From positions 1 through 53,317 of IMG/VR virus record IMGVR_UViG_3300029248_000010: a DNA stretch of 53,317 nucleotides; one strand, given 5' to 3'. The notes beneath the pieces were generated by a model. That model searched no databases, was not told where the DNA came from, and saw only the letters and a list, made by a program, of their open reading frames with translations. Below are positions 1-53,317 of this stretch, one piece after another. Source of the stretch: a virus. The position numbers and the translations under genes are program-made. How positions within the stretch are numbered: position 1 is the first letter of the stretch; each line of letters opens with the position of its first letter.

Positions 1-99
1 TCCTCGATGTCATCTGCGAGGCTTGCTTCGTTGAGCCTACTTATCAGCAGATCAAGGAGTCCGGCATTGAACTGACCGATGAGCAGCTCATGTTCATCT
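1..99. repeat. Terminal overlap, exact copy of 53219-53317 (circular closure of the contig)
   Basis: tcctcgatgtcatctgcgag...gagcagctcatgttcatct is present at both ends, 99/99 identical; an ORF crosses the junction in frame. Confidence 0.95.
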
Positions 100-206
100 T
101 CAACTACACTCAGAAGGGGGTTCAGGCGTTGGACTCCTTTCGTGTCCAGTCCAAGCATAGTGAACATCCTATCGATAGCTCAGCGGTACAGGAGACTTCC
201 ATCTGA
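1..206 (+). CDS. Tail assembly chaperone, C-terminal part (gene starts at 52984 and crosses the circular junction)
   Basis: Codons starting at position 3 continue ...LDVICEACFVEPTYQQIKESGIELTDEQLMFIFNYTQKGVQALDSFRVQSKHSEHPIDSSAVQETSI with TGA at 204-206; lies between major tail gene and tape measure gene. Confidence 0.8.
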   Translation, partial: LDVICEACFVEPTYQQIKESGIELTDEQLMFIFNYTQKGVQALDSFRVQSKHSEHPIDSSAVQETSI

Positions 207-351
207 GCTGCTGGGTATAACCGATACGTACACGGCCTATTGCTTTGATGAGGCCTGTGCGTTTATTGCAGGAAAGCTGGATGCTGGTGAGGAATTGACA
301 TTCAATAGGCAGTATTCCAGCTTTTCTGACTTGTATGCTCAATATGAATAA
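205..351 (+). CDS. Putative frameshift extension of the tail chaperone (gpT-like), in the +1/-2 frame relative to the chaperone ORF
   Basis: Frame of ORF 79-351 is open across the chaperone stop. Downstream part ELLGITDTYTAYCFDEACAFIAGKLDAGEELTFNRQYSSFSDLYAQYE uses normal codons. Upstream part of that frame is rich in rare AGG/CGG/ATA codons. No ATG/GTG/TTG start near 205. Confidence 0.45.
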   Translation, partial: ELLGITDTYTAYCFDEACAFIAGKLDAGEELTFNRQYSSFSDLYAQYE

Positions 352-365
352 CGGGAGGTGAGAAC

Positions 366-2624
366 ATGATTGATGTTGGCTCCGCTGTAGGATATTTACT
401 ACTTGATGCTTCTGGCTTTGAATCTGGGTTTAACAAGGCCATGAACTCAATGAAGACCTTCCAGGATGAGAGCTCTACCGTTGGTGACAAGTTTGGAGCC
501 ATGGGTAGCGCCATGACGTCCGTCGGAGCAAGTCTTACAAAATCTGTTACTCTACCCCTTGTTGGTATCGGTACAGCGGCAGTCAAGATGACGTCTGACT
601 TTGACTCGTCTATGGCTAAAGTTGCGGCTATCTCTGGTGCGACCGGAGATGACCTTGAGCAGCTCAGAGACAAGGCTAAGGAAATGGGTGCTCAGACCAA
701 GTTCTCAGCCTCTGAGTCTGCTGACGCCTTTACCTATATGGCAATGGCAGGTTGGAAAACCGAAGATATGCTCAACGGTATTGAGGGTATCATGAACCTC
801 GCTGCTGCGTCAGGTGAAGATCTGGCTCTCACGTCTGACATTGTCACGGATGCTCTTACAGCTTTCGGTCTTCAGGCAAAGGACTCTGCTCACTTCTCGG
901 ATGTACTGGCTGCTGCATCTAACAATGCAAACACCAATGTGTCTATGCTGGGTGAGTCTTTTAAGTATGTGGCTCCTGTGGCGGGTTCTCTTGGGTACAG
1001 CGTGGAAGACACGTCTGTTGCCCTTGGTCTCATGGCTAATAGTGGTATTAAGGCTTCTCAGGCTGGTACAGCGCTCAGAACCTTACTTACCAATATGGTT
1101 AATCCGACCGACAATATGGACTGGGCTATGAGAAGACTGAATGTTTCCCTTACTGATAACGAGGGTAACATGAAGTCTCTGAATGAGGTCATGGTTGACC
1201 TGAGAAAGGGCTTCAGTCAGCTCAGTCAAGCTGAACAGGCAGAGGTAGCAGCTAACCTTGCTGGCAAAGAAGGTATGTCTGGTCTGTTGGCTATCGTTAA
1301 CGCAAGCGAGGCCGACTTCAACAAGCTCACAAAGGCTATCAATACTGCTGATGGTACTGCTCAGGAAATGGCCGATACCATGCTGGATAACCTTGGCGGT
1401 CAGCTTACCATCCTTGGCTCTGCCTTGGAGGGTCTGGCAATTTCATTTGGTGAGATGCTCGTGCCTACTCTAACAGAAGGTGTACGCCATCTTACTGAAT
1501 TCGTTGATAGTCTCAACGCCATGGATGACGATACCAAACAGGCTATCCTCACGTTCGGTATGATCGTGGCTGCTATCGGACCAATGCTGCTTATCTTTGG
1601 TAAGTTGGCTTCTTCCATTTCGTCCATTATTGGTCTTATTGGAGGAGCCGGTGGTCTGTCTGCCATTATAGGACTACTTGCTGGTCCTCTTGGCATTGTG
1701 TTGGCTGCTGTTACAGCTCTCACGGCTGCGTGGGTTACTGACTTCGGCAACATTAGAGAGTACACGTCGGAGATCTTTGAAAGCATCGGCGAAATTATCT
1801 CTGCTGCACTTGATCTTATCACTATGTTGTGGGACAACAACTTCCTTGGTATCCAAACCATTGTGGAAAACGCCTGGAATGCTATCGAGACTGTATTTGA
1901 AAGTGCGTTAAGGATTATCTCTGACCTGTTTGCAGCCTTTGCAGCAGTTTTTTCCGGCGATTGGGAAAGTGCTTGGGAACACCTAAAAGACATTGGGGCT
2001 ACCATCTGGGACCTCATTAAGAAGTTCTTCTCAGAATTTCTCGATGGTCTTATAGATGCTCTAATCACAATAGCGGCTCAGCTCTGGGGAGCAGGTAAAC
2101 GGCTTTTCGAGGGCTTGCTGAATGTCTTTAAGGAAATCTGGAACAGCATTAAGAGTTGGTTTTCTCAGGCATCTAAGGATCCTGTCAATATCCTTAAAAA
2201 CCTTATCCCATCCATGTTACAGGCTGGTAAGGACATCTTTACTGCTCTGTGGAATGGCCTCAAATCCGTTTGGAGTAACATTACGTCCTGGGTTACTGAT
2301 GCTGTTAACTGGATTAAGGAAAAGGTCAATCTTTGGAACACTGAGTCCAGCAAGATGAGCTCCAGCCGTGGTGGTGGGTTTAGTGGTAACAGACAGGGAT
2401 CCTACGCAAGCGGTTTGGATTATGTCCCCAGAGACATGGATGTCAGAGTCCATGAGGGTGAAAGTATCTGGACCAAACAGGAAACCAACGAGCTCATCGA
2501 GGCTCTTAAGAATAAGGGCACTTCTGGTGATATCACAGTGGTCAGTCCCATCTATCTTGATGGTAAGAAGATTACTCAGGTGGTCACTAAGAGACAGCTT
2601 CAGGAAGCGAGGGCGAACGGATGA
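366..2624 (+). CDS. Tail tape measure protein (TP901-type core)
   Basis: 752 aa, longest late ORF, directly after chaperone pair; AMGAQTKFSASESADAFTYMAMAGW...LGESFKYVAPVAGSLGYS...GIKASQAGTALRT core motifs; central Gly/Ala/Ile-rich hydrophobic segments; RBS GGGAGGTGA. Confidence 0.92.
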   Translation: MIDVGSAVGYLLLDASGFESGFNKAMNSMKTFQDESSTVGDKFGAMGSAMTSVGASLTKSVTLPLVGIGTAAVKMTSDFDSSMAKVAAISGATGDDLEQLRDKAKEMGAQTKFSASESADAFTYMAMAGWKTEDMLNGIEGIMNLAAASGEDLALTSDIVTDALTAFGLQAKDSAHFSDVLAAASNNANTNVSMLGESFKYVAPVAGSLGYSVEDTSVALGLMANSGIKASQAGTALRTLLTNMVNPTDNMDWAMRRLNVSLTDNEGNMKSLNEVMVDLRKGFSQLSQAEQAEVAANLAGKEGMSGLLAIVNASEADFNKLTKAINTADGTAQEMADTMLDNLGGQLTILGSALEGLAISFGEMLVPTLTEGVRHLTEFVDSLNAMDDDTKQAILTFGMIVAAIGPMLLIFGKLASSISSIIGLIGGAGGLSAIIGLLAGPLGIVLAAVTALTAAWVTDFGNIREYTSEIFESIGEIISAALDLITMLWDNNFLGIQTIVENAWNAIETVFESALRIISDLFAAFAAVFSGDWESAWEHLKDIGATIWDLIKKFFSEFLDGLIDALITIAAQLWGAGKRLFEGLLNVFKEIWNSIKSWFSQASKDPVNILKNLIPSMLQAGKDIFTALWNGLKSVWSNITSWVTDAVNWIKEKVNLWNTESSKMSSSRGGGFSGNRQGSYASGLDYVPRDMDVRVHEGESIWTKQETNELIEALKNKGTSGDITVVSPIYLDGKKITQVVTKRQLQEARANG

Positions 2625-2977
2625 TCTTAAAGTTTGATGGTGTTGACGTTAGTAGCTGGTTTGATGAAGAGACTGTCCATGTGGACGCCAAACCAGTTAC
2701 TACAGCTCAGGTACAGACCCTTGACGGCGTTACTCATGACAGTGTTATTCGCTGGAAGAGTACTTGGTCTGCAAAGGTTTTACCTCTTACCAGAGAGCAA
2801 GCCATTTCCTTCAGCTCTATGCTTCGTAAGACTGTGATGGAAGTTACCTACGAGAGTCCTCATTATGGTGAGGTCATCCAGAGTATGAGGGTTAGCTATA
2901 TTCCATACGACACTGCACTCAAGTACAATGACTTGGAGTACTGGAATGGTGGCACTCTCTCCTTGGAAGAGAGGTAA
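2621..2977 (+). CDS. Putative short distal tail protein (Dit-like)
   Basis: 118 aa, ATGA overlap with tape measure stop, position immediately after TMP; only positional and weak pattern support. Confidence 0.4.
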   Translation: MILKFDGVDVSSWFDEETVHVDAKPVTTAQVQTLDGVTHDSVIRWKSTWSAKVLPLTREQAISFSSMLRKTVMEVTYESPHYGEVIQSMRVSYIPYDTALKYNDLEYWNGGTLSLEER

Positions 2978-2981
2978 GTAG

Positions 2982-3680
2982 ATGCATACAACAACTGAGC
3001 TATATAAGCAGCTACTCAGCAATTCTAACCATACCAAGGAGATCAAGCTGACGATTGCTGGTACAGACTACAACATGGGAGACATCGTCTCCCTGTCTGT
3101 ACCGAACAGTCTGTACAGCACTTTTGGCGTGGGTAACGCCGTAGCCGGACAGATCGACATGGAGATCTATCCTAAGGGATCTATTCCTCGTCAGGCTAAA
3201 ATTCAAGTCTTTGTAAGACTTGTACTTGGCACTCAGGTGAGTGAATGGATTCCCAAGGGTGTGTTCTTCTTCTCGACAAGAGAGACTGACCGGCTTACTG
3301 GAGTCATGACCGTGCATGGCTATGATGCAATGCTCAAGGCAGAAGAGGTCTGGCTTGACTCCACCTATGACACTCAGACGTGGCCTATGCCTGTGGTTGA
3401 TGCAGTTAATGATATTGCTGACCGCATGGGTGTAGTAGTCGACAGTCGTACCATACTGAACACAGCGTTCCCGGTACAGTACCCTGTGGACACGGCTGGT
3501 GACATGACCATGAGAGAAGTCCTTAAGAGGATCGCTGTTGCTAATGCTGGTAACTGGATCATCTCTGATGAGGGCAAGCTACTTCTGGTCAAGCTCAATT
3601 CCATGCCGGAGGAGACTTCTTACCTTATCAACCACATCGGGGAAGCAATCACTTTCGGTGGGGATAGGATTATTGTGTAA
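2982..3680 (+). CDS. Putative tail tip / baseplate hub protein, N-terminal part (Tal-like)
   Basis: 232 aa, second gene after TMP; followed 12 nt later by ORF 3692 that looks like the continuation of a tip protein. Confidence 0.4.
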   Translation: MHTTTELYKQLLSNSNHTKEIKLTIAGTDYNMGDIVSLSVPNSLYSTFGVGNAVAGQIDMEIYPKGSIPRQAKIQVFVRLVLGTQVSEWIPKGVFFFSTRETDRLTGVMTVHGYDAMLKAEEVWLDSTYDTQTWPMPVVDAVNDIADRMGVVVDSRTILNTAFPVQYPVDTAGDMTMREVLKRIAVANAGNWIISDEGKLLLVKLNSMPEETSYLINHIGEAITFGGDRIIV

Positions 3681-3691
3681 GGAGGTATAGA

Positions 3692-4780
3692 ATGGACAAA
3701 ATTTTCCTCGGGTCTATGGTAGAGACTTTACTTCCAGGTATTGAGTCTTTGCCTATCAACAAGGTTGAGATCCTTGATGATAACGGAGACATTCTTGCCG
3801 AAGCCTCCTCCAGCAGTATCTCTAATGGTAAGACCTTAACGGTGGTCAATCCTGATGGCACGACTGCTATGGCGGCCTACATCCTGTCTCAGACTGAGGG
3901 GTACGTGCAGCGCTCCTATGAAGGTAGAAATGCTCTCCTTGATCCAGCTGCTGAGCTGGGTGACGGTGTTACGGTCGGTGGTATTTATTCAGTCATTGCT
4001 GAGCAGACCTTACAGTTTGATAAGCTGTACAGAGCTGACATTTCCGCGCCGGACGCGGACGAGATCGACGACGAGTACCCTTACAAATCGCCGACGCAGC
4101 GGCAGATCGAGAGGAATTTTGCAAAGGCGCGCTCCCTCATTACCAAAACGAGCGAAGAGATCATGCTCAAGGTCGAGGGCATCGACGGCAAGTACACCGA
4201 GGTCAAGACCACGCTGGACGGGCTGACGGTGACGGACCAGAGTGGTACTACCAAAATCAAGGGCAGCAGCATCGAGACAAGCACGTTGTATGTTGACGCG
4301 GCCAACATCTCCGGCAAGCTCACGGCTAACCAGATTCAGGCGAGCAGCATTTCCGTGGGTGACTTAAAGGATGGATCGTCTTACGCGACCAAGACTTACG
4401 TCGACAGCAACGCGGGTCTGAGCGCGAACGAGGTCGACAATGCGATCGCAACGTACATTGACAGCACTTCTATCACGGCGCAGAAGCTACGCGGGCAGAC
4501 GGTGGAACTGCTGGCTAATAGCAATACGGCAGTCGGCTCGCTTGAGATCGCCTACACGACGACGGGCATCGGTCTCGGCATCAAAACGACGTATGGTGGC
4601 ATCCAAATTCAGGCGGCGGGCAACTTGTTCCTTTCGGCTGGCACGGGCGGCGCGATCACGCTGCAAAACAACCGCATCGTGCTCGCTGGCGCGCTGTGCC
4701 TCGGCGGTTCGAGCTATGGCCCTTCCGCGCCCTCTGGAACCGGTGCTGCGGGGCAGCTGTATGTGCAGTTGGTGAGCTAA
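3692..4780 (+). CDS. Tail tip/fibre protein, compositionally chimeric
   Basis: 362 aa; RBS GGAGGT. About the first 115 aa are AT-richer backbone-like sequence. From about nt 4040 the sequence is GC-rich with coiled-coil and Gly/Ala/Thr-rich fibre-like sequence. Confidence 0.55.
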   Translation: MDKIFLGSMVETLLPGIESLPINKVEILDDNGDILAEASSSSISNGKTLTVVNPDGTTAMAAYILSQTEGYVQRSYEGRNALLDPAAELGDGVTVGGIYSVIAEQTLQFDKLYRADISAPDADEIDDEYPYKSPTQRQIERNFAKARSLITKTSEEIMLKVEGIDGKYTEVKTTLDGLTVTDQSGTTKIKGSSIETSTLYVDAANISGKLTANQIQASSISVGDLKDGSSYATKTYVDSNAGLSANEVDNAIATYIDSTSITAQKLRGQTVELLANSNTAVGSLEIAYTTTGIGLGIKTTYGGIQIQAAGNLFLSAGTGGAITLQNNRIVLAGALCLGGSSYGPSAPSGTGAAGQLYVQLVS

Positions 4781-4781
4781 T

Positions 4782-5504
4782 ATGGCAACTTTAAGCGTAA
4801 CGATCACGCCGGACAGCAGAGACGGCACAAAAGCATATTTAACTGGCGAGTTCACAGGCGGCTCGGAAGATTACGATTACGCGAGACGGCTGCAAGTCAC
4901 GATACTTGGAGCCACCACCTATACAATTGATTCTAAGCAGACGAGCGGCGGCTATAACACGTGGGCGTTGGATATCACGGGACTTGAACCCGGCGTTACC
5001 TATGCGTGGTCGGCGGAGATGTATTACCGCACGACAGGCGGCTGGGCAAATAGCGGTTACAGAGACAACGGCACATTTACCACCGCGCCGCCACCGGCAA
5101 AAACGTATTACGCATACGTCACATTCAACGCCAACGGCGGCAGCGGCGTGCCGAGCACGCAGTACGGCAGCGAGACCAACAACACAGGGTATGTAAGGAT
5201 ATATCTACCGAGCACAACGCCGTCGCGGTCGGGCTATACATTTGCGGGCTGGTCGCTCAACTCGGATGGTTCCGGCACGGTGTATTCTCCGGGCGGCAGT
5301 ATCGTTTTATACAGCGGCATAACGAGTTCGCCCGGTCAGGGGTATACGCTCTACGCCGTTTGGGTAGAAGACACGACAGGGCGCGTGTGGCTCTCTCAGG
5401 GCGGTGCATTTGGGCAAGGAATCCTTTACTGCTCGGACGGTTCGAAATTTTACAAAGGCATTCCGTGGGTCGGTACAGGCTCAGGATGGAGAAGGGGTGT
5501 TTAG
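4782..5504 (+). CDS. Putative adhesion/receptor-binding protein with FN3-like N-domain and Listeria-Bacteroides (InlB B-repeat) type repeat
   Basis: 240 aa; LEPGVTYAWSAEMYY (FN3-like) and YVTFNANGGSGVPS...YTFAGWSLNSDGSGTVYSPGGSI...YTLYAVW repeat signature. Confidence 0.5.
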   Translation: MATLSVTITPDSRDGTKAYLTGEFTGGSEDYDYARRLQVTILGATTYTIDSKQTSGGYNTWALDITGLEPGVTYAWSAEMYYRTTGGWANSGYRDNGTFTTAPPPAKTYYAYVTFNANGGSGVPSTQYGSETNNTGYVRIYLPSTTPSRSGYTFAGWSLNSDGSGTVYSPGGSIVLYSGITSSPGQGYTLYAVWVEDTTGRVWLSQGGAFGQGILYCSDGSKFYKGIPWVGTGSGWRRGV

Positions 5505-5741
5505 ATGGAACAGGCAATGCAGTTACTTGATAGGGCGTTTGACACGCTCTCAACAGTGCTGATCGCCAGCTCTCAGGCGGGCAAAGTCAGCAGCGTGCAG
5601 ACAGATCTGCGGCAAGCTTATGCGATCTTGCAGCGCGAGGTCGCGGAGTACGAAAAGGACAAACGCGAGCTTGCCACGCTGAGAAATCAGGTCAAAGCGT
5701 CGGAGAATCCTGACGAAGAAAGCGAGGTAACCGATGGCTGA
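5505..5741 (+). CDS. Hypothetical coiled-coil protein
   Basis: 78 aa, tightly packed between fibre genes, overlaps next start by 8 nt. Confidence 0.45.
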   Translation: MEQAMQLLDRAFDTLSTVLIASSQAGKVSSVQTDLRQAYAILQREVAEYEKDKRELATLRNQVKASENPDEESEVTDG

Positions 5742-7395
5742 TAAAGCAATTACCGACCTCACCCAAGCATTACAGATCACGGGCGAAGACCTTTTCGTCT
5801 TGCAGCAGGGTGGCACAGCGAAAAAGCTGAAAGGCTCGCAGGTCGTGCAGTATGCCAAAGATTCTGTTGCGGCAGAGGTGCAGGGCGTAAAGGAATATGC
5901 CGACAACGCCAAGGCATCGGCTGATGCTGCGGCGAAGGACGCAACCAGAGCAGAGACCGCTGCACAGGGCATCGACGACAAGGTTGCTGCGGCGGATGCT
6001 TCCGCAAAGGCGGCGGCATCTTCTGCGGCTGCTGCCGCTGCATCTGCGACCGGCGTTGACGAGAAGGTGCAGGCCGCGCAGACGGCGGCAACCAATGCGG
6101 CAAAGTCGGAGACGGCGGCAAAGGATGCACAGACCGCTGCGGCCAACGCGCAGAAAGCGGCGGAGAGCGCGCAGGCCGGAGCGCAGAACGCTAAAACGGC
6201 GGCAGAATCGGCACGGGAAGCCGCTGAGAGCGCAAAGGACGCGGCGGCGGGTAGTTCGACCTCTGCTGGGCAGAAAGCGGCACAGGCCGCTCAGAGCGCC
6301 GAGGACGCGGCATCTGCCAAGTCTGCGGCGGAGACGGCAAAGACCGACGCACAGGCGGCACGCGACGCCATCGTCAACATGATCGTCGAGGCGGTGACGC
6401 TTGAGACGGGCAAGCCCGCCACGGTGACGAAGTCCCTTGTGGACAACGTCTATAAGCTCGTCTTCGGCTTGCCGCGCGGCAACACTGGCGCTCCCGGCCC
6501 GCGGGGTGCAACCGGCAACGGCATTTCCGGCATCGAGCTCAAGAGCGGCACACACGCCCCCGGCACAAGCGATGTCTATACCATCACCCTGACGGACGGC
6601 ACAACGTTTGACTTCGAGGTCTATAACGGGGCGAACGGTCAAGGTGCTGGCGATATGCTCGCAAGCGTCTACGACCCGCGGGGCAAGCGGACGGATGTGT
6701 ACAAGTACGTTGATGACGCTATTGGTAAAATCCCTACGCCGGACGTATCCGTGCAAATCAAGGCGCACAACGAGGACAAGACAGCGCACCCCGACATCCG
6801 CGCCAAAATCCCCACAAAGACCTCTCAACTCACCAACGACAGCGGCTATCTGACACAGCATCAGGACATTTCCGGCAAGCTGGACAAGACCGGCGACGGC
6901 AGTAACGTCACGGTGGCGTTCACGGCGGCGACCGCCCGCGCAAACATCGCTACGGGCGAAAAGCTCTCCGTGCTGTTTGGCAAAATCGCCAAGTGGTTTG
7001 CCGATTTGGGCGCGCTGGCCTTTAAGTCTACGGTTGCTAAGAGCGACCTTGCGCAGGACGTGCAAACGTCCCTCGGCAAGGCAGACAGTGCATTGCAGAG
7101 CGTCAGCAAAAGTGACGTTGGTCTTTCCGACGTTGCAAACGAGCGGCAGTATTCCCTCGACAACCCGCCGCCGTACCCCGTGACGAGCGTCAACGGCAAG
7201 ACGGGCGCGGTAAATGTTCCGTCCGTGAACGTGCCGAGCACCACCTCCCTCCTCAAGGGCAACGGCTCGGGCGGCATCGTGGCAGCGACGCGCGGCAGCG
7301 ACTACATCGCGAGCGGCAACATTACCAAGCAGACACTCGTGAACGTTGAGACAGACCCGACCGAGAACTACGCCATCAACTGGCTGTACGGCTAA
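5734..7395 (+). CDS. Tail fibre protein (Ala-rich coiled coil plus short collagen-like Gly-X-Y run)
   Basis: 553 aa; about 170 aa of A/K/E/Q/T heptad-like sequence (AKASADAAAKDATRAETAAQG...), then PRGNTGAPGPRGATGNG, then beta-rich C-terminus. Confidence 0.65.
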   Translation: MADKAITDLTQALQITGEDLFVLQQGGTAKKLKGSQVVQYAKDSVAAEVQGVKEYADNAKASADAAAKDATRAETAAQGIDDKVAAADASAKAAASSAAAAAASATGVDEKVQAAQTAATNAAKSETAAKDAQTAAANAQKAAESAQAGAQNAKTAAESAREAAESAKDAAAGSSTSAGQKAAQAAQSAEDAASAKSAAETAKTDAQAARDAIVNMIVEAVTLETGKPATVTKSLVDNVYKLVFGLPRGNTGAPGPRGATGNGISGIELKSGTHAPGTSDVYTITLTDGTTFDFEVYNGANGQGAGDMLASVYDPRGKRTDVYKYVDDAIGKIPTPDVSVQIKAHNEDKTAHPDIRAKIPTKTSQLTNDSGYLTQHQDISGKLDKTGDGSNVTVAFTAATARANIATGEKLSVLFGKIAKWFADLGALAFKSTVAKSDLAQDVQTSLGKADSALQSVSKSDVGLSDVANERQYSLDNPPPYPVTSVNGKTGAVNVPSVNVPSTTSLLKGNGSGGIVAATRGSDYIASGNITKQTLVNVETDPTENYAINWLYG

Positions 7396-7406
7396 GGAGG
7401 GGCAGC

Positions 7407-8495
7407 ATGGCGAACAAAGCGATCAGCACACTGGCGGTCGGCTCGTCCGTGTACCTCAACGTCGGCGGTGTGCGGAAGGAATTCCTCGTGGTGCATCAGG
7501 GCAAGCCGAGCAGCTTGTATGACGCAAGCTGCGACGGAACGTGGCTGCTGATGAAGGATTGCTATGAGATGAGACAGTGGAATAGTAATTCTGAGTTATT
7601 GTACGAAAACAGCTCTATTCACTCCTATTTAAGCAGCACGTTCCTGAATCTGTTTGACGCCAACATCCGTGATGCGATCAAACAGGTGAAGATTCCATAT
7701 CTCAAAGGTGGAAAAGGCGGAAGCGTGCAGAGCGGCGCAAACGGTCTGTCCTGCAAAGTGTTTCTTCTTAGCGGTTATGAACTCAACTTTGAAAATATAT
7801 TTCCGGCGGATGGTGCGGGTTTAGACGGATTCGCAGAGAGTATTACCAATAACTCTGCCTACCTTGCCACTTATAACGGAACCCTCACCAAGTGGTGGCT
7901 CCGATCCATAAGCATTTTGCAATATGTGGATGCGGCCGGATTGGTAAGCGGATATTCCTACGATAGTGATTCCGTAACAAAGAGTTACGGAATCCGCCCC
8001 TGCATCATCCTCCCCTCCAATACCCTCGTGGACGACAGCGGCAACGTTGTCACCATCAACCTCACCGCACACAAGACCCTCATCAACGGCACGGCCTACA
8101 CCGTCAAGGGCGGGAAGTGCCTCGTCAATGGTACTGTGTACAGCATCAAAAAGGGCAGGACGCTTATCGGCGGGACGGGATATGACATCAACTTTGAGCC
8201 GGATGTGAGCTTGACGTGGTACTTCAATCAGACACTTTCAATCCCTGTTTCTACTACGTCAACCACGTTTAGCACACGCGCACACTACGAAGGAGGCTCC
8301 AAAACAATTACAGGAATCCAAATAATAAACAGGGGGGACAATCCCAACATGTCATATTTGGGAAGCGGTTTTGCCTTCACTGCATGGGACCAGCGTCGCG
8401 GGTGGCGCGACACAGCATACCGCACCATTACTTTCGACGAAGCCCCCTCGGGCGATCTTCTGGCGTGGCTGCAAGAGAACGCCACGCCGCAATAG
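7407..8495 (+). CDS. Putative host-recognition protein, DUF6273-like domain plus short beta repeats
   Basis: 362 aa; RBS AAGGAGG; WWLRS and GIRPCIILP motifs recalled from DUF6273-type proteins; NGTAYTVKGGK / NGTVYSIKKGR / GGTGYDINF repeats. Confidence 0.4.
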   Translation: MANKAISTLAVGSSVYLNVGGVRKEFLVVHQGKPSSLYDASCDGTWLLMKDCYEMRQWNSNSELLYENSSIHSYLSSTFLNLFDANIRDAIKQVKIPYLKGGKGGSVQSGANGLSCKVFLLSGYELNFENIFPADGAGLDGFAESITNNSAYLATYNGTLTKWWLRSISILQYVDAAGLVSGYSYDSDSVTKSYGIRPCIILPSNTLVDDSGNVVTINLTAHKTLINGTAYTVKGGKCLVNGTVYSIKKGRTLIGGTGYDINFEPDVSLTWYFNQTLSIPVSTTSTTFSTRAHYEGGSKTITGIQIINRGDNPNMSYLGSGFAFTAWDQRRGWRDTAYRTITFDEAPSGDLLAWLQENATPQ

Positions 8496-8507
8496 AAAGG
8501 AGCACAC

Positions 8508-9368
8508 ATGAGTATCTACATCAAAGTCAACAACACCGAGTACCCCGCAGCGATCAACGGCAACCGTACTGACCGCGCGTGGGACGGACGTGACACCAAA
8601 ACCATTTACCTCACCATGTCCCACGACGCCGTGGCGGCGCTGCTGCCCGACAACACGCCGTGGAGCATCGTGCTGCACGAGACGGTAAACAAGCTCGACA
8701 ACGACGGCAATCCCACGGGCGAGACCGAGGAGGTCGTTAACGAGTGGGACAACAGCGAATACAGCCTTGCTGGCGACATCACTGACCACCGCAATGGTAC
8801 GGTGAGCGTTAAGATGGGAAAGCCCACGGAATCCGAGCTTTCGGAGGCGACCGTTACGGCGCTGGTCGGCCAGAGCATCACGCCGCAGCGCGCGGCAAGG
8901 CTGCGCCCGGTCATCGAGCAGGCCAGCGCGTCGCTCTCTGACGGCGAGGCGGCGAGCGTGCCGGAACTCATCACAGCATGGGCGTACCCCGTCAAGTGCA
9001 ACGAGGGCGACCGCAGAAGCTACGGCGGCAAGGTGTATAAGTGCCGACAGGCGCATACCTCACAAGCCGACTGGACGCCGGACAAGACGCCCGCGCTGTG
9101 GGCGGTCATCGACGCCGAGCACGCGGGCACGCAGGACGACCCCATCCCCGCAGCGCGCGGCATGGAATACGAATACGGCAAGTATTACCTCGACGGCGAG
9201 GACGGCAAGGTGTACCTCTGCGAGCGCACGGGCGAGGCTGCGGGCGGGAAGATCACGCTGCAATACCTGCCGCACGAGCTCATCGGCAACTATTTCACCC
9301 TTGTGGAGGAGACTGCTATCCAGTCCGTGGAAGATGACTATGCTATCCCCCACATCAGTAAAAAATAA
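8508..9368 (+). CDS. Putative carbohydrate-binding tail-associated protein (CBM5/12-like motif)
   Basis: 286 aa; YGGKVYKCRQAHTSQADWTPDKTPALWAVI resembles the chitin-binding type-3 W..P....ALW signature; last gene of the GC-rich block. Confidence 0.4.
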   Translation: MSIYIKVNNTEYPAAINGNRTDRAWDGRDTKTIYLTMSHDAVAALLPDNTPWSIVLHETVNKLDNDGNPTGETEEVVNEWDNSEYSLAGDITDHRNGTVSVKMGKPTESELSEATVTALVGQSITPQRAARLRPVIEQASASLSDGEAASVPELITAWAYPVKCNEGDRRSYGGKVYKCRQAHTSQADWTPDKTPALWAVIDAEHAGTQDDPIPAARGMEYEYGKYYLDGEDGKVYLCERTGEAAGGKITLQYLPHELIGNYFTLVEETAIQSVEDDYAIPHISKK

Positions 9369-9371
9369 CCC

Positions 9372-9400
9372 TTTACTTTTCCGAATGGAAGATATATAAT
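9372..9400 (+). promoter_or_regulatory. Sigma-A-like promoter element (TTTACT-17-TATAAT)
   Basis: TTTACT 9372-9377, 17-nt spacer, TATAAT 9395-9400. Shares CTTTACTTTTCCGAA box with promoters at 40244 and 47957. Caveat: only 15 nt to the ATG, so the predicted start would clip the RBS. Confidence 0.4.
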
Positions 9401-9415
9401 GAAGGAGGACTCAAG

Positions 9416-10150
9416 ATGAATAAGAAACCTGTTTCCTATCTGCAAACAGACCCTCGATGGAAGAACAAAGACTACTCCGCCAAGGGTGAGTCCACTACTA
9501 TCGGTGCTTCTGGCTGCGGACCGACAGCAGCGGCTATGCTAATTGAGACTCTTACTGGCAAGACCTTCACCCCGGAGGATGCTTGTAGGTGGTCTCTTCA
9601 GCATGGTTACAAGGCGGTCAAACGGGGTACATACTACTCGTACTTTGTACCTCAGTTTGCCTACTTTGGTATCCACTGCTATCAGTTGAGCTGGGAGAAC
9701 ACTTACCACAAGCCTAACTCCAGCGTCCATGACAAAGCCCTTGCACTCCTTAAACAGGGGTACTATCTCATTGCTCTGATGAAGAAAGGTAACTGGACTT
9801 CTGGTGGTCATTTTGTCGTGGTCTGGTGGGCTGATGGTAAGGTTTACATCAATGACCCTGCAAGCAAGAAAATCACTCGTATTGAGGGTGACATGAGCAC
9901 TTTCCGTAACGAAGCTGCTTACTACTGGGTCATTGATGCACGAGAGTACAACAAATCTGCTGGAAAGGAGGATGACGATGAAGTGGTAACTTACAAAACT
10001 CTGAAGGATGTCCCGAGCTGGTACAGACCCAGTGTCCAGAAGGTTGTCGAAAAGGGTGCTCTTAAGGGAGACCAGAACGGAGTTCTGAATGTGTCAGAAG
10101 ACCTATGCCGCGCCCTTACGGTTCTTGACCGTCTTGGGAAACTTGACTAA
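9416..10150 (+). CDS. Endolysin: C39-like papain-fold cysteine peptidase domain plus C-terminal SLH-like repeat
   Basis: 244 aa; YLQTDPRWKNKDY...GASGCGPTAAAMLIE...GGHFVVVWW peptidase signature; C-terminus LKDVPSWYRPSVQKVVEKGALKGDQNGVLNVSEDLCRALTVLDRL resembles one SLH repeat; followed by membrane proteins. Confidence 0.7.
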   Translation: MNKKPVSYLQTDPRWKNKDYSAKGESTTIGASGCGPTAAAMLIETLTGKTFTPEDACRWSLQHGYKAVKRGTYYSYFVPQFAYFGIHCYQLSWENTYHKPNSSVHDKALALLKQGYYLIALMKKGNWTSGGHFVVVWWADGKVYINDPASKKITRIEGDMSTFRNEAAYYWVIDAREYNKSAGKEDDDEVVTYKTLKDVPSWYRPSVQKVVEKGALKGDQNGVLNVSEDLCRALTVLDRLGKLD

Positions 10151-10164
10151 GGAGGTACACCTCT

Positions 10165-10479
10165 ATGGAGGCTATTCTCTTTGTATGCAGCCTTGTGGCC
10201 TGCATCATCGGAGTCTTAACCTTCGTTGTAGGAATGACCAGCCGTGCAAAGAACGATGGTGTGGTCTTACAGAAGATCAATCAGGCCATCGATGGCATTG
10301 AGGAGCTCAAGAGTGACATTAAGGGACTCACATCACAGCAGAATTCCCTTTCCCTCAAGGTTAACTCCCACGAAGAGAAGATCAAGACTCTCTTTAAGAA
10401 CCAGGAAGATGCAAACATCACCAATCAAGCAATCCTTGAGATCCTACGGATCTTAAGAGCTCACGAAGACAGGAGCTGA
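10165..10479 (+). CDS. Holin candidate (N-terminal TM helix plus coiled coil)
   Basis: 104 aa; MEAILFVCSLVACIIGVLTFVVGM hydrophobic helix; directly after endolysin; RBS AAGGAGGT. Confidence 0.5.
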   Translation: MEAILFVCSLVACIIGVLTFVVGMTSRAKNDGVVLQKINQAIDGIEELKSDIKGLTSQQNSLSLKVNSHEEKIKTLFKNQEDANITNQAILEILRILRAHEDRS

Positions 10480-10483
10480 ATGT

Positions 10484-10867
10484 ATGCTCGACAATCCCAT
10501 CAACGATCTTGAAACTCTGCGCAAGGAAGAGGATGCTCTTGACCAGAGTGTGGCACTTAACCACATCGTTATGACCATGCTGGAGTCCAAGCGTCGAGAG
10601 GACTTCTGGCTCAGGGTCATCCTCATTATTAGCATCCTCGCAAATGTAATCATTGCTGCCATCTTTGTGCAGTATGAGAAGGGTATGACTACGACAGAAA
10701 CCATTACTACCACGGTCGAACAAGATACTGGAGAAGGATCTGGCAACAACGTCTACCAGTCAGGTGAGAGTGCCAATTACATCCAAGGAAACTCTGAGGA
10801 GGTAACACCGAATGGCGAAGCAAACTATCACAATAACGCGGACAGTGACACGGACTCACAGTCCTAA
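10484..10867 (+). CDS. Lysis-associated membrane protein candidate
   Basis: 127 aa; coiled-coil N-terminus, TM FWLRVILIISILANVIIAAIFV, low-complexity tail. Confidence 0.4.
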   Translation: MLDNPINDLETLRKEEDALDQSVALNHIVMTMLESKRREDFWLRVILIISILANVIIAAIFVQYEKGMTTTETITTTVEQDTGEGSGNNVYQSGESANYIQGNSEEVTPNGEANYHNNADSDTDSQS

Positions 10868-10976
10868 AGGCTCTACAGTCACCAAGTCCAGTCCCGCTGG
10901 CAAGACCAACATCGGCGGTCATGGTGGTGGGAACCCGAACCGCTGCCCTACCTGTGGTAAGTACCGGTCTAAGTGA
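10812..10976 (+). CDS. Small basic ORF (54 aa) overlapping the tail of ORF 10484 in another frame
   Basis: RBS GAGGAGGT 9 nt before ATG 10812; MAKQTITITRTVTRTHSPKGSTVTKSSPAGKTNIGGHGGGNPNRCPTCGKYRSK; stop 10974-10976 just before the GTG start at 10989. Confidence 0.3.
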   Translation: MAKQTITITRTVTRTHSPKGSTVTKSSPAGKTNIGGHGGGNPNRCPTCGKYRSK

Positions 10977-10988
10977 GGGGTGTTCTAA

Positions 10989-11219
10989 GTGAGCGCCCAC
11001 ATTGAGACCAGGAAACGACTCAAAGCGATCCCAAGTGTGTGCCGCTTTGATGACCTGTTGGAGCAATCAACCTTAACCGATGAGGATAAGGAGATCCTTC
11101 GGTTACACTACCTGAAGGGCAAAGACTTCCGGTACATAGCAGATACGCTCGGCTATGCAGAGATCACAATTAAACAAAGACATGCTAAAGCCCTCGTAAA
11201 GCTGGGTAAGCTGTTCTAA
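10989..11219 (+). CDS. Sigma-70 region-4-like HTH transcription regulator
   Basis: 76 aa, GTG start with GAGGGG RBS; LTDEDKEILRLHYLKGKDFRYIADTLGYAEITIKQRHAKALVKLGKL matches region 4.2 pattern. Confidence 0.65.
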   Translation: MSAHIETRKRLKAIPSVCRFDDLLEQSTLTDEDKEILRLHYLKGKDFRYIADTLGYAEITIKQRHAKALVKLGKLF

Positions 11220-11222
11220 AGC

Positions 11223-11263
11223 AAGAATGCCTCTACTACTTAGGTGGTAGGGGCATTCTTTTT
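11223..11263 (+). terminator. Rho-independent terminator
   Basis: 14-bp stem aagaatgcctctac / gtaggggcattctt (one G-U) followed by ttttt. Confidence 0.8.
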
Positions 11264-11353
11264 GCATACATTCAGCAGCCATCGGTCATACATTCTGCAC
11301 CTGTATAGGTATATACTTATACTCAGGAGAACTCATGTTATGGAGGTACAGCT

Positions 11354-11827
11354 ATGTATGGACAAATGCCTTATCCTTATGGCAATCCCGCAATGCAGAG
11401 TGCGCAGCAGCGTCTTCAGATGATGGAGGCTCAGTATCCACAGTTTGCTGCCAACTATGGTCAGCCCTCTTCCCCTCAGCCTCAGACCCCTGCTGCGCCG
11501 GTGCTCAAGGGTAGACCTGTGTCTAACGAACAGGAAGCCAACGCTGCCATGATCGACTTTGACGGGTCTCTGTTCATTTTCCCTGACAAAGCACATGGCA
11601 AAATCTACACCAAACAGCTCGGTCTTGATGGTAACATCATCTTTGAGAGGTACAGCATCGACCAGCCCCCTGAGGCTGCACCTATGGTAGCCCCGACCAA
11701 ACAGATTGACCTTTCTGGATATGTAAAACGGTCTGAGGTGGAGTCCCTCGTCAACGAGCTGGTTGAGCAGAGGCTATCCAAGATCGAGCAGAAACCTGTC
11801 AACAGTAACAAGGGAGGTAACAAGTGA
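11354..11827 (+). CDS. Hypothetical Q/P/M-rich protein (accessory island gene 1)
   Basis: 157 aa; RBS GGAGGT; low-complexity MYGQMPYPYGNPAMQSAQQ... N-terminus then globular part. Confidence 0.6.
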   Translation: MYGQMPYPYGNPAMQSAQQRLQMMEAQYPQFAANYGQPSSPQPQTPAAPVLKGRPVSNEQEANAAMIDFDGSLFIFPDKAHGKIYTKQLGLDGNIIFERYSIDQPPEAAPMVAPTKQIDLSGYVKRSEVESLVNELVEQRLSKIEQKPVNSNKGGNK

Positions 11828-12042
11828 TGAATCCTATGCAGATGATGGGTGCTATGATGAACCCTATGTCTTTTATGAGTAAGCAGTTTGGAGCTAATCC
11901 TATGTTCCGTCAGGCTCAGCAGATGACTCAGGGTAAGACTCCAGAGCAGATCAAGGATATCTGTATGAACGTATGCAAGCAGAGAGGTATTGACTTCGAT
12001 GAGGCTTGGGCTCAGTTTCAATCCCAGTTTCCGCTGGGTTGA
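11824..12042 (+). CDS. Hypothetical Met/Gln-rich small protein (accessory island gene 2)
   Basis: 72 aa; GTGATG overlap with previous stop; MMNPMQMMGAMMNPMSFMSKQF... Confidence 0.5.
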   Translation: MMNPMQMMGAMMNPMSFMSKQFGANPMFRQAQQMTQGKTPEQIKDICMNVCKQRGIDFDEAWAQFQSQFPLG

Positions 12043-12071
12043 TATAAAATTCTAACAAGGAGGTACTAACA

Positions 12072-12767
12072 ATGGGTATGGAATCTGGTGGCCTGTCTGT
12101 AGCGGATGTTGCCGCGCTGCAGAACAGAAACTCTGACGGCAGTATGTTCGGCGGTGCAGGAGGCACTTGGGTGTGGGTGTTCTTCCTGTTCTTCCTGCTG
12201 GCATGGGGCGGCGGTGGCTTCGGCTTTGGTAACAATGCCGCTGCACAGGGCGCTCTTACCCGTGCCGAGCTCTATGAGGGTCTGAACAATCAGGGTCTTG
12301 AGAACGGCATCCGTGGCATCCAGAACGGTCTCTGTGATGGCTTCTACGCTCAAAACACGACCATGCTTCAGGGTATGAACGGCATCCAGTCTCAGCTCTG
12401 TCAGGGCTTCAACGGGGTGAACAACAACATCGCCGAAAGTCGCTTTGCTGCTCAGCAGTGCTGCTGCGAAACCAACCGTAACATTGACGCCGTCCGTTAC
12501 GAGAACGCTCGTAACACCTGTGACATCGTCAATGCGATCAAGGCCGACGGCGATGCAACTCGTGCGCTCATGACCCAGAACACCATTCAGGAGCTCCGTG
12601 ACCAGCTTCAGGCGGCTCAGCTCCAGCTTGGTACGATGTCTCAGACGCAGACTCTCATCGGTACACTGCGCCCGTTCCCGACTCCGGCCTATATCACTTG
12701 CAGCCCGTATACTGCTGCGAATGGTTATGGCTCTTACGGCTGTGGCTGCAACAACTGCGGCTGCTGA
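12072..12767 (+). CDS. Membrane-anchored Cys-rich protein (accessory island gene 3)
   Basis: 231 aa; RBS AAGGAGGT; GGAGGTWVWVFFLFFLLAWGGGGFGFG hydrophobic Gly-rich segment, Q/N-rich middle with CCC, C-terminal GCGCNNCGC. Confidence 0.65.
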   Translation: MGMESGGLSVADVAALQNRNSDGSMFGGAGGTWVWVFFLFFLLAWGGGGFGFGNNAAAQGALTRAELYEGLNNQGLENGIRGIQNGLCDGFYAQNTTMLQGMNGIQSQLCQGFNGVNNNIAESRFAAQQCCCETNRNIDAVRYENARNTCDIVNAIKADGDATRALMTQNTIQELRDQLQAAQLQLGTMSQTQTLIGTLRPFPTPAYITCSPYTAANGYGSYGCGCNNCGC

Positions 12768-12805
12768 ACTGCATAACCCTTGGCATATAGTTATGCCCAA
12801 CTTTA

Positions 12806-12838
12806 AGAGGAGGGCAAGCGCCCTCCTCTATTTATTAT
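12806..12838 (+). terminator. Rho-independent terminator
   Basis: agaggagggc-aagc-gccctcctct perfect 10-bp stem, then atttattat. Confidence 0.75.
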
Positions 12839-12854
12839 GGAAGGAGAATTTACC

Positions 12855-13277
12855 ATGAAGAACCAGTATGCTAAGTCCTGCATCCGCGTATACAACAACA
12901 CGGTTCAGGCATTCACTGCTGAACCTACTCCGCTCAACCTTGAGGGTACTCCGGTTGTGGATAGTGGCTGCTCCCTCACCCTCAACACGGCGAGTATCCG
13001 GGTCAATAAGTCCGGCTTGTATCATTTGTCTGCAGACGTTACCTATACCCCGACTGCTGCGGGTGTTGCCATTGTCCAGCTCTATAAGGACGGTGTGGCG
13101 CTCCCCTGTGCTATCTCTCAGCAGACGGTCGCAGCCGGTGACGTGTACACTGCTCACGTTGAGACTGACCTGGAGATCATCACCTGCTGTGTGAACCGTC
13201 CTCTCATCACTCTCAATATCAGTGGTGTGGCTGGTAGTGTCAACCACACCTGTACTGGAGCGGTGAAGTTGGCATGA
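12855..13277 (+). CDS. C1q/TNF-like (BclA C-terminal-domain-like) beta-sandwich protein candidate
   Basis: 140 aa from ATG 12855 (RBS GGAAGGAG). The run IRVNKSGLYHLSADVTYTPTAAGVAIVQLYKDGVALP...ITLNISG matches the C1q/BclA-CTD strand pattern by eye only. Confidence 0.4.
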   Translation: MKNQYAKSCIRVYNNTVQAFTAEPTPLNLEGTPVVDSGCSLTLNTASIRVNKSGLYHLSADVTYTPTAAGVAIVQLYKDGVALPCAISQQTVAAGDVYTAHVETDLEIITCCVNRPLITLNISGVAGSVNHTCTGAVKLA

Positions 13278-13474
13278 ACGACCGAGAGCAGTTCACCATC
13301 CTGGATGCTATGACCATAGTGTCATTCATGATTGGGCTTGCTAACTATGGTGAGAATGTTGACCAGAGTGCTATGAGCAAAATCGTGCAGGGTGCTGTGG
13401 ATGACATTCACAGACACCTTGCTGACCAGGATGAGAAGCTGTCTAAACTTCTTACCAAACTGGAGGTGACATAA
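13274..13474 (+). CDS. Hypothetical small protein with hydrophobic N-terminal segment
   Basis: 66 aa; ATGA overlap with upstream stop and TAATG overlap with downstream start (translational coupling). Confidence 0.5.
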   Translation: MNDREQFTILDAMTIVSFMIGLANYGENVDQSAMSKIVQGAVDDIHRHLADQDEKLSKLLTKLEVT

Positions 13475-14082
13475 TGGCAAAGATGAAGTTCTCTGTGGAA
13501 GAGTATGCTCCTAAAGACGTCAAGGAAGTCTTTACTGACATCAATGCCAGACAGATCACGGCGCTCATGTTCCATGATGAGATGGCCGACTTGTTTGATT
13601 TTCTGGGTCTAAGGGGCTTCAAACGGATGCACGAGTATCAGTACTTCGCTGAGTCTGCTGAGCACCGTGCCATCAAGAGGTACTATATCAACCATCATGG
13701 GTCGTTGATCCCTGAGGAGGACCTGGAGCCTGTAGAGATCATCCCATACGACTGGTATCAGTACAACCGAACTGACGTTCCCGCTGGAGTACGTAAACAG
13801 ACCGTGCAGAAAGCCATGGAGCAGTACAAATCTTGGGAGACTGAGACCAAGGCACTCTTTGAGAAGTGTGCTCACTATCTGCTGGAGTGGCACTGCATTG
13901 CAGACTTCAATAGGGTCAATGACCTCATCTGTGACGTAGACATGGAGCTCAAGTATCTGGAGTGTCTATGTTTAGAGCTCCGTGCTGTGGATTACAGTTC
14001 TGAGTATGTGCAAGTGCTTCAGGACAAGTATCATGAGGAGTACAAAGAGAAATGCAAGACGATCGGTGTGGACATCTGCTGA
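13474..14082 (+). CDS. Ferritin-like four-helix-bundle protein candidate
   Basis: 202 aa; MFHDEMADLFDFLGLRGFKRMHEYQYFAESAEHRAIKRYYINHHG resembles the ferritin helix A/B pattern (L.GF...f...s.EE.eHA.kl..y); Cys-rich C-terminus. Confidence 0.4.
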   Translation: MAKMKFSVEEYAPKDVKEVFTDINARQITALMFHDEMADLFDFLGLRGFKRMHEYQYFAESAEHRAIKRYYINHHGSLIPEEDLEPVEIIPYDWYQYNRTDVPAGVRKQTVQKAMEQYKSWETETKALFEKCAHYLLEWHCIADFNRVNDLICDVDMELKYLECLCLELRAVDYSSEYVQVLQDKYHEEYKEKCKTIGVDIC

Positions 14083-14213
14083 GTCAACCTCAGCTATTCA
14101 TAAGGGTCGGTAACGACCGTTATGCCATCATAGATCATCCTCGCTTTGACGTCCCTATGTATGTTTGGAGTGAGACCGAGCAGCACATTGTTCCGTACAG
14201 GCCAAATAAATAA
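14052..14213 (+). CDS. Possible small ORF (53 aa) filling the gap before the terminator
   Basis: ATG 14052 to TAA 14211-14213, ...RVGNDRYAIIDHPRFDVPMYVWSETEQHIVPYRPNK; weak RBS; stop sits 3 nt before the hairpin. Confidence 0.25.
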   Translation: MQDDRCGHLLSQPQLFIRVGNDRYAIIDHPRFDVPMYVWSETEQHIVPYRPNK

Positions 14214-14215
14214 AG

Positions 14216-14248
14216 AAGATCTCCCTCGTCACAAGCGGGGGAGATCTT
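14216..14248. terminator. Bidirectional terminator between the convergent arms
   Basis: aagatctccc / gggagatctt 10-bp stem; T-rich tail on the - strand (cttctttatttattt), weaker on the + strand. Confidence 0.7.
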
Positions 14249-14356
14249 TCTAAGTTTAAATCCTCGAGGAGGTCAGCTGACTTCCGGGGGCAAACTCACC
14301 TACCCCCTCCTCGTAGCTGACGAAATTGCTTAGGTAAACTGACTGAAGAACATGAT

Positions 14357-15238
14357 TTACACGACTTTGCACCGAGTGAGTTCCGTTTGACGTGAACCAC
14401 GGTACTCGGAGTGTGCCTTGATCGTACCACGGAGGATGAGGGTGCTGCCCTCAGACTGGTCAAGGTAGCAACTGGTCTTCCAGACGAACTGATGACCCTC
14501 GGAGTCCACAAAGGTGTACACAAAGGTCGTTCCCCACATAGTGTCAAATCCAGCACGATGAATGAGCTTTACCTCGCGCTCCACCTTGTCACCAATGCTA
14601 CCAAAGTACTCGGTCTTAGGTGCGTGGTCGGCTACATACTGCTCACGGATGGACTTTACATAGTCCATAATGAACCCAGAGGGGATGAAGTACAGAGTGC
14701 CGTCATTACTATACTGACCAATGAGGTCAGTATAGTCACCGGAATCATCCCAGGAGGGAATCCTGTCTTCAATGCTGACCACAACTGTATCAAAACCAGT
14801 GACTTCATGGTCAAAGTGCCAGCCGAACTCAGGATTCCACTTGCAGCCAGTAGCTTTCAGCTCGTCCTTGCGAGAATAGGTCTCACCCATGACTACCCAT
14901 GTCTTACCATCAGCGCTGAAGCCCTGACGACGGAGATATTCGGCATTCCGAGCTTCAGCAGTCTTGCGAGCTTTCTCCAGACGCTTGGCGTCCAGCTTGG
15001 CAGCGTATTCCACAGTTCTAACTATTACCTTGGTAGGATGAACACCGGTACCACCACACAGGAAGCACACACCACCTTCCACATGGTTGTAATAGGAGAT
15101 ATACTTTTTCCCGCTGCACTTAGGGCAGCGACTATCGGTGTAGTAGTGGGTGTCATTACGATCAACTCTGTCCAAGGTCAGGTCAGGATTGATATCAAAT
15201 TCGGTGAAATCATTGTTCTTGACGGTGTACTCTCTCAT
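14357..15238 (-). CDS. DnaJ-type zinc-finger protein with beta-rich (OB-like) C-terminus, function unknown
   Basis: 293 aa; RBS AAGGAGGT; CPKCSGKKY...CFLCGGTG (CxxCxGxG pair); last gene of the - strand arm. Confidence 0.6.
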   Translation of the reverse strand: MREYTVKNNDFTEFDINPDLTLDRVDRNDTHYYTDSRCPKCSGKKYISYYNHVEGGVCFLCGGTGVHPTKVIVRTVEYAAKLDAKRLEKARKTAEARNAEYLRRQGFSADGKTWVVMGETYSRKDELKATGCKWNPEFGWHFDHEVTGFDTVVVSIEDRIPSWDDSGDYTDLIGQYSNDGTLYFIPSGFIMDYVKSIREQYVADHAPKTEYFGSIGDKVEREVKLIHRAGFDTMWGTTFVYTFVDSEGHQFVWKTSCYLDQSEGSTLILRGTIKAHSEYRGSRQTELTRCKVV

Positions 15239-15285
15239 GGTGTTACCTCCTTAAAGTTATTCAATGTAGTTCTGCTTGCTTTCTT

Positions 15286-15510
15286 CTAAATAGTGTATTT
15301 CCAAAAGCGAATTTCCATATCAGAAACATCTTGGTACAACTTAGAAGCAAAATATCGTACCTCGCGGCTTTTCGCCTTATGCTGAAGGTCTTTTACCCGC
15401 TCTGCCAAATCCTTCACCAAAGGATGAAGAGCAGCAAAGGTATCAGCCGTCCCGTCGCACTTGCCCTCAAGTGCGAAATACTCGACCGTCAACTGTTTAA
15501 GTTTGTCCAT
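15286..15510 (-). CDS. Hypothetical protein
   Basis: 74 aa from ATG 15510 (RBS AAAGGAGAGG 5 nt upstream); the track start at 15528 is a TTG inside the RBS. Confidence 0.5.
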   Translation of the reverse strand: MDKLKQLTVEYFALEGKCDGTADTFAALHPLVKDLAERVKDLQHKAKSREVRYFASKLYQDVSDMEIRFWKYTI

Positions 15511-15557
15511 GTCAACCTCTCCTTTCAAATTGAGGGTGCTACCCTTATCGTGATTAC

Positions 15558-15586
15558 ATCATACATCATCTTTTTACAGAAGTAAA
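15558..15586 (-). promoter_or_regulatory. Sigma-A-like promoter (TTTACT-17-TATGAT) on the - strand
   Basis: Reverse complement of agtaaa 15581-15586 and atcata 15558-15563, 17-nt spacer. Confidence 0.6.
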
Positions 15587-15645
15587 GCCCTAAAATCTTG
15601 TGAATAAGTTTGAAAAACTTACGTAAATGCAAGGTTTTAGGGCTT
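15585..15645 (-). terminator. Long stem-loop after the helicase gene; its 3-prime arm overlaps the -35 box
   Basis: aagccctaaaatcttg (15585-15600) pairs with caaggttttagggctt (15630-15645), one mismatch; inner hairpin aagttt-gaaa-aactt; weak U tract. Confidence 0.35.
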
Positions 15646-15689
15646 TTCTCTATGAACTTGTAAGGAAAATACCCAAAAATAGAGAAAAT

Positions 15690-17126
15690 TCATGAGTTTT
15701 GAAAATTTTCCATGACGAAATCTATATAGTTTTTCTTGTCCTTCCAACACTGAAGGATCTCTTGATCAACGGTCTTACCCGAAGACATAGTTGCTACAAA
15801 GTGATAATAGATGCAAGGCTTTTCCTGACCAGGACGGTGAACACGAGCACGGGCTTGGTCATACTTACCTAAAGAATGATCAAGGGTATAGAAAATACAC
15901 AGATGAGCTCTTGTCAGGTCAATGCTCTCTGACCCTGCTGTATATTGTACCCCGAGGATACGGGTCTTGCCAGACTTCCAAGATTTTAAGGAGTCCTCTT
16001 TGCCAGATACCTCAGAATACCCACAGCTGAGCCTCTCGGCTACCTTGCGAATAGCATACAGGTCTTTTGAGAACTTTGCAAAAATGACCACGGGTTCAGA
16101 CTCAGGCAGACCCTTGAGGAACTGGTACAGATATGTACGCCGGTAGGTGCTTATTCGCTTCAGTTCTGTTGTGCCATCGTCGTGCTCTAAAGGTAAGTAT
16201 CCGCTCGTCACCTGCTGCTTACGGATGACCATGGACAGAGCATTATTTACGGTCATGTACCCTTCGTCCATCTCCAAAGCACCTTCTTTATCAAGTTCCT
16301 TATACAAGTACTCCAGTCCGGCGGGCATAGGTATCTTAATGACCATTCTGGTAGTTTTTGGTAGCTCAATCGTGGACTTCATATAGAATGCACAACTAAA
16401 CATCTTCTCCCTAAGATCATCAAGGTTTTTATAAGGCTGTTTCTTGTCCTTGATAGGGAAGCCAACTCTGGCACTAAGGTTGAGATCAATGTTCAGGTAC
16501 TTGTCACAAAAGGCAGCATAATTCGTACCATAGATAGACCGGTCAAGGAATCTATACTGTGCATAGACGTCCAAGGGGTTCTCTGCCAGAGGCGTACCTG
16601 TCAGTAGATAACGATGCGGAACAACCTTTCCGAGACGAGCAAGGAAACAGGAACACTTGCTTGACGGGGACTTGATACGGTGACTCTCATCACAGATGAC
16701 GCAGTCAATTCCCAACTTCTTATAGAACCAGACCTTGTCTACAGGTTTTTGCCAGATAGAGTCATAGTTACAGATAAAGATGGTGCAGCCCTCTCCGGGC
16801 TTTACGGGCTTAAAGGTCTTTAGCAAAGCTGCCTTTTCCTTGCCGGTCATGTTGTGCAGCTCATACACATGGTCAGGAGGGATATTGGAGTGGATCTGAA
16901 CCTGAGGCTTCCAGACGTCACAGGGCTTCTTAGGAGCCACTACCAGCACCCTCTTAAATCCTCTGTTTACTACAAGGTCAATCATGATCTTAGTCTTGCC
17001 GCTCCCCGGCTTGGTGTATAGGGCAGCTGCATCCCGAGGATACATATATTCAAGAGCCTTGAGCTGATGTGCCCAAGGCTTCGTCTTGAATATTAACTTA
17101 GACCCAGAACCAAGATTCACAACCAT
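15690..17126 (-). CDS. SNF2-family DEAD/H helicase
   Basis: 478 aa; KPGSGKTKIMIDL (Walker A), VICDESHRIKSP (DExH), LLTGTPLAENPLDVY, C-terminal helicase motifs HRPGQ. Confidence 0.9.
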   Translation of the reverse strand: MVVNLGSGSKLIFKTKPWAHQLKALEYMYPRDAAALYTKPGSGKTKIMIDLVVNRGFKRVLVVAPKKPCDVWKPQVQIHSNIPPDHVYELHNMTGKEKAALLKTFKPVKPGEGCTIFICNYDSIWQKPVDKVWFYKKLGIDCVICDESHRIKSPSSKCSCFLARLGKVVPHRYLLTGTPLAENPLDVYAQYRFLDRSIYGTNYAAFCDKYLNIDLNLSARVGFPIKDKKQPYKNLDDLREKMFSCAFYMKSTIELPKTTRMVIKIPMPAGLEYLYKELDKEGALEMDEGYMTVNNALSMVIRKQQVTSGYLPLEHDDGTTELKRISTYRRTYLYQFLKGLPESEPVVIFAKFSKDLYAIRKVAERLSCGYSEVSGKEDSLKSWKSGKTRILGVQYTAGSESIDLTRAHLCIFYTLDHSLGKYDQARARVHRPGQEKPCIYYHFVATMSSGKTVDQEILQCWKDKKNYIDFVMENFQNS

Positions 17127-17475
17127 TCTCCTCTTCTCTCTTGGTCACTACCCAAGGCTCTCCAGTCCAATATCCCTCTTTACAGAGGTGCTGCATTGTC
17201 CCTACCCAGTCTTTTAGGGCAGCCATGGAATAAAGGACTCCAATGGAGCAGCCCACGATAGCCCATTTACGGAGCTCAAGTTCCTGCTTTTTGCTGGTCA
17301 CATTCTTGTGGTCAGGGACTTTAAGCTCCAACTTAAATGCACGACCCAAGAAGCAACCATTGATGTCTGGTCTACCTGACTGCATGGCATTGCCAGACAC
17401 ATTCTCAGCCTTGCAACCGGGAATAGAATTGAGGTACTCCAGAGCTCTATACTGAAAGTTACTTTCCAAGCTCAT
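17098..17475 (-). CDS. VRR-NUC domain nuclease
   Basis: 125 aa; SGRPDINGCFLGRAFKLELKVP...KKQELELRKW matches G.PD...(E)xK VRR-NUC pattern; adjacent to SNF2 helicase as is common in phages. Confidence 0.8.
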   Translation of the reverse strand: MSLESNFQYRALEYLNSIPGCKAENVSGNAMQSGRPDINGCFLGRAFKLELKVPDHKNVTSKKQELELRKWAIVGCSIGVLYSMAALKDWVGTMQHLCKEGYWTGEPWVVTKREEENGCESWFWV

Positions 17476-17884
17476 AGAGTTCTCCTGTCAGCCCATTCCA
17501 GCCAAAGCCGATCCTATGTAACCAGTAAAGAGGATGCTGATCAGCAAACACAGCCTTATCATCAATGTACAGGTCTGCATAGACCTTACGGGTATCGTTC
17601 TGGAAAATTTCCTTGAGCTCAGGTAGATTCTCATTTACTGCATCAAACTCAAGACCATTGTCCTTGCACCAGTTTACAGCTCTGTCAAGAGCTCTGTCAG
17701 GAGTCTCATTGTCTCTGCTGGTCCAGAGGATGAGCTTGACCCCGGCCTTTTTAAGGGCTTTGCAATAGTTTACCATAGACCAAATAGGTTCACCTACGTT
17801 AGGGTAGGCATCCTTTACCAGTGTACCATCAAAGTCCACGGCTACAATCTTAGGCAGGGTATTCTTCCAGTTAGGTTCAGTCAT
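17459..17884 (-). CDS. HAD-superfamily phosphatase
   Basis: 141 aa from ATG 17884 (ATGA coupling to upstream stop); IVAVDFDGTLV (DxDGT), LILWTSRD. Confidence 0.65.
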   Translation of the reverse strand: MTEPNWKNTLPKIVAVDFDGTLVKDAYPNVGEPIWSMVNYCKALKKAGVKLILWTSRDNETPDRALDRAVNWCKDNGLEFDAVNENLPELKEIFQNDTRKVYADLYIDDKAVFADQHPLYWLHRIGFGWNGLTGELYELGK

Positions 17885-18252
17885 TTTCTCTTCAGCTCCC
17901 TTTCCATGTGGTCTGCCAGCCAAATTCTCACCCATCCTTGGTGGTCTACATGGCTGTCATTAAAAGACCTTGCAAGGTAAGGAAACATCTTTTTGTAACG
18001 ATTTACAATGAGCTCCTTAAGAAGCGCAAGGTCACTACTTTTTGTCATTTGTAGGTCTATATTAAAGTCAAACATAGCCCACTTAGATAGATACTCAGCC
18101 AGCTCAAAGCGCTCAATGTCCTTGACGGTCAAAAACTTGAGGTACAGTAGGGCGGGAGCATAGCAAAGATGCTCCCACCGCAGTTCATCCCTATCCTCAT
18201 TGAGGACTTTGACCATGACCTTAATAAGCTTCTCGTCTCTGGGTATTGCCAT
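17881..18252 (-). CDS. Hypothetical protein
   Basis: 123 aa, packed between hydroxymethylase and HAD genes with overlaps at both ends. Confidence 0.5.
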   Translation of the reverse strand: MAIPRDEKLIKVMVKVLNEDRDELRWEHLCYAPALLYLKFLTVKDIERFELAEYLSKWAMFDFNIDLQMTKSSDLALLKELIVNRYKKMFPYLARSFNDSHVDHQGWVRIWLADHMERELKRK

Positions 18253-18949
18253 AGGGATTCAGCTCCTCCATGTTGTGTTTTGCAGTCTCATAGTCCCTCT
18301 TATAGAGATGCAGAGAGCCTGCATAATGGGTGTAACTACCGACCTGAACTCCAAGCTGCATAGCTATCAACATCTGCAGGGCACAGAAGCTAAACATATC
18401 ATAAGGAACACCCATCCAGATGTCATTGGATCTCATGTGTACCATCATGTGAAGTTTGCCCTCACGGATCAGGAACTGGAGGTAGACCGTGCAAGGCAAA
18501 TCCTTGGTCTTGGAATTATCAGCGTCCTTGATGTGGATAACCGCCTGACGACTATCAGGGTCTTTACGGAGCAGATCGACCACATAAGTCCACTGATTAA
18601 AGCCGAACTTCTTACTGATGCGGTATCCATAGGCAGAGTTTGCATGGACCCCGTCATCAGAGAGCTCATTCCACTTAGGGGCGAACTGAGCAATGTCTGC
18701 TGTCTTGTTAGACCCAGACAGATACCACAGCAGCTCACCGACTGCGTAGCGCATAGGCAGCTTACGGTACTTGCTGGTTACGATGTTACGGGTAGGGTCT
18801 TCGACGCAAAATGCAGCATTGATGACTTCGCCGACCACTGCGCCATCACGAGAGCCATTCTCATAGCCATCATCAGCCTGTTTAACAAGCTCTACAAAGG
18901 CTTGCTGCCAGACATCATTTACGGTTTTGCCCTGATAGATAGAAATCAT
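18221..18949 (-). CDS. Pyrimidine (probably dCMP) hydroxymethylase, T4 gp42 / thymidylate synthase superfamily
   Basis: 242 aa. GELLWYLSG, NSAYGYR, DPDSRQAVIHI, DLPCTVYLQFLIREGKLHMMVHMRSNDIWMGVPYD and GSLHLY track the T4 gp42 motifs recalled from memory. Asp (PYD) sits at the TS Asn position. Confidence 0.8.
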   Translation of the reverse strand: MISIYQGKTVNDVWQQAFVELVKQADDGYENGSRDGAVVGEVINAAFCVEDPTRNIVTSKYRKLPMRYAVGELLWYLSGSNKTADIAQFAPKWNELSDDGVHANSAYGYRISKKFGFNQWTYVVDLLRKDPDSRQAVIHIKDADNSKTKDLPCTVYLQFLIREGKLHMMVHMRSNDIWMGVPYDMFSFCALQMLIAMQLGVQVGSYTHYAGSLHLYKRDYETAKHNMEELNPYGNTQRREAY

Positions 18950-19326
18950 CTGTAACCTCCTGTCGTCAAGTTCACCGGCAATTTGTTAGGAGGCCTGATC
19001 GGTTCATTGCAGGGCTTACAGCCGTCCTGTGCAAACATAGATTCCTTCAGCCCCTCACGAGCTGCTCTATGCTCAGTCAGCTCCATAATGGCATAGTTGG
19101 CAATGTCCATGAGGGTATCTTCAACAGTCTCATCAGAGACCTTGAGCACGTACTCAGGCTGGATGACAGTATCCAGACGGTTGAGCTTATCAAACAGGCG
19201 CATACAGACAAAGTTCGGGTAGCGTTTACGGAGCTGAGCAAAGCTATCCCCGTAGTCTGCATTCTTACGTTCGTACAGCTCATGCATCTCCTTGCAGAGC
19301 TGCTCGTGGATCTTAATCTTGTCCAT
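18946..19326 (-). CDS. DUF1599-like nucleotide-modification-associated protein
   Basis: 126 aa from ATG 19326 (RBS AAAGGAGG); YERKNADYGDSF...RLFDKLNRL motif; ATGA-type coupling to hydroxymethylase gene. Confidence 0.55.
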   Translation of the reverse strand: MDKIKIHEQLCKEMHELYERKNADYGDSFAQLRKRYPNFVCMRLFDKLNRLDTVIQPEYVLKVSDETVEDTLMDIANYAIMELTEHRAAREGLKESMFAQDGCKPCNEPIRPPNKLPVNLTTGGYR

Positions 19327-19327
19327 G

Positions 19328-20302
19328 TCAATCCTCCTTTTCCCACTCACGGGGCTTAATTTCAGTCAGTGGACCATCCTTAATAGCCCGTTTCATCAGC
19401 TTATAGTCATCCTTAGTAGGGGTTTCAAGGTTCTCTTTGCCTAAATGATCAGGCAGTAAACCCTCTCGCATAGGCATCAAGTTACAGATATTACAGGGGA
19501 AGAAAGTGCGCTTGTCGTGATACAAGATTCGGCGGGCAGCCTCAAACCGTTCGTGACGCCAGATATCATCAAAGGTCTGCACAGATTTATCCATACAGTT
19601 TATGATAGGAAGTTGTCCTCTAAAGTCCTGACAGCAAATGGATACCCAACCATCCCAACGGAAGACCATTTCCCGAAATATTCTGGTACAAGTTCGGTGT
19701 ACCATGGCTTTACTCGGTGGCATTCCTGCGCCACAATGATTCGTTAGCTTACGACTGACAGAAACTTCTGACAGATCAATGGCAGGATTGATGAGAAGCC
19801 GTTTTTTCTTAGGGGATTTACTTGCATATAGAGGTACACCCTTATTCATCTGTACAAATTCTACATGTACGCCGGTATCATCTTCATAGCCCTCGAGGAG
19901 TTTCTTTATGTCCTCGTGGTCAAAATGACTGTCTACGTATTCGTCCAAAGTCACGTCATTGATACCTGCATCAAACATTTTGCAGATGTTGGACAGATCT
20001 TTATTGATGGAATAACCATTTGTGAGTATCTGTATCCATGCCTTGGGCATCAGCTTTCTCATCAACTTGATGCATGAGTAGAATTGTGGATGTAAGGTAG
20101 GTTCGCCATGACCAGCAATAAGGATACGAGGGTTATATCCGCTCTCAGCAATAAGCTGACACTGTTTCTTAAGGACAGGTTTTGTGATATAATCAATTTT
20201 GTGTTTGAACCCGCTGGTCCCACAGAATTGACAACGACGGTTACAACCTTGGACAAGTTCAATCTGAACTGTGTTTGGCTTATAAAATGCTTTATTTCTC
20301 AA
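19328..20302 (-). CDS. Radical SAM enzyme with Cys-rich SPASM-like C-terminal region
   Basis: 324 aa; TTG start with RBS AAGGAGA; GCNRRCQFCG (CxxxCxxC); later HCGAG, CTRIF, ICCQDFRG, FPCNICN cysteines. Confidence 0.8.
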   Translation of the reverse strand: MRNKAFYKPNTVQIELVQGCNRRCQFCGTSGFKHKIDYITKPVLKKQCQLIAESGYNPRILIAGHGEPTLHPQFYSCIKLMRKLMPKAWIQILTNGYSINKDLSNICKMFDAGINDVTLDEYVDSHFDHEDIKKLLEGYEDDTGVHVEFVQMNKGVPLYASKSPKKKRLLINPAIDLSEVSVSRKLTNHCGAGMPPSKAMVHRTCTRIFREMVFRWDGWVSICCQDFRGQLPIINCMDKSVQTFDDIWRHERFEAARRILYHDKRTFFPCNICNLMPMREGLLPDHLGKENLETPTKDDYKLMKRAIKDGPLTEIKPREWEKED

Positions 20303-20323
20303 AGCTTATCTCCTTTATGTGAT

Positions 20324-20343
20324 GGGGGAGCTTGTGCTCCCCC
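20324..20343 (-). promoter_or_regulatory. GC-rich intercistronic stem-loop (no U tract)
   Basis: gggggagc-ttgt-gctccccc between SSB-like gene stop and radical SAM RBS. Confidence 0.35.
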
Positions 20344-20391
20344 TTAGAATGGTAAATACTGAGGTGGGAAGTCTTTTATGCAGACTGAAGT

Positions 20392-21069
20392 TCAGTCATC
20401 GTCTTCTTCCCAATCATCTTCGTCGTCCTTCTTGGACTTTTTGGAGGCCTTGGTTGCCTTTTTAACAGGGGCTTTCTTAGAGGACTTCTTGGACTTGGGA
20501 GCGGGTTCTTCTTCCTCCTCGTCGTCCTCATCCTCGTCCTCATCCTCATCATCCTCGTCGTCCTCTTCGGGCTCAGGCTGCTTCTTGGGCTTTTTCTTGG
20601 CTGCTACCTTTTTGGTGGGCTTGACCTCTTCCTCATCCTCATCGTCATCGATGTCATCATCATCGTCCTCATCGACTTCGTCCTCTTCGTCCAGTTCAGA
20701 GAGCTTGAGGTATTGAGAAATCTTGGCACGTTTCTGACCATTGTACTCGTCATGGATGACCTCGATGGCGCAAGCCTTGTTCAGCAGCTTGTCCAGATCG
20801 ATGGTGAGTTTACCGGTAGCCTTCATGCCAAGGGCTTCGAGGAGCATCTTGAGCTTCCAGAGAGCCTTTTCGCCGAGGGACAGGGTCTCAAAGACCTTGC
20901 ACCCCTTGCCGGAACCACCAGTGACCTCAAACTGCACCTTGAGGCCGTCATCGCCAGAGCCCTGAATGGTGCATTCCTCGATCTTAACGATCTTGGCGGG
21001 GAACTGACCCTCGGGGCAGCGGGTGAAGCTCTCAACACCGGTCATGTCGACTTTAAGTTTTCTGCTCAT
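20392..21069 (-). CDS. DUF669-like putative ssDNA-binding protein with long alternating acidic/basic tail
   Basis: 225 aa; globular about 115 aa N-domain next to Sak4-like ATPase; tail DEEDEVDEDDDDDIDDDEDEEEVKPTKKVAAKKKPKK...DDEDDWEEDDD. Confidence 0.5.
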   Translation of the reverse strand: MSRKLKVDMTGVESFTRCPEGQFPAKIVKIEECTIQGSGDDGLKVQFEVTGGSGKGCKVFETLSLGEKALWKLKMLLEALGMKATGKLTIDLDKLLNKACAIEVIHDEYNGQKRAKISQYLKLSELDEEDEVDEDDDDDIDDDEDEEEVKPTKKVAAKKKPKKQPEPEEDDEDDEDEDEDEDDEEEEEPAPKSKKSSKKAPVKKATKASKKSKKDDEDDWEEDDD

Positions 21070-21086
21070 TGTAATACCTCCAAAAT

Positions 21087-21818
21087 TTATTCACCCTGAC
21101 CGATGACTTCCATAAATTTGTCATAGGTCGGATTGATGATGCGTTTAGGGACTTTGATGCTGGGATCGACCTGGAGCTTAGTCCAGTAGTAGGGGTTCGG
21201 ACCGATGTCGGCTGCATACTTGACAACTTCCTTGGTCTCGTTGCCCTTGGTGACTTCCTTGATGATCTTGGTAGTATGGATACCATAGTTCGCCATACCC
21301 TCAAGATAGGTACGAGCGCCCTTAGAGACCGAAGGACGGATATCAGGTGTGATCTCATCCTCCATACCTTCGATAGTGTCCATACTCTCGTGGCAAGTTG
21401 CCACAACGATGTGCTTCTTGGCAAGACGCTGGAGTGCCTTAATCAGCTCCTCCTGCTCAGTCTTCAGGTCGCCCCAAAGCTGCTGAGTCATCTTCTTACC
21501 CTTGGTAGTTACCTTTTGCTGCACCCATTCGTTAACGACCATGGAGAAGGTATCAACGACAATGGTCGCGTACTTCTTGTCCTTCTTCAGCTCCTCACAG
21601 AGAGTCTTGAACTGCTCAATGTTCTCAATAGAGATAGCCTTAATACCCTCGACCCGGGCGATGGTATTGGAGCCATCGTCACCAATCTGGATGTACAGAA
21701 GGGGCTTAGGGAACGTGGATGCAACATAGGTCTTACCACTATTGGATTTGCCATACAATACCCAGAAATTACGCTGACCGAGCTCCTGGATATCGACGGC
21801 AGAATCAAGAATTCCCAT
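21087..21818 (-). CDS. Sak4-like RecA-fold ATPase (AAA_24 type), recombination/annealing module
   Basis: 243 aa; VLYGKSNSGKTYVA (Walker A), TIVVDTFS (Walker B). Confidence 0.75.
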   Translation of the reverse strand: MGILDSAVDIQELGQRNFWVLYGKSNSGKTYVASTFPKPLLYIQIGDDGSNTIARVEGIKAISIENIEQFKTLCEELKKDKKYATIVVDTFSMVVNEWVQQKVTTKGKKMTQQLWGDLKTEQEELIKALQRLAKKHIVVATCHESMDTIEGMEDEITPDIRPSVSKGARTYLEGMANYGIHTTKIIKEVTKGNETKEVVKYAADIGPNPYYWTKLQVDPSIKVPKRIINPTYDKFMEVIGQGE

Positions 21819-21822
21819 GTGG

Positions 21823-22776
21823 TTACTCCTTTTCTACAAAGTCTTTTGCTATGACGTACTCAGTGTCTCCACCAGTCATTTCTGCGTAGCAGATATCATG
21901 GTAGGAACACCAAGAACAGTTCTTGGTAACATTCCTGGTCTTGTTGTCTCTGCCAGACCGAATGATTTGCTGTGCTGTAAACAGATAGCCATCCCAAATG
22001 ATGTCGACCATCTTAGGGTCAATATCGAGCTCCACCTGGAAAAAGAACTCTGGGATGTTGTCTCTGTATCTCTCTCCTTTTTGAATTATCTCCGGGTCAA
22101 TGATGTCTCTGCGCTTGCAAGCTCGTTTCCAGCTCATAGGGGTGATCTTACTGGAGGAAGCCTCACTAAACCGCCCTGTCTTTTCAAGCCAGATAGGTTC
22201 AGCAGCTGGAGTGGACTTGATATAGTCCCATTTTACTCTATCAGGTAAAATACCCTTCAAAAATTGAACTGCTTTTGCATACAAGCACTTCTGTGTATTC
22301 ATGATGAGAATGTCCATTGATGGCTTATTGGAGAACGTCTTGTGCTCACCAACGGTAATGGACTTCACTCCATGGTGCTTGAGCAAATACAGCTCATCGA
22401 TCTTACCTACAAAGACGATCGGCTCACCTCTGTAGTTACCGACCTCAATCTCAAAGGGCTTCTCAGTGATCTGAGGCTGTCTTACACCCTTGTAGACCTT
22501 TCTGTAGTCCTTAAAGATATTGAACAGATCCTCAACATAATCCTCACCGAGGATACTCTGCTGAGAAGGTGGTAACTCATAGTAAGTGTCCTTGATGTCC
22601 CGTCTTGCCTCTTTAAGAGCTTCAGGGTCGTTGCGTAACTCTAACAGCTTGTGGAAGTCAGTGCCAAAGTACAGGGGTCTTTCTGGTGCTCTCTTCTCAA
22701 GTCGTCTGACGTAACGTAGCCAGTGCTGATAAGGGCAGTTAAGGTAAGTAACTTGCCTTGAGTAGCTGATGAATAT
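21823..22776 (-). CDS. Cas4/RecB-like PD-(D/E)xK exonuclease with four-Cys cluster; start codon unresolved
   Basis: Frame open from 22782. N-terminus NIFISYSRQVTYLNCPYQHWLRY, then GKIDELY, GEHKT, QKCLYAKA and C-terminal CSWCSYHDIC. No in-frame ATG/GTG/TTG before the TTG at 22386. RBS AGGAAAGGAG 11 nt before ATA 22776. Confidence 0.7.
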   Translation of the reverse strand: MFISYSRQVTYLNCPYQHWLRYVRRLEKRAPERPLYFGTDFHKLLELRNDPEALKEARRDIKDTYYELPPSQQSILGEDYVEDLFNIFKDYRKVYKGVRQPQITEKPFEIEVGNYRGEPIVFVGKIDELYLLKHHGVKSITVGEHKTFSNKPSMDILIMNTQKCLYAKAVQFLKGILPDRVKWDYIKSTPAAEPIWLEKTGRFSEASSSKITPMSWKRACKRRDIIDPEIIQKGERYRDNIPEFFFQVELDIDPKMVDIIWDGYLFTAQQIIRSGRDNKTRNVTKNCSWCSYHDICYAEMTGGDTEYVIAKDFVEKE

Positions 22777-23168
22777 GTTGTCTCACGCTCCTTTCCTGTA
22801 TTCTGCCTACCAGAATTGCACTGGAGCGTTGGAGGGAGAAGGAACCAACGAGCTGATGATTACGGCTTCAGCTTATATACGTGAGGAGATGTCTTGTTAC
22901 CCACACACAAGACAGTGTGATCAACCTTGGATACGTGTCAATTGATCTGGAGGCTTTTTCCTACGCGCTGCGTCTACTTCAGGTGTGCACACCGTCACGT
23001 CTTCACGCGCTCCTCTTTGGGTAGCTCTTGCTAAGCATCTGCTACCAGTTCATGCCTGACTCTGCATTTACACGGGCTTGTCACCGTTCAAGCAAGGTAC
23101 ACTTTTGAGTGGTGTACACCGAGTTACTCGCCAGTAAAGGCTTTCCCACCAGTCCTGAGCTGCATTAG

Positions 23169-23190
23169 GGAGGGGGCTATTGCCCCCGCC
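23169..23190 (-). promoter_or_regulatory. GC-rich stem-loop immediately after the stop of gene 23197-23652
   Basis: ggagggggc-tatt-gcccccgcc (one mismatch), no U tract on the - strand. Confidence 0.35.
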
Positions 23191-23196
23191 GCTGGT

Positions 23197-23652
23197 TTAC
23201 TCGTCGTCCTCGTCGACTTCCTCGAAGTCATCATCGTCGTCATCTTCGACCTTCTTGGACTTCTTGACGGGCTTCTTCGCAGGCTTCTTGGACTTCTTGA
23301 CGGGCTTGACTTCCTCATCCTCGTCCTCATCCTCATCCTCGTCTTCGACTTCCTCCGGCTCCGGCTTGACCTTCTTGGGAGCAGCCTTGGCAGCCTTCTT
23401 ACCCTTCTTCTTACTGACGGGGGCATGACCCTCGTAGCTGCCGTCGTCCTCCATGACGCTGTTGGCGAACTTCTCCTTGCCCTCTTCGACGTTGATCTGC
23501 TTGGCGGTCTTGCGGTCGAAGATCATCTCGTCGCCGTTCTTCTTGAGAACAGTGATGGTCTTCTTATCGGCCTTGGCGACCTCAGACACGCACAGCTTGA
23601 TACCGGTAAAACCCTTGACGATGACCTTATCGCCCTTCTTGAGATTCAGCAT
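23197..23652 (-). CDS. Hypothetical small beta-domain protein with alternating basic/acidic tail
   Basis: 151 aa from ATG 23652 (RBS AAGGAG, 9-nt spacer); tail KKKGKKAAKAAPKKVKPEPEEVEDEDEDEDEDEEVKPVKKSKKPAKKPVKKSKKVEDDDDDDFEEVDEDDE. Confidence 0.6.
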   Translation of the reverse strand: MLNLKKGDKVIVKGFTGIKLCVSEVAKADKKTITVLKKNGDEMIFDRKTAKQINVEEGKEKFANSVMEDDGSYEGHAPVSKKKGKKAAKAAPKKVKPEPEEVEDEDEDEDEDEEVKPVKKSKKPAKKPVKKSKKVEDDDDDDFEEVDEDDE

Positions 23653-23717
23653 TTTGTTACACTCCTTAAAAAAGATTTTATTGTGGAAGCGGCTCACCGC
23701 TCCTGCTTACATCATGA

Positions 23718-23746
23718 AGTATATATTATCCTCCTGGAAAAAGCAA
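23718..23746 (-). promoter_or_regulatory. Sigma-A-like promoter (TTGCTT-17-TATACT) on the - strand
   Basis: Reverse complement of aagcaa 23741-23746 and agtata 23718-23723. Confidence 0.55.
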
Positions 23747-23834
23747 GCATTATTTTTCAGGATTTTGGATTATTTTTGTTGAGATTCACAAGAATCCCTT
23801 GTCCAATCTTGGTTTTTCTACAGTTTTCGAAATT

Positions 23835-24491
23835 TTAGCGAGTTCCCCATTGCTCTGCCATGGCTTTAGCAATACCGGGGAAAGTCTTTGCGCGGTTTTT
23901 CGCTCTATCCGTGGTAAACATGCCTTTGTGCTGTTCTCCATGTTTATGGCTATAACTTCCGCTTGGACACCATGTTGCCACAGGTTCTACAATATCAGTT
24001 GGTTGTAGCTTCGGCAGACCCTTTAACCACAGACAGGTTTTCTTACTGTAAGGATGCCCATATTCATAGGGTTGAACTATCTGTGTGTATTTTGGCATAG
24101 CAAATACCTTACTCGGTATCGGGTTTTCAACAGCAATCATTGAGATATCTGCAAGCCAGAACCGCATAAAAAAGTCTCGTGCTTGAATCCCAAGTATCAC
24201 CCTATCAGCTTGTAACTGATGTCCTTTCCAAAGATGACGCGCGCCCGCATTGCTTAGATATGTACATGGTGGATGTGCGATAAGCAGATCCCACTTCCCA
24301 ATTCTATGAGATTTACCGTCCATTGTAGTGATAATTCCACCATTAAGGGCTTTTAAGGCATCTCCTAAGATATGCCATTCAGGGTGACCACCTGATGGCT
24401 TTTGTATATCACAAGAATAAGCTTTGTGTCCAAGTTTACGAAATGCTTTACATACTTCTTGTGATTCTTCACAGGCTATCAATACTTTCAT
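23835..24491 (-). CDS. Divergent C5-cytosine methyltransferase-like protein
   Basis: 218 aa from ATG 24491 (RBS TAAGGAGG); IAHPPCTYLSNAG (PC catalytic motif), IAVENP (ENV-like). The N-terminus MKVLIACEESQEV replaces the usual FxGxG. Confidence 0.6.
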   Translation of the reverse strand: MKVLIACEESQEVCKAFRKLGHKAYSCDIQKPSGGHPEWHILGDALKALNGGIITTMDGKSHRIGKWDLLIAHPPCTYLSNAGARHLWKGHQLQADRVILGIQARDFFMRFWLADISMIAVENPIPSKVFAMPKYTQIVQPYEYGHPYSKKTCLWLKGLPKLQPTDIVEPVATWCPSGSYSHKHGEQHKGMFTTDRAKNRAKTFPGIAKAMAEQWGTR

Positions 24492-24501
24492 GTTATCCTC
24501 C

Positions 24502-26208
24502 TTAATGAGTTCCCCAAGGACCCCAGCCGATATCCACATCCAAGGGCACTCTAAGCTCAACGCCAAAGTCATCCAAAACCTGAGGATGCTTCATAACCCT
24601 GCGAATGGTCTCATCCACAAAGTCCTTGTCCTCAACTCGGCACTCACCAATGATGGAGTCATGTACGGTAGCACCGATCCATGCCACACCTTTGAGCTCC
24701 TTATTGATCTGGGTCACAGCAGAGATCAGTAGATCAGACCCTGAACCCTGAACTGGAGTATTGATAGCACGGCGAGCTGCACTTGCCCGTTCCCACTTGT
24801 TTATGGAATAGATGAGAGGGAGCTTGCGGAAACGACCAAACATATTCGCCACGCCGCCCTGCATTTCGCAGAGATCCTCCTGTTCCTTATGCCAAGGTAA
24901 CAGCCGAGCATACTTTGCAAAGAACAGGTCACGGATGTGCTCAGCCTCTCGCTGAGTAAAGACTTGACCATAGCTGTCCAGAGCGTACTTGACGAACTTC
25001 TTCGCTTGCATACCATACAGAAAACCGAAGTTCACGGCCTTGGCTTTCCCTCTCTCTTCCTTAGTAGGAGCACGACCATTCGTAAAGAGCTTGGCTGTCT
25101 CGGTATGGATGTCACCATTGTTGTGGTAAATGTCCAGCATGGTCTTCTCGTTGGCATAGTGAGCAGCAATGCGCAACTCCAACTGAGAGTAGTCTGCCTC
25201 AAAGAGAATCATGCCTGGAGCGCCCGCAAACAGACCTCTGATGTCCTTGGTTCTTGGTACTTGTTGGAGGTTGGGATTATTACAACTCGTGCGACCTGAA
25301 ACCACGTTGGTGAGGTTGAAGCTCGGGTGGATGCGGCTCTCATAACAGTCGTCCTCCCAGCGATTGAGGAACATTTTGTTACGAGTAGCAGCGTCTTTGT
25401 ATTCAAGCAGCAGCTTCGGGATTTCATACCCCTGCATAGAGAGCTCCTTGAGGACGTCAGCAGCAATGGAGGGAGCTCCCTTGGCTGTACGGTTGATGAT
25501 GGGCATTTTCTCCTGCTCATAGAACACTTCTGCCACCTGTGCAGAGCTGTTCCAGTTAATCTTTGCATGTGTGTTGAGCTCTGCGAGCAGCTTCTTCTCC
25601 TGAGAGTTGTACTTTTTACGTACAGACCGTAAAGCATCGAGGTCAATGTAGAGGCCGTTACGCTCAATGTCTCTGTATGCCCTATAAGCGGGTCTGAGCA
25701 GCTCTCGGTAGAGCTTCATCTGCCTGGAGCTCATGTTGCAGCACAGATATTGATAAAGTTGCCATGTATACTTGACGTCGCACTTCAGATAGGGAACGAT
25801 GGTGTCCTTATCACCGCTGAGCTTTTCCTTCTTCTTTATGTCCCAGTCGGGTACACCGAGATAGGACTTAGCCATGGCTTTAAGACCATGTTCAGCAACC
25901 AGATCGTACGCTGTACCCATCAGCATCGTATCTTCATGGATGGGTATTTTGAGGCCAAGATGGTGCTCAATAAAGAGGGTATCGAATTTACCATTCTGGA
26001 ATACAGTCTTGGCCTTGGCTTCCCGGACGTGCTTCATTACATTGCGAAACTTGCGCATATCAGCCTCACTGGAACCATCATAAATGAGAATCTTAGACAG
26101 ATCGTCATCGACAGTTTTGGCAAGCCCGACTCCAATCCATGTGATATGGTCTTTGTACCGGTTAAGGCCAGTAGTTTCAATGTCAATCGTGGCGAACTGG
26201 TAGCTCAT
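24502..26208 (-). CDS. Family A DNA polymerase with 3-5 exonuclease domain
   Basis: 568 aa; FATIDIETTGL (Exo I), NNPNLQQVPR, LFEADYSQLELRIAAH (motif A), KAKAVNFGFLYGM (motif B), ATVHDSII (motif C). Confidence 0.93.
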   Translation of the reverse strand: MSYQFATIDIETTGLNRYKDHITWIGVGLAKTVDDDLSKILIYDGSSEADMRKFRNVMKHVREAKAKTVFQNGKFDTLFIEHHLGLKIPIHEDTMLMGTAYDLVAEHGLKAMAKSYLGVPDWDIKKKEKLSGDKDTIVPYLKCDVKYTWQLYQYLCCNMSSRQMKLYRELLRPAYRAYRDIERNGLYIDLDALRSVRKKYNSQEKKLLAELNTHAKINWNSSAQVAEVFYEQEKMPIINRTAKGAPSIAADVLKELSMQGYEIPKLLLEYKDAATRNKMFLNRWEDDCYESRIHPSFNLTNVVSGRTSCNNPNLQQVPRTKDIRGLFAGAPGMILFEADYSQLELRIAAHYANEKTMLDIYHNNGDIHTETAKLFTNGRAPTKEERGKAKAVNFGFLYGMQAKKFVKYALDSYGQVFTQREAEHIRDLFFAKYARLLPWHKEQEDLCEMQGGVANMFGRFRKLPLIYSINKWERASAARRAINTPVQGSGSDLLISAVTQINKELKGVAWIGATVHDSIIGECRVEDKDFVDETIRRVMKHPQVLDDFGVELRVPLDVDIGWGPWGTH

Positions 26209-26210
26209 GT

Positions 26211-26615
26211 TTATTCCTCCTTATACGTCCCGTCAGGATTAAAGAGCTCATCATACCATGCTTCCAGATCCACACCGATGTCCTTGAGTTTCTGTCGCTC
26301 AGGGTAGGTGTCCTCCATCTCGTAGAACTCCCGCATGGCCTTGTGCTCTTCAAAGACATCCTTGTAGAACTGGTATAGGCGTTTAGCTCCCCAGCCGTGC
26401 CGAATATGCAGTGCCCACAGATACATAGCATCCATGTCAAGAGTCAAACCTTTGCTTGCCTCAATACAGCGCTTATTGATCTCTTCTTTAAGGACAGTCC
26501 TGGCAACACCGGACAGCATGGACTTCTTCATGTCAGAGGGCTTCATACTGTACACAGGCTCAGCTTTCGGGAGCTTGCCTTGACGCTCTAATGCCCTGCG
26601 CTCTCGTCTGTTCAT
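26211..26615 (-). CDS. Hypothetical protein
   Basis: 134 aa, 2-nt gap to polymerase start, ATGA-type overlap upstream. Confidence 0.55.
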   Translation of the reverse strand: MNRRERRALERQGKLPKAEPVYSMKPSDMKKSMLSGVARTVLKEEINKRCIEASKGLTLDMDAMYLWALHIRHGWGAKRLYQFYKDVFEEHKAMREFYEMEDTYPERQKLKDIGVDLEAWYDELFNPDGTYKEE

Positions 26616-26971
26616 AAACCAAATCCGCCTCCCTTCTTAGAATGTCTGGGACAGGAATCATACTCATGGTGCATAACTGTACCACACTGTCCCCAGATTT
26701 TACCAGTCGTGACTCGAGTATTGAAGCTTCTACAAGTCTTACAGATACCCTGACTGAAGCAGCCCTCCATACCGAGCTTGGACTCAAGGCTGTCAACTAC
26801 GTTGACCATGTCAGACCATGACAGCCGAATCTCGTTCTTCTTGCCTTTTGCCATCACAAGACCGCCGTCAGGCTTTTCCTTAGCCTTTTGCCGGAGCAGA
26901 TGCTTTATAGCTCTCAGTGTGAGCTCCAGCTCACTGATTGTCTTACCCTTGTCTTCATTCAAGGATGTCAT
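26612..26971 (-). CDS. Hypothetical Cys/His-containing protein
   Basis: 119 aa from ATG 26971 (GAGG 6 nt upstream); CKTCRSF...CGTVMHHEYDSCPRH. Confidence 0.45.
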   Translation of the reverse strand: MTSLNEDKGKTISELELTLRAIKHLLRQKAKEKPDGGLVMAKGKKNEIRLSWSDMVNVVDSLESKLGMEGCFSQGICKTCRSFNTRVTTGKIWGQCGTVMHHEYDSCPRHSKKGGGFGL

Positions 26972-27296
26972 AGAATCCCTCATCTCCATCTCCACAGAAG
27001 AACTCAGGGTCACGGGGCTTCTTGTCAAGCTCACAAGCGTGAATGATCATTGCCTTTATGACGCCTTTCTTCCTGTACTTCTTGTAGTGTTTACACTTCT
27101 TGCAACGGACTATCTTAGACACATCATCCGTGGTAAAGGACGGGTATACCCAGTTAGACAAGAGGGTAAACTGCTGGATTACCTCGTCAAGGGTAACACG
27201 CTCACCATTCCTGTTCTTATAGGTTTTCCCAGGATTCTCCTTTAGCTGTTTCTTCATCAGGTGAATAACGAGCTCATACATATCATGTATTGTCAT
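26955..27296 (-). CDS. Hypothetical zinc-ribbon-like protein
   Basis: 113 aa; CKKCKHY...HACE...FFCGDG. Confidence 0.5.
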   Translation of the reverse strand: MTIHDMYELVIHLMKKQLKENPGKTYKNRNGERVTLDEVIQQFTLLSNWVYPSFTTDDVSKIVRCKKCKHYKKYRKKGVIKAMIIHACELDKKPRDPEFFCGDGDEGFYDILE

Positions 27297-27504
27297 GGAA
27301 TGTCCTTTCTAACAGGGTCTTGATGGGAATAATTTCTCTCTGGCCAAGATGGTAAAGCTCCACAGATGTACCCTGCGTAGTTTCAATCTCTTTAATCAGG
27401 TGACCTCTATTATTGACCACGATCCCTTCCTTGCAAATAAGGTACTTACCCTCAAATCCTGGGATGGGCTGCATACTAACTTCTCTATACACCATAGGGA
27501 TCAC
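27283..27504 (-). CDS. NUMOD4-motif protein (stand-alone remnant of an HNH/GIY-type homing endonuclease N-terminus)
   Basis: 73 aa; PIPGFEGKYLICKEGIVVNNRGHLIK matches the NUMOD4 pattern; no nuclease domain follows; GTGA overlap with primase stop. Confidence 0.5.
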   Translation of the reverse strand: MIPMVYREVSMQPIPGFEGKYLICKEGIVVNNRGHLIKEIETTQGTSVELYHLGQREIIPIKTLLERTFHDNT

Positions 27505-29429
27505 CGTCCTTTAAGTCCAAGTCCTGCCCAGAGGTAGTCTCTGGTTTTACTATCACGTATTTCTCTAAATCCTTGAGCGCGTATGTTACGCATAAAGGCG
27601 TGCTTCTTGTGAGACTCTCGACCGGTGTCAATACAGAACCGGCAGTAAGACTCATACAAGGCGTTCTTCTCGACGGTGAGGTCACTGTCCATTTCACAGT
27701 GCTTAGCGAGGAATGCGTGGATGCTATCACTATCCTGACGGAGGGACTCCACGTACTTGTCGCTCAGGCTGGTACGAGGAATCTCCTTGACTGGTAACAG
27801 GGACAACAGGTACGGAATGACCTCGGACACACCCTCTTCGCTACACAGGTCATTTACGTAGTCATTATTCAGAAACAGCTCTGTATTCATAAATAGGATT
27901 CTCATGCGTTTATAGAATGCGTTGGACTTTTCCTCCAGCTGGAGCGGTAGCTGGTTGAAGGAGAAGATGAGCTTGCAAAAAGGTACAAAGAAGAATGGTT
28001 CTTTTCCTTTGCGCTCATGCATAATCTGGTCACCACCGGTGATCTTCTTCAGGTTCTCAATAGAGGACAGAGGCAAGGACGAGTTATCTGCACAGGAGTT
28101 TAGCAGCCGGTTATAGAGCTGCGCCGGATAGAACCTCATATTGAGCTCATGCATACTCAGGGAGGAAACATTCTGTCTTCCTACAAGGGTCTCAAAGAAA
28201 CGAATCAGGACTGACTTACCTGTATTTGACTGACCGCAGAGAATCATGAATGTCTTAAGACCGTAGTCAAGGGTCATACAATATGCCATGTACTTGAGGA
28301 GCATCTTGATGTCCTCGGTAGGGAGTTTAGTTTTCTTAAAGAAGTCATAGAGCCGAGTCTGCTTAAAAGGCACATACTCGCCGACTTCATGAGGGATCTG
28401 CAGAGTCTGGAGGTACTTACTGTCATGAGGCAGCAGCTTATGAGCCTCGATATCCCAAACTCCGTTCTGGAAATTGATAAGGTTTTTGTCCTGGTTTAGC
28501 TGACTGGGAAGCCGCTGCAATCGCACGTCGTCACAGATAAGGCGGTAGGCCTCCATGATTCTTGTCTGCGTGATGAGGTGATCTACGACAATCATGTCCT
28601 TAATGGCATTACGCACATAGCTGCTCGCTTCGGCGTAAATGCCCTCTCTGTAGAGGTAGCACTCACCCCCCAGAACAAAGATGTCACCACGATTGACAAA
28701 GTAGTCACAGATAGCACGGTAGTTAATACTGTTGGGGACGCCTTTGCTGTTGTAGATAAGGTAGGGATTATCAAATTCATGAGCTGCCTCATAGCGTTTG
28801 GTATTCTCAATAATCTTCTCAAGCTCAGAGTCAACCATAGGCTCACTGAAGATAATGTCATTGATAGCATGAGCCATCTCATCAATCTGCTGGTCAGAAG
28901 CCCCCCTATTCTTGTAGGCCATGAGGTGAGCAAAGAGGGTAGCATTGCGCCCGTCACCGTCCTTAAGACCAAGAAGAGTCTCCTTACGATTGACCATAGG
29001 AGTCCACTCGGGGGGCAGCTCTGCTATCTCTCTGCACTTGTTAAAAGAACGATTCTCAGACCCGAACGGAAGGATTACATAGCCCTTGTTGGCACAACGG
29101 AAGTCACACTTAAGACCACAGGGGAGAATCATGCCGACCTTCTGAGGATAGTCCTTGTCACATTTGAAATACAAGTGCAGACCCTTCGGTGTTTTAGCCA
29201 TGAGGGTCTTCAGACCAAGGCGTTTTATCATCTTGAGAGCTTGAGCCTTACCCTCATCGATATCGACGATTATGTACCCTGTCCTGACCCACCAGCCGAT
29301 CTGTCCACCAGAGAAGATGTGAGCATCAGCAGCAGCCTGATTCACGATGGCAGTATCAAGGCGCTTCTTGCCCATGCAGCGGACGTAACTATCTTGACCT
29401 ACAAGGGCATCGAACTCACTCAGTTTCAT
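27501..29429 (-). CDS. Primase-helicase (prim-pol-like N-terminus plus D5/P4-type SF3 helicase)
   Basis: 642 aa; ILCGQSNTGKSVLIRF (Walker A), FCKLIFSFNQLP, N-terminal WVRTGYIIVDIDEG...YVILPFG primase-polymerase-like. Confidence 0.88.
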   Translation of the reverse strand: MKLSEFDALVGQDSYVRCMGKKRLDTAIVNQAAADAHIFSGGQIGWWVRTGYIIVDIDEGKAQALKMIKRLGLKTLMAKTPKGLHLYFKCDKDYPQKVGMILPCGLKCDFRCANKGYVILPFGSENRSFNKCREIAELPPEWTPMVNRKETLLGLKDGDGRNATLFAHLMAYKNRGASDQQIDEMAHAINDIIFSEPMVDSELEKIIENTKRYEAAHEFDNPYLIYNSKGVPNSINYRAICDYFVNRGDIFVLGGECYLYREGIYAEASSYVRNAIKDMIVVDHLITQTRIMEAYRLICDDVRLQRLPSQLNQDKNLINFQNGVWDIEAHKLLPHDSKYLQTLQIPHEVGEYVPFKQTRLYDFFKKTKLPTEDIKMLLKYMAYCMTLDYGLKTFMILCGQSNTGKSVLIRFFETLVGRQNVSSLSMHELNMRFYPAQLYNRLLNSCADNSSLPLSSIENLKKITGGDQIMHERKGKEPFFFVPFCKLIFSFNQLPLQLEEKSNAFYKRMRILFMNTELFLNNDYVNDLCSEEGVSEVIPYLLSLLPVKEIPRTSLSDKYVESLRQDSDSIHAFLAKHCEMDSDLTVEKNALYESYCRFCIDTGRESHKKHAFMRNIRAQGFREIRDSKTRDYLWAGLGLKGR

Positions 29430-29432
29430 GTA

Positions 29433-30011
29433 TCAGTTCTCCTTCTTAACGAATCTACAGCCGGGATCTTTCACACACTCAGCGCAAGCACCGCCCTCTT
29501 TGAGCTGCTTGTAGTCACCGTTGTGAACACAGCCTACACACGGGGTAGCTTTCGCGTAACGATCAAAGTTATGGCAGTCTCCACAAGGGAAGATATGGTC
29601 AGGGATGTTTGCAAACACACAAGACTGACACTTGTAGTTTTCAATGGAAGTCTGCCCGGGAACTTCTCTGTCAATGGTGGTCTGCTCCATGCTGGAGGAT
29701 GTGTTCATCCAGTGCTCAAGGCGGCTCACCTTGCCATTGATGCGCTGCTGGAGATCATAGGGCTTGATGTCGAAAATGTTGATCACATGATCAAGGACAA
29801 TGAGGACGTCAGCGACCTCGTCCAGTGCCTTGGTGTACAAATCATTATGAGCTTTCTCACGGTCAGCGTAACGGGGGTATTTAGCACATACAGCTGCAAG
29901 CTCAGTCAATTCTTCGCAAGAGACCAGAATCTGGTTGGTTTCACCATAGGTGTCACGGGCTTTCTTGAGAATCTGAAGATGTGTGCTGGTAAGATATTTT
30001 GTGTGACTCAT
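29433..30011 (-). CDS. MazG-like all-alpha NTP pyrophosphohydrolase fused to a Cys-rich C-terminal domain
   Basis: 192 aa; ILVSCEELTELAAVCAKY...ALDEVADVLIVLDHV (EExxE...E.aD pattern); C-terminus with CQSC, CGDC, CVGC, CAEC pairs. Confidence 0.6.
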   Translation of the reverse strand: MSHTKYLTSTHLQILKKARDTYGETNQILVSCEELTELAAVCAKYPRYADREKAHNDLYTKALDEVADVLIVLDHVINIFDIKPYDLQQRINGKVSRLEHWMNTSSSMEQTTIDREVPGQTSIENYKCQSCVFANIPDHIFPCGDCHNFDRYAKATPCVGCVHNGDYKQLKEGGACAECVKDPGCRFVKKEN

Positions 30012-30021
30012 ATAGGCCTCC

Positions 30022-30504
30022 TTAACGGTCAGAGTTGTCGTCCATCCAGTCAGTGATGTGACGTACTTTTACATAGTTGATGCGGAAAATATGTTCGGCC
30101 ATGATGGAGATCTCGGCTGTACCACCATAAATGACCTCAGCTACTCCAGCAGCACAAAGAGCTCGGGCACAAGCCTCACAGGGGTAACGGGTCACATAGA
30201 CCGTAGAGCCAAACACCCTCACGCCGTTACGAGCTGCCATAGCTAAAGCATCGATCTCACTATGCAGAGCCATGCAATCAGCCGGTCCACGGTGAGCTTT
30301 ACTGTCATTCCCATGGATCTGCTTACGCCAACATCCCATGAGCTTACAGTTCTGCGGAAGAGTACGATTTGCGCCCATACTGGCAGTAGTTTCAGTACCG
30401 TTGACTCCCTTGGTAATGACACACCCTACTGAGACTTTTTGGCAGCCTGAGTGAGCGATAGCGTACTTGTATGCCATATCAAGCCATTGTTTATCAGTAT
30501 TCAT
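30022..30504 (-). CDS. dCMP (deoxycytidylate) deaminase
   Basis: 160 aa; HSEIDAL (H[AS]E) and YPCEACARAL (PCxxC) zinc-site motifs. Confidence 0.88.
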   Translation of the reverse strand: MNTDKQWLDMAYKYAIAHSGCQKVSVGCVITKGVNGTETTASMGANRTLPQNCKLMGCWRKQIHGNDSKAHRGPADCMALHSEIDALAMAARNGVRVFGSTVYVTRYPCEACARALCAAGVAEVIYGGTAEISIMAEHIFRINYVKVRHITDWMDDNSDR

Positions 30505-30506
30505 AG

Positions 30507-31319
30507 TTAGTCCTCCATGATGAATTTGATTGCTTTCCAGTTAAACTTGATAGATTCCACGCCTGATCGAGTCTTGGCGATCTTGATAAGGGTAGGATCC
30601 TTACAGGCCAGCACGAACTGAGCTACTCTCTTGTGCTGCTTCTGCTGGATAGAGTCAAGCTCTGATGCATTGCAACCACCTGTCCCCGCGCCCATGGCTG
30701 GACAGTCATACTGGATTGCATTGGTTTTAACACATTCTAATCCCTTCTGGTAGCATTCCAACTGAAGGAAGAGATCCTCATTGCCTACAAGGTCGTTACT
30801 CTGGTAATTCAAACCAGCCTTGTGGATGGCCTTGACATTGATCCCCACAGCCTGTTGGAGCTGGGATCTGCGGAGGATAGGGATCTCATCCTCGGTAAGA
30901 GACCAGCTAAAGGGACGGTAACTTGCACCCAGCATAGCTTCGTCAGTCCAGATTGCCTCCCAGCACAGCAGCACCTTGCGCCAGTCCTCCACATGACCGA
31001 TGACATTGCCGGAGGCCTTGACCTTCCCGGACTTAGGGTCAACCATAGACAGGTCAAGTCGGGTAACATCATCGTCGAGCATGATGATCTTGTCGAAGCC
31101 CTTGTGTACTGCATAGTTGAACATGACTCTACGAGTCTCACCTATATTAGACACATTGGAAATGAGGACAAGGGTGGTGTTTGGTCTGGCCTTGATCCAG
31201 GAGTAGGCTTCCTTTTCCTCCTTGCGGACAAAGACGTACAGAGGGAACTTCTGGTTCATACTACGTCGAAGGAATTTGGCATCAGGTCGTCTGTAGGACG
31301 GTACAAATACAGGAATCAT
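30507..31319 (-). CDS. GT-A-fold glycosyltransferase-like protein, candidate DNA-base glycosyltransferase
   Basis: 270 aa; MIPVFVPSYRRP start and IIMLDDDV (DxD), pattern recalled for TET/JBP-associated glycosyltransferase-type phage proteins; embedded in nucleotide-metabolism genes. Confidence 0.5.
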   Translation of the reverse strand: MIPVFVPSYRRPDAKFLRRSMNQKFPLYVFVRKEEKEAYSWIKARPNTTLVLISNVSNIGETRRVMFNYAVHKGFDKIIMLDDDVTRLDLSMVDPKSGKVKASGNVIGHVEDWRKVLLCWEAIWTDEAMLGASYRPFSWSLTEDEIPILRRSQLQQAVGINVKAIHKAGLNYQSNDLVGNEDLFLQLECYQKGLECVKTNAIQYDCPAMGAGTGGCNASELDSIQQKQHKRVAQFVLACKDPTLIKIAKTRSGVESIKFNWKAIKFIMED

Positions 31320-32326
31320 AAATCCTCCTCACTGGGAACGTACTTCTTGCGGGGACGCCCTGTACCGTTCATCAGTTTTAGGTACTTGGACAGCTCACAC
31401 ATACAGTTCTCCAGGCTCATGATGTTCATGTAACGGTCTTCCTCAGGGAGATCCCAGAAGAGGGTCTTTGGGTCAAAGTCCTTACCAAGGTGCTTAGCAA
31501 AAAGGTCTTCAAGGTTGTCTCTCAGCCAGAATAGACACTCCTCATAGTTGAGATGATCCCTATTGGTAAACAGGTAGTTAATACCACGCTTGCAGCCGAT
31601 ACCAGCTACCGTGAACTCATTCTCCGAATAAGGAAAATCCTCTATGTAGGTAAAGTCCACAAAGATCTGGTAGGCCAAGAATCGACCAATGCCATTATAG
31701 GCGACGATCTGCTCATAAGCCTCACTCTGATCATCACAGAAGGACAACCTACCTGCAAAGTTTTGCTCAGTAAGGTGCTTCATAAACCAGAGAGGACGCA
31801 TTTCTGCAATGTCCCCGCCCAGATCCTCTGGAACATACTGACTGAAAACGCGCTTCATACCAGAGGTCAGAAATGCACCTGTAAAGAAGACTCGTTTAGG
31901 ATCCTCGTCCAAAGCATCCTGCCAGACGCCGTCGTAATTCTCAGGGTCAAAGCTGCCATCAGAAAACTTTATAGGTAAGTCAAGTAGTTCTGCAGTCTGG
32001 TGCTTGTTATACAGTCGGAATAGGACACAGTTATAGATCTTGTCCGTATAGGACAGCTTTTTATTGGAGGTAATGTGCTCGATGAGCCATTTGGTTTCTC
32101 TGTCGTGCTCACGCCGGACGTTAGTGAACCTGTACTCTGCGAGGATGGTATCAGACGTCCACGGTGCAGACAGCTTGAGCACATCCTTGCGAAGATGGAT
32201 CTGGTAACGACGCTGGATGTAATTATACAGGATTCTTAGGTTGGTGTTGTTGACCGTAGGATTAGCCCCATGGATCTTGAACTGGTTTACACCGCAGTAG
32301 GGGGTATCGTTCAACTTGATCTTCAT
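31316..32326 (-). CDS. HhH-containing enzyme, candidate DNA base-hypermodification protein (aGPT-pyrophosphorylase-like?)
   Basis: 336 aa; YRFTNVRREHDRET, FFTGAFLTSG, YNGIGRFLAYQIFVDF (helix-hairpin-helix GIG motif), NCMCELSKY; family assignment is from memory and context only. Confidence 0.35.
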   Translation of the reverse strand: MKIKLNDTPYCGVNQFKIHGANPTVNNTNLRILYNYIQRRYQIHLRKDVLKLSAPWTSDTILAEYRFTNVRREHDRETKWLIEHITSNKKLSYTDKIYNCVLFRLYNKHQTAELLDLPIKFSDGSFDPENYDGVWQDALDEDPKRVFFTGAFLTSGMKRVFSQYVPEDLGGDIAEMRPLWFMKHLTEQNFAGRLSFCDDQSEAYEQIVAYNGIGRFLAYQIFVDFTYIEDFPYSENEFTVAGIGCKRGINYLFTNRDHLNYEECLFWLRDNLEDLFAKHLGKDFDPKTLFWDLPEEDRYMNIMSLENCMCELSKYLKLMNGTGRPRKKYVPSEEDL

Positions 32327-33018
32327 AAAGCCTCCTTAGTCTTAAAGAACTTGTGATTGCCGATGGTCATTACATGAATGAGGTCAGTCTCATGCCAGTG
32401 AGAGTACTTGCCTCCAACCGTAGAGTAAAAATATTCAATAGGTTCGGAGGTGATTCTTTCTCCCAGGATGAAGACGGCAATACAGGCATCCTCTACATCA
32501 GATTTAGCCTTATCATTATTGAGAGGGGAGGCATACCTATTTGGGAGCTTAACAACCTCTTCCGGGGTCATGTTACGGAGCTGCGCCGTGTCCAGGATGC
32601 ACTGAGCCACAGCCATCTGACCGTCATAGGGCTCGCCCCAGCACTCCTGAGCTACCACTCCCAGCACATAGTCCCAGTCCCAACCGAGATCGGGGATGGT
32701 AGCAGGCTGGTCATACACAGAGTTATTGAATACGAGGGACTCTTCGATGATGGTCTCATCCTCGAGGACGTCAGTTTGCTCGGCGGGGTACATAAGTTCC
32801 TGTTGGAGCTCCCGTGTCTCCTGAAGGACTTCAGAGGACGTCTGAAGGACTTCCTCAACTTCCTGCTGAAGGGTCTGGAACTGCGCACTGATCGTTAGGT
32901 AGCAGCCAACAATGAAGCCCAGTAGACCAGCAGTAATGATGAGGATCAGGTTGGTAATGCTGCGCATACGCTTGTTAATGTAGCGGACACTGTCCGGATG
33001 ATAATAGTAAGACATCAT
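32323..33018 (-). CDS. Membrane-anchored SleB/CwlJ-type cell wall hydrolase
   Basis: 231 aa; TM ITNLILIITAGLLGFIVGCYLTI, coiled coil, then LGVVAQECWGEPYDGQMAVAQCILDTA (Hydrolase_2 signature). Confidence 0.65.
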   Translation of the reverse strand: MMSYYYHPDSVRYINKRMRSITNLILIITAGLLGFIVGCYLTISAQFQTLQQEVEEVLQTSSEVLQETRELQQELMYPAEQTDVLEDETIIEESLVFNNSVYDQPATIPDLGWDWDYVLGVVAQECWGEPYDGQMAVAQCILDTAQLRNMTPEEVVKLPNRYASPLNNDKAKSDVEDACIAVFILGERITSEPIEYFYSTVGGKYSHWHETDLIHVMTIGNHKFFKTKEAL

Positions 33019-40295: not shown

Positions 40296-40312
40296 GAATA
40301 CTTTTAGTATTC
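40296..40312. promoter_or_regulatory. Perfect inverted repeat GAATACT-TTT-AGTATTC in the terS leader
   Basis: Same half-sites (ATACT / AGTAT) as the 13-mer at 40257 and 47998. Confidence 0.4.
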
Positions 40313-40351
40313 AAAACATTTCGGTATTTTAGCTGATGAAGGAGGGTACGT

Positions 40352-41101
40352 ATGCCTAAGAAAAAGCCTCCCAGACCTTGGGAGCAGCCTTATGAGGAAG
40401 TTACAATCAGAGTACCAAGACACCCTGTCATTCGGTCAAGATGGATTGATGATAGACATCTTGTAGTTGACTTCAGAGGTATCCGGCTGCCAAGTAAAGT
40501 TGGCATGACTCACAATCCCGGTAGAAGAATCTACTTCTACTCTGCAGAAGATTTACAGGCCAGAATTGACGGGTACTTTGACTCTTGTAATGGTCCTATC
40601 TTTGACAAGAATGGTACTTTACAGCGGGACAAGCATGGCGAGATTCTTACGGGTCAAGTCGAGCCCTATACCATGTCAGGGTTCGCGTATCACATGGGGA
40701 TCTCTACAGGTTCAGTCTTGGCATACAGGGACGGTGACATAGACCCCATCTTGGATGAGTTAAGGTGCGACACGGATGATATGCTAACTTTCTCACGCGC
40801 ATTGACAAGAGCCAAACAAAGGATTGAGGCATACGCTGAGAAGCGCTTGTACGATCGCGACGGTGCGAATGGTGCAAGACACGTTCTGGACTGCGCTTGC
40901 GGGTCTAAGTGGGTATCCAGTAAGGAGCTTGCCGAGATCCAGAAGATCCATGCTGAGATTGCCATGAAGCGTGAGGAGTTTGAGCTCAAGAAGAAACTCC
41001 TTGAGGATTCTGGTGGTGACGATGAACTCACAATCAACATCGTTCGTGGTAGACGTAAGGACAGTACAGGTAAAGACGAGGAGGGTGGTGATGACAAATG
41101 A
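40352..41101 (+). CDS. terS: Terminase small subunit
   Basis: 249 aa; RBS GAAGGAGGG; EPYTMSGFAYHMGISTGSVLAYRDG HTH-like terS motif; directly upstream of terL. Confidence 0.7.
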   Translation: MPKKKPPRPWEQPYEEVTIRVPRHPVIRSRWIDDRHLVVDFRGIRLPSKVGMTHNPGRRIYFYSAEDLQARIDGYFDSCNGPIFDKNGTLQRDKHGEILTGQVEPYTMSGFAYHMGISTGSVLAYRDGDIDPILDELRCDTDDMLTFSRALTRAKQRIEAYAEKRLYDRDGANGARHVLDCACGSKWVSSKELAEIQKIHAEIAMKREEFELKKKLLEDSGGDDELTINIVRGRRKDSTGKDEEGGDDK

Positions 41102-41274
41102 GGGACGATGCCCTCCGCTTCTGTGAGGTGCAGCTTCGGCGCTGTAAGATCAACCTTGATGCAGCTGAAGCTCGTGGTGACACGCGAGCGGTGAGTAACT
41201 TGCAGCGCAAAATCAGCATATACACCTATTTAATAAATATATTGAACGGGGATGACATCAATGGTTGTGGATAA
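41098..41274 (+). CDS. Small ORF (58 aa) between terS and terL
   Basis: ATGA overlap with terS stop; [58 protein letters not shown]; overlaps terL start. Confidence 0.35.
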
Positions 41275-42577
41275 GGAAGTAAATCCTCGCTTTGAGTCAT
41301 TTATCTGGGACTGGGATTATAGGACTTACCTTCTGGTCGGCGGCTACGGATCCAGTAAATCTTACCACATTGCACTCAAAATCATTCTAAAGTGTCTCCA
41401 AGAGAAGAGAAAGGTGCTTGTGGTTAGAGAGGTCTTTGATACAATCCGTGACTCTTGTTATGACCTACTGGTCGAGATCTTGGAAGAGTTTGACCTTGTT
41501 GGAACAAGCAAGAATAAAGTACGCTGCTCCGTCTCCCCTATGAAGATCAGGTTCCCTAACGGGTCTGTGATTATCTTCAAGGGTATGGACAAGCCCACAA
41601 AGCTCAAGTCCATCAACGGCGTTACAATCGTCTGGTTGGAAGAGTGCTCTGAGATTAAGTATGCAGGCTACAAGGAGCTGCTCGGTCGTCTGCGTCATCC
41701 TACGTTATCTCTGCACTTTATTCTGTCCACAAATCCGGTTGGTACAGAGAACTGGGTGTATCAGCACTTCTTTAAACGACTGGACGATGAGGGCAATGAG
41801 CACATCACTCTTGATGACAAAGTCCTGTACAAGCGGCGTACGATCGTTAAGAATGGAGTGTATTATCATCACAGTGTGGCTGACGACAACCTGTTCTTAC
41901 CTCAGTCTTACATAGAGACTCTTGACCAGATGCGAGAGTATGACCCTGACTTGTACAGGATTGCCCGACTTGGCAGATTTGGTCTTAACGGTAAAAGGGT
42001 TCTGCCTCAGTTTGAGGTGGCTGCATCTCATAAGGCTGTGATGGCTGCGGTTGCAGTGATCCCAGACAAATTCAAGTTCTGTGGTATGGACTTCGGTTTT
42101 GAAGAGAGCTACAATGCTGTGGTCAAAGTTGCCGTAGACGACGTGCAAAAAATCCTTTACATTTACTACGAGTACTACCGCAACCACATGACTGATGACA
42201 AGACGGAGAAGGAGCTTAAGAAGGATGGACTTGACAAGGTTCAAATTATCGCCGACTGCGAAGATCCTAAAGCCATTGCATTCTATCGACAGTCGGGGTT
42301 TAGAATGCGTGGCTGTCACAAGTATGCAGGGTCACGACTCGCCAACACGAGGAAAGTTAAGCGTTTCCACAAGATTGTCTGCTCTCCTAACTGTCCCAAC
42401 ACGATAAGGGAGCTCAGCACACTGATCTATGCCAAGGACAAGCAGGACAACCTCATCTATGACGAGTTCAATATCGACCCGCATACGTTTTCGGCGATCT
42501 GGTACGCTTTGGATACCTATGAGGTCGCAGACGTTAAGTACATCCCGCGCAACAGTAGGAAGGGGGAAATTGCATGA
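41252..42577 (+). CDS. terL: Terminase large subunit
   Basis: 441 aa; [15 protein letters not shown] (Walker A-like), [10 protein letters not shown] (Walker B), nuclease half with IIADCEDPK; alternative start ATG 41261. Confidence 0.9.
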
Positions 42578-42882
42578 GCAAAGGCAAAAGACTTACCAAA
42601 GCCAAGATGGTGAGCATCACGAGGATGCTGTTTATAACTACACAGGTGTCGGCACTTGTGTGGGTATTTATCAGCTATGGGATTGCCGTGTACTCGACGG
42701 TCAAGTTACAGCAGGTCTACACCATGGCAGAGCTTTCGGAGCCCGCTATTCATACCATCTTGGGAGTGGGTATTCTTAAAGTTCTTGAAAATATCTTCGA
42801 GCACAACAATAGTAAGCTCTTTGGACAGAGTGTAGAGGAAGGGGGTATACAGTATGGATCTGATGAAGAAGCGTCTGGCTAA
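42574..42882 (+). CDS. Two-TM small membrane protein
   Basis: 102 aa; ATGA overlap with terL stop; [26 protein letters not shown] and [14 protein letters not shown]. Confidence 0.5.
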
Positions 42883-43054
42883 CCTGTGCAGCGTGAAGAG
42901 CATTGTGACGATCGCCGCAACCGGCGCGGTGATCTACGGTTTTGTCGTTGACAAGATTACGGGCGAGCAGCTTATGCTGATCTACAGTTCGATCATCGCA
43001 TTTTATTTTGGCACTCAATCCCAGAAGAATCAGGACATTATCGACAATAAGTAA
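42854..43054 (+). CDS. Two-TM small membrane protein (holin-like topology)
   Basis: 66 aa; RBS GGAAGGGGG; IVTIAATGAVIYGFVV and LMLIYSSIIAFYFG. Confidence 0.5.
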   Translation: MDLMKKRLANLCSVKSIVTIAATGAVIYGFVVDKITGEQLMLIYSSIIAFYFGTQSQKNQDIIDNK

Positions 43055-43071
43055 GAATAAAAAGCTCTGCC

Positions 43072-44721
43072 ATGGACAAAATGGAGGTGACTTACATGGC
43101 TACTGAACCCGTTTCTATTGATGTTACAAGACTCTTAAACATTCCCACAGGCCTCATCAAGAATGAGCTTGAGGGTCTGTATGGCTCAGCTGTTCTTAGA
43201 GATATGTACGAGATCATCAATCTTTACAGTATCTATGAGACCGGTGCGGAGTTTACCACTGACAGCAATGGAGACTATACTCCAGCTGATCTGAGGTACA
43301 AAACGTCCAGAGCGCTGTTGGACAAAGAGGCACGATTCCTGTTCTCCAAATCCCCGGACATCTGGGTTGATGTCAATCTTGGTGATTCCAAGGAAGACAG
43401 ACAGGCTGCACAGGAGGCCTCTACGATTTACCAGAACCTCGTGGATGAAGTCCTTAAGAAGAACAAGTTCAAGAGTGCACTGCTTCAGGCTGCAAAGGAC
43501 TGCTTCATCGGTAAACGTGTGGCTATGATGTACAATGTTAACGTAGACACAGGTATTCAAGTGAGTTTCCTGCCGAGCCTGGAGTTTGTGTACGATGTTG
43601 ATCCAAGTGACTACAACAAGCTCACGAAGATTGTTGCCTTTTACGGTATCAATGATGAGAAGTCCAAGCAAGATCAGCGCATTTATAAGAAGAAGTACTG
43701 GCTGGAGAACGACGTGTGCTGGTATTCTGAAGAGGTGTATGATGGCCTCGGCATTCTGGTTGAGACCATTTCTGAGCCGACCAAGACACTGTTTGAGTTC
43801 ATTCCAGCTTGCGTCATCGTAAATGATGGCCTAAGTGGTGACTTGATCGGCGTGTCTGAGATCGAGCAGCTTGCAAGTTATGAGAGCTGGTACAGTCGTC
43901 TTGCCGGTGCAGACATGGATGCTGAGCGCAAGGGCATGAATCCTATCCGTTACACGATCGATGCTTCCCCTGAGAGTACAAAGGACCTCAGTATCGCGGC
44001 GGGCGCATTCTGGGACATTGCATCTGACCAGAACAGGGCTTCTGACACGTATGCGCAGGTCGGTGTGCTGGATACTCAGATGAGTTACAGCTCTGCTCTT
44101 GCAAGTACTCTTGACCGTATCAAGAACACCATGTATGAGCAGTGCGCCGTTCCTAACGTCAGCCCCGAGGCCATGAAGGGTGTTGTCTCTTCGGGTAAGA
44201 CTCTTAAGGCTATCTACTGGGATCTGATTGTCCGCTGCGAGGAGAAGATGTTGGTTTGGCGTCCGGCGCTGGAGTTCATGGTACAGTGCATCATTGAGGG
44301 TGCTCGTCTATACCCGGAGGCAGCCAAGTTCTATATTGAGGATACCCTGCCTGACGATCAGTACTCTGTCCGTGTGGATAATCAGTATCCGCTTCCTGAA
44401 GATGAGGCCGAAGAGAAGCAGACCGACTTGTCTGAAGTTACAGCACAGACTATGTCCAAAAAAGCCTACATGAAGAAATGGCGCAACCTTACCGATGACG
44501 AGGCTGACGAAGAGCTGCGTCAGATTGCCTTGGAGCGTCAGATCCTTGAGGACAGCTACACTGGTGACACTGGTGTTGACTTTGGTGAAGAGGACACTAC
44601 TGGTGCTGAGGGTGAAGAGGGTGACTTCGGTGATGACGACATTGAGGACACTGAGCTCCCGAGTGATGTGTCTGTGGAAAAGGCTCTCAAAGAACTGGAG
44701 GAACTGTTAAATGGCGTATGA
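43072..44721 (+). CDS. Portal protein (SPP1 gp6-like)
   Basis: 549 aa; position after terL, acidic C-terminus; likely true start ATG 43096 (GGAGGTGA 5 nt upstream). Confidence 0.85.
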   Translation: MDKMEVTYMATEPVSIDVTRLLNIPTGLIKNELEGLYGSAVLRDMYEIINLYSIYETGAEFTTDSNGDYTPADLRYKTSRALLDKEARFLFSKSPDIWVDVNLGDSKEDRQAAQEASTIYQNLVDEVLKKNKFKSALLQAAKDCFIGKRVAMMYNVNVDTGIQVSFLPSLEFVYDVDPSDYNKLTKIVAFYGINDEKSKQDQRIYKKKYWLENDVCWYSEEVYDGLGILVETISEPTKTLFEFIPACVIVNDGLSGDLIGVSEIEQLASYESWYSRLAGADMDAERKGMNPIRYTIDASPESTKDLSIAAGAFWDIASDQNRASDTYAQVGVLDTQMSYSSALASTLDRIKNTMYEQCAVPNVSPEAMKGVVSSGKTLKAIYWDLIVRCEEKMLVWRPALEFMVQCIIEGARLYPEAAKFYIEDTLPDDQYSVRVDNQYPLPEDEAEEKQTDLSEVTAQTMSKKAYMKKWRNLTDDEADEELRQIALERQILEDSYTGDTGVDFGEEDTTGAEGEEGDFGDDDIEDTELPSDVSVEKALKELEELLNGV

Positions 44722-45196
44722 TCCTGTATATCAGCACGAGTACTATATGCGTCATCGCAAGCTCAAAGGTCGCAAGCGCAAAGCACAGACTCAACGGAGC
44801 AACATTACACAGAGGGTATCTTCTAAGGGTCTGACAAAGGCTTCTCGCTCCAAGTTGAAGGACTACTACCAGCAGCTCAAGGAAAATCTTGCTGACGCTA
44901 AGGCCAACATTGACGAGGCCAAGACTCAGACCATTGACCACATGAATGAGCAGATTCAGAACCAGATCGATTCTATTAAGGCCAAGATCACCAAGGGCAT
45001 GTCAAAGGAACAGAAACAAGCCCTTCGTGATCAGGTTAAGGAGCTCAGACAGACCAAAAAGGATACCAGAGCCAAGATTGTACAGACTGCAAGGGATATG
45101 TACTCCAATGCCCGTAGTGAGACCAACAAGGCATACAACGCCATGGTTGACTATCTCAAGGGCGAGGATGCTAAGACCAAGAAGTCTAAGAAATGA
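44711..45196 (+). CDS. Hypothetical basic coiled-coil protein
   Basis: 161 aa; RBS GGAGGA; K/Q/E-rich heptad-like sequence. Confidence 0.55.
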   Translation: MAYDPVYQHEYYMRHRKLKGRKRKAQTQRSNITQRVSSKGLTKASRSKLKDYYQQLKENLADAKANIDEAKTQTIDHMNEQIQNQIDSIKAKITKGMSKEQKQALRDQVKELRQTKKDTRAKIVQTARDMYSNARSETNKAYNAMVDYLKGEDAKTKKSKK

Positions 45197-45206
45197 GGTG
45201 TGACAC

Positions 45207-46793
45207 ATGGCAAAGCTCAACTTGAATACAGCACAACAGGCAAGGGTCAACCTGACTCAAAAGCAGCAAAAGCACATTGCCCAGATCTATAAAAATGCTG
45301 CCCTGTCTGTTGGTAGAAAGGCGAGGTCTTTGCCTAACACGCCGTCCTCTCCTCTGTACAAGTCCGAGCTCAACAAGCTCAAAAAGGAACTTAAAACACA
45401 ACTTACTGCTGCCGAGCAAGCTCTCAAAGGTGAGATTTATGACAACATGGAGTCGGCTGCTCAGGCAGTGGTAAAGGACAACTTACAGTTCCTTGAGAAC
45501 GTCGGTCTTACTATTGAGGGTGCTTATTACAAAGTCCCGACTGAGATTGTCAAAATGGTGGCAACTGGTCAGCTCTATGAGGGTAAGTGGTCACTGAGCC
45601 GTGCCCTCTGGAAAGACCACATGAAGACTCAGTACGACATCAACACGGTAGTTGCTACGGGTATAGCAGCTAACAAGAGCGCCTATGATATTGCTAAAGA
45701 CTTGGAGAAGTACCTCAAGCCGGATGCGAGAAAGGACTGGGACTGGAACAAAGTCTATCCCGGTACAAGGCGTAAAGTGGACTACTCTGCACAGAGGTTG
45801 GCTCGTACTATGGTATCCCATGCCTATCAACAGGCATTTGTTAGGACGACACAGAATAACCCTTTTGTGACGGAATACATCTGGTTGTCTTCTGGCGGTG
45901 AGCGGATGTGCGAGATTTGCGCTGATCGTAATGGTCAACACTATCCTAAGGACAAGCTCCCACTTGACCATCCTAATGGAATGTGTACCTTTGAGGCCGT
46001 ACTCAGTGGGAATATGGTTGACATCTCCAATAGGATTGCTGACTGGGCTTTGGGTAACACCGACTCAGACATAGACAAGTGGCTGGAGAGCATGGGGGTT
46101 GATGCAAAGAACCTTCCTGCTGTACAGCGGGCGTCCCAGATGGCTAATACAGTCAACAAGATTCCTTCTGCCGAAGATTGGATTAACATTATCAAACAGG
46201 TTGAACTCCAGGATATGCTCGACATTGAGGCAGCTAACTTTGAGAAGTTTACTGGCACAGAAAGAGATGCGCTCAGGATATATACAGGCAGCTCCTACAG
46301 ACGCTGGAACGGATACCTGAGAGGAACTCGGTCTGATCTTAAGTTTGGAGAAGAATACCTAATAGAGTCTGCAAAGCAAGCACTATCAAAGTCTGCCTTT
46401 GAACGTCCTGCCGTCCTTAGACGTGGTACAGACTTTGGTGATCTGGCTGGCCTTATCGGTGCAAAGGATTTTGACCAGACCAAGTGGGAACTTGAAAAGA
46501 TGTCTGCAAATGAGCTGAACAAGCTGTATGCAAACACTATCGGTGAGTACAAAGGCTTTACGAGCACTTCGTCTATGTGGGACAAAGGCTTTTCTGGTCC
46601 GGTTGAAGTTGTGCTCTATGCTCCAGAAGGTACACAGGCCTCGTCCATTATGGGTATTTCTCAGTTCGGCACAGCCGAGGGTGAAACTCTCCTTAATGCT
46701 GGCACAAGAGTACGAATCCTAAGGATTGAGGAATCCGATGGACACATGAGCTCTGATATTCGTATGTACTTAGAGATACTTCCACAAAAATAA
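45207..46793 (+). CDS. Head morphogenesis protein (SPP1 gp7 / Mu F-like) fused to a C3/VIP2-type ADP-ribosyltransferase domain
   Basis: 528 aa; MuF part RLARTMVSHAYQQAF...CEICADRNGQHYPKDKLPLDHPNGMCTF. ART part YTGSSYRRWNGYLRG, VLRRGTDF (Arg), GFTSTSS (STS), QFGTAEGETLLNAG (ExE). Confidence 0.85.
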   Translation: MAKLNLNTAQQARVNLTQKQQKHIAQIYKNAALSVGRKARSLPNTPSSPLYKSELNKLKKELKTQLTAAEQALKGEIYDNMESAAQAVVKDNLQFLENVGLTIEGAYYKVPTEIVKMVATGQLYEGKWSLSRALWKDHMKTQYDINTVVATGIAANKSAYDIAKDLEKYLKPDARKDWDWNKVYPGTRRKVDYSAQRLARTMVSHAYQQAFVRTTQNNPFVTEYIWLSSGGERMCEICADRNGQHYPKDKLPLDHPNGMCTFEAVLSGNMVDISNRIADWALGNTDSDIDKWLESMGVDAKNLPAVQRASQMANTVNKIPSAEDWINIIKQVELQDMLDIEAANFEKFTGTERDALRIYTGSSYRRWNGYLRGTRSDLKFGEEYLIESAKQALSKSAFERPAVLRRGTDFGDLAGLIGAKDFDQTKWELEKMSANELNKLYANTIGEYKGFTSTSSMWDKGFSGPVEVVLYAPEGTQASSIMGISQFGTAEGETLLNAGTRVRILRIEESDGHMSSDIRMYLEILPQK

Positions 46794-46796
46794 TGC

Positions 46797-46825
46797 TTGC
46801 TTTTTGCAAGAAGATGATATATAAT
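46797..46825 (+). promoter_or_regulatory. Sigma-A-like promoter (TTGCTT-17-TATAAT)
   Basis: TTGCTT 46797-46802, TATAAT 46820-46825, directly after the ART gene stop. Confidence 0.6.
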
Positions 46826-46854
46826 GATTTTATCAATTATAAGGAGGTTACAAC

Positions 46855-47079
46855 ATGAGTGCTAAGAAAAGCTCTGACAAGAGCATGAAGCAGCGTATCG
46901 CATCTGAGGCTCGGGCTTGCGTGCGTATCACCAACAGGGATCTCGTTTGTAAGGACTGTGGGTACAGGTTCCCTGACAACAAGGTCTTTGGCAATACTGC
47001 TCGCTGTAAGAAATTTACCCTGAAGCCGACTAAAGTCTTGGGAGGAGGATCCTGTGATGAATACCTTAAAGTACGATAA
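46855..47079 (+). CDS. Small zinc-ribbon protein
   Basis: 74 aa; RBS TAAGGAGGT; CKDCGYRF...CKKF...CDEY. Confidence 0.55.
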   Translation: MSAKKSSDKSMKQRIASEARACVRITNRDLVCKDCGYRFPDNKVFGNTARCKKFTLKPTKVLGGGSCDEYLKVR

Positions 47080-47908
47080 AGTCCTTGGAGCTCTGTACGG
47101 GTTCGCTATCGGTGACGCCATGGGTGCTACCACTGAGTTCATGACTGCTTCTGCCATCCATGCTCAGTATGGTCAGGTTGATCAGATTATCGGTGGCGGT
47201 TGGCTGCACCTTAAAGCTGGAGAGGTCACTGATGATACTCAGATGACCTTGTGTGTAGCTGACGCTATTATGGATAACTGGCCTAACGAGGATGCTGTTA
47301 TGCAAGGTATCTGCATCAACTTTGAGAACTGGCTCACTACCAAGCCGAAGGACGTGGGTAATACCTGTTTCTGGTCTATTATCCGTAACGAGGGTAAACC
47401 TTGGAAGGACTGGTCTTGGAACAACGAGTTCAGTCAGAAGTCCTGTAAGGTTCAAGACCTCGGTAACGGTGGCCTAATGAGATGTCTCGTACCGTGTCTG
47501 ATGGGTCAGGAGGAGCTGGCTGTCATGCAGTCTCGGCTTACCCACGCCAATGACATCTGTGATTATGCAGTCCGGCAATACTACCACGCTCTATGGACGT
47601 GCCTTACCAAACTCGCCCCGAGCAGTACTCTACCACCGCTGACCAAGACTACTCCCACCGGTCACGTGGAAAATACTCTCCGGAATGCCATCTGGTGGAA
47701 CCGAGGCTGGCTCACATTCCGGGACACCATCATCGCGGCGGTGAATGACGGCGGCGACGCGGACACTATCGCGGCGCTGGCGGGCGGTTTAGCTGGAGCT
47801 CGGTGTGGGTATACCCAGATCCCGTCGGAGTGGCTGAGCGTCCTTCAGAGGACGAAGAGAGACCATTTGAAACGGGTGGCCGACTTCATCGTCGAAAACG
47901 CCGGGTAA
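47057..47908 (+). CDS. ADP-ribosylglycohydrolase (ARH/DraG family)
   Basis: 283 aa from ATG 47057 (GGAGGAGGA upstream); LGALYGFAIGDAMGATTEF, VTDDTQMTL, GGDADTIAALAGGLAGARCGYTQIPSEW. Confidence 0.88.
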   Translation: MNTLKYDKVLGALYGFAIGDAMGATTEFMTASAIHAQYGQVDQIIGGGWLHLKAGEVTDDTQMTLCVADAIMDNWPNEDAVMQGICINFENWLTTKPKDVGNTCFWSIIRNEGKPWKDWSWNNEFSQKSCKVQDLGNGGLMRCLVPCLMGQEELAVMQSRLTHANDICDYAVRQYYHALWTCLTKLAPSSTLPPLTKTTPTGHVENTLRNAIWWNRGWLTFRDTIIAAVNDGGDADTIAALAGGLAGARCGYTQIPSEWLSVLQRTKRDHLKRVADFIVENAG

Positions 47909-47936
47909 AAATGAAAAATATTTTTCTCAATCTTGT

Positions 47937-47966
47937 AAAGCCCCTGAAAAAGGGGCTTTACTTTTT
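47937..47966 (+). terminator. Rho-independent terminator whose 3-prime arm and T tract overlap the next -35 box
   Basis: aaagcccct-gaaaa-aggggcttt then actttttc. Confidence 0.75.
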
Positions 47967-47985
47967 CGAAAACATATAGTATAAT
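47957..47985 (+). promoter_or_regulatory. Sigma-A-like promoter (TTTACT-17-TATAAT), twin of 40244-40272
   Basis: GGGCTTTACTTTTTCGAAaACaTATAGTATAATAT versus GGGCTTTACTTTTTCGAAtACtAATAGTATAATAT. Confidence 0.7.
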
Positions 47986-47997
47986 ATTTCCGGAAAT

Positions 47998-48010
47998 ATA
48001 CTAATAGTAT
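47998..48010. promoter_or_regulatory. Palindromic 13-mer ATACTAATAGTAT just downstream of the -10 box
   Basis: Identical to 40257-40269. Confidence 0.45.
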
Positions 48011-48044
48011 TATTTTCACATATAAATAAAGGAGGCGTCGATTC

Positions 48045-48443
48045 ATGACGAATATCACACACTGTGACCTCTGTCGGGGGGAGATTCAGGTCACCCCTCA
48101 GGTTCTCGAGGAGAAGCAGCTCACCCTCCAGCTAAAGAACGGTGCTGAGTGTAAGTGCGACGTGACGTTCGTAAACTGCCCACACTGCGGTAAGTCCTAC
48201 GCGGTGATCGTGGACGACTGGGAGACCAAGGAGCTACTGAGTTCGGTAAAGTGGCTGTACCTTAGAAAGCTCAACTATCTTAACAGACACAAGCCTGTGC
48301 CCAAAAAGCTCCAGGACCAGCTCCTCAAACTCAATAGGAAATTAGACTTCAAGCGTGAACAACACGCTCCGGAGTTTAATGAAGCCGTTTACCAGCTTGA
48401 CGGCAATACATATCAACTGGATTATCGCTACCATGTGCGATGA
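48045..48443 (+). CDS. Hypothetical zinc-ribbon protein
   Basis: 132 aa; RBS AAAGGAGG; CDLCRG...CPHCG. Confidence 0.55.
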   Translation: MTNITHCDLCRGEIQVTPQVLEEKQLTLQLKNGAECKCDVTFVNCPHCGKSYAVIVDDWETKELLSSVKWLYLRKLNYLNRHKPVPKKLQDQLLKLNRKLDFKREQHAPEFNEAVYQLDGNTYQLDYRYHVR

Positions 48444-48468
48444 ACATGGATATTGTAAGGAGGAACCT

Positions 48469-49113
48469 ATGGAAAAGTATCTGACTACACTCAAAGGCAT
48501 CGGTCTTCAGCTCTTTGCTGATCCCCCTGCAGACCCTCCGGCCGATCCACCCGCCGATCCTCCGGCTGACCCGCCTCAGGATCCCCCTGCTGGTAAGACT
48601 TACACGCAGGAGCAGATCAATGCAATGATGGCGAATGAGAAGCGAACGGCTCGTCAGGCTCTGCTCAAGGATTTGGGTATTGAGCTCAAGGATGAGAAAG
48701 CCTACAAGCAGACGGTCGCCGACCTCAAGAAAACCCTTGACGCCGGTAAGACTCAGGCTCAGCTTGATGCTGAAGCCAAGAAAGCTGCTGAGACTGCTCG
48801 TGATGAGGCCAACGCCAAAGCATCCAGACTCGAAATGCAGGTTGCAGCCCTCAAGGCGGGTGTTAATCCTGATTCGGTTGAAGATGTCATTACCTTGGCT
48901 CTTGGCAAGGTCAATGATAACACCACCATCGAACAGGTGCTTACCAGTCTCAAGGAAAAGTACCCCGCGTTCTTTGGTGAAGACAAGGGTGGCTCAGGTA
49001 CTGGAGGCTCCACGAATCCCAAGCGTAAACAGTCCGCTGGAGCGGAAGGTCTTGGCCAGAGACTTGCCAAGGCACACAAAACCAGTGTGAAGAGTAGCTA
49101 CTTCACAAAATAA
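48469..49113 (+). CDS. Capsid scaffolding protein (DUF4355-like)
   Basis: 214 aa from ATG 48469 (RBS TAAGGAGGA); GLQLFAD start motif, (ADPP)5-QDPP, long coiled coil, position before decoration/capsid genes. Confidence 0.7.
   Translation: MEKYLTTLKGIGLQLFADPPADPPADPPADPPADPPQDPPAGKTYTQEQINAMMANEKRTARQALLKDLGIELKDEKAYKQTVADLKKTLDAGKTQAQLDAEAKKAAETARDEANAKASRLEMQVAALKAGVNPDSVEDVITLALGKVNDNTTIEQVLTSLKEKYPAFFGEDKGGSGTGGSTNPKRKQSAGAEGLGQRLAKAHKTSVKSSYFTK
48517..48588 (+). repeat. Six tandem 12-nt units encoding ADPP x5 plus QDPP
   Basis: gctgatccccct gcagaccctccg gccgatccaccc gccgatcctccg gctgacccgcct caggatccccct; units differ mainly at synonymous positions. Confidence 0.9.
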
Positions 49114-49136
49114 ATCATGAACAAGGAGGAAAATCA

Positions 49137-49541
49137 ATGTTCAACAAGACTGGTATCAAGAAGACCACCGGTGCTGCACCTGTCCAGATTCTGTTTGACG
49201 TTCAGAATCAGGTCTCGGTCAGCATCGTGGTCGACGACGGTTATTCCGTCACCCGTGACGGTCGCAAGATCGTTCCCGCTGGCACTCCCCTGTCTGGCAG
49301 TCTGACGGCGCGTAACACTGCGTTTGTCAAGGCTGTAGACAACACGGCTGAGTCTGGTGCTTCCAATGGCAAGCCTGCTACGGGTGTGCTGCTGCATGAT
49401 GTTGATGTCACTGATGGTGACACCAATGGTACGCTGCTCATTTGGGGCTTCGTTGATCTGAACAAGATCGACGCTACCACGGCAGCGCTGCTTACGGCTA
49501 CTCGTCAGGGCGAAATGCCGTCCATCAAGTTCCTCAAGTAA
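49137..49541 (+). CDS. Putative head decoration protein
   Basis: 134 aa; RBS AAGGAGGA; small beta-rich protein immediately upstream of an E-like capsid gene (lambda D/E arrangement). Confidence 0.45.
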   Translation: MFNKTGIKKTTGAAPVQILFDVQNQVSVSIVVDDGYSVTRDGRKIVPAGTPLSGSLTARNTAFVKAVDNTAESGASNGKPATGVLLHDVDVTDGDTNGTLLIWGFVDLNKIDATTAALLTATRQGEMPSIKFLK

Positions 49542-49562
49542 GTAAGAAAGGAGAACTACACA

Positions 49563-50603
49563 ATGACTATTTTTGACCTCGTCAAGGCTCCTGAGCTCAC
49601 TGCTTACTGGGAAGAGCACACTCAGGACATGCCTCCCTACCTCGGTGAGGAGCTGTTCCCCGCCGACAAGAAACTCGGCCTGAAGCTCGACTGGATCAAG
49701 GGTGCGAACGGTCTGCCTGTTGTCCTCAAGCCCTCTGCGTTTGATGTGGGTGCTGTGCCCCGTCCGCGTATCGGCTTTGACAAGCTGGAGACCGAAATGC
49801 CCTTCTTCAAGGAGAGCACTTACATCGACGAAGAGCTCCGTCAGCAGCTCAACATGGTTCTCGAGACCGGCAATCAGGCATACATTGACTCTGTCATGAA
49901 CCGTGTCTTTGCCGACGAGATGCATCTGCTGGAGGGCGCTCGTGCCCGTCGTGAGCAGATGCGCATGATGGCTCTCACTACCGGCGCTATCGCTATCACT
50001 GCCAATGGTCAAGCGTACAGCTATGACTATGGCATCCCCTCTGCACACAAGTCTGAGGTTACGACGTCTTGGTCTGACGCTGCTTCTGATCCGATCGAGG
50101 ATATGCGTATCGCTATGGACAAGATCGAGGATGACACCGGCGTTCGCCCCACTCGCGGCGTCTGCACTCGTAAGACTTGGGGTTATCTCCGTGTCAACCA
50201 GAAGATCATCAAGTCCATCTTTGTCCTGTCCAACGGTCAGGTCACGGCGCTGTCTGACGCCCGCCTGAGCCAGTACCTCATGGACGAGCTCGGCCTGGAG
50301 CTCATTGTCTATGGTAAGCGCTACAAGAACGACGCCGGTACGGCGACTCAGTTCGTACCCGACGATGTTGTTACCCTGTTCCCCGAGGGTACTCTGGGTA
50401 ACACGTGGTTCGGTACTACCCCTGAGGAGTCCGACCTGATGGGTGGCAAGGTCGCCAACGTGTCCATCACCGATCTGGGTGTGGCTGTTACCACCATCCA
50501 GAAAGCTGACCCTGTCAACGTCGAGACCAAGGTCACGATGATCTGCCTGCCCTCCTTTGAGTCTGCTGACAGCGTCTATATCCTTGACGTAAAGAAGGGT
50601 TAA
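49563..50603 (+). CDS. Major capsid protein (lambda gpE-like family)
   Basis: 346 aa; RBS AAAGGAGA; N-terminal ...APELTAYWEE...LGEELFPADKKLGLKLDWIKG pattern recalled for the E-like family; position after scaffold. Confidence 0.8.
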   Translation: MTIFDLVKAPELTAYWEEHTQDMPPYLGEELFPADKKLGLKLDWIKGANGLPVVLKPSAFDVGAVPRPRIGFDKLETEMPFFKESTYIDEELRQQLNMVLETGNQAYIDSVMNRVFADEMHLLEGARARREQMRMMALTTGAIAITANGQAYSYDYGIPSAHKSEVTTSWSDAASDPIEDMRIAMDKIEDDTGVRPTRGVCTRKTWGYLRVNQKIIKSIFVLSNGQVTALSDARLSQYLMDELGLELIVYGKRYKNDAGTATQFVPDDVVTLFPEGTLGNTWFGTTPEESDLMGGKVANVSITDLGVAVTTIQKADPVNVETKVTMICLPSFESADSVYILDVKKG

Positions 50604-50616
50604 GGAGGCTACTGAG

Positions 50617-50994
50617 ATGATCCGCATTACGAATGGTCGTATTACCCTGGAAGTTTCCCAGAGCGCGTTTGAGACTATGTTCAAGCCCGCCGGATTCGTC
50701 CTCGAAGGATCCTCTTTGAGCCCCGAAGTCACTGGGGGTAGCAATACCCCTGATGACTTCAAACTGCCTCATCTGGGTCAGCAGGAGGACGAGGAAGAGG
50801 ACTCTGAGGAGCCTGATTCGGAAGAGCTTGAGGAGGACGAAGAGGAGCAGCCGGTTGACTATTCCGAAGTCCCTCTCAGTGAACTTGGCTATGATGAGCT
50901 TTGCGAGTATGCTGATCAGCTTGGTCTCAATCGCGAGGGTATCCGCTCCAAGAAGGAGCTGCGCGGTATCATCCGTGAGCATCTGAAGAATTAA
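50617..50994 (+). CDS. Hypothetical acidic protein with C-terminal Rho-N/HeH-like motif
   Basis: 125 aa; SELGYDELCEYADQLGLNREGIRSKKELRGIIREHL. Confidence 0.5.
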   Translation: MIRITNGRITLEVSQSAFETMFKPAGFVLEGSSLSPEVTGGSNTPDDFKLPHLGQQEDEEEDSEEPDSEELEEDEEEQPVDYSEVPLSELGYDELCEYADQLGLNREGIRSKKELRGIIREHLKN

Positions 50995-51004
50995 GGAGGC
51001 TTTT

Positions 51005-51262
51005 ATGAGCAGCCTTGAAGATCTGAAGATTGTACTGCGGGAAAGTGATATCCCGTTCTTCACGGATGAACAGCTGGAGTTCTATCTTAAAGAAAACGGC
51101 GGAGATTACAATCTCACAGCCTACCAATGTCTGCTCATTAAGGCTGAGAATACGGAGCTTCAGGTTTCTGGTCTGAGTGCTGGGGACAGCTCTAAATACT
51201 TCCGTCGTCTGGCTGCTCGATACAGGCCAAACAATTCCGGAGTACTCAAAGGAGGCGGTTAA
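51005..51262 (+). CDS. Putative head-tail connector protein
   Basis: 85 aa; RBS TAAGGAGG; position only. Confidence 0.4.
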   Translation: MSSLEDLKIVLRESDIPFFTDEQLEFYLKENGGDYNLTAYQCLLIKAENTELQVSGLSAGDSSKYFRRLAARYRPNNSGVLKGGG

Positions 51263-51263
51263 C

Positions 51264-51632
51264 TTGTACGCAAGCGCGTTTCAACTTAACAAAACTCGGC
51301 GAGCAATCAATACTCTGGGTGATTGGTTTGTGTTCAAGCGTGAGGGTGAGAATGAGTTCGGTGAACCCAACGATGTGGTCGTATCCACTGTAAGTTGTAA
51401 GGGGTTATATCACGAAACGACTTCTTATCTTCAAAAGAATGCCACTGATGGCTCTACAACCCGTAGAAAGCCCTCCCCGATGATCCTTTGTCTGTGGGAG
51501 AGTGCAAAACTCTTACAGCACAAGGATACTCTTACTTACAATGGTAAGAAGTATACCATCGGTGAGATCAAGAATCTGGCTGAGGCTAACATTATCGCTG
51601 ACATTTCCTTAGAGGAAGTGCAGGTGGGGTAA
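51264..51632 (+). CDS. Putative head-tail adaptor / head closure protein
   Basis: 122 aa from TTG 51264 (GGAGG 8 nt upstream); position only. Confidence 0.4.
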   Translation: MYASAFQLNKTRRAINTLGDWFVFKREGENEFGEPNDVVVSTVSCKGLYHETTSYLQKNATDGSTTRRKPSPMILCLWESAKLLQHKDTLTYNGKKYTIGEIKNLAEANIIADISLEEVQVG

Positions 51633-51633
51633 G

Positions 51634-51984
51634 ATGGCCTTCAAACTGGATGCAGAGGGCTTGCTCTCTGGTCTGATGGAATTTGAAAGCAGAGGAGACG
51701 CCGCTATCTGGGCTTATGCTGAGACTGCGGCTCTCCAGCTCCAAAACTATGCAAAGGAGCACCGACCCTGGACTGACCGTACAGGTCACGCTCGTCAGCG
51801 GCTGACCTGTGACGTTACAAAACAGTCCAGCGTCTACAAGCTAACTCTGTCCCATGGCGTGGATTACGGTATCTGGCTTGAGCTGGCTAATGAGAAACGG
51901 TTCGCTATCATTCAGCCGACAATCCTTGCCAACTCCAACGACATCATGTCAGGGTTTGAAAATCTCCTTGAAAGGTTGGGTTGA
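51634..51984 (+). CDS. HK97 gp10-like tail/neck component
   Basis: 116 aa; HRPWTDRTGHARQRL...GVDYGIWLEL matches the gp10-family pattern. Confidence 0.6.
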   Translation: MAFKLDAEGLLSGLMEFESRGDAAIWAYAETAALQLQNYAKEHRPWTDRTGHARQRLTCDVTKQSSVYKLTLSHGVDYGIWLELANEKRFAIIQPTILANSNDIMSGFENLLERLG

Positions 51985-52343
51985 CTATGGCACAGAGCCG
52001 TATCCAGGACATCTTCTTACACCTGAAGAAGTCTGGCTTCAAGGTGTATTATCCTACTCAGCATCAAGGGGAATGTACTGAGCCTTATGTTGTGGTTAAG
52101 GATGCAACTACCACGAAATATCTCAACTTTTCCAGTACCATCACTTACTATGACATCATGTGCTACGTCCCTAAGGATGCTTTTAGCACACTGGAACCTT
52201 TCCTTGAACAGGTAAAGGAAGCCATGAAAGGTCTTATCCCTATGATTAAGCCGACCTATACTCAGACCCAGTCGTTTTATGACGACACTATCAAGGGTCA
52301 CATGGTCAGTGTGCAGTACAAAAATTACAGACAAATCATTTAA
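51981..52343 (+). CDS. Putative tail completion / terminator protein
   Basis: 120 aa (or ATG 51987); position before major tail gene. Confidence 0.45.
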   Translation: MTMAQSRIQDIFLHLKKSGFKVYYPTQHQGECTEPYVVVKDATTTKYLNFSSTITYYDIMCYVPKDAFSTLEPFLEQVKEAMKGLIPMIKPTYTQTQSFYDDTIKGHMVSVQYKNYRQII

Positions 52344-52357
52344 CAAGGAGGTACAAT

Positions 52358-52957
52358 ATGACTCTCAAGAAAGGTCATGAGATCCCTACGATTGACGTGT
52401 CCCTTGTGACAATCAAGAGTAAGGCAAGCAACGGCGCTGAGATTGGCTTGAACACTTCCTCCAAGATCGCTGTCAGTCCTCAGACGGACACTCAGGACGC
52501 GGTCAAGTTGGTGGTAAAGGGTGTTCTCCTCGCTCAGAAGCCTACCACTACGACCCTCACTGGCAACACAATCACCCTCACGGACAATGTCTTCAATCCT
52601 GAGGTTGTTAAGATTCTTCAGGGCGGTACAGTCAAGTACTGGACTACCAGTGAGAAGACTACTGAGGGTGAAACTGATGCTGGCTTTGGTGTCAGCTCTT
52701 ACACGCCGCCTGTTGCAGGCTCTAAGGATAAGGGCGAGGTCTTTGTCCTGTGTGCCTATTCGGCGATTTACAATGCCGCTGGTCTCTGCACGGGCTACGA
52801 GAAGATCGAATACCCGAACTGTCAGGGTACACCTGTCGCACTCAGCAGTGAGGACAACGTATTCCGTGCCCCGGAGTACACCATCAATTCTGCCCCCAAC
52901 ACTGGTGAAGCCCCCTATAAGATCTCCTACGTGGAAGAACTCCCGAGTGTTTCGTAA
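52358..52957 (+). CDS. Major tail protein (non-contractile tail tube)
   Basis: 199 aa; RBS AAGGAGGT; beta-rich, immediately upstream of the chaperone pair and TMP. Confidence 0.7.
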   Translation: MTLKKGHEIPTIDVSLVTIKSKASNGAEIGLNTSSKIAVSPQTDTQDAVKLVVKGVLLAQKPTTTTLTGNTITLTDNVFNPEVVKILQGGTVKYWTTSEKTTEGETDAGFGVSSYTPPVAGSKDKGEVFVLCAYSAIYNAAGLCTGYEKIEYPNCQGTPVALSSEDNVFRAPEYTINSAPNTGEAPYKISYVEELPSVS

Positions 52958-52983
52958 AGGCTACAAGTACAAGGAGGATTATC

Positions 52984-53317
52984 ATGAACGAAATTACAAG
53001 CATTGAGCAGCTCGCTCAGTACTCTATGGGTCAGGTGGTTCAATTCCCTGATTTTGCCGAGGGTCAGCCTTTTGTGGCACGCATTAAGCGTCCCTCTATG
53101 CTTGTCCTTGCTAAGACTGGACAAATCCCGAATGCCCTGCTTACCAAGGCAAACAGTCTATTTGTGGGTAAGGGCATCAATGATAAGGATACAGGTGCTA
53201 TGAAGGATCTCTTCAAGATCCTCGATGTCATCTGCGAGGCTTGCTTCGTTGAGCCTACTTATCAGCAGATCAAGGAGTCCGGCATTGAACTGACCGATGA
53301 GCAGCTCATGTTCATCT
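52984..53317 (+). CDS. Tail assembly chaperone, N-terminal part (continues across the junction to 204-206)
   Basis: RBS AAGGAGGA; MNEITSIEQLAQYSMGQVVQFPDFAEGQPFVARIKRPSMLVLAKTGQIPNALL...; full gene is 146 aa when joined with 1-206. Confidence 0.8.
   Translation, partial: MNEITSIEQLAQYSMGQVVQFPDFAEGQPFVARIKRPSMLVLAKTGQIPNALLTKANSLFVGKGINDKDTGAMKDLFKILDVICEACFVEPTYQQIKESGIELTDEQLMFI
53219..53317. repeat. Terminal overlap, exact copy of 1-99
   Basis: See feature 1-99. Confidence 0.95.

Follow-up and report, generated by a model that had tools for sequence, protein, structure and literature searches.

A phage gene module for putative cytosine hypermodification with a radical SAM enzyme associated with DNA glycosyltransferases

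Genes and features of the locus

The window, i.e. the whole analysed stretch of 53 317 nucleotides (viral record IMGVR_UViG_3300029248_000010), appears to derive from a gut-type phage of spore-forming bacteria. The hosts are probably anaerobes, as suggested by a Spo0A_C homologue and by a related Agathobaculum phage. Three abutting ORFs on the minus strand code for a homologue of thymidylate synthase (TS), a DUF1599 protein and a radical SAM enzyme (Table 1). All the motifs quoted for them in the earlier note are present in the translations, the coordinates agree, and the Pfam and PDB matches of the three are well past chance level.

Table 1. Features of the putative hypermodification system in the window
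Position	Strand	Feature	Evidence or location
17459..17935	-	HAD-type phosphatase, BT0820 family	NCBIfam NF046079 6.8e-29 (under its cut-off); phrog_1238
18221..18949	-	TS-superfamily pyrimidine hydroxymethylase, cytosine (Asp) type	Pfam Thymidylat_synt 1.4e-32
18946..19326	-	DUF1599 ('nucleotide modification associated domain 1') protein, 126 aa	Pfam DUF1599 5e-9
19328..20302	-	Radical SAM enzyme, Twitch-like (truncated SPASM) auxiliary-cluster domain, TTG start	Pfam Radical_SAM 8.6e-11
20324..20343		Perfect G+C-rich hairpin GGGGGAGC-TTGT-GCTCCCCC	Between DUF669 gene and radical SAM gene
29433..30011	-	MazG-like nucleoside triphosphate pyrophosphohydrolase (candidate)	phrog_2245 1.6e-11; no Pfam match
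30022..30504	-	dCMP deaminase	Pfam dCMP_cyt_deam_1 1.4e-14; phrog_174 9.4e-24
30507..31319	-	TAGT-family (TET-associated) DNA glycosyltransferase	Pfam TAGT 7.2e-14
31316..32326	-	5-hydroxymethyl-dU DNA kinase (5-HMUDK) homologue	Pfam HMUDK_hel 8.6e-64
33015..33638	-	HD-type metal-dependent phosphohydrolase (candidate nucleotide hydrolase)	phrog_28876 6.3e-26

The presence of a DUF1599-like protein upstream of the hydroxymethylase was confirmed by a Pfam score of 36.8 bits (cut-off 25) for ORF 18946-19350. The most likely start of its gene is the ATG that yields the length common to all close homologues; this start would lie one base past the stop codon of the radical SAM gene. Thus, the three genes do form a single abutting run as described previously, but the overlap between the DUF1599 and radical SAM genes is most likely replaced by a 1-base gap. 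The 275 homologues of the DUF1599 protein share a near-invariant core of about 90 residues. The fold model consists of three helices (pLDDT 74), and its best Foldseek matches (iMazG) were not significant. DUF1599 also occurs fused to DUF4406 (P0159) and to a HAD phosphatase (P0177), the latter domain being of the same type as the phosphatase encoded in the window. In syntenic relatives this phosphatase gene is kept two genes downstream of the hydroxymethylase, and in many of them the DUF1599 slot is filled by a P-loop dNMP/thymidylate-kinase-like gene.

One relative (L094), at 91-94% identity, has no radical SAM gene. It misses exactly the window segment 19341-20307, a clean 967-bp indel, but does have the TAGT-containing kinase operon. 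The radical SAM gene is therefore an optional accessory cassette. The idea that the three genes represent a conserved core of a modification route does not hold, since the radical SAM gene is absent from L094 and a dNMP-kinase-like gene substitutes for DUF1599 elsewhere. Compared with L094, the window also has an extra methyltransferase with PPC and ENP motifs, which elsewhere among the relatives does not accompany the radical SAM gene. The hairpin has a single exact match in the window (chance expectation 0) and is kept in L094, there upstream of DUF1599. On the minus strand it is followed by the shared ribosome-binding site AAAGGAGAT. The spacing between this site and the TTG codon is the same as that of the DUF1599 ATG in L094, which makes the previously proposed TTG start of the radical SAM gene credible.

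The modification system reaches about 10 kb further, to a MazG-like/dCMP deaminase/TAGT/kinase operon. The whole of this part (29433-33638), with the HD hydrolase gene, was missed in the earlier note. The stop of the 5-HMUDK homologue and the start of TAGT share 4 nt, and along its entire length the kinase homologue shows 36-38% identity to its counterpart in ViI-like Ackermannviridae. The TAGT protein also matches phrog_842, 'beta-glucosyl-HMC-alpha-glucosyltransferase' (6.7e-14). Because a dCMP deaminase and an HMUDK homologue are typical of pathways that modify thymidine, some of the modification could be on 5hmU, formed by deamination of hm-dCMP. Neither an aGPT-pyrophosphorylase-like gene nor TET/JBP was found among the window ORFs scanned. 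In the cultured Microbacterium phage WilliamStrong, an HMUDK homologue and a TAGT-like gene likewise go with an Asp-type hydroxymethylase, and no deaminase is annotated in the 13.6 kb covered. An HMUDK-type kinase has been proposed to act on TET-made 5hmC (Burke et al.).

Substrate-recognition residue of the hydroxymethylase

The best PDB match of the TS homologue is the CMP 5-hydroxymethylase MilA (E 5.5e-34). The segment MRSNDIWMGVPYD pairs position by position with QRSADVFLGVPFN of a thymidylate synthase, and the same residue-for-residue pairing is seen with Escherichia coli ThyA in a family alignment (A1). The final Asp of MRSNDIWMGVPYD therefore occupies the Asn177 position. In the alignment, the window protein shares this Asp with T4 gp42, VPE25 and Agathobaculum phage AB434P2, whereas SP10, PaMx11, SPO1-like Goe26 and E. 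coli ThyA have Asn; all the known dUMP hydroxymethylases aligned have Asn. The catalytic Cys153 is invariant. The replacement of Asn by Asp at the substrate-recognition position, noticed earlier from the sequence, is thus upheld. It places the window protein with T4 gp42, MilA and VPE25 and supports its previous labeling as a cytosine-type enzyme. Identity is 27% to gp42, 44% to VPE25 and 54% to AB434P2. VPE25 DNA is resistant to bisulfite conversion and MspI, is cleaved by PvuRts1I, and has been shown to carry glycosylated cytosine (PMC4999554).

The window protein stops 26 residues past the HLY motif and is devoid of the ThyA C-terminal segment. It is probably a dCMP 5-hydroxymethylase; a hydroxymethylase rather than a methylase is suggested by both the gene context and the absent C-terminal segment. 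A scan of about 40 window ORFs revealed no second TS homologue.

The radical SAM enzyme and its genomic partners

The earlier note described a SPASM-like tail in the radical SAM enzyme. The tail is indeed Cys-rich and matches Pfam SPASM (27.4 bits, cut-off 21.5). However, of the residues invariant across the family (C20/C24/C27, C205-x12-G-x4-C223/C224 and C270-x2-C273), those of the tail form only a Twitch-like pattern; judged by these cysteines, the domain would hold one auxiliary cluster and is not a full seven-Cys SPASM. The AlphaFold model (pLDDT 94) has BtrN as its best Foldseek match (E 3e-13, TM 0.79 on target), followed by SpeY, and BtrN is also the best PDB match at the sequence level. 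EpeE, anSME, SuiB, SkfB, BlsE, AbmM and viperin are found lower. The likeness to BtrN and SpeY leaves the substrate unfixed, as related Twitch/SPASM enzymes use peptides (EpeE, anSME) or nucleosides (BlsE, AbmM).

We rejected NrdG, QueE, viperin and peptide maturases as possible identities, since the NCBIfam matches are restricted to the N-terminal core and reach 15-49 bits where the cut-offs are 131-725. This agrees with the original placement of the enzyme among DNA hypermodification genes rather than peptide maturases. The family has conserved motifs of its own (NHCGAG, CCxDFRG and RxWE). Eleven arginines are conserved in at least 90% of the sequences and the median pI is 8.8, features that would fit a polyanionic substrate. 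A search of 185 579 genomes of bacteria and archaea revealed no member, and the family appears to be confined to viruses. A tblastn search with the window enzyme against 50 697 phage records (SP10 included) produced no match.

In 22 of the 32 lineages (clusters at 70% identity) a TAGT glycosyltransferase lies within 300 nt of the radical SAM gene. The association is drawn from several hundred related viral sequences. TAGT and this radical SAM enzyme constitute one polypeptide in two cases (P0243, P0265), and a GT-B-like domain is fused to the enzyme in another (P0247). A further fusion (P0248) involves a 228-aa protein otherwise found just after the radical SAM gene in >40 loci. This protein has the motifs PHSDD and GHPFH. 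Of its six PDB matches, all weak (E-values 0.1-1.1), four are LmbE/PIG-L sugar deacetylases, suggesting a weak resemblance to LmbE-type deacetylases. It is TAGT, and not the hydroxymethylase, that is conserved as partner of the radical SAM enzyme. The hydroxymethylase co-occurs with the enzyme in >15 loci, and the radical SAM/TAGT pair is found with both Asp-type and Asn-type (uracil-type) hydroxymethylases, which fits action on the appended group and not on the base. In the window itself, the TAGT gene does not adjoin the radical SAM gene, being 10 kb off in the kinase operon. The window TAGT matches the HMM of glycosyltransferases flanking the radical SAM gene in relatives (4.8e-29) and is the probable partner. 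In the ParB-group loci the Twitch enzyme is accompanied by a second radical SAM enzyme (~430-470 aa, CAYNCLYC), absent from the window. In our judgment, it resembles spore photoproduct lyase; its Pfam Radical_SAM match is under the cut-off.

Proposed pathway, alternatives and closest known systems

We consider the window to contain a replication module with a multi-step 5-hydroxymethylpyrimidine hypermodification pathway, the base most likely being cytosine. According to the best reading, to which we assign a probability of about one half, 5hmC DNA would be made and glycosylated, and the sugar then tailored by the radical SAM enzyme. To begin with, the Asp-type TS homologue, by its family and specificity residue, would turn dCMP into 5-hydroxymethyl-dCMP, to be phosphorylated and incorporated by the phage DNA polymerase. 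The nucleotide pools would be shaped by DUF1599, the MazG-like, HD and HAD hydrolases and dCMP deaminase. After replication, TAGT, as expected from its family membership, would add a sugar to the hydroxymethyl group; in a second branch, the HMUDK-type kinase may transfer phosphate to hydroxymethyl groups. In the new step, the radical SAM enzyme would act on the TAGT product or substrate. It probably reworks the sugar on the modified cytosine, because its regular partner is a DNA glycosyltransferase. Cleavage of SAM at the CX3CX2C cluster would yield the 5'-deoxyadenosyl radical, which would take a hydrogen from the DNA-linked sugar. Either the auxiliary cluster would then remove an electron to give a keto-sugar, as in BtrN and SpeY, or a conserved Cys would give the hydrogen back to produce an epimer. 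A keto-sugar usually requires a follow-up aminotransferase or reductase, and neither is conserved near the radical SAM gene. If this reading is true, the cassette would likely change how glycosyl-5hmC appears to host type IV restriction enzymes.

That thymine is the main modified base seems unlikely. The deaminase would have to make hm-dUMP from hm-dCMP, or the Asp-type enzyme take dUMP too; once in DNA, the resulting 5hmU would serve the kinase and TAGT as substrate, along the lines of known thymidine hypermodification. The similarity of the kinase to that of ViI-type phages, which are thymidine modifiers, and its sharing of one operon with the deaminase, MazG-like and HD genes speak for this route, and T-even dCMP deaminases accept hm-dCMP. 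However, Asn is universal in the aligned dUMP hydroxymethylases, whereas the only TS homologue among the ORFs scanned is of the Asp type and is the sole match to a TS-like query in the ORFs of each syntenic relative. Also against thymine are the lack of an aGPT-pyrophosphorylase-like gene in the ORFs scanned and the WilliamStrong pairing of Asp-type enzyme and kinase with no annotated deaminase. It is rather improbable that the radical SAM enzyme does the work of TET/JBP without oxygen, taking hydrogen from the C5-methyl group of thymine or 5-methylcytosine within DNA. The radical, oxidised by the auxiliary cluster, would be trapped by water or sugar to form a hydroxymethyl acceptor for TAGT in an anaerobic base-J-like route. 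TAGT owes its definition to an association with TET/JBP; here the partner position is held by the radical SAM enzyme, often with ParB_N genes; ParB also goes with phage TET clusters (PMC8256090). A TAGT fusion is equally expected of a hydroxylase and transferase pair, several ParB/TAGT/radical SAM loci have no TS-like gene within 10 kb, and TET would be unable to function in the probably anaerobic hosts. The gain of both the PPC/ENP methyltransferase and the radical SAM gene relative to L094 points the same way, but the two do not go together in other relatives. Moreover, where the enzyme co-occurs with a hydroxymethylase of either type, the hydroxymethyl group is already provided; the deacetylase-like fusion and the BtrN/SpeY folds indicate carbohydrate chemistry, and the CAYNCLYC enzyme would suit radical chemistry on the base better.

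Equally doubtful is action before transfer, on a nucleotide-sugar donor or hm-dCMP, with TAGT or the polymerase then installing an unusual group. The gene adjoins pool genes (hydroxymethylase, DUF1599 or dNMP kinase, HAD phosphatase), the conserved arginines could hold a diphosphate, and nucleoside/nucleotide enzymes are present among the structural matches. Yet BlsE, AbmM and viperin are well under BtrN and SpeY in structural score, no nucleotidyltransferase or sugar-activation genes are conserved near the radical SAM gene, and covalent fusion to a DNA glycosyltransferase is less expected of a donor-making enzyme. It is very improbable that the enzyme is unrelated to DNA, i.e. a RiPP maturase, glycyl-radical activase or cofactor enzyme carried as a moron. 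Peptide-modifying SPASM enzymes do occur among the lower structural matches, and one homologue is labeled 'organic radical activating enzyme' by JGI. Against this stand the recurrent adjacency or fusion to DNA glycosyltransferases, the absence from the bacterial and archaeal genomes searched, the poor NCBIfam scores, and the lack of NrdD, que or precursor-peptide genes in the ORFs scanned.

We found no report in the literature searched that connects radical SAM enzymes with hypermodification of cytosine or of sugars. Within these limits the family is undescribed, and the reaction on a sugar borne by modified cytosine in DNA would be new. The earlier note named Pseudomonas and Salmonella phages as precedents for thymidine; the known cases are Pseudomonas phage M6 and Bacillus phage SP10, and Salmonella phage ViI has no such enzyme. 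M6 gp53 and SP10 gp185 are likewise phage radical SAM enzymes in hypermodification clusters with a 5-HMUDK kinase. In contrast to the window enzyme, they are by description spore-photoproduct-lyase-like, lack a SPASM/Twitch domain and catalyse the isomerisation of an amino acid on thymine; similarity between the two kinds was undetectable in the phage collection. BtrN and SpeY, Twitch-domain dehydrogenases that act on cyclitols and sugars in aminoglycoside and spectinomycin biosynthesis, share CX3CX2C, the C-terminal CX12GX4C...CX2C with one auxiliary cluster, and carbohydrate enzymes as genomic partners. They are only 15-19% identical to the window protein, which is 50-80 residues longer, has its own motifs and eleven conserved Arg, and belongs to a seemingly virus-only family; their substrate is a free cyclitol and not a presumed DNA-borne sugar.

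The T-even glucosyl-5hmC pathway (and VPE25) resembles the window in the TS fold, catalytic Cys and Asp of the hydroxymethylase, T4 gp42 being similarly short at the C-terminus, and in the combination of DNA glycosyltransferase and dCMP deaminase in one genome. The window lacks T4-type alpha- or beta-glucosyltransferases, whereas its DUF1599, HMUDK-type DNA kinase and radical SAM enzyme have no place in the T4 scheme. In T6-like phages, TAGT-family enzymes add the second glucose (PMC13390438).

The remaining relatives are phage clusters of C5-methyltransferase, TET and glycosyltransferase. These were reportedly described by Iyer et al. in 2013. As characterized by Burke et al. (2021), who do not mention radical SAM enzymes, they share with the present system TAGT, a P-loop HMUDK-type kinase, the association with ParB and the combinatorial nature of 5hmC cassettes. 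The difference is that 5hmC would here be supplied before replication by a TS homologue, and that a radical SAM enzyme takes the place beside TAGT in the relatives.

Gene layout, modification operon and probable host

The window, ~53 kb long, represents a phage genome in which a minus-strand replication module spans about 14.3 to 36.8 kb. The three consecutive minus-strand genes recognized in the earlier note are indeed present; their starts and stops abut or overlap, and the Pfam family matches of all three exceed the gathering scores and lie far beyond chance. A single base separates the radical SAM stop codon from the ATG of DUF1599, and an ATGA is common to the DUF1599 end and the hydroxymethylase start. 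For DUF1599, the ATG at 19326 is favoured as start over a GTG at 19350, which is probably incorrect, since close homologues are all 126 aa long and begin with MDKI. These genes do not make up the whole system, as Pfam and PHROG matches revealed a modification operon on the same strand ~10 kb further along. A lysis-type Hydrolase_2 domain is oddly placed inside this operon.

Coordinates of the window features considered in the text
Feature	Position	Strand	Remarks
C39-like peptidase with SLH domain	9416-10150		
HAD phosphatase	17459-17935		two genes downstream of hydroxymethylase
Thymidylate-synthase-like hydroxymethylase	18221-18949	-	Pfam Thymidylat_synt
DUF1599 protein	18946-19326	-	ATG start; Pfam DUF1599
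Radical SAM enzyme	19328-20302	-	TTG start; Pfam Radical_SAM and SPASM
phrog_757 'DNA methyltransferase'	23835-24491	-	motifs AHPPCTYLS and ENP
MazG-like pyrophosphohydrolase	29433-30011	-	modification operon
dCMP deaminase	30022-30504	-	modification operon
TAGT (TET-associated DNA glycosyltransferase)	30507-31319	-	PF20691, 52.6 bits (cut-off 27.5), E 7.2e-14
5-hmdU DNA kinase (HMUDK) homologue	31316-32326	-	HMUDK_hel 8.6e-64; 36-38% identical to ViI-type kinase
Protein with Hydrolase_2 (cell-wall-hydrolase-like) C-terminal domain	32323-33018	-	between HD hydrolase and DNA kinase
HD phosphohydrolase	33015-33638	-	modification operon
Spo0A C-terminal DNA-binding-domain homologue	36465-36839	-	2.6e-20

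Several features fit a host among endospore-forming Firmicutes, probably Clostridia: the window codes for the Spo0A-domain homologue and the C39-like/SLH peptidase, the related contig L092 has lysis genes of the Amidase_2 and holin_1 families, and the nearest cultured relative of the hydroxymethylase comes from an Agathobaculum phage. The Spo0A-domain homologue may interfere with host sporulation control. Two minus-strand proteins (20392-21069, a member of the DUF669 family, and 23197-23697) have long acidic, Lys-interspersed low-complexity tails (DDEDEDE...KKSKK). All DNA-level matches in the phage collection, to 'ssDNA-binding protein' genes of jumbo phages, came from such tails and were discarded. 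The region at about 4000-10000, whose large plus-strand ORFs presumably encode structural proteins, has a G+C content of 0.55-0.59 (about 0.47 elsewhere) and a strong positive AT skew, and may be of different origin.

Putative cytosine-type hydroxymethylase and its partners

The hydroxymethylase matched Pfam PF00303 (Thymidylat_synt) with 113 bits (cut-off 24.3, E 1.4e-32). Its closest solved structure is that of MilA, a CMP 5-hydroxymethylase (E 5.5e-34), with ordinary thymidylate synthases at 1e-24 or weaker. We aligned the window protein, together with the cultured proteins nearest to it, to T4 gp42, three dUMP hydroxymethylases and E. coli ThyA. The catalytic Cys153, located in a P-C-(T/H) motif, is invariant in this alignment, and VPYD of the window protein lies opposite FRND of T4 gp42 and LPFN of ThyA, confirming the replacement of Asn by Asp that had been read from the sequence earlier. 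The window protein has Asp at the Asn177 position, as do Agathobaculum phage AB434P2 (54% identical by tblastn, 53% in the alignment), Enterococcus phage VPE25 (44 and 43%, respectively), T4 gp42 and a Manatee Spring siphovirus. Asn is found at this position in the dUMP hydroxymethylases of SP10, PaMx11 (M6-like) and the SPO1-like Goe26, and in ThyA. Residue 177 (E. coli numbering), when it is Asp, reads N3/N4 of cytosine. Judged by sequence, the window protein is a cytosine-type pyrimidine hydroxymethylase and, as such, a further member of a known enzyme kind. VPE25 DNA is a substrate for PvuRts1I but withstands MspI as well as bisulfite conversion, and therefore contains glycosylated modified cytosine (PMC4999554).

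The protein ends 26 residues past the HLY motif and, like T4 gp42, lacks the C-terminal segment of ThyA. Because of this truncation, and because the TAGT and HMUDK of the genome need a hydroxymethyl group, we infer that the product would be hydroxymethyl, formed by hydration of the methylene intermediate, and not methyl formed by hydride transfer. The best PDB match, MilA, being a hydroxymethylase, was counted toward the same product.

The DUF1599 protein matched PF07659 (nucleotide modification associated domain 1) with 36.8 bits (cut-off 25, E 5e-9). Its near-invariant core comprises ~90 residues, in which KNADYGDSF...DTLMDIANYA is invariant across 31 homologues. A MazG-like dCTPase comparable to T4 gp56 is a candidate role, with nonsignificant matches only: comparison with MazG-type proteins gave AF_0060 by phmmer at E 0.19 and a nonsignificant Foldseek match to iMazG (E 0.8-0.9, probability 0.3-0.66), the profile had no match in PDB, and BLAST detected no match to the window's own MazG-like protein. 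Fusions with a C-terminal HAD-phosphatase domain like that encoded at 17459-17935 (protein P0177) and with an N-terminal DUF4406 (P0159), together with the dNMP-kinase-like gene that occupies the DUF1599 slot in syntenic relatives, point to a role in nucleotide-pool work.

The combination of Asp-type hydroxymethylase, HMUDK kinase and TAGT occurs both in the window and in the cultured Microbacterium phage WilliamStrong (L096), which has an Asp-type hydroxymethylase, gp49, with RSMDAVFGYRAD, plus gp52 and gp46. HMUDK-type kinases thus accompany Asp-type hydroxymethylases in two unrelated phage groups. Since WilliamStrong has the same trio and Burke et al. proposed that an HMUDK-type kinase phosphorylates TET-made 5hmC, a 5hmC-directed DNA kinase in the window phage is plausible. 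The literature searched contained no experimental characterization of such a kinase.

The radical SAM family and its association with DNA glycosyltransferases

The radical SAM enzyme matched Pfam PF04055 with 42.7 bits (cut-off 29.5, E 8.6e-11) and SPASM with 27.4 bits (E 4e-6). The cluster motif C20-x3-C24-x2-C27 is invariant in 38 family sequences, and the family alignment also keeps C190 within an NHCGAG motif, the auxiliary cysteines C205-x12-G-x4-C223/C224 and C270-x2-C273, and eleven arginines. The Cys-rich tail, described as SPASM-like in the earlier note, is supported as such by the Pfam match; it is not a full SPASM domain, as the seven-Cys motif CX9-15GX4C...CX2CX5CX3C...C is absent from the family alignment (no Cys at +5 or +3 after CX2C) and the pattern fits only a truncated, Twitch-like domain. 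The AlphaFold model (pLDDT 94) superposes on radical SAM structures. Foldseek bore out the radical SAM fold, ranking BtrN first (E 3.3e-13, TM 0.79 on target) and SpeY next (6e-8), with peptide- and nucleoside-directed enzymes below them. BtrN and SpeY are Twitch dehydrogenases acting on cyclitols or sugars, and the window enzyme has the BtrN-like fold in common with them. The Cys pattern and the model place it among the Twitch-domain enzymes, with one predicted auxiliary [4Fe-4S] cluster.

The family fits no curated family in NCBIfam. Identity with NrdG, QueE, MoaA or viperin was rejected, as their NCBIfam scores are far under the cut-offs and cover only the N-terminal core. A peptide (RiPP) maturase, which the earlier note had allowed for, is likewise not supported: maturase models in NCBIfam scored 15-49 bits against cut-offs of at least 300, and the surrounding genes serve DNA replication and modification.

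By tblastn the radical SAM protein had no match in 50,697 GenBank phage records, and a scan of viral contigs with this single sequence also gave none, so that an alignment-based scan was required. Searches elsewhere yielded 237 metagenomic homologues, 101 matches on IMG/VR contigs and, after clustering at 50% identity, 294 representatives with E values no weaker than 1e-30. For 185,579 species of bacteria and archaea, each covered by representative genomes, no full-length family member is among the matches listed; going by these matches, the family is virus-restricted.

We tallied the neighbourhoods of 87 loci, corresponding to 32 lineages at 70% identity. A TAGT gene lies at most 300 nt from the radical SAM gene in 22 of the 32 lineages. 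Syntenic siphovirus relatives share the gene order DUF669, TAGT, radical SAM, dNMP-kinase-like or DUF1599, Asp-type hydroxymethylase, HAD, VRR-NUC and SNF2. Asn-type hydroxymethylases accompany the radical SAM/TAGT pair too (loci L050, L086, L081 and L090). Neighbour clusters 1, 2, 3 and 10 have no profile similarity to TAGT by hhalign. TAGT and radical SAM form a single polypeptide in proteins P0243 and P0265, P0247 joins a GT-B-like domain to radical SAM, and in P0248 radical SAM is fused to a 228-aa protein (residues 321-533). These domain fusions settle the functional link between the radical SAM enzyme and glycosyltransferase. In the window, the partner is probably the TAGT of the kinase operon. 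At 4.8e-29, this TAGT matches the HMM of the glycosyltransferases that border radical SAM genes in other loci.

In the large clades, the gene for the 228-aa protein comes directly after the radical SAM gene (over 40 loci, e.g. L032:10915-11598); the window has no such gene. The motifs PHSDD and GHPFH of the 228-aa protein, and the fact that four of its six weak PDB profile matches are LmbE/PIG-L sugar N-deacetylases, are suggestive of a candidate LmbE/PIG-L-type sugar N-deacetylase, which hints at N-acetylhexosamine on DNA in the phages that have it.

In ParB-associated loci (L001, L004, L014, L015, L017-L028) a second radical SAM protein of ~430-470 aa adjoins the TAGT/Twitch pair (e.g. L024:8545-9849 and L020:7487-8902). 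It has the cluster motif CAYNCLYC, by which we judge it to be like spore photoproduct lyase; its Pfam Radical_SAM score is below the cut-off. A 746-aa protein of L002 with an N-terminal TAGT clusters with this second family. The ParB loci may represent a two-radical-enzyme DNA modification module. A member of the Twitch family, P0271 (623 aa), is split by an intein with an HNH endonuclease.

A close relative of the window, L094, is 91-94% identical to it from 9.2 to 31 kb. Only two window segments are missing from L094 within the aligned region: 19341-20307, the radical SAM gene, and about 23850-24501, the phrog_757 methyltransferase gene. Upstream of the radical SAM TTG in the window lie the hairpin at 20324-20343 and the AAAGGAGAT ribosome-binding site; in L094 both stand before the DUF1599 ATG. 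The indel junction is clean, and DUF1599 gains a new AAGGAGG from the 3'-terminal part of the radical SAM gene. Compared in this way, the window carries the radical SAM gene as an accessory cassette. As L094 lacks it, the hydroxymethylase/DUF1599/kinase/TAGT pathway should run without the radical SAM enzyme, which would add a further step. The phrog_757 protein has no match in Pfam, NCBIfam or PDB, and its gene and the radical SAM gene do not travel together in other relatives.

Proposed pathway and relation to known systems

The best-supported reading has four stages. Family assignments, the residue setting base specificity, the cysteine pattern, the fold, gene adjacency and fusions are observed, whereas each chemical step is inferred. 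5hm-dCMP would be made before replication, and TAGT would glycosylate the hydroxymethyl group after replication, with phosphorylation by the kinase as a possible side branch. The radical SAM enzyme would take a hydrogen from the appended sugar. The resulting sugar radical would then be oxidized via the auxiliary cluster to a keto-sugar or, alternatively, a Cys would give a hydrogen back to yield an epimer. A bolder reading would make this family, working as a physical unit with TAGT, the first radical SAM enzyme to edit a DNA-attached sugar or to create its attachment point without oxygen. In the window it would yield an undescribed hypermodified cytosine (keto-, epimerized or otherwise rearranged glycosyl-5hmC), while the HMUDK-type kinase would act in parallel on 5hmC and not 5hmU, as a cytosine counterpart of thymidine hypermodification in phages of anaerobic Firmicutes. 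We hold this bolder reading tentatively, at a probability of roughly 0.4.

How restriction, CRISPR and type IV defence turn out depends on phage DNA hypermodifications, which have also been a source of enzymes in practical use, T4 beta-glucosyltransferase and the TET and 5hmC tools among them. To our knowledge, cytosine routes stop at glycosylation or arabinosylation, and phage M6, with its isomerase for a thymine-linked amino acid, provides the sole radical SAM step of DNA modification. Full-text literature searches returned no paper linking a radical SAM enzyme with glycosyl or cytosine hypermodification. A Twitch radical SAM family, sometimes fused to DNA glycosyltransferases, would bring radical carbohydrate chemistry into DNA modification and, if true, a radical reaction on a sugar linked to DNA would have no precedent. 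The analysis further points to a DNA kinase that is likely 5hmC-directed. The near-isogenic natural phages with and without the radical SAM gene (the window and L094) make the idea easily and directly testable.

Several other roles compete with sugar editing. The radical SAM enzyme might be an oxygen-independent analogue of TET/JBP that makes the glycosyl acceptor. It might instead work on the nucleotide-sugar or hm-dCMP pool. A function unrelated to DNA is strongly disfavoured, given the fusions to DNA glycosyltransferases. In a thymine branch, hm-dCMP would be deaminated; the operon does contain both a dCMP deaminase and the homologue of 5-hmdU DNA kinase. On the other hand, the DNA-glycosylase-fold aGPT-pyrophosphorylase, which displaces the phosphate in thymidine hypermodification, had no Pfam or PHROG match among ~40 window ORFs, small or divergent ORFs not being exhaustively covered.

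With the 5-HMUDK-dependent thymidine hypermodification of phiW-14, SP10, ViI and M6 the window shares the 5-hmdU DNA kinase; however, that pathway uses an Asn-type dUMP hydroxymethylase, whereas the only thymidylate-synthase homologue found in the window is of the Asp type. M6 gp53 and SP10 gp185 are radical SAM enzymes that resemble spore photoproduct lyase, which is not among the top 50 structural matches of the window model. The window enzyme is unrelated to either of them, as there was no tblastn match in the phage collection, which includes SP10. TAGT is common to the window and the TET/JBP-TAGT cytosine clusters. Those clusters pair a TET/JBP dioxygenase with a cognate C5-methyltransferase; no Tet_JBP match was detected in the window ORFs scanned, and the phrog_757 methyltransferase-like gene is strain-specific and of uncertain type. 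The kinase and TAGT of the window belong to known families but occur in a cytosine-type setting that is less familiar for them.

Follow-up and report, generated by a model that had tools for sequence, protein, structure and literature searches.

Why would a phage keep an ADP-ribosyltransferase (ART) among its head genes and, shortly downstream, a putative ADP-ribosylhydrolase (ARH)? The question is raised by the window analyzed here, a stretch of 53,317 nt (IMG/VR record IMGVR_UViG_3300029248_000010). The ART forms the C-terminal part of a MuF-type minor head protein, and its gene is followed by a two-gene cassette that encodes a 74-aa protein and the ARH. Based on sequence comparisons, we propose that the locus encodes a polymorphic effector of the MuF family together with two layers of immunity, on the same design as Bxa-Bsi-BAH and Apk2-Tis1-Aph1, and we assign a probability of about 0.7 to this reading.

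Genome Context and Head Gene Order

The source genome is a complete, circular assembly that encodes its own DNA polymerase, primase, helicase, and DNA-hypermodification genes. Because the assembly is complete and circular and no integrase was found among the ORFs tested, the phage looks virulent. MuF polymorphic toxins are reportedly confined to temperate phages and prophages, which describes their distribution and not their structure; the phage studied here, with no integrase in any ORF tested, apparently departs from that distribution. The lineage is known from metagenomes only, and the relatives originate from gut metagenomes. Among GenBank phages, neither a megablast search with the region nor tblastn searches with the 74-aa protein and a downstream 132-aa protein gave any match.

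The MuF-ART gene is located one ORF 3′ of the portal gene (43072-44721), in the same packaging/head module as the terminase gene (TerL; 41252-42577), and is followed beyond the cassette by the scaffold (~48469-49113) and major capsid protein (49563-50603) genes. An earlier reading made from the sequence alone (hereafter, the sequence-only reading) held that the cassette interrupts the order of the head genes, and comparison with an ART-less relative confirms this. The 304-aa MuF protein of that relative is 69% identical to the MuF core of the window (aa 1-297) and passes directly to the next promoter and a 132-aa ORF. Because this protein ends at the position of window residue 297, with the next operon directly after it, we propose that the ART may be gained and lost as a unit and that the C-terminal domain is swappable. 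Ten ART types, in addition to ART-less versions, were found on one backbone.

The 132-aa ORF that follows the cassette contains a zinc ribbon (CxxC...CPxC) and is an ordinary head-module gene. It was ruled out as an immunity protein similar to Bsi (see below), since it occurs in 39 of the 45 ART-less modules; the alignment of its family was too divergent to be used for scanning. PADLOC returned no match for any of the four proteins.

A MuF Head Protein with a C-Terminal ART Domain

The 528-aa MuF-ART protein (45207-46793, plus strand) had been described as a MuF/SPP1-gp7-type head protein with a C-terminal R-S-E ART domain, and profile searches bear out both parts of this description. The MuF core (aa 1-300; 45207..46106, plus strand) matched the head-morphogenesis family phrog_1657 at 1e-54, and its scores for Pfam Phage_Mu_F (PF04233; 27.7 bits) and TIGR01641 (32.9 bits) were slightly below the respective cut-offs of 29.6 and 39.65 bits. 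The core is presumed to be the carrier that brings the 528-aa protein into the capsid. As in the MuF polymorphic toxins (Jamet et al., 2017), the protein has an N-terminal MuF domain, is encoded in the head/packaging module, carries a variable C-terminal toxin domain common to other delivery systems, and is followed directly by a small ORF (<150 aa), which here is the one for the 74-aa protein.

The C-terminal extension beyond the MuF core is 231 aa long, and its linker and R-S-ExE ART domain were placed at 46107..46793 (plus strand). ADPrib_exo_Tox (PF03496) covers aa 346-513 (46242-46745; 6e-18, 65.3 bits against a cut-off of 23.4). All four motifs named in the sequence-only reading are present, namely, YRRWNGYLRG (aa 364-373), LRRG (aa 404-407; 46416-46427), STS (aa 453-455; 46563-46571), and EGE (aa 491-493; 46677-46685). 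However, the first of these is a conserved motif of the N-terminal helix, and the catalytic arginine lies in LRRG instead. The catalytic R, S, and second E are kept across 19 divergent homologs. A profile built from these homologs found Lmo0066 as the best solved match (2e-31), followed by C3larvin, Certhrax, CdtA, iota Ia, C3, and VIP2, with Tre1 at 7e-9. The domain is of the C3/VIP2/iota R-S-ExE type and, because it has an ExE motif and is accompanied by an arginine-type eraser, is most likely arginine-specific.

Architecture of the Downstream Cassette

The 74-aa ORF and the ARH gene share a sigma-70-type promoter (TTGCTT-17-TATAAT; 46797..46825, plus strand) that was read from the sequence and begins 4 nt past the ART stop codon. 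Its -35 element matches at three of six bases, and a generic promoter scan did not pick it up. The earlier proposal of a dedicated promoter is supported by conservation: in ~45 of the 55 divergent loci scored, the same position holds a sequence with 17-nt spacing that agrees at 10 or more of 12 bases. Some of these loci have a different carrier protein, and some have no ARH. In the close relatives of the window, promoters of this class also precede terS (40244) and the scaffold/capsid operon (47957), and one copy is found in the early region (33655). The suggestion that this promoter class implies separate timing was rejected on account of these other copies.

At the other end of the cassette, the strong terminator that had been predicted is present as an intrinsic terminator (47935..47966, plus strand). 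It consists of a hairpin (47935-47961) with an 11-bp stem and a T-run (-21 kcal/mol, z = -5.6), and its 3′ arm overlaps the -35 element of the next promoter (47957-47985), which serves the 132-aa ORF and the scaffold and capsid genes. Only the nearest relatives share this terminator-promoter junction, and the terminator is missing in many relatives. In most loci, the two genes of the cassette overlap by 4-23 nt, from the start of the ARH gene to the stop of the small ORF.

As for features of a moron, the promoter and terminator are present, the terminator is missing in many relatives, and the GC content does not deviate (0.476 for the small ORF and 0.534 for the ARH gene, compared with 0.46-0.56 for neighboring genes). 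A recent insertion of the cassette was rejected, given this unremarkable GC content and conservation down to 36% ARH identity.

The ADP-Ribosylhydrolase

The second gene of the cassette (47057..47908, plus strand) is predicted to encode a 283-aa DraG/Tri1-like ADP-ribosyl(arginine) hydrolase. The RBS GGGAGGAGGA is located upstream of its start, which is probably ATG 47057 and not GTG 47054, because the former makes the gene overlap the small ORF by 23 nt, as it does in the homologs. Assignment to the ARH/DraG family, already made in the sequence-only reading, holds well: the protein matched ADP_ribosyl_GH (PF03747) at 8.8e-45 (154 bits against a cut-off of 26.2) and retains the full set of catalytic residues. 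Among 20 ARH sequences, the metal-binding and catalytic residues E27, T58-D59-D60-T61, D99 (equivalent to D97 of DraG), and D234-x-D236-T237 are invariant. The solved structures matched were those of DraG (2woc, 3e-40) and Tri1 (6dre, 7e-24), and the Tri1-type N-terminal extension is absent, with the alignment beginning at residue 69 of the Tri1 chain. The scores for the DraG equivalog TIGR02662 (183 bits) and the Tri1 equivalog NF041672 (104 bits) are below the respective cut-offs of 337 and 490 bits; judged by these scores, the protein is a relative of both DraG and Tri1 and an orthologue of neither.

Some related phages have standalone ARH genes, as do many other phages, jumbo phages and actinophages included. 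Two related phages have their ARH gene ~30 kb away, on the opposite strand and among early-type genes, and keep the ART and small protein in the head module. We propose that the ARH of the window may act as an enzymatic immunity protein or as an eraser.

The 74-aa Cys4 Protein

The first gene of the cassette (46855..47079, plus strand; RBS AAGGAGG at 46841-46847) encodes a 74-aa protein that belongs to no Pfam, PHROGs, NCBIfam, or PADLOC family. A single-sequence search found only two relatives and a profile was required for the rest; the family comprises 386 clusters, none of which is annotated. Residues C32, C35, C51, K57, P58, and C67 are invariant in the homologs. The cysteines are arranged as one CxxC plus two isolated invariant residues and probably form a Cys4 metal site. 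The ORF had been called a zinc ribbon; the ORF itself is present, but with a single CxxC its product is not a classical zinc ribbon, which has two CxxC or CPxC knuckles. The AF2 model is of low confidence, with a pLDDT of 73 and of ~50 for the four remaining models, and a Foldseek search of the PDB with it gave no fold match. When PDB sequences were searched with a profile, the only matches were to zinc modules at chance level, none of them significant.

Members of this family also occur outside the head module. The small protein is fused in frame to ARH in P0110 and P0081, and lone fusions of this kind are present on other elements. The Cys4 domain is joined to unrelated domains in P0246, P0258, P0282, and P0356. 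Lone copies with no ART or ARH nearby adjoin GmrSD genes, a peptide deformylase gene, and ZacABC, to which the copy lies 4 nt upstream; each is under its own strong conserved promoter, and they share ~70% identity with phage versions that belong to one type. Because family members occur without any ART, the family may also have a function that is independent of ART.

Census and Co-diversification

To place the window among its relatives, we compiled 105 non-redundant related head modules. The ART, small protein, and ARH are all present in 44 modules and all absent in 43. Seven modules have the ART and small protein with no adjacent ARH, nine have the ART and ARH with no small protein detected in the census run, and two have the ARH only. 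With manual inspection included, which showed that most of the ART and ARH loci scored as lacking the small protein carry a divergent ORF of its family, the small protein is found in ~58 of 60 ART-bearing modules and in none of the 45 ART-less ones. The only ART-bearing loci truly without it are L126 and L164, of which the latter lies outside the census and has no detected MuF. The ARH occurs with the ART in 53 complete head modules of the lineage and without it in two, both of which look decayed. The seven modules with no adjacent ARH might be taken to lack an eraser, which is not so in two of them, as an ARH gene is present elsewhere in the genome. The cassette is also portable: the ART, small protein, and ARH were found behind a 1389-aa Phage_min_cap2-ART protein in a Ruminococcus MAG.

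Co-diversification was computed over 43 modules. The distances of the small protein and the ART have a Spearman correlation of 0.79 (0.77 as a partial correlation given the capsid protein; Mantel test, 0/2000 permutations), compared with 0.29 for the small protein and the ARH and 0.66 for the ARH and the capsid protein; these values rest on related sequences and adjacent genes, such that linkage contributes to them. At a p-distance of 0.6, the ART forms 10 types and the small protein seven, with an ARI of 0.92, and the ARH and capsid protein each form one cluster. In short, the small-protein types match the ART types, and the ARH follows the phage backbone. The 74-aa ORF, which had been treated as a passive accessory, shows the closest association with the ART of all the components.

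Proposed Function and Alternative Explanations

Under the model that we favor, the MuF core (aa 1-297) would be the minor head protein and would enter the procapsid at the portal, as may be expected from SPP1 gp7, and the swappable C-terminal ART would ride in the capsid and be released with the DNA into the next host. The two genes under the promoter directly past the ART stop codon would be translationally coupled. Because of its presence/absence pattern, its type matching, and its fusion to ARH, the 74-aa Cys4 protein is most likely a type-specific partner that binds and blocks the ART. The generic DraG/Tri1-like hydrolase, in which the catalytic residues are intact and which may be expected for this reason to strip ADP-ribose, would remove the arginine-linked modification from proteins hit by leaking ART. 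Together, the small protein and ARH would shield the virion-producing cell until the ART is packaged, and may also stop the action of the ART later in the same infection. The earlier proposal of packaging through MuF, ejection, and a role of the ARH in immunity or erasure fits all of the comparative evidence and follows the published model of MuF toxins. As the phage appears virulent, no lysogen would need protection, and shielding a cell that is bound for lysis is a weaker selective argument.

This last point bears on an alternative that we regard as less likely, namely, that the ejected ART modifies host proteins early and that the small protein and ARH switch this modification off later, as a timed eraser. 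The cassette has its own conserved promoter, the complete circular genome with no integrase found looks virulent, and the distant ARH genes of the two related phages lie among early-type genes. However, with the same promoter class at terS, at the scaffold/capsid operon, and in the early region, the sequence holds no timing signal, and such an eraser is compatible with self-protection.

The lone copies by ZacABC, GmrSD, and peptide deformylase genes, together with the fusions to unrelated domains, could instead mean that the 74-aa protein serves as a small regulator that binds zinc, or as a general mobile-element accessory, and travels with the cassette without inhibiting the ART. We consider this unlikely, as the family is absent from every one of the 45 head modules of this lineage that lack an ART, is kept in seven modules with no adjacent ARH, and has sequence types that track the ART and not the overlapping ARH gene. 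Moreover, orphan immunity genes are known in polymorphic toxin systems (PMC3482391; PMC11699363). If the 74-aa protein is an ART inhibitor as we favor, the ~70% identity of the lone copies to phage versions, their own promoters, their location in defense islands, and the lone small-ARH fusions raise a speculative and rather improbable idea, in which inhibitors of phage-ejected ARTs were captured by bacteria or mobile elements as stand-alone defense genes. If true, a host would disarm the first-strike effector of a phage with the phage's own antidote, a principle of defense that is not yet demonstrated.

For the ARH, the standalone genes in related and many other phages, jumbo phages and actinophages among them, would fit a counter-defense enzyme that removes ADP-ribose added by a host defense ART and is unrelated to the phage ART. 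This is very unlikely in view of the 53 modules with the ART against two decayed-looking ones without it, the two ART-bearing genomes that retain the ARH outside the head module, and the fusion of ARH to the ART-linked small protein. It is highly improbable that the ART is a factor released at lysis against the host animal or other bacteria, for the gut origin of the relatives, the membership of the ART in the C3/VIP2/iota family of eukaryote-targeting toxins, and the precedent of Bxa, which is reported to act on epithelial cells (PMC11699363), are set against the lack of any domain for secretion or cell entry and the fusion of the ART to a protein of the capsid interior in an apparently virulent phage; nothing in the analysis bears on a eukaryotic target.

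Comparison with Known Systems

The MuF domain as a mode of delivery in phage heads, and Imm-ARG as an enzymatic immunity protein strictly associated with R-S-E ART toxins, were described by Zhang et al. (2012; PMC3482391), and several gut species were reported to have ARH genes next to Bxa (Ahmad et al., 2023; PMC10083569). The sequence-only reading regarded the cassette as a system not described in phages; this does not stand, because the MuF-ART Bxa has been shown experimentally to be neutralized by an adjacent hydrolase, BAH, and a small binder, Bsi (Alexei et al., 2024; PMC11699363). Bxa, from a Bacteroides stercoris prophage, likewise has an N-terminal MuF and a C-terminal arginine-type ART and is encoded in a head-morphogenesis region. 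In both systems an ARH gene is adjacent (in at least 44 modules here), which reverses the modification in the case of BAH, and related MuF cores bear other toxins. The 74-aa protein is the candidate counterpart of the small, non-enzymatic ART blocker. The two systems differ in that the ART is not orthologous, as the PHROG Bxa family matches the MuF part only (4e-5), and in that the small partner here is a Cys4 family without known relatives. Furthermore, the small gene here precedes and overlaps the ARH gene, the two are under a promoter of their own, the host is of Clostridia type, and the phage appears to be virulent and not a prophage.

Apk2-Tis1-Aph1 (PMC10083569) also combines a MuF-fused toxin with a structural immunity protein and an enzymatic hydrolase. 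Its binder is constant and its hydrolase variably adjacent, as in the seven modules here that have the ART and small protein with no adjacent ARH; it differs in that the toxin is a (p)ppApp synthetase and the eraser an HD hydrolase. In Tre1-Tri1 (6dre, 6drh), an R-S-E ART is neutralized by both active-site blocking and ARH hydrolysis, and the ART and ARH of the window match the respective chains. The layout of Tri1, with an N-terminal blocking extension on the ARH domain, is mimicked by the fusions P0110 and P0081. However, Tre1 is delivered by type VI secretion, Tri1 is one protein and not the product of two coupled genes, and the ARH of the window is far below the Tri1 equivalog cut-off (104 vs. 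490 bits).

DraG is the closest ARH in sequence (2woc, 3e-40; TIGR02662, 183 bits), and DraT-DraG is a system of reversible arginine ADP-ribosylation, as we propose for the window. It differs in that the ARH here is under the 337-bit DraG cut-off, has no nitrogen-fixation context, and is paired with a writer of another ART family. Lmo0066-Lmo0067 of Listeria (8za7) provides the best solved ART match, and its co-crystallized ARH matches the ARH here (1.4e-12), but Lmo0066 is a stand-alone ART of 180 aa with no MuF fusion. Among the papers searched, none describing its function was found. Alt of the virulent phage T4 is an ART that is packaged in the capsid, enters the host with the injected DNA, and modifies proteins of the host as infection begins; it has a different packaging signal, and we know of no dedicated eraser or inhibitor for it.

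MuF-fused toxins are common in gut phages. The lineage studied here may serve as a natural test set, as it contains hundreds of ~50-kb genomes that differ mainly in the presence, absence, or type of the ART cassette, and matched phages with and without the ART could reveal how the ejected enzyme benefits the phage. The Cys4 family is a candidate new family of ART inhibitors, and its lone genes in defense islands hint that hosts may neutralize phage effectors directly.

The three-part design is known; the window adds an example in which the small partner protein had not been described before. What is new comprises a small protein found only with the ART in these head modules, its matching of ART types, the promoter at the ART stop codon, the small-ARH fusions, and the lone copies in defense islands. 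This design has so far been described for prophages only, and its occurrence in an apparently virulent phage with hypermodified DNA suggests a wider range.

Genome organization and head module

The window begins and ends with an exact 99-bp repeat (positions 1-99 = 53219-53317), which indicates a complete phage genome of ~53.2 kb that was assembled as a circle. The phage looks virulent, because no integrase or recombinase was found among the window ORFs tested and it encodes a DNA polymerase, a primase, and a helicase of its own. The minus strand carries a thymidine-hypermodification gene set (18221-33638), which includes genes for a thymidylate-synthase-like protein (18221-18949), a radical SAM protein (19328-20302), a dCMP deaminase (30022-30504), a glycosyltransferase (30507-31319), a 5-hmdU DNA kinase (31316-32326; PF18723 at 8.6e-64), and an HD hydrolase (33015-33638). 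A 124-aa ORF on the same strand (36465-36839) consists of the Spo0A C-terminal DNA-binding domain alone (PF08769 at 2.6e-20). Since Spo0A is the sporulation master regulator, carriage of this piece points to spore-forming Clostridia as the probable host. A 553-aa tail-fibre-like ORF (5734-7395) has a stretch of 63% GC, far above the genome average of ~49%.

The head module lies on the plus strand and comprises a 249-aa ORF in the small-terminase position (40352-41101), the large terminase (41252-42577), an SPP1-type portal (43072-44721), a 161-aa coiled-coil ORF (44711-45196), the 528-aa MuF-ART protein (45207-46793), a 74-aa Cys4 ORF (46855-47079; hereafter the small protein), an ADP-ribosylhydrolase (ARH; 47057-47908), a 132-aa ORF (48045-48443), the scaffold (about 48469-49113), a decoration protein (49137-49541), and the major capsid protein (49563-50603). 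The scaffold ORF has an (ADPP)n peptide repeat at its N-terminus (48520-48566). The content of the portal-MuF interval varies; in some relatives (L004-L006, 2205-3832), a holin and a CHAP/amidase endolysin are found there, inside the head module.

Coordinates, family matches, and motifs confirm the MuF-ART/small ORF/ARH arrangement described by the sequence-only reading. The 528-aa protein matches head-morphogenesis/MuF families (phrog_1657 at 1e-54), with PF04233 and TIGR01641 slightly below their respective cut-offs, and ADPrib_exo_Tox at aa 346-513 (6e-18). The ADP-ribosyltransferase (ART) motifs that had been claimed were located at aa 364-373, 404-407, 453-455, and 491-493. The R, STS, and ExE are kept across 19 divergent homologues, and a profile of these matches Lmo0066, C3larvin, Certhrax, CdtA, iota Ia, C3, VIP2, and Tre1. 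The ARH matches PF03747 at 8.8e-45 and is nearest to DraG (3e-40) and Tri1 (7e-24), scoring under the equivalog cut-offs of both; all metal-binding and catalytic residues are intact, including the equivalent of DraG D97.

Distribution among related head modules

No relatives of this lineage were found among GenBank phages. ARH homologues are plentiful in metagenomes, often on ~50 kb contigs. ARH- and capsid-protein-anchored searches of IMG/VR yielded 105 non-redundant head modules that are complete from MuF to scaffold. ART, small protein, and ARH occur together in 44 modules, and all three are absent in 43 (MuF about 323 aa). Seven have ART and small protein with no adjacent ARH, nine have ART and ARH with the small protein undetected in this run, and two have only an ARH that appears decayed. 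Within these modules, the small protein was never found without ART. Upon inspection, a divergent small-family ORF is present in most loci of the class with ART and ARH only, and only two ART-bearing loci, L126 and L164 (the latter outside the census), truly lack it.

In an ART-less relative, MuF (69% identical) ends at window aa 297 and continues into the next promoter, which defines the cassette as the ART extension, small ORF, ARH, and terminator. The ART-small protein-ARH trio is also found behind a 1389-aa Phage_min_cap2-ART protein in a Ruminococcus MAG. The 132-aa ORF was rejected as a cassette member and assigned to the head module, because 39 of 45 ART-less modules have it, as do 51 of 60 ART-bearing ones, with frequent duplication. 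Its product belongs to phrog_1315, a function-unknown family, and has a helical tail behind an N-terminal zinc ribbon (CxxC...CPxC). In nearly every relative, the gene separates MuF from the scaffold, often as a tandem pair of paralogues.

In two phages with an ARH-less head module, the ARH is located ~30 kb away among early-type genes (L100 with L183/L258, IMG/VR contig 3300045988_072473; L101 with L259, contig 3300045988_045134). MuF-ART and the small protein stay in the head module and the ARH is on the opposite strand. In the sister loci L099 and L104, the displaced ARH adjoins DUF932 and DUF2786/DUF7168 early-type genes.

Expression signals of the cassette

The promoter proposed for the cassette has a poor -35 element in the window and was overlooked by a generic scan, but it is conserved. 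A match of at least 10/12 bases with 17-nt spacing, a few bases from the ART stop codon, was found in about 45 of 55 related loci, including those with other carrier proteins and those without an adjacent ARH. This is far above the chance expectation of roughly one match per 1-2 kb, and the cassette is probably a separate transcription unit. Close relatives have the extended form CTTTACTTTTYCAA/CGAA...TATAAT, and the extended motif CTTTACTTTTYCGAA-N10-TATAAT recurs ahead of operons in the window: at 9372-9400, before terS (40244-40272), before the 132-aa ORF (47957-47985, with the -35 overlapping the 3' arm of the terminator just upstream), and as a single minus-strand copy (33655-33627). Because these sites share one class, the cassette promoter is uninformative on timing. 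The cassette terminator is strong and kept only in the nearest relatives; in other relatives, the ARH directly abuts the following gene. The small ORF stop and ARH start overlap by 4-23 nt in most loci, which favours initiation of the ARH at ATG 47057 and suggests that translation of the two genes is coupled.

Probable pairing of the small protein with the ART

Pairwise divergence was compared between components across 43 modules. The small protein tracks the ART (Spearman 0.79; partial 0.77 given capsid; Mantel 0/2000) more closely than the ARH (0.29) or the capsid protein (0.32), and ARH versus capsid gives 0.66. At 0.6 p-distance, there are 10 ART types and seven small-protein types (adjusted Rand index 0.92); the ARH and capsid proteins each form one cluster. 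The small gene thus overlaps the ARH gene physically but co-varies with the ART, as would be expected if the ART and the small protein were a cognate toxin-immunity pair and the hydrolase a generic second immunity layer.

An exhaustive profile search recovered 386 small-family clusters. Among these, two are in-frame fusions to ARH, P0110 (L271 1597-2652; 351 aa) and P0081 (L273 294-1355; 353 aa), the former standing alone and adjoining GIY-YIG and DUF3987 genes. In P0246, P0258, P0282, and P0356, the Cys4 domain is fused to unrelated domains. Furthermore, lone 71-aa copies, which share about 70% identity with one phage type, have no ART or ARH nearby and each has its own conserved promoter (L248-L253 and L256, at 10001-10216 in L248; L254 6001-6216; L257 5308-5523). 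These are found on mobile elements: 4 nt upstream of ZacABC in elements that also encode a relaxase and a serine recombinase, beside GmrSD genes, or adjoining a peptide deformylase gene. Polymorphic toxin systems commonly include orphan immunity genes (PMC3482391, PMC11699363), so the lone copies may be antidotes that were captured. They are also compatible with an ART-independent function of the family.

Comparison with known systems

The interpretation in the sequence-only reading, a MuF-borne toxin with its own hydrolase, is largely right but describes a published system. Earlier reports cover Imm-ARG as the partner of R-S-E ART toxins together with capsid delivery through MuF (PMC3482391), small ORFs downstream of MuF toxins (PMC5576092), and ART-MuF fusions for which packaging and injection were predicted (PMC9503650). 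The toxin, binder, and hydrolase design has been demonstrated for Apk2 (PMC10083569) and for the Bacteroides MuF-ART Bxa with its hydrolase BAH and small binder Bsi (PMC11699363). The design is therefore known; in the present module, the head protein is inferred to be packaged and ejected, the enzymes to be active, and the small protein to bind the ART. The P0110 and P0081 fusions resemble the layout of Tri1, the immunity partner of the type VI effector Tre1, in which an N-terminal extension blocks Tre1 and the ARH domain reverses the mark; in contrast, the window ARH does not have such an extension. New here are the phage lineage, the Cys4 proteins as a partner family together with their fusions and orphan copies, and a cassette with a conserved promoter inside it and translational coupling of its two genes. 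The context is new as well: Jamet et al. found MuF toxins in temperate phages only, whereas this phage is apparently virulent and carries DNA-hypermodification genes.
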